From: a bacterium
GTDB taxonomy: Bacteria; SZUA-182; DTGQ01; JAFGSM01
NCBI GenBank assembly: GCA_049472355.1
Contig: JBLIRP010000079.1
Location: forward strand, 1 to 17,375
Length of the DNA: 17,375 nt
Direction: 5' to 3'
Positions 1 through 17,375 of this stretch are shown here, in pieces. Position 1 is the stretch's first letter, and each line of letters opens with the position of its first letter. The notes beneath the pieces are model-generated. The model was given only the letters and a program-made list of their open reading frames with translations. It had not been told where the DNA came from and ran no database searches. A program made the position numbers and the translations under genes.

Positions 1-133
1 AGAATCAAAATAGCGTTTCCGAATCGTCGATGCATTTCAGCAACGGTAAGAAAAATAATAACAATCAATGAAATAAATTATTTTGAATCCAGGGCGACCG
101 GGGTCCCTTCTCTTACGCGGGACGCGGCCATCC

Positions 134-162
134 TTGACAAAAATAGAACGATGTATTATTTT
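134..162 (+). promoter_or_regulatory. Candidate sigma70 promoter for the hydrogenase-metVF operon
   Basis: Perfect -35 TTGACA (134-139), 17-nt spacer and TATTTT (157-162) in AT-rich intergenic DNA. It would imply a ~320-nt leader before the ATG at 489. Confidence 0.45.
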
Positions 163-488
163 AAGTGAGTTTGTAGAATGAGAGGTAACGTCTTCATATC
201 CGGGATGCCACTCCCGGAATACGATGCAATCGCCTCCATCCTCATTTATCCGTGTCATTACATACAGTTATATATAATATACAGAGCGTCTTAATGTATC
301 GCACATAATCGGCGTAATGTGTCTTAGGGCAGGCTCCGTAGATCGAACGGATGAAAGACGGTTTGTAGCGCAAACAGGAAGCGTAATCAGTTTCATTCAT
401 CCCGGCGCCTCTCGCCGTGTCATGGTTGCGTGGGCATGGGGCCGGGAGGTGAGCAATCTCAAACCCTGAAGTTGCGAGGAGGGTGACA

Positions 489-1382
489 ATGGCGGCAATC
501 AAGGAAATTCCGGCGGTCTGGATCCAAGGGGGGTCGTGCAGCGGATGTTCGGTGTCCGTTTTGAATGCGGTCGCCCCTTCCATAAAGAACGTGCTCATCG
601 ACGAGGTCGTTCCCGGAAGGCACATCAGCCTCAAGTTTCAGGCCACGGTCATGGCAGGTGCAGGAGAACCCATCATAAAGGTCCTGGAGGATGTGGGGGA
701 GCACAAAAAGGGCGAATTCCTCCTCATCGTCGAGGGGGTGGTCGCAACCAAGGATAATGGTATCTATTGTCGTGTCGGTGAAAGGAATGGCAAGCCCGTG
801 ACATTTTATCAGTGGGTCAAGGACCTTGGCAGCAACGCCCTCGCCGTCATCGCCCTTGGCACCTGCTCCGCATTCGGCGGGATACCCGGAGGAAAACCCA
901 ATCCCACCGGGGTCAAGTCGGTGATGCAGATCTTCAAGGAGGAGGGGATCACCACCCCTCTCATCAACGTTCCCGGCTGCGCTCCACACCCAGACTGGTT
1001 TGTGATGACGGTGGCGGGCATCCTCATCGGCGGTTTGCCCGATCCGGCCAGCCTCGACGAATGGCTCCGTCCCAAGGCATTCTACGGCACCCTCCTCCAT
1101 GAGAACTGCCAGCGCAGGGCGTTTTTTGACGAGGGGAAGTTCGCCAAGAAATTCGGGGACCCGGGCTGCCTCTACGAGCTGGGGTGCAAAGGCCCGATCA
1201 CCTATGCCGACTGCCCGCTTCGCCAGTGGAACAACGGGGTGAACTGGTGCATCAGGTCGGGAATGGGCTGCCAGGGGTGCACCCAGCCGGAGTTTCCCGA
1301 TTTCGGCTCCTTTTACGAGAAACTTACCGATGTTGATCTCCCGAAGATCGGCGAATACTGGAAACAAGCGGAGGGGAAATAG
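489..1382 (+). CDS. [NiFe]-hydrogenase small subunit (HysB/group-1a-like, no Tat signal, probably three [4Fe-4S] clusters)
   Basis: WIQGGSCSGC, GTCSAFGG and PGCAPHP proximal motifs; HENC..C..C distal motif; CKGP..C..NWC..CQGC medial motif. SD GAGGAGG (476-482) precedes ATG 489. An in-frame TGA at 450-452 excludes an upstream Tat leader. Confidence 0.95.
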   Translation: MAAIKEIPAVWIQGGSCSGCSVSVLNAVAPSIKNVLIDEVVPGRHISLKFQATVMAGAGEPIIKVLEDVGEHKKGEFLLIVEGVVATKDNGIYCRVGERNGKPVTFYQWVKDLGSNALAVIALGTCSAFGGIPGGKPNPTGVKSVMQIFKEEGITTPLINVPGCAPHPDWFVMTVAGILIGGLPDPASLDEWLRPKAFYGTLLHENCQRRAFFDEGKFAKKFGDPGCLYELGCKGPITYADCPLRQWNNGVNWCIRSGMGCQGCTQPEFPDFGSFYEKLTDVDLPKIGEYWKQAEGK

Positions 1383-1384
1383 AT

Positions 1385-2944
1385 ATGGCTACCATAAAAA
1401 TAGATCCCATGTCGAGGATCGAAGGGCACCTCAAGGTCGAAGCGGTTGTCGACGGCGGGGTGATCAAGGATGCCACGTGCTCGGGGATGCTGTTCAGGGG
1501 ATTTGAAAAGATCCTCGCAGGCAGGGACCCGCGGGACGCGCAGATCATCACCCAGAGGATATGCGGGGTGTGCAACCACTGCCACACCACCGCGGCAGCC
1601 CTCAACCTGGACAGCGCCTTCGGGATCGCCGACAAGATACCGGATAACGGACGACTGATACGCAACCTCACCATGGCATTCCACCAGGTGCAGGACCACA
1701 TCCTGCACTTTTATCACCTGGCAGCCCTCGACTATGTCGATGTCACCAAGGTGGCGGGCTACAGCGGGAACGACCGCACCCTCAACTCCATAAAGTCGTT
1801 CATCGAGAGGGGCGAGCTTTCCCCCTTTGTCCCGCGATACGAAGGGGACTACCGGTTCCCCGCCCAGGTGGACCAGGAACTGGTGAAACACTACGTGATG
1901 GCGCTGGAGATGAGGCGCAAGGGACACGAGGCAACGGCAGTCCTGGGGGGCAAGGTGCCGCATGCGTGCTCGGTGACACCCGGCGGGGTCACCGAGGTCC
2001 CCACGGTGGACAAGATCGCCAACCTCCTGTGGAGGGCCAAGGAACTCAGGGAGTTCGTCGAGGATGTGTACGTGCCCGATGTCATCAAGGTGGCGGAAAC
2101 CTACAGCGATTACTTCGGCATCGGTAAGGGATGCGGGAGGTATCTCTCCTACGGCATCTTCGACCTGGATGATCCGAATCCCGATTACACCAGGAGGAAG
2201 AGGCTCTTCACCCAGGGTACCACGGCAACGGACCTTTCCCATCGCCCCCTCGACCTTGCCCAGATAAGGGAATGGGTCACCCACTCCTGGTATGAGGAGG
2301 GCGCAAACGGCGCCCATCCCTTCGACGGGGAGACGATGCCCAGCCCGGACAAGAAGGGCGGGTATTCCTGGATCAAGGCCCCGCGTTACAGCGGCGAGAC
2401 CCACGAGGTCGGTCCCCTTGCGCGCATTGCCGTCAGCTACGCGGCAGGCGACAAAAACATCCGGGGGATGGTGGATTCGGTGCTCTCCCATTTCAAGGCA
2501 TCGCCCGATGCGCTCTTTTCCGTGCTGGGCCGCCATGCAGCCCGGGCCCTGTGCGCCCAATACATCGCGCAGAACATCGAGGGATGGGTCCTCGGCCTTA
2601 AGCCGGGTGAACCTGCCTACGTCGAATACAGCATTCCTGACGAGGGGACCGGCGTTGGGATCGTGGATGCCGCCCGGGGGGCCCTCGGCCACTGGATCGT
2701 GATCAAGGAGAAGAAGATCCACAAGTACCAGTGCGTGGTTCCCACCACCTGGAATGCCTCCCCCATGGACGACAAGGGCAAGCACGGGGCCATCGAACAG
2801 GCGCTCATCGGCACGAAGGTCAGGGACAGCGAGAATCCCTTCGAAATCGTCCGGATCGTGCGGTCGTTCGATCCGTGCACCGCGTGTGCCGTTCACCTGT
2901 TGAATCACAAGGGGCGCGAGTTGAGAAGGTACACCATTGCCTAA
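1385..2944 (+). CDS. [NiFe]-hydrogenase large subunit
   Basis: RIEGH, L1 motif RICGVC..H, L2 motif RSFDPCTACAVH followed by a 15-aa cleavable C-terminal extension; also YSWIKAPRY, ARGALGHW and VVPTTWNASP. Confidence 0.97.
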   Translation: MATIKIDPMSRIEGHLKVEAVVDGGVIKDATCSGMLFRGFEKILAGRDPRDAQIITQRICGVCNHCHTTAAALNLDSAFGIADKIPDNGRLIRNLTMAFHQVQDHILHFYHLAALDYVDVTKVAGYSGNDRTLNSIKSFIERGELSPFVPRYEGDYRFPAQVDQELVKHYVMALEMRRKGHEATAVLGGKVPHACSVTPGGVTEVPTVDKIANLLWRAKELREFVEDVYVPDVIKVAETYSDYFGIGKGCGRYLSYGIFDLDDPNPDYTRRKRLFTQGTTATDLSHRPLDLAQIREWVTHSWYEEGANGAHPFDGETMPSPDKKGGYSWIKAPRYSGETHEVGPLARIAVSYAAGDKNIRGMVDSVLSHFKASPDALFSVLGRHAARALCAQYIAQNIEGWVLGLKPGEPAYVEYSIPDEGTGVGIVDAARGALGHWIVIKEKKIHKYQCVVPTTWNASPMDDKGKHGAIEQALIGTKVRDSENPFEIVRIVRSFDPCTACAVHLLNHKGRELRRYTIA

Positions 2945-2961
2945 TAACGAGGAGGATACCG

Positions 2962-3639
2962 ATGATCAGATCAGAGCAGAAGCCCTTTGAAGAGATACAG
3001 GGGTATCTCGATGGGGAGAAAAAGGTCTTCATCCTGGGGTGTGACGGGTGTGCGCAGGCAAGCCAGACCGGAGGCATGCCCCAGGTGATGGAGATGAAGG
3101 AGAAGCTTGAAGGGATCGGCAAAAAGGTGACCGGTTCCTGCGTCATAGATTTCCTGTGCCAGAAGGCGCTTGTTGCCTCGCGACTCCGCGCCTTCGAGGA
3201 TGCGGTGATGAAGGCGGATTCCCTCCTGGTGATGACCTGCGGCATCGGCGTGCAGGCGGTCGCCGCCATGGTGAAAAAGAGGGTGCACCCGGCCTGCAAC
3301 ACCATCCCCCTCGGGGGGAGCCGGGGCGAATGGCGGGGTGAGGAGCGGTGCCTGGAGTGCGGGGATTGCCTCCTCGACTACACCGGGGGGATCTGTCCCC
3401 TGACCGCCTGTTCCAAGCGGCTGATCAACGGCGCCTGCGGCGGCGCCACCAACGGGAACTGCGAGGTGAGCAAGGACAAGCCGTGCGGGTGGGAGTTGAT
3501 CTATAAGCGGGTCAGGGATCTGGGAAGGGTGGACCTGCTGAAGCAGTACATCCCCCCGAAGACATATGGTAAAATGAGGCCGCGGTGGGATCTCCTTGCA
3601 TCATCCATCTGGGCCCTTGAACATACCGAGAACAAATAG
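2962..3639 (+). CDS. metV: Methylenetetrahydrofolate reductase small Fe-S/Zn subunit MetV
   Basis: True start is MIRSEQKPFEEI, after SD GAGGAGG (the ORF-track start at 2731 overlaps the large subunit). GCDGCA, TCGIGVQ and the Cys-rich CLECGDC..GGICPLTACSK..NGACGG..CEV..CGW (MTHFR_C-type domain). Directly upstream of metF. Confidence 0.92.
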   Translation: MIRSEQKPFEEIQGYLDGEKKVFILGCDGCAQASQTGGMPQVMEMKEKLEGIGKKVTGSCVIDFLCQKALVASRLRAFEDAVMKADSLLVMTCGIGVQAVAAMVKKRVHPACNTIPLGGSRGEWRGEERCLECGDCLLDYTGGICPLTACSKRLINGACGGATNGNCEVSKDKPCGWELIYKRVRDLGRVDLLKQYIPPKTYGKMRPRWDLLASSIWALEHTENK

Positions 3640-3657
3640 AGAGGAGGGCACAGGCAC

Positions 3658-4536
3658 ATGGCTCTAAAAGAGGCATTAGAGAGCGGAAAGTTCACCGTCA
3701 CGGCTGAAGTAGGCCCCCTCAAGGGAACCGATACCGCGGAGATACTGGAGAGCGCCGAGCTGTTGCGGGGGAAGGTGGATGGCGCCAACGTGACCGACCA
3801 GCAGAGCGCGGTGATGAGGCTCGGCTCCCTTGCCGTCTCCTCGCTGCTCGTCAAGGAGGGGCTTGACCCCATCTTCCAGATGACCTGCAGGGACCGGAAC
3901 CGGATCGCCATGCAGTCGGACCTGCTCAGCGCACACCTGGCCGGCATCAAAAACGTGCTCGCCATCACCGGGGATTTCCCCACCTTCGGCGATCACCCCG
4001 ATGCAAAGGATGTGTATGACCTGGACTCGGTCCAACTTGTGGCCACCATCGCCAAGATGAACGAAGGGTATGATGTCTCGGGAAACGAGCTCAAGGGGAA
4101 GACCGATTTCTTCATCGGTGGCGTGGTGACGCCCATCATGGACACGGAGGAGGCAGTCGAACTGCAGATCATCAAGATGGAAAAGAAGATCAATGCAGGG
4201 GCCCGCTTCTTCCAGACCCAGGCGGTCTACGACGTGGACATCTTCGCCAAATTCATGAAGCGGGTAAAGGGGTTCGGCGTGCCGGTGCTCGCGGGCGTCA
4301 TCCCGCTGAAGTCGGCCGGTATGGCCAAGTACATGAACAAGAACGTTGCCGGGGTGTTCGTTCCGGACCGGCTCATCGACGAGATGACCAAGGCGGAGGA
4401 CAAGACGGCGACCGGCCTCGGCATGGCCGCCCGGCTCATCAACGACCTCAAGGACCTCTGCCAGGGGGTTCATATCATGGCGATCGGATGGGAGAAAAAG
4501 GTCCCCGAGATCCTCAAGCGTGCGGGCATGGCGTAG
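3658..4536 (+). CDS. metF: 5,10-methylenetetrahydrofolate reductase catalytic subunit MetF
   Basis: VTAEVGPLKG, NVTD, QMTCRDRNRIAMQSDLL, LAITGD, KKINAGARFFQTQ and GVHIMA motifs of the MetFV-type MTHFR. Confidence 0.95.
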   Translation: MALKEALESGKFTVTAEVGPLKGTDTAEILESAELLRGKVDGANVTDQQSAVMRLGSLAVSSLLVKEGLDPIFQMTCRDRNRIAMQSDLLSAHLAGIKNVLAITGDFPTFGDHPDAKDVYDLDSVQLVATIAKMNEGYDVSGNELKGKTDFFIGGVVTPIMDTEEAVELQIIKMEKKINAGARFFQTQAVYDVDIFAKFMKRVKGFGVPVLAGVIPLKSAGMAKYMNKNVAGVFVPDRLIDEMTKAEDKTATGLGMAARLINDLKDLCQGVHIMAIGWEKKVPEILKRAGMA

Positions 4537-4550
4537 TTCAAGGACGGATT

Positions 4551-5000
4551 ATGCGCAAGAAGACGGCCATCATAGGGATCGGCAATCTCATCCTCAAGGA
4601 CGAAGGGGTAGGGGTGCATGCGGTGCAGCGGCTTGAGGGGATGGACCTTCCCCCGAGTATCGATGTCATCGACGGGGGTACGGATGCCATGGATCTTCTG
4701 CCGATGTTCCAGGATTATGAACGGATCATCGTGATCGATGCACTCAAGGCAGGGGGCAGTCCGGGCACCATCTACCGGGTCACCCCCGAGGAGATCATGC
4801 ACGATCGGTCACGCACCCTCTCCCTCCACGAGGTGGGGCTCCTCGACGTTCTCGGCATGGCGCGGCAGCTCGGGGGGCACGGCGAGGTGGTCATCATCGG
4901 CGTGGAACCGAAGGAGATATCGTGCAGCATCGAGCTCTCACCCGAGGTGGAGGCGGAGCTTCCACGGGTGATGGATGCGGTGCTCGCGGAATTGCAGTGA
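4551..5000 (+). CDS. Hydrogenase maturation endopeptidase (HyaD/HybD/HycI family)
   Basis: IGIGNLILKDEGVGVH, DGGT, IVIDA and SLHEVG motifs. Start reassigned to ATG 4551, after the metF stop. Confidence 0.93.
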   Translation: MRKKTAIIGIGNLILKDEGVGVHAVQRLEGMDLPPSIDVIDGGTDAMDLLPMFQDYERIIVIDALKAGGSPGTIYRVTPEEIMHDRSRTLSLHEVGLLDVLGMARQLGGHGEVVIIGVEPKEISCSIELSPEVEAELPRVMDAVLAELQ

Positions 5001-5077
5001 ATCACTCAGGGTCCTATTCCCTGCTGTTTGTGGCGGGGTAGTTCATTTTTACATGAAGCAACTTTTTTTTTCATCTC

Positions 5078-5419
5078 ATGCATGAACTCTCTATAGCCCA
5101 GAGTATGCTCGAGATCATCGAGCAGGAATCCGCCCCCTTCGGCAATGCCAAGGTGTTGTCGGTTACCCTCCGCATAGGGAGATTGACCGGCATTGTGTCC
5201 GATGCCCTCCGGTTCGCCTTTGAGATCATCACCAAGGGAGGCGTGGCAGAGGGGGCAACCCTTTTCATCGAAGAGGTTCCCATTGTGATCAAATGCCATC
5301 AGTGCGGTGAGCTCTTCACCGCCGAGCATCCCTTCATGGTCTGCCCCCGTTGTGAGGGGCTCGATGTTGAGATGATCTCGGGACGGGAGCTTGAGGTGAA
5401 GGACCTTGAAATCGAGTAG
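5078..5419 (+). CDS. hypA: Hydrogenase nickel incorporation protein HypA
   Basis: N-terminal MHELSIA, Zn-finger CxxC..CPxC, and C-terminal GRELEV. Confidence 0.96.
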   Translation: MHELSIAQSMLEIIEQESAPFGNAKVLSVTLRIGRLTGIVSDALRFAFEIITKGGVAEGATLFIEEVPIVIKCHQCGELFTAEHPFMVCPRCEGLDVEMISGRELEVKDLEIE

Positions 5420-5453
5420 GGTGATTTTAACTATATGACATGGATGGATCACG

Positions 5454-6365
5454 ATGAACAAGGAATTGTTCAATACCCGTGAACTGGCGGAATATCTCGA
5501 TATCAACGAGAAGAAGATCTACAGTCTCATCATGGAAAAGGGATTGCCCGCTACCAAGGTAACCGGCAAGTGGCTTTTCCCAAAGCAACTGGTGGATATC
5601 TGGATAGACAACAATATTCGAAACTATCCCTGGATGAAGGAGAAGAAACTGGAGACATTCAGCGAGGCGCTGATCATCGCCGGCAGCAACGACCTGTTTC
5701 TGGCGGACGCACTCTCCCTTTTCCAGGAGAAGCACCGCAATATCCTCCCCCTCTATAGCAGCATAGGAAGCATGAACGGCATCAATGCCCTCAAAAAGGG
5801 GTGGTGCCATATCTGTGCCTCCCATATGCTCCAGAAGGAGGACGAGGAGTACAACCTGTCATATATAAAAGAGGTGTTTAACGAGGATTTCGTGATCGTG
5901 AATTTTGCCTACAGGACCCAGGGACTGATCGTTTCCAAAGCGAATCCTAAGAAGATCGCCGGGATCAAGGACCTGGTGAGACCGGACATAACCATTGTCA
6001 ACCGCCAGTCCGGCACGGGCACCCGGTTCCTCCTGGAATACGAGATGGAAAAAAGCGGGATCGATGCAGCCCGGATCAGGGGATACGACACCATCTGCCT
6101 GAGCCATCTCGACGTGGGTATAGAGGTGCTCTCGAGCAGGGCGGATGCCGGTTTGGGTATCCAGGCAATTGCCCGGATGCTGGGCCTTGATTTCATCCCC
6201 CTGCGCAAGGAGCGGTTCGATCTCATCATCAGGAAGGATACATTCCCTGAGGTCAACGTCCAAACCTTTCTCAAGTTCCTGCGCTCGTCCGATCTCAAGG
6301 AATACAGTGCACGTTTCGGGGGATACGACCTCAGGGACATCGGGCGGATCATGTTCGAGGGTTGA
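5454..6365 (+). CDS. Transcriptional regulator: excisionase-like HTH (HTH_17 type) fused to a molybdate/tungstate-binding PBP-like domain
   Basis: N-terminal TRELAEYLDINEKKIY..LPATKVTGKWLF (Xis-like HTH). C-terminal AGSND, GSMNG, VNRQSGTGTR, H..V..ADAGLG and FIPL..ERFDL, typical of the MoeA/ModE-associated PBP domain. Confidence 0.88.
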   Translation: MNKELFNTRELAEYLDINEKKIYSLIMEKGLPATKVTGKWLFPKQLVDIWIDNNIRNYPWMKEKKLETFSEALIIAGSNDLFLADALSLFQEKHRNILPLYSSIGSMNGINALKKGWCHICASHMLQKEDEEYNLSYIKEVFNEDFVIVNFAYRTQGLIVSKANPKKIAGIKDLVRPDITIVNRQSGTGTRFLLEYEMEKSGIDAARIRGYDTICLSHLDVGIEVLSSRADAGLGIQAIARMLGLDFIPLRKERFDLIIRKDTFPEVNVQTFLKFLRSSDLKEYSARFGGYDLRDIGRIMFEG

Positions 6366-6430
6366 CCGGACACCAATCTTCCCAATAATCGAATTCTCCC
6401 CAATCCCAGCCCGCATCCCAAAATTCTTTA

Positions 6431-6698
6431 CAATACATCAATCACCCTGCTCGACACGGTGCAGTTTTCGCATCTGCCTGCCAATCAAGAATAGTACCGA
6501 TCTCTGCATTCACCCAAGGCTTTTTTTAAATCTGCAAATCCCTCATGAATATTGCCAGTCTCGGCATTCATCAAGGGGCTGCTTTCGCATCTGCCAACAT
6601 TTTCAGAATACCGCCAATCCCAGCAACCAATCGGGTGCGGTTTTCGCATACAGTATCATTCCCAGAATACCGCCAATCCCAGCATTCACCCCAATGCC
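6431..6698. repeat. Degenerate ~58-59 bp tandem repeat, about 4.5 units
   Basis: Units start at 6431, 6489, 6547, 6606 and 6665 ([G/C]AATA...). CAGAATACCGCCAATCCCAGCA is identical at 6604-6625 and 6663-6684. TTTCGCAT recurs at an equivalent offset in three units. Confidence 0.75.
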
Positions 6699-6699
6699 T

Positions 6700-6728
6700 T
6701 GAACCGGCCTTCATCATTTGCCGGTTCA
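6700..6728. other. Inverted repeat/hairpin at the end of the tandem repeat
   Basis: TGAACCGGC (6700-6708) and GCCGGTTCA (6720-6728) form a perfect 9-bp stem with an 11-nt loop; only a short U-run follows. Confidence 0.5.
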
Positions 6729-6852
6729 CCTTTGCCTTGGTGTATTCATGTGTGCCCAACCTGGGTAGACGCCCTGTTCAAGAGGCCATGTCATGAACAA
6801 TGGTAAATGATCGCCGTATGGCAGTATAAAATGCTCTTATTTGTCCTGATAC

Positions 6853-6913
6853 GTTATTATTAGTAATTATTAGTTAATCTTTTATTGACTCGCCACGCTC
6901 TTTGTGCCATAAT
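6853..6913 (+). promoter_or_regulatory. sigma70 promoter of the porin gene with upstream 10-bp-phased direct repeats
   Basis: TTGACT (6885-6890), 17 nt, extended -10 TGcCATAAT (6905-6913). GTTATTATTA-GTAATTATTA-GTTA at 6853-6876. Confidence 0.7.
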
Positions 6914-6951
6914 AGTGTTTTAAAAAATGGAAGGAACCCCTCGGCAATACA

Positions 6952-8334
6952 ATGAAAAACCGCTTGATCTTCCTCATCCTTATGGTTGTGCTTTGTGTAT
7001 CCGTGGTGCGTGTCTCCGGCGCTCATGGGTATCGCATCGAAATGAAGGATGGCTCCGTAGTCGTGAATGAGGGGAATTCAGCACCCGATATCATCGGGGG
7101 AGGGAGGCGCATTACAGAGGTTCGCGGGGGAATGATACCGGGGCCGGACACCGAATCCTCGAGCACAAGGCAAATCGAGCTGAATCTCGGCGGTTCCTTC
7201 ATGGTGGACTATCGTTACTACGAGGAGGATTGCAGGGAAGACAACCGTTTCGACATCCGCAAGGCCAGGTTGCTTTTTACCGGCTCCCCTCACCCCATGC
7301 TCCGGTATCGCATGGAGCTTGAGTTCCAGGGAAATGACCAGAAGAATCTCATGGATGGCTACGGAGAGGTCCTGATTCACCCGGCACTAAAATTCAGGGC
7401 AGGACAGTTCAAGGTGCCCTTCAGCCTCGAGTGGCAGACCCCGGATCAGGCGATCCTTTTCGCCGAGCGATCAATCGGATATTCACTTGCCCCGGGAAGG
7501 GACGTGGGGCTTATGTGCCATGGCTCGCTCATGAATGAGGGGGTTCATTACTCCCTCGGGATCGTCAATGGAGACGGCACTGACGGCTCGACCCGGGGGG
7601 GACAGCGGGATGATCCCGAATATGCCGCACGTCTGGTGCTGTGCCCCTTTGCAGCAATCGGGGGGGAGTGGCTGCGCCTGTTTCAGTTGGGCGGCTCCGT
7701 CACCCATGCGAGGATCGACCTTGCGAACGTAGATATGGAGGTGAAGAGCACGGGTATGACAGGAACGAATCGAAGCCTCTATGTTCTGAATGCGAATACC
7801 AAGTTCGGTGTGCTGCAAGGTGTTGAGGAACGAAGACGACATGGGCTGGAGGGGGGATGGGCCTGGGGGCCCGTTGCCGTGTATGGTGAATATGTGGAGT
7901 TTAAGTACGCGGGGCTGGAGCCGTCCGGCAAACCGCCCCAGGATGCGGAATTTTCCTCATGGTATGTATCGGCCCTGTTATTTCTCACCGGGGAATCGCC
8001 CCAATTCAAGGGAGGGGTCCTGCAGCCGGTTTTCCCCAAACGGGACCTCGATCGAAACAAAGGGACCTTGGGAGCCATCGGGGTAGCCACCCGAATGGAG
8101 CACTTCTCCGGCGATGAGCGCTGGATCAAGCAGGATGCCCATGTGTCGGTGCGGGAGGCGGATGCATTCAGCGTGGCGCTCAACTGGATTCCCTATCCCA
8201 TGGTACGCCTGATGCTCGATTACACCAGGACCGATCTGTCGGACCCCATTCTGGTCAGGCGGAATCCCGACGGAAGCATCAACTACATCGAAGAGGAGCA
8301 GGTCTCCACGCTTCGATTATATATCTCATTCTAA
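6952..8334 (+). CDS. Outer-membrane anion-selective porin, OprO/OprP (Porin_O_P) family
   Basis: Signal peptide; FDIRKARL, GQFKVPFSLE, FAERS, PGRDVG and WYV...LTGES motifs; alternating beta-strand C-terminus ending in Phe (LRLYISF). Confidence 0.85.
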   Translation: MKNRLIFLILMVVLCVSVVRVSGAHGYRIEMKDGSVVVNEGNSAPDIIGGGRRITEVRGGMIPGPDTESSSTRQIELNLGGSFMVDYRYYEEDCREDNRFDIRKARLLFTGSPHPMLRYRMELEFQGNDQKNLMDGYGEVLIHPALKFRAGQFKVPFSLEWQTPDQAILFAERSIGYSLAPGRDVGLMCHGSLMNEGVHYSLGIVNGDGTDGSTRGGQRDDPEYAARLVLCPFAAIGGEWLRLFQLGGSVTHARIDLANVDMEVKSTGMTGTNRSLYVLNANTKFGVLQGVEERRRHGLEGGWAWGPVAVYGEYVEFKYAGLEPSGKPPQDAEFSSWYVSALLFLTGESPQFKGGVLQPVFPKRDLDRNKGTLGAIGVATRMEHFSGDERWIKQDAHVSVREADAFSVALNWIPYPMVRLMLDYTRTDLSDPILVRRNPDGSINYIEEEQVSTLRLYISF

Positions 8335-8649
8335 ATAAAAGGATAGCTTGATAATCATTAAAGCAATTCATGAAGAGATATTGCCTTGATATTGAGGGTC
8401 CTCCATACCGGATACAAGATGGATTCTGTACCATCAAATCTGAGGAAAGAATAAAGGAATTGTATATACGATGGAAGGATTCCCTGTATTGGGAATTTAT
8501 GTAAAAAGAGGGATTCTATATATAAGATCCTATATATATAAAAGAGAGATTCTACATATTTGTTAATGTGGATGGAGGTGGGGGAGTATCGATTTTTGTG
8601 AAAGTTCGGGTGATGGTATTTTCGGGTTTTTTTTAAAAAGGAGTAAACG

Positions 8650-10227
8650 ATGACCAGGAAGATTGTGCTGATATGTTGTATTGTTGCCGCCCTTTTGGTA
8701 TCCTCCACCGCCTTTTCCGCATACCACCACGAGGGGGAAATGGACTCGGATAATTTTCTTGCCGCTTATCCTGAAAAGACAGGCACGAAGCTCGATCACT
8801 GCGCCCTTTGTCACAGCGGGGGCACGTATATAGATGCCAAAAGCCAGGAGGTAAGCCTGGGTAGCTGCCAGTGGTGCCACTATTCCTATGGGTATGACGG
8901 GAGCGGCAACATCGCCTACACCCTGAACAACTTTGGAAAGGATTACTACTTCAACGGAAGGGATGCCCTTGCCATAGGAAAGATCGACAACTTCGATTCG
9001 GACGGCGACGGATACTCGAACAAGGCGGAGATCCAGGCGGACCGCTTCCCCGGAAACGCAAAGGACGATCCCTCCAAGAAGATCGCACCCTCTCGTGTAT
9101 ACACCAGGGCGGATCTGGAGGCAATGCCCCAACACACCCAGTTCCTGTTGATGAATACCTCACGAAGCGGGGATTTCTACGCCGAGTACTCCGGGGTTTC
9201 CATGGAGTACCTGCTGGAGGACGCCGGCATATCGGATTCCGCCACCGGCATCCTGGTATACGCCCCTGACGGATGGTCCAACTACCATCCCCTTGATGCG
9301 GAGCCGGACCCGGAGCTGTACCATGTGAATGGGGTATATCCTGCGGCAAGTTTTCACTACGACGAAGAGGCCGACGAGGCGCAAAGCGCGATAGGATGGT
9401 GCGACTACAGCGCCCCCTCCCGCGCAGGCCGCAATAACAACGACCCCATCTATGTCGAGGGGGGACTCAGGATGATCCTTGCCGTAAAGCGGGAGGGTGT
9501 GGATTTGGATGAGGGCGCTCTCACCGATGAAAACAAGCTGGACGGCGAGGGCCCGTTCAGGCTCGTACCCCCGCAGAAGAATCCGGGGCCGCCTGACCAG
9601 TCCTCGAGGGCCGCCAATCAGGACGTCATATGGCCCTTTAATTGGGATTGGGATCACAATGCAGGGGCCTCCTCACGCACGGTGACCATCATCAAGGTCC
9701 TGCCCCTGCCGCCCGGGACCACCGACATCGACGTGCTGGAGGCGGGGTGGCAGTTTGTGGACCAGGAAAAGATCATCATATACGGTGCAATCGACGATCC
9801 CAATGCACCGGAGACCGGGGGAGGGGGAAGCACCACGCCCCCCAGATCGTCCTATTCCCTGTTCGGCGGGTTGTTTCCCTACGGCGGGTACAGCACGATA
9901 CCGGGCGTATACTCATTCGGGCCTGCTTACGCCGGCAGCGGTATCGCGGGCATCAACCTCGGGATGTATCCCTCCTATGGCTATGCCGGCATTATCCCCT
10001 CGACAGGGGCATATCAGGGGAGCTTCATCCCGGGCATGACATTCGGAGGAATTCCCGGCGCCTACTCCATGGGCAGTTCGTACGGCACGCTGTTCGGTAA
10101 TGTCAGGAGCCCCTATTTGAGCATGCCATGGAGTACCTTCGGGAACACACTGGGCACCTATCAGTTCGGCACCCTGCGCTGGAACCAGTTTTTCGGCAGT
10201 AGCCCGCTCTCCTTGTATTCCTTTTAG
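8650..10227 (+). CDS. Secreted diheme c-type cytochrome ('GEGP motif' type) with a sulfite-oxidase-like molybdopterin-binding-type region and a low-complexity C-terminal tail
   Basis: Sec signal ending AFSA. CxxCH motifs CALCH (8800-8814) and CQWCH (8866-8880); DSDGDG loop; YSGV..LL..AG, APDGWS, MILA..REG and GEGPFRLVPP pattern. SD AAGGAG. Confidence 0.8.
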   Translation: MTRKIVLICCIVAALLVSSTAFSAYHHEGEMDSDNFLAAYPEKTGTKLDHCALCHSGGTYIDAKSQEVSLGSCQWCHYSYGYDGSGNIAYTLNNFGKDYYFNGRDALAIGKIDNFDSDGDGYSNKAEIQADRFPGNAKDDPSKKIAPSRVYTRADLEAMPQHTQFLLMNTSRSGDFYAEYSGVSMEYLLEDAGISDSATGILVYAPDGWSNYHPLDAEPDPELYHVNGVYPAASFHYDEEADEAQSAIGWCDYSAPSRAGRNNNDPIYVEGGLRMILAVKREGVDLDEGALTDENKLDGEGPFRLVPPQKNPGPPDQSSRAANQDVIWPFNWDWDHNAGASSRTVTIIKVLPLPPGTTDIDVLEAGWQFVDQEKIIIYGAIDDPNAPETGGGGSTTPPRSSYSLFGGLFPYGGYSTIPGVYSFGPAYAGSGIAGINLGMYPSYGYAGIIPSTGAYQGSFIPGMTFGGIPGAYSMGSSYGTLFGNVRSPYLSMPWSTFGNTLGTYQFGTLRWNQFFGSSPLSLYSF

Positions 10228-10244
10228 AAGGGGAGCGGTTTTAT
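10204..10244 (+). terminator. Intrinsic terminator of the diheme protein gene; the stop codon lies in the loop
   Basis: CCGCTCTCCTT (10204-10214) pairs with AAGGGGAGCGG (10228-10238, one G-U pair) and is followed by TTTTAT. Confidence 0.55.
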
Positions 10245-10255
10245 AATGAATGCCC

Positions 10256-10287
10256 TTTTCCGGGCGACCCGTTGGTCGCCCGGAAAA
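10256..10287. other. Perfect 14-bp inverted repeat between convergent genes
   Basis: TTTTCCGGGCGACC-CGTT-GGTCGCCCGGAAAA. T-runs lie 5' and A-runs 3' of the stem on both strands, so this is not canonical terminator polarity. Confidence 0.6.
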
Positions 10288-10296
10288 AGAATAATG

Positions 10297-10326
10297 AATA
10301 AAGGTTCCAAACACCTCCGTTTGGAA
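10297..10326 (-). terminator. Possible terminator for the tupBC-mop transcript
   Basis: TTCCAAAC/GTTTGGAA 8-bp stem (10305-10326); on the minus strand it is followed by CCTTTATT. Confidence 0.35.
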
Positions 10327-10373
10327 ATGGCACTGGCTGAGAGGCAATGGGGAAGGGATCGCGAGCCCTTCCC

Positions 10374-10586
10374 CTAATCCTCGATACCGATGATGACATT
10401 CGTCGCCTTGACGATGGCGAATACATCCTTTCCTTCCCGGAGTCCGAGGTTTTCCGCGGAGGTCTTGGTGATGATGGAGGTGATTTCCACCCCATCCGCC
10501 AGCTTCACCACCACCTCGGAGTTGACCGCACCGGGGATGATCTTCTTGACCTTGCCCTTCAATACATTCCGGGCACTGAGCTTCAT
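10374..10586 (-). CDS. mop: Molybdenum-pterin-binding protein Mop (single TOBE domain, molbindin)
   Basis: MKLSARNVLKGKV...ITSIIT..S...LGL..G..V.AIVKATNV is the classical Mop signature; 70 aa; SD AGGAGG. Confidence 0.93.
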   Translation of the reverse strand: MKLSARNVLKGKVKKIIPGAVNSEVVVKLADGVEITSIITKTSAENLGLREGKDVFAIVKATNVIIGIED

Positions 10587-10685
10587 GGTGTCCCTCCTTT
10601 CGAATGGATGGATGACCCTTTAACCCTCACCTGTATGCTTGCATATATAGAGTATGATCCTCCGAGGGAAATAATGGAATCTCCG

Positions 10686-11714
10686 TTACAGTGGCCGTAC
10701 CGAGGTGGCCTTGAAGGTGAGATATACATGGGAGCCCACGGTGAGCCCCATCTCCTGCAAGGAGACGGGGGTGATGAACACCCTGAATACCTCCCTGGAG
10801 CGCACTTCCAGCATGACCCTTCCCCTGTGGTCGGCGATCGCGGTGATCACGCCCTCGAAGAGGTTGCGGGCGCTCGAGGAGAAGGGCTCCCTGGAGACGA
10901 TGATGTCCTCCGGGTCGATGGTGATGTGGGAATATTCCTCATGCGGCAGATCGTCCGAGATCCATACCTGCATGTCACCGGAAATGAAGCGTGGCCCCTT
11001 GTCGGTGTGCATGACTGTGCCTGCAAAGAGGTTGTGCATGGTGGAAGGGATCAGCGCCCCCTCGAAGAGGGAAAACACGGTCTGCGCCATACGGTAGGCC
11101 TGGGAGAGGTTATGGGAGGTGAGCACGATGGTGGTCCCCCTTTCCCTGTTGATCCGCTCGATGATCTGCTCGAAGCGGCGCATGTTGCGCACGTCCACGT
11201 TCGCCGTGGGCTCGTCCAGGAACAGCACCACCGGGTCGATGGCGAGGCCGCGTGCCAGGGCGACCAGTTGAGACTCCCCGCCCGAGAGCTCCCGCGCCCT
11301 TCTTTTCTCAAATCCGTCAAGACCCACCAGCCGGAGTGCCTCCCGTGCCCCGGCCTCGCATTCCCTCCGGGACATCCCCCGGGCGCGCAGTCCGTAGGAC
11401 ACGTTCTTCAGAACGGAGGTATTGAAAAGGTAAGGGGTCTGGAGCACCATGGTCATGGACCGCCCTGCATCGGTGTCTGGAGAACCGCCGTGTTCCACCT
11501 GCCGTCCGTCGAACACGATCTCACCCTTGGTAGGCCTGAGGATGAGGCTCATGATGGAGAGGAGGGTGGTCTTTCCCGAGCCGTTCGGTCCCACCACCGC
11601 GTAGGTGCATCCCTTATCGAAAGCCAGGTGTGGGATGGACAGAACCTTTCTGCCGTTGTAGTAATGTTTGATTCCCCTGATCTCGAGGATATGCGTGGCC
11701 ATCACTGCGTTCAC
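10686..11714 (-). CDS. tupC: Tungstate ABC transporter ATP-binding protein TupC with C-terminal TOBE domain
   Basis: Walker A GPNGSGKT, LSGGE signature, FLDEPTAN Walker B, SHN H-loop, and SSARN..FKAT TOBE domain. The GTG start overlaps the tupB stop (GTGA); alternative ATG at 11702. Confidence 0.88.
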   Translation of the reverse strand: MNAVMATHILEIRGIKHYYNGRKVLSIPHLAFDKGCTYAVVGPNGSGKTTLLSIMSLILRPTKGEIVFDGRQVEHGGSPDTDAGRSMTMVLQTPYLFNTSVLKNVSYGLRARGMSRRECEAGAREALRLVGLDGFEKRRARELSGGESQLVALARGLAIDPVVLFLDEPTANVDVRNMRRFEQIIERINRERGTTIVLTSHNLSQAYRMAQTVFSLFEGALIPSTMHNLFAGTVMHTDKGPRFISGDMQVWISDDLPHEEYSHITIDPEDIIVSREPFSSSARNLFEGVITAIADHRGRVMLEVRSREVFRVFITPVSLQEMGLTVGSHVYLTFKATSVRPL

Positions 11715-12400
11715 CCCTTGATCTGGAAGTAGTGAAAAAGGATGTTGATGGTAAAGACCACCAGCAGGAGGAAGAATCCCAGGGCCAGTCCCAGACCGAA
11801 CTCCCCCTTGCTCGTCTCCAGCGCGATCGCCGTGGTCATGGTACGGGTGTAGAATCGGATATTCCCCCCCAGCATCATCGCTGAACCCACCTCGGACACG
11901 GCACGTCCGTATCCGACAATGATGGCGGCAAGGAGGGCGAAGCGGGCCTCCATGAGGATGGTCCAGGTGGTCAGGAGTCTTCCCGCCCCCATCGTTTTTG
12001 CGGTCAAGAGGGCCCGGGGGTCCACTGATTGCACGGCAGCCACGGTCAGGTTGGTGATCACGGGAAGTGAGAGCACGAACTCCCCGAGGATGACCGCATG
12101 AGGTGTGAACATCAGGCTCATGAACCCCAGGGGGGCGCTTCGGGAGAGGAAGGAATACCCGATGAGCCCCACCACTACCGTGGGCAGGGCCATGGCCGTA
12201 TTCAGCACGGTTATGAGGATGGACCGTCCCCTAAACCGCTTTACCCCCACCAGGAAACCGAACGGCACCCCTGCGATGACGGCGAAGATGGTGGCGATGA
12301 GGGAAAACCTGAGGGAGCGAAGCACGATCCCGTAGACCTCCTGGTCAAGGGAGATGATCAGGTGGATGGATTCGACAAATGCATGCCACAGGAAGTGCAT
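11711..12400 (-). CDS. tupB: Tungstate ABC transporter permease TupB
   Basis: LNT.MALPTVVVGL, GRAVSEVGSAMMLGGNI and TRTMTTAIALETSKGEF motifs characteristic of TupB. Confidence 0.92.
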   Translation of the reverse strand: MHFLWHAFVESIHLIISLDQEVYGIVLRSLRFSLIATIFAVIAGVPFGFLVGVKRFRGRSILITVLNTAMALPTVVVGLIGYSFLSRSAPLGFMSLMFTPHAVILGEFVLSLPVITNLTVAAVQSVDPRALLTAKTMGAGRLLTTWTILMEARFALLAAIIVGYGRAVSEVGSAMMLGGNIRFYTRTMTTAIALETSKGEFGLGLALGFFLLLVVFTINILFHYFQIKG

Positions 12401-12423
12401 CGCATAATCTCCGTCAAGGACTG

Positions 12424-12475
12424 AAAATAACCATCAATAACCTTTATTGACAATGAAACCCTTTTACGCCATAAT
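12424..12475. promoter_or_regulatory. Back-to-back divergent sigma70 promoters for tupA (+) and tupBC (-)
   Basis: Plus strand: TTGACA (12447-12452)-17-CATAAT (12470-12475). Minus strand: TTGTCA (12453-12448)-18-TATTTT (12429-12424). AATAACC direct repeats 10 bp apart (12426, 12436). Confidence 0.65.
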
Positions 12476-12602
12476 ACTATCTCTCCAATCCGAATGCAAT
12501 CCGGCCATAGGTCTGTAAAGGGGGTGATGGGAAGGCTATCACACCAGTCATCCTGGATCAATCATTACCATAACACTAACACATAGATGGAGGATCTGTG
12601 AA

Positions 12603-13421
12603 ATGAGAAGGTATGTCGCGCTTCTTCTGGCAATCGGTATCGTATTCGGACTCTGCACGGCGGTCCACGCGCAGGTCCAGAGGCTCAAGGTCTCCAGCAC
12701 CACCAGCACGGACAACACCGGGCTGTTCGCTGCACTGAACCCTCCCTTTGAAAAGATGTTCAATTGTACGGTGGACGTCATCGCCCAGGGGACCGGTAAG
12801 GCGCTCAAGACCGGGGAGATGGGTGATTGTGACGTGGTGTTCGTTCACTCCCGGCCTGCAGAGGATGCGTTTGTGGCGGCCGGATACGGCGTCAACCGCC
12901 GCGATGTCATGTACAACGACTTCGTCATTGTGGGTCCGGAAGGCGATCCCGCAGGCATCAGGGGACTCAAGGATGCGGGCGAGGCCCTGAAAAAAATCAC
13001 CCAGAGCCAGTCACGGTTCGTTTCCCGGGGGGATGATTCAGGCACCCACAAAAAGGAAAAGGCCATCTGGGGGAATACGGGAATCACCCCCCAGGGCCAG
13101 TGGTATGTGGAGGCAGGTCAGGGCATGGGCGCGGTGCTCCAGATAGCATTCGAGATGAATGCCTATACGCTCACCGATCGCGGCACCTACCTCGCGTACA
13201 AGGAAAAGATCACCCTCCCCATCCTCGTCGAGGGGGACCCGGTCCTGTTCAATCCTTACGGAATCATTGCGGTGAATCCCGCACGGCATCCCCAGGTGAG
13301 CTATGTCCTGGCCATGGCCTATATCGGATGGGTGACCTCCCCTGAAGGGCAGCGGATCATCCGTGAGTTCGGGAAGGAGACGTTCGGCCAGCCCCTTTTC
13401 ATCCCGGTCGCAATCCCTTAA
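12603..13421 (+). CDS. tupA: Tungstate ABC transporter substrate-binding protein TupA
   Basis: Signal peptide (VHA|Q); STTST.NTGL, GTGKAL, DVVFVH, VMYNDFVIVGP, FVSRGDDSGTH, GQGMG, YTLTDRGTY and LFNPYGIIAVNP motifs. Confidence 0.94.
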   Translation: MRRYVALLLAIGIVFGLCTAVHAQVQRLKVSSTTSTDNTGLFAALNPPFEKMFNCTVDVIAQGTGKALKTGEMGDCDVVFVHSRPAEDAFVAAGYGVNRRDVMYNDFVIVGPEGDPAGIRGLKDAGEALKKITQSQSRFVSRGDDSGTHKKEKAIWGNTGITPQGQWYVEAGQGMGAVLQIAFEMNAYTLTDRGTYLAYKEKITLPILVEGDPVLFNPYGIIAVNPARHPQVSYVLAMAYIGWVTSPEGQRIIREFGKETFGQPLFIPVAIP

Positions 13422-13531
13422 TCAGGAACCCTGTGCCCCGAGTGCAGGCAGCCGTGCGTAGTTGACAGCCTCCACTGAATGTGGGTAGACTTGATGGGTC
13501 ATCACGTTTGTCCATTTCCGGGGGCCGGTTG

Positions 13532-14038
13532 ATGCTTATCGCAAAGATCATAGTGGGTGCGGTCATCCTCATCTTCGGGCGACAGATCTTTTGGTTATTC
13601 GTTGCCGTAGTCGGGTTTGCCGTGGGGATGAGCATCACCGCGGTGCTGTTTGCAGACCTTCCTGTTTGGGCTACGCTCGCCATCGCCTTATTCTGCGGAC
13701 TGCTGGGGGCAGTCACCGCCCTTTTTCTAAAGAGGGGGGCGATCGCCCTTGCCGGCTTTCTGGCGGGGGGGTATATAGCGATGGGCGTATCCATATTCCT
13801 GGGAATTGAGATCGTTCCGCTCTTCTGGATCATTTTTGCGGCCGGGGGTATCGTAGGGTGCCTGCTCGCAGTCACGCTCTTTGACTGGGCGCTGATTCTC
13901 CTTTCCTCCCTTGCCGGGACGGTCCTGATCCTCGAGGGGGTCCCCCTCAATCCGCTCGGCAAGGCGCTTTTTTTCGCGGCACTGCTCATAGCAGGCGTGC
14001 TGATCCAGCGGGGCATGATGTGGTTCAGGTCTGCCTGA
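13532..14038 (+). CDS. Multi-pass membrane protein (DUF4203/TMEM198-like)
   Basis: About 6 hydrophobic segments; FG..IFWLF....GF, GF..GG and IILSSL.G-like pattern. Start reassigned to ATG 13532. Confidence 0.65.
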   Translation: MLIAKIIVGAVILIFGRQIFWLFVAVVGFAVGMSITAVLFADLPVWATLAIALFCGLLGAVTALFLKRGAIALAGFLAGGYIAMGVSIFLGIEIVPLFWIIFAAGGIVGCLLAVTLFDWALILLSSLAGTVLILEGVPLNPLGKALFFAALLIAGVLIQRGMMWFRSA

Positions 14039-14070
14039 CACCACCTATCCCTCCGGATACGGGTCGGCGT

Positions 14071-14253
14071 TCAGCGGGAAGATGGGGCAAGGTCCTGCCT
14101 GCTCAGTAACGCCTTGCACCCTGAACACCTCCCGTGCTCCTCGTCACTCCATATTTCTACCTCCCCGCCGCATTTGGGGCACCTGAAAATCTCCGGAAAG
14201 CGTTTTTTTGCCGGATCATCACCGGGGCAATGCTGATCGATCGCCTTTTTCAT
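14071..14253 (-). CDS. Small Cys-rich zinc-ribbon protein (60 aa)
   Basis: MKKAIDQHCPG..CPKCGGEVEIWSDE...CSGC. Strong SD AAGGAGG before ATG 14253. Confidence 0.75.
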   Translation of the reverse strand: MKKAIDQHCPGDDPAKKRFPEIFRCPKCGGEVEIWSDEEHGRCSGCKALLSRQDLAPSSR

Positions 14254-14696
14254 GGGTTCCTCCTTTTGCTCTCGAAAATATCCTGTATTCATCTGAAAAT
14301 ATAGCATTTTCATGCTTCGTGGCGCCACAAAGCGGCATGAGGGTTTGCTCCTGATACGGATCGTTTATTGATTCCTTATCCGTGGCACCTGCCAGAATTT
14401 ATTTCCAAGGATTCATCTTACGCAACACAGGGCGTGATGCCCCGCAAAAGCGGAGAATGCAGCCATCTATAAACACTATATCCCCGCATGAAAGACAGTG
14501 TCAATACAGGTTTCCTCCCTGTGTCAATCCTAAGGCATGTAAGAGGCGCACCGACACCACCTTTCTCGTTATCCTCCATGGAGAATCGAGGAATGGCATA
14601 GCAGGGGGTACCGGATATGGACATATGAATTGAAAAAGATATCACTTAACACATAGCGGAGGCTATTAAATAAAAGGATTAAAAAAATATCTTTTA

Positions 14697-14724
14697 TGAA
14701 TATAAATAATCAGTTGTCCGATAA
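14697..14724 (+). promoter_or_regulatory. Possible sigma28 (FliA) promoter for the chemotaxis genes
   Basis: TGAA-N16-TCCGATAA versus consensus TAAA-N15-GCCGATAA; lies upstream of cheW. Confidence 0.3.
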
Positions 14725-14838
14725 GAATAGAAATAGTTACCTAAAAAAATATAAAACATTCTATCTTTCTTATACTTCCGGGTACCTGTTTCCTCATCCA
14801 GCAGTTCCGGACCGGTAGGCACAACAGGAGGAGAGCGT

Positions 14839-15396
14839 ATGGTCGAGGAGAAGAGAGGGAAGTCAGAGGGAAAGGCACGTATACAGGAATCCTCGCCCTT
14901 GCCTGCGTACGTTGTTGCTGAAGACATTCCGGGCAATGGAAGAATCCTTCCTGTTGTCGATTTAAAAGAGCGTCTCAACCTTGGGTGCACCTCCCTCACC
15001 GGCGAGACTCGGATCGTCGTGGTCGATCATCAGCCGAGGGTCCTGGGATTATTGGTCGACCGGGTATCTCAGGTGATGAACATTCGTTCGAACCAGATCG
15101 AGGAGGTGCCCGAGGGAATGGTCTCCGTTCACGAAAACTCCATCAAGGGTGTGGGCAAGGTTGACGACCGCATGGTCATGCTCCTCGACCTCGACAGAAT
15201 CGCGGCATTCAGGTCGGAGGTTTTGCTGAACATGCCCGGCAGCAAAACCATGCTCAGGGGCGTCATCAGTGCTATGGAACTGCATTATGAAGTCATCCTG
15301 CGAGAAAAGGGAGGTGATGCCGCACACAACCACGAACAGATGAGGAGGGAATACCAAATACTGGTACCGCCAATCAACCTTATCAAAGGGGGATAG
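14839..15396 (+). CDS. cheW: CheW-like chemotaxis adaptor, N-terminally truncated or divergent, with C-terminal extension
   Basis: GRILPVVDLKERL, RIVVV, GLLVDRVSQV and IKGVGKVDDRMVMLLDLDRI are present. The usual N-terminal F.L..E.YG..I..V.EI segment is absent. SD AGGAGG. Confidence 0.75.
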   Translation: MVEEKRGKSEGKARIQESSPLPAYVVAEDIPGNGRILPVVDLKERLNLGCTSLTGETRIVVVDHQPRVLGLLVDRVSQVMNIRSNQIEEVPEGMVSVHENSIKGVGKVDDRMVMLLDLDRIAAFRSEVLLNMPGSKTMLRGVISAMELHYEVILREKGGDAAHNHEQMRREYQILVPPINLIKGG

Positions 15397-15398
15397 CA

Positions 15399-15938
15399 AT
15401 GAAACGGATGAAATGGATTGGAGTTGTAATGATCGTCGTTGTCGCCATGGTCTGTGTATGCGCATTCGCAGAATCCGGACATCAGTTTGACAAGGCGACA
15501 TATGTGAAGGTTACCAAGAAGAACATCGGCAGAATCCTCACCGGAAACATCAGTCCGTCTACCATGAAGGCCGACATGGAGAAATTGATCAGTATCGGTC
15601 TCGATGGATGCCGTGAACATTTGGGCGAGCCGGATGCTCCCGCGGTTGAAAAGAAGTTGCTCGAGATCACCATCAAGTCCGTTGACTCCATGAGGGGATT
15701 GAGCCTTGACCAGATCGAGGAGATGTGGCACGAGGGCGGCTATTTGAAGTCCCAGGGGATTGACATAATGAAGCTGGACCACTTCTCCCATGCCATGTGT
15801 CACTATGATTCGGTGCTCCACCCCCTTACCGCGATCCTTTGCCTCAATGAATACGAGAGGACGCAAAAGGAGGAGTACCTTGACCAGATGAAGGCGGAGC
15901 TTGCCGAGGTGGCGGAGCACATGGAACACCTGGATTAG
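15399..15938 (+). CDS. Secreted helical His-rich hypothetical protein
   Basis: Signal peptide ending AFA|E; WHEGG, DHFSHAMCH, LHP and EHMEH; starts 2 nt after the cheW stop; codon usage matches neighbours. Confidence 0.75.
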   Translation: MKRMKWIGVVMIVVVAMVCVCAFAESGHQFDKATYVKVTKKNIGRILTGNISPSTMKADMEKLISIGLDGCREHLGEPDAPAVEKKLLEITIKSVDSMRGLSLDQIEEMWHEGGYLKSQGIDIMKLDHFSHAMCHYDSVLHPLTAILCLNEYERTQKEEYLDQMKAELAEVAEHMEHLD

Positions 15939-16136
15939 TTGTTCCCGTTAAAAATAACCGCAGGTATTCGGCGAAGGACCCGAAAAAAATGGGGCATATA
16001 CAGCGAGATATACTCGCCGGAGGGGCTGATTGGTCAACCTCCGGGCCGTTAAACCGGCGGTTCATGCCCGGATGCCTGCGGGAATTGGTTGTGCATGGGG
16101 TTAACCAGGGTGAATCATAAAGGCTGGAGGAAGGCG

Positions 16137-17375
16137 ATGAGGCTGACAATCGGTAACAAGCTAATGGGGGGGTTTATCATCCTCTCCCTGATTGTGGTGA
16201 TTACCGGTTCGACCGGGCTGATCATGATCAGGAAGGTGGTCAGGAGCGGTGATGTGGTGCTGGAGGAAAAGGTACCGGTGAAGGACATCGCCATGGAGGC
16301 CGTCATTTCCGCGGACCGGGCGCTCGACGCATGCAAGAGTTACCTTCTCGCCGAGGACGGCTTGGAAACAATCGAGGAGCAGATCACCACCCATCTGGCG
16401 GATCTGGATATGTTCATGGCCATGGTGGAATACGGCACGGAAGCGGAGGAGTTCAGAAACAGCCCTGCAGGTGCGCGGTATGTGGCACAGGGGCTTGCCA
16501 TCGATGCTCCTCAAGGATCTGAAGAGATCCTGCTGCTTCTTGAAGAGATCAAGGGGCATACATCGATCTTTGCCGAGAAGTCCAAGGAGTTGATTGATGT
16601 CCACAAGAGCAGGGTCCAGTATAATTTCGACTACCGGGGGGTCCGCTACGAGCTCCCTGCATTTCTCCAGGCAGCGGACCTGGTGCAGCGGAGGACCTAT
16701 CAGGCGCTCAAGGATGCCGTGGAGTACGAGGTGAATTTCTCCGGGGAGACCAATCCTGCAAAGAGTTTCTTTGGGGAATGGTATGCATCGTACCGCATCG
16801 ATGATCAGGAAATACAACCGCTCCTTGAGGATGTCCGTGATAATAATGTCAAGTTCCACCGGGTCATGGCTGATATCATGGCCGCGGATTACGGGCAGAA
16901 GGGGTCCCTGCTCATGCGCGGCATGCGGTATGCGGTAAAGCTTGACCAGGGGTATGAGAAGATCCAAAACTATGCCAATGCACAAATCGTCTCTTTGGAG
17001 AGCCGGGAGGATGCATGTGTCGACGCCATGTTTCAGGCATCCGAGAGCATGATCGCGCTGTTTGAACAGTTGGAGGAGCTTGCCGACAACGGCATGGTGA
17101 AGGCGCAGGTGGAGTCGAAACATGCGCAGCGCGCCTCCATGTGGATTTTGATCCTCTTGATGCCCTGTGCGGTATCCATCGCCCTGCTGCTCGGTTTCTT
17201 CATCACCCGGGGGATCACCATGCCCATCCTCCAGTGCGTAGAGTTCGCCAAGCAGGTGGCACAGGGCGACCTCTCCAGGCAGGTGGAGATTACCTCCAAG
17301 GACGAGACCCGCGACCTGGGCGACGCCCTGAACGGCATGTTCGGGTACCTGAAGGGTATGGCGGAGGTGGCCGAC
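16137..17375 (+). CDS. Methyl-accepting chemotaxis protein (5' part; runs off the window end; not in the ORF track)
   Basis: SD GGAGG, then ATG 16137: MRLTIGNKLMGGFIILSLIVVITGSTGL (TM1), a helical periplasmic domain, TM2 (WILILLMPCAVSIALLLGFFI), and HAMP TRGITMPI..AQGDLS..DETRDLGDALNGM. Open for 413 codons to the window end. Confidence 0.88.
   Translation, partial: MRLTIGNKLMGGFIILSLIVVITGSTGLIMIRKVVRSGDVVLEEKVPVKDIAMEAVISADRALDACKSYLLAEDGLETIEEQITTHLADLDMFMAMVEYGTEAEEFRNSPAGARYVAQGLAIDAPQGSEEILLLLEEIKGHTSIFAEKSKELIDVHKSRVQYNFDYRGVRYELPAFLQAADLVQRRTYQALKDAVEYEVNFSGETNPAKSFFGEWYASYRIDDQEIQPLLEDVRDNNVKFHRVMADIMAADYGQKGSLLMRGMRYAVKLDQGYEKIQNYANAQIVSLESREDACVDAMFQASESMIALFEQLEELADNGMVKAQVESKHAQRASMWILILLMPCAVSIALLLGFFITRGITMPILQCVEFAKQVAQGDLSRQVEITSKDETRDLGDALNGMFGYLKGMAEVAD

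Follow-up and report, generated by a model that had tools for sequence, protein, structure and literature searches.

A leaderless [NiFe] hydrogenase encoded in one operon with MetV-MetF, and its possible role in H2-dependent reduction of methylene-THF

Genes for the two subunits of a methylene-THF reductase, metV and metF, lie here between the structural genes of a [NiFe] hydrogenase and the hydrogenase's own maturation genes, which raises the question of whether this enzyme hands its electrons directly to the reductase. The operon was analysed in a window of 17,375 nucleotides, which is the whole stretch of DNA under study, and its genes, identified by a Pfam scan and from their translations, are all on the same strand (Table 1).

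Table 1. Features of the hydrogenase-metVF operon and its flanks
Feature	Position	Strand	Basis or remark
Promoter-like site TTGACA-17-TATTTT	134..162	+	10/12 consensus matches; weak; candidate operon promoter
[NiFe] small subunit (SSU), 297 aa	489..1382	+	PF01058 + PF14720
[NiFe] large subunit (LSU), 519 aa	1385..2944	+	PF00374, 512 bits
MetV, Fe-S subunit of MetFV-type methylene-THF reductase, 225 aa	2962..3639	+	PF12225
MetF, catalytic flavoprotein subunit of methylene-THF reductase, 292 aa	3658..4536	+	PF02219, 142 bits
HycI/HybD-type hydrogenase maturation endopeptidase, 149 aa	4551..5000	+	PF01750
Terminator-like hairpin, 8 pairs, weak T tail	5019..5038	+	3' of protease gene
HypA nickel metallochaperone, 113 aa	5078..5419	+	PF01155

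Organisation and conservation of the operon

The gene order and coordinates given in an earlier note on this DNA were confirmed, as were its intergenic gaps of 2, 17, 18 and 14 nt from SSU to the protease; a gap of 77 nt then precedes hypA, and each start codon is preceded by a Shine-Dalgarno-like GGAGG. The hairpin within this last gap is possibly the end of a five-gene unit, but it is a weak indication, terminator-like sites numbering 9 versus 5.9 +/- 2.6 in shuffles. Promoter-like sites numbered 5 versus 3.1 +/- 1.7 in shuffles, and the upstream match is thus not significant by itself. Contigs from two RNA libraries of one study cover parts of SSU, LSU, metV and metF, one of them spanning SSU to LSU (1326-1553) and another LSU to metV (2685-3152), which cannot prove a single transcript; the metV-metF and metF-protease junctions were unbridged among the 24 of 79 RNA-library records listed. 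Because the contig begins 488 nt before SSU, it lacks the upstream neighbour gene. Another contig of the same genome (C65) ends with purD-purM-iPGM, and these genes also lie upstream of the operon in two related loci (L012 and L013), with iPGM upstream in a third (L011).

The synteny search proposed in the earlier note was run and showed that the arrangement is not confined to one genome but spans at least 32 species-level genomes from two phyla. All 21 informative related loci, with LSUs 73-93% identical, carry SSU-LSU-metV-metF, and in a sample of 401 genomes from another phylum 23 of the 24 matches to the MetV subfamily have LSU directly upstream and metF downstream. The linkage holds down to 57% identity for LSU and 52% for MetV, and on these counts the arrangement is far beyond chance. 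In one genome, G224, metV-metF-protease-hypAB and SSU-LSU are on different contigs. A protease homologue follows metF in 17 of the 21 related loci; hypA-hypB-hypF-hypD come next in L014, L019, L021, L027, L030, L031 and L032, and hypA-hypB in L026 and L033.

The neighbouring genes point to the acetyl-CoA pathway. One subclade (66-69%) reads fhs-folD-hydrogenase-metVF, with folD upstream in 7/7 loci and fhs in 5/5, pta-ackA or an ADP-forming acetyl-CoA synthetase is upstream in L026 and L025, and acsB was found in all five carrier genomes tested. The window's own genome contains a second metVF inside an acs cluster, so the operon copy is not the sole route. The Wood-Ljungdahl link drawn in the earlier note is supported by these genes. 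Against the proposed role, neither folD nor acetate kinase was found in this 87.5%-complete genome. A role in methionine synthesis, also suggested there, is less likely than one in the Wood-Ljungdahl pathway.

Subunits of the hydrogenase and of the reductase

The SSU starts where mature periplasmic small subunits begin, and an in-frame TGA at positions 450-452 closes its reading frame, so that a Tat leader cannot be encoded before it. The same start was found in 20/20 complete relatives, none with a Tat leader, and the linked small subunits of L129 and L130 likewise have none; an RR (Tat) leader is present in 21/21 outgroup small subunits. The 12 invariant cysteines and His204 of the SSU suffice for three Fe-S clusters, and the protein ends in a clade-specific C-terminal tail. 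Its best PDB match is a [NiFeSe] small subunit (4kl8_S, 2.7e-78). The LSU carries CxxC pairs at 60-63 and 498-501 (DPCTACAVH, Cys rather than Sec) and a 15-aa C-terminal extension for proteolytic maturation, and it too matches periplasmic [NiFeSe] subunits best (7e-128), whereas Mvh structures are matched at the N-terminus only (E ~1e-29 to 1e-33).

In a quick ML tree a branch with SH-aLRT 94 sets the metVF-linked LSUs (35 rows) apart, and their sister group consists of Tat-bearing, mostly selenocysteine-type group-1a enzymes. The nearest non-linked relatives from genomes are 43-52% identical in LSU, and 14 have an in-frame TGA; the closest non-linked LSU overall, in G356, is 56% identical. 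The hydrogenase most likely evolved from periplasmic group-1a ([NiFeSe]-like) enzymes by losing the Tat leader. The earlier description of a group-1-like, cytoplasmic hydrogenase free of leader, anchor and cytochrome b is supported.

MetV has 13 invariant cysteines and an NGACGG motif in the alignment. Compared with three MetV paralogues that are not hydrogenase-linked, members of its subfamily have lost Cys34 and gained Cys112, and they carry an RGEWRG motif and a C-terminal tail ending in WALE. MetF, which distantly matches solved methylene-THF reductases (E ~1e-9 to 1e-11), shares 50% and 43% identity with the other two MetF proteins of the genome. On one occasion a different MetF lineage has taken its place, with the hydrogenase and MetV remaining as a pair, which fits MetV as the docking partner.

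Electron path and alternative readings

A leaderless hydrogenase in a conserved operon with MetVF suggests that H2 directly drives one step of the acetyl-CoA pathway, and the likeliest reading, to which we give about an even chance, is that the products of the five genes form a soluble, cytoplasmic complex of the [NiFe] hydrogenase with MetV-MetF. H2 would be split at the Ni-Fe site of LSU and the electrons would pass through the three Fe-S clusters of SSU, then reach the Fe-S cluster(s) of MetV and finally the MetF flavin, where methylene-THF would be reduced; NAD(P)H or ferredoxin would be unneeded. That MetFV by itself can be fed by low-potential one-electron carriers is known from the C. 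ljungdahlii enzyme (PMC8515935). The sequences establish the gene content, the missing leader, the conserved synteny and the link to Wood-Ljungdahl genes, whereas the complex itself, the route of the electrons and their direction are inferred. The potentials are -414 mV for H+/H2 and about -200 mV for methylene-/methyl-THF, which by arithmetic gives a standard free energy of ~ -41 kJ/mol. At 1 Pa H2 the H+/H2 potential would be near -266 mV, leaving only ~ -13 kJ/mol, so that a direct link would not be wasteful at sediment H2 levels.

The docking of SSU on MetV proposed in the earlier note was addressed by complex prediction, which gave a median ipSAE of 0.57 (runs 0.68, 0.56 and 0.57) against 0.01 for the best of three controls. 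According to the tool, predictions with scores in this range are mostly wrong when the pairing was not already likely. The partner pLDDT was at least 83 and contacts agreed by at least 78% between runs. The tool's mark is reached by 116/157 solved complexes and 2/215 mismatched pairs, but at ipSAE values up to 0.60 only 18/157 solved complexes pass, together with both passing mismatches. As SSU and MetV were folded without LSU, the LSU-facing interface was left exposed, and the score came without interface output. The tool rates the prediction as weak support for direct docking.

Hydrogenase and MetVF might instead be two arms of a larger bifurcating complex with HdrA, which holds the bifurcating flavin, and MvhD, both encoded elsewhere in the genome; two H2 would then reduce methylene-THF as the high-potential and ferredoxin as the low-potential acceptor, much as in the methanogen MvhAGD-HdrABC or the six-subunit MetFV-HdrABC-MvhD of Moorella. 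We consider this unlikely. The absence of Hdr and MvhD emphasised earlier is true of the window, where the Pfam scan detected no Hdr, MvhD, RnfC, cytochrome b or membrane anchor domain among 19 ORFs, but it does not extend to all relatives or to the rest of the genome. Genes for a 948-aa HdrA-like protein and MvhD(-Fer4) end 78-82 nt before SSU on the same strand in L024, L029 and L030, and in L027 hdrA-mvhD is upstream on the same strand with a PNPOx-like gene in between, so that extra subunits may take part. The four loci belong to two distinct regions of the LSU tree, L027 and L030 also have a CCG-domain HdrB-like gene, and the window's own genome has HdrA-MvhD pairs on two contigs (C72 and C83) that are 39-48% identical to those of L027. 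However, hdr and mvhD are neither in nor beside the operon here or in its closest relatives (L011-L013), and Hdr is adjacent in only 4 of the 25 loci with upstream DNA (18 in the first set and 7 in the fhs-folD subclade). The SSU is group-1-like and not MvhG-like, the LSU matches to Mvh structures are weak, and MvhD is not known to contact any small subunit of group 1. An Acetothermia cluster of MetVF-HdrA-MvhD with MvhAG elsewhere has been proposed (PMC9586279), which speaks for the larger complex.

It seems quite unlikely that the two enzymes are co-regulated but unwired, the hydrogenase reducing ferredoxin, flavodoxin or thioredoxin as a soluble carrier from which a normal two-subunit MetFV is supplied, with the operon securing joint expression only. 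The reduction of ferredoxin by H2 is uphill at low H2, the Pfam scan revealed no carrier gene in the operon, and metVF stands between the structural genes and the protease gene at gaps of 14-18 nt, as is usual for subunits that are produced together. The co-occurrence of LSU and MetV (23/24 and 21/21) and the joint fall of their identities, from 93/97% to 57/53%, also count against it, whereas the weak docking result and the split contigs of G224, in which the two halves are separable, count for it. Also in its favour, purified MetFV of C. ljungdahlii accepts electrons in vitro from ferredoxin, flavodoxin or thioredoxin that a separate hydrogenase has reduced (PMC8515935).

More doubtful still is that the same complex runs in reverse, oxidising methyl-THF and releasing H2 for acetyl-CoA or methyl-group oxidation by the reverse Wood-Ljungdahl pathway, the H2 being taken up by a syntrophic partner or, through hydrogen cycling, by a periplasmic uptake hydrogenase. 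[NiFe] enzymes are reversible, and from the potentials given above a high methyl-/methylene-THF ratio would bring the reaction near equilibrium at ~1 Pa H2, but the standard free energy of H2 formation is ~ +41 kJ/mol. Methyl-THF oxidation is the bottleneck of the reverse pathway (compare PMC10689502). The genome encodes a second group-1-type hydrogenase on contig C94 (40% identical, with the SSU N-terminus beyond the contig edge). Some carriers, G099 and G109, are likely sulfate reducers, their dsrA scoring higher than the family cut-off, yet no dsrA was found above it in 3/5 carriers tested, including the window's genome, and the upstream pta-ackA/acd and fhs-folD genes are at least as consistent with a reductive, acetogenic direction.

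Comparison with known systems

Both hydrogenase subunits find their best sequence matches in the periplasmic group 1a [NiFeSe]/[NiFe] enzymes of Desulfovibrio vulgaris and Desulfomicrobium baculatum (5jsu, 2wpn, 4kl8 and 1cc1), with which they share the SSU C-terminal Fe-S domain PF14720, the LSU C-terminal extension and an own endopeptidase. Unlike these, the present enzyme is cytoplasmic, lacks the Tat leader and a cytochrome partner, has Cys in place of Sec and has MetVF as its neighbour. The methanogen MvhAGD-HdrABC (PDB 5odc) and the HDCR of Acetobacterium woodii each connect a cytoplasmic hydrogenase directly to a C1 reductase by way of Fe-S subunits. The proposed complex would resemble them in working only and is a member of neither family: Mvh belongs to group 3c and matches the LSU N-terminus only, and the HDCR hydrogenase is of the [FeFe] type, unlike the [NiFe] enzyme here.

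H2 is also the ultimate donor for methylene-THF reduction in Sporomusa ovata membranes, where a Tat-exported, cytochrome b-linked periplasmic hydrogenase feeds a MetVF-Hdr-MvhD complex through quinone (PMC9430772), whereas a soluble, direct link is proposed here. The Moorella thermoacetica MetFV-HdrABC-MvhD complex likewise joins an added electron-input module to a MetFV core, and hdrA-mvhD (with a CCG-domain gene in some) stands beside hydrogenase-metVF in the four related loci; its donor is NADH, at HdrA, while the window has no Hdr or MvhD and the added module is the hydrogenase (PMC8515935 for the Moorella complex). The five published reductase types (E. coli type, 2S, 3S, 6S and X with NuoEFG) include none with a hydrogenase (PMC8515935). 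The 2S MetFV of C. ljungdahlii is similar in its MetF (PF02219) and MetV (PF12225), in metV directly upstream of metF, and in a Cys-rich MetV with an NGxCGG motif that draws on low-potential Fe-S donors without an NAD(P)H-binding subunit (PMC8515935). Here, however, the pair is inside a [NiFe] hydrogenase operon, MetV lacks Cys34 and has Cys112 and a C-terminal tail, and the proposed donor is a bound hydrogenase and not free ferredoxin.

The novelty claimed in the earlier note did not hold, as a 2024 paper (PMC11287216) already places a group 1a hydrogenase beside MetVF and draws the same inference in one sentence. That account concerns another phylum, and its passages on these genes make no mention of the missing Tat leader, of conservation across lineages or of Hdr-linked variants. 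In the Ca. Bipolaricaulia MAGs that it describes, from two OTUs, the group 1a hydrogenase HysAB adjoins MetVF, which, compared by description, is the same gene adjacency as that of the operon analysed here.

The hydrogenase-metVF operon and its cover in RNA libraries

The six genes of the operon lie on the plus strand in the order proposed in the earlier note, SSU (small subunit)-LSU (large subunit)-metV-metF-protease-hypA, and both order and positions were confirmed by Pfam scans and translations. The intergenic gaps from SSU through hypA measure 2, 17, 18, 14 and 77 nt, and a GGAGG-like site is present 5' of every start. Promoter and terminator scans of the region gave totals not above chance.

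Features of the window, followed by the genes found upstream of the block in related loci (L-handles)
Feature	Position	Strand	Evidence, remark or locus
[NiFe]-hydrogenase small subunit, 297 aa	489-1382	+	PF01058 + PF14720 (Pfam scan, translation)
[NiFe]-hydrogenase large subunit, 519 aa	1385-2944	+	PF00374, 512 bits
MetV, 225 aa	2962-3639	+	PF12225, 104 bits
MetF, 292 aa	3658-4536	+	PF02219, 142 bits, profile positions 2-287 of 287
HycI-type maturation protease	4551-5000	+	Pfam scan, translation
HypA	5078-5419	+	Pfam scan, translation
Promoter-like site	134-162		scan as a whole no better than chance
Terminator-like hairpin	5019-5038		just 3' of protease gene; scan as a whole no better than chance
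HTH_17 + PBP_like regulator	5454-6365		directly 3' of hypA
Porin	6952-8334
First ORF	8650-10227		without Pfam match
Second ORF	10347-11732		without Pfam match
ABC permease	11711-12400	-
PBP_like_2 binding protein	12603-13421
iPGM (plus purD-purM in L012, L013)	upstream		L011-L013
Formate dehydrogenase	upstream		L019, L021, L028
Second metV or metF, or gcvH-lplA-lipA	upstream		L014, L015, L018, L034
pta-ackA	upstream		L026
ADP-forming acetyl-CoA synthetase	upstream		L025
hdrA-mvhD	directly upstream, same strand		L024, L027, L029, L030

Beyond hypA, the regulator, the ABC permease and the PBP_like_2 protein look like an uptake and regulation set for an oxyanion (molybdate, tungstate or phosphate). 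In region 8388-10348 of L011, a relative at 93% identity, the homologue of the second ORF of region 6952-11732 immediately follows the regulator, so the porin gene and the first ORF were either inserted here or deleted in L011.

Of the sampled words, 63% were present in one and 55% in the other of two metatranscriptome libraries, both belonging to the same study. RNA-library contigs, which do not prove a single transcript and may reflect DNA carry-over, cover parts of all four hydrogenase and metVF genes. One of them (1326-1553) bridges SSU to LSU and another (2685-3152) LSU to metV; the metV-metF and metF-protease junctions were unbridged among the matches listed (24 of 79 RNA-library records). 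Bins 5643-6076, covered in the DNA run X1, had zero cover in the RNA libraries X3 and X5, a gap that hints that the contigs are not DNA carry-over but alone proves nothing.

Conservation and neighbourhood of the block

The synteny search suggested in the earlier note showed that the adjacency is kept. A one-genome-per-species scan returned 24 loci with an LSU 73-93% identical to that of the window, the next matches being at ~40%. Both metV and metF directly follow LSU on the same strand in all 21 loci with DNA beyond LSU, and 17 of them also have a protease gene after metF. A second set, defined by matches to the MetV subfamily (E <= 1e-75), comprised 24 of 401 sampled genomes; LSU lies directly upstream of metV and metF downstream in 23 of the 24, down to 52% identity for MetV and 57% for LSU. 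These counts rule out a one-genome oddity. In the sole exception, genome G224, the block is spread over two contigs (loci L128 and L024), with metV-metF-protease-hypA-hypB lying on the first and hdrA-mvhD-SSU-LSU at an end of the second, which could be a genuine split or an assembly join; the metV-metF half sits behind glyS, which is on the other strand.

The block is thus present in at least 32 species-level genomes besides that of the window (21 first-set loci and 11 of lower identity, the sets overlapping), and more than 120 metagenome protein clusters match at >=66% identity, one of them labelled Chloroflexota. The phylum of the window is represented by just 20 genomes in the collection, and in its genus only three further genomes have an orthologue. 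As the window's clade is nested among sequences from another phylum in the LSU tree, it is likely that the block was transferred as a unit from one phylum to another.

The upstream neighbours vary, and since contig C65 of the window's genome ends in iPGM, the upstream gene there is probably iPGM, as in L011-L013. In L019, L021 and L028 the formate dehydrogenase alpha subunit appears as two ORFs ~50 nt apart, an interruption that would fit an in-frame stop (perhaps a selenocysteine codon); fdhB and fdhE come next. The phosphotransacetylase gene that precedes ackA in L026 (418-1454) is broken into two overlapping ORFs, perhaps by a frameshift or a sequencing error. In a subclade with LSU at 66-69% identity the order is fhs-folD-SSU-LSU-metV-metF-sensor kinase, with folD adjoining in 7 of 7 loci and fhs in all 5 with enough DNA. 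There (L130, 1336-5766; L154-L159) the kinase has a Cache domain, and after it come a response regulator and a further metV-metF pair. On contig C51 of the window's genome (L010, 3713-6297) a lone metF is flanked by a histidine kinase on one side and by two response regulators on the other, so that MTHFR genes repeatedly adjoin two-component systems.

Wood-Ljungdahl genes were sought in the carriers, the genomes holding the block. acsB was found in all five tested, and dsrA was above the cut-off in two of the five but not in the window's genome, which is 87.5% complete. The check for acs, fhs and folD proposed earlier gave a divided answer for this genome: an acs cluster, containing a second metVF, and fhs are present, together with a third, lone metF and two RnfD-family genes; folD (PF02882), like acetate kinase (PF00871), was not found and may be missed at this completeness. 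The acs cluster (contig C138, locus L009, 3492-13998) reads cooC-folE-gcvH-metV-metF-cooC-acsE-acsD-acsC, followed by NuoE-like, NuoF-like and GltD/NfnB-like genes, and its metV-metF may be of the 'X type' described in the available part of PMC8515935. At its start (2-1358) the same contig encodes the C-terminal end of a further [NiFe] large subunit, along with a protease. Contig C72 (L152) carries an Hdr-type cluster at 1904-15142, with HdrA-like fusions of 669, 1539 and 1104 aa and MvhD, FrhB/FdhB-like and HdrC-like proteins, and at 16-20 kb a separate, Mvh-like locus of MvhD, large subunit and protease.

Type of the hydrogenase and its possible link to MetV

The large subunit, of PF00374 fold, has its Ni-Fe CxxC pairs at 60-63 and 498-501 and a 15-residue C-terminal extension; with the C-terminal Fe-S domain of the SSU, these features mark the enzyme as probably of group 1 (1a-like). 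The closest PDB matches are periplasmic [NiFeSe]/[NiFe] enzymes of Desulfovibrio and Desulfomicrobium (LSU 7e-128, SSU 2.7e-78). The C-terminal motif of the window's LSU, DPCTACAVH, has Cys at the DPUxxC position in place of the selenocysteine of the [NiFeSe] type. Twelve Cys and His204 of the SSU are invariant in an alignment of 19 sequences and are presumably ligands of particular clusters among the three. Mvh structures match LSU residues 2-118 only, the SSU carries a group-1/2 C-terminal domain, and the MvhA/MvhG-type subunits with MvhD that define group 3c were not found in the window.

The absence of a Tat leader, anchor and cytochrome b, remarked on in the earlier note, was borne out. 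An in-frame TGA at 450-452 closes the SSU frame 12 codons 5' of the start, so a Tat leader cannot be encoded; this stop and the same start in relatives rule out a mis-called start hiding a leader. None was found in 20 of 20 complete linked SSUs (those with metVF directly after LSU), nor in loci L129 and L130. A twin-arginine (RR) leader is present in all 21 non-linked SSUs with a readable N-terminus, that of genome G356 among them. The SSU tail is hydrophilic, and Pfam scans of 19 window ORFs detected no anchor domain and no cytochrome (c3 or b), Hdr, MvhD or RnfC domain.

A further survey of LSUs took in a sample of 401 genomes, all from one carrier's phylum. Those 57-81% identical to the query are MetVF-linked, with two exceptions, G363 (contig cut) and G224 (metVF on another contig). 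The single non-linked LSU at 56% is that of G356; the remainder are 43-52% identical, 14 with an in-frame TGA as in selenocysteine enzymes. In a maximum-likelihood tree of 58 LSUs (quick search only; two genomes entered twice; L022 and L024 counted as linked though both contigs stop at LSU), a branch (SH-aLRT 94) sets the 35 linked rows apart and G356 is their sister (96); the neighbouring group-1 enzymes have Tat leaders and, for the most part, Sec. The simplest reading would be one loss of export along with the gain of metVF. The G356 locus (L127, C13:14000-27000) has the order LSU-protease-SSU (Tat leader, long C-terminal tail)-Fe-S protein, with a Fer4_22/FAD/NAD-binding protein close by; a reading of this hydrogenase as soluble, paired with an FNR-like protein, was dropped, since its SSU bears the RR leader.

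With a TIM-barrel MetF and metV 18 nt before metF, the window's MetVF has the sequence characters of a MetFV-type methylene-THF reductase and is predicted to act with flavin and Fe-S. The MetV motif NGACGG (N156, G157, C159, G160 and G161 invariant) may be set beside the NGPCGG named for MetV in the part of PMC8515935 available, and 13 Cys of MetV are invariant. Compared with three non-linked paralogues, linked MetV lacks Cys34 and has Cys112 and an RGEWRG motif. Most linked MetV end in a WALE tail, and linked SSUs have a conserved C-terminal tail, which exceeds in length that of the periplasmic relative L133. Co-variation of these tails was rejected as evidence of partnership, WALE of MetV occurring in the main and the 66-69% clades and the SSU tail PKIGEYW being confined to the main clade, where most members have it; the SSU of L027 reads PKIGES instead. 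The MetF beside the hydrogenase is of more than one lineage: G109 and G143 have a copy that groups with lone MetF paralogues (support 100), and the LSU and MetV of both genomes still fall within the linked clades. Such an exchange of MetF agrees with a role of MetV as the hydrogenase's partner.

Prediction of an SSU + MetV complex, with LSU left out of the model, gave a median ipSAE of 0.57 (runs 0.68, 0.56 and 0.57) against 0.01 for the best control, with partner pLDDT >=83 and at least 78% of contacts shared between runs; no interface was returned. This modelling lends weak support to a complex. The AlphaFold2 model of MetV has a mean pLDDT of 65 and is confident in its N-terminal domain (1-117) alone. 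Against the PDB, Foldseek gave generic Rossmann-like alpha/beta domains and no hit with E <= 0.001, and the sequence search spurious repeat-protein matches alone, so neither provided a structural precedent for docking.

Possible routes of electrons and relation to known systems

There is about an even chance that the operon product is a soluble H2:methylene-THF oxidoreductase, as the earlier note had proposed. The Ni-Fe site would deliver electrons via the three SSU clusters to the MetV cluster(s), and these to the MetF flavin. From textbook potentials, reduction of methylene-THF by H2 yields about -41 kJ/mol under standard conditions and about -13 kJ/mol at 1 Pa H2; with so little left, direct coupling would be sensible in sediments. 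The same complex running in reverse and evolving H2 appears improbable. Co-regulation only, with electrons travelling via a soluble carrier, is unlikely.

The claim that the operon is free of hdr, mvhD and rnfC genes holds for the window, whose ORFs include neither hdrA, hdrBC and mvhD encoded with metVF, as in the six-subunit MetFV-HdrABC-MvhD type, nor the RnfC or Complex1_51K domain of the three-subunit MetFV-RnfC2 type; L011-L013 likewise lack Hdr and MvhD. It fails for the four loci with hdrA-mvhD, where SSU is directly preceded by genes for an HdrA-like protein of 948 aa and a fusion of MvhD with ferredoxin. Farther upstream, L027 and L030 each have a CCG-domain gene; L027 also has a PNPOx-like gene. 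In this part of the clade the hdrA-mvhD-hydSL-metVF block might encode an H2-dependent, flavin-based bifurcating methylene-THF reductase, in which ferredoxin would be reduced from H2 with methylene-THF as high-potential acceptor. The window enzyme would then be either a simplified version of it without bifurcation or one that takes on HdrA-MvhD from other loci of the genome; a bifurcating complex is rather unlikely.

The direct H2:methylene-THF oxidoreductase had been presented as a new electron-input module, a claim of novelty that is not supported in this form. In Great Salt Lake MAGs of Ca. Bipolaricaulia a group 1a hydrogenase (HysAB) adjoins MetVF, and one sentence in the available part of PMC11287216 gives both this adjacency and the same inference. 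No other mention was found in full-text searches of openly accessible main texts, including the available parts of PMC10553843, PMC9430772, PMC5736913, PMC7325909, PMC9586279, PMC10689502 and bioRxiv 10.1101/2025.01.07.631696. Judged from gene order, the hydrogenase-metVF module is real and conserved, and is a further case of an arrangement already in print. Added here are the Tat-bearing sister group, the fhs-folD- and hdrA-mvhD-linked variants, the MetF swap, the RNA-library cover and the print precedent. The clade offers a defined four-protein target, and its Hdr-linked relatives a candidate for a new bifurcation reaction. Direct H2 input would explain how the methyl branch is driven in uncultured sediment anaerobes at very low H2.

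Among known systems, S. ovata reduces methylene-THF with H2 via a membrane chain (PMC9430772, available part). The MTHFR classification in the accessible part of PMC8515935 comprises the E. coli type, 2S, 3S (RnfC2), 6S (HdrABC-MvhD) and X (NuoEFG), without a hydrogenase type. A hydrogenase bound directly to MetVF would, if so, be an additional input module for MTHFR, and the hdrA-mvhD-hydSL-metVF block, if it does bifurcate, would be a bacterial, folate-based counterpart of Mvh-Hdr.
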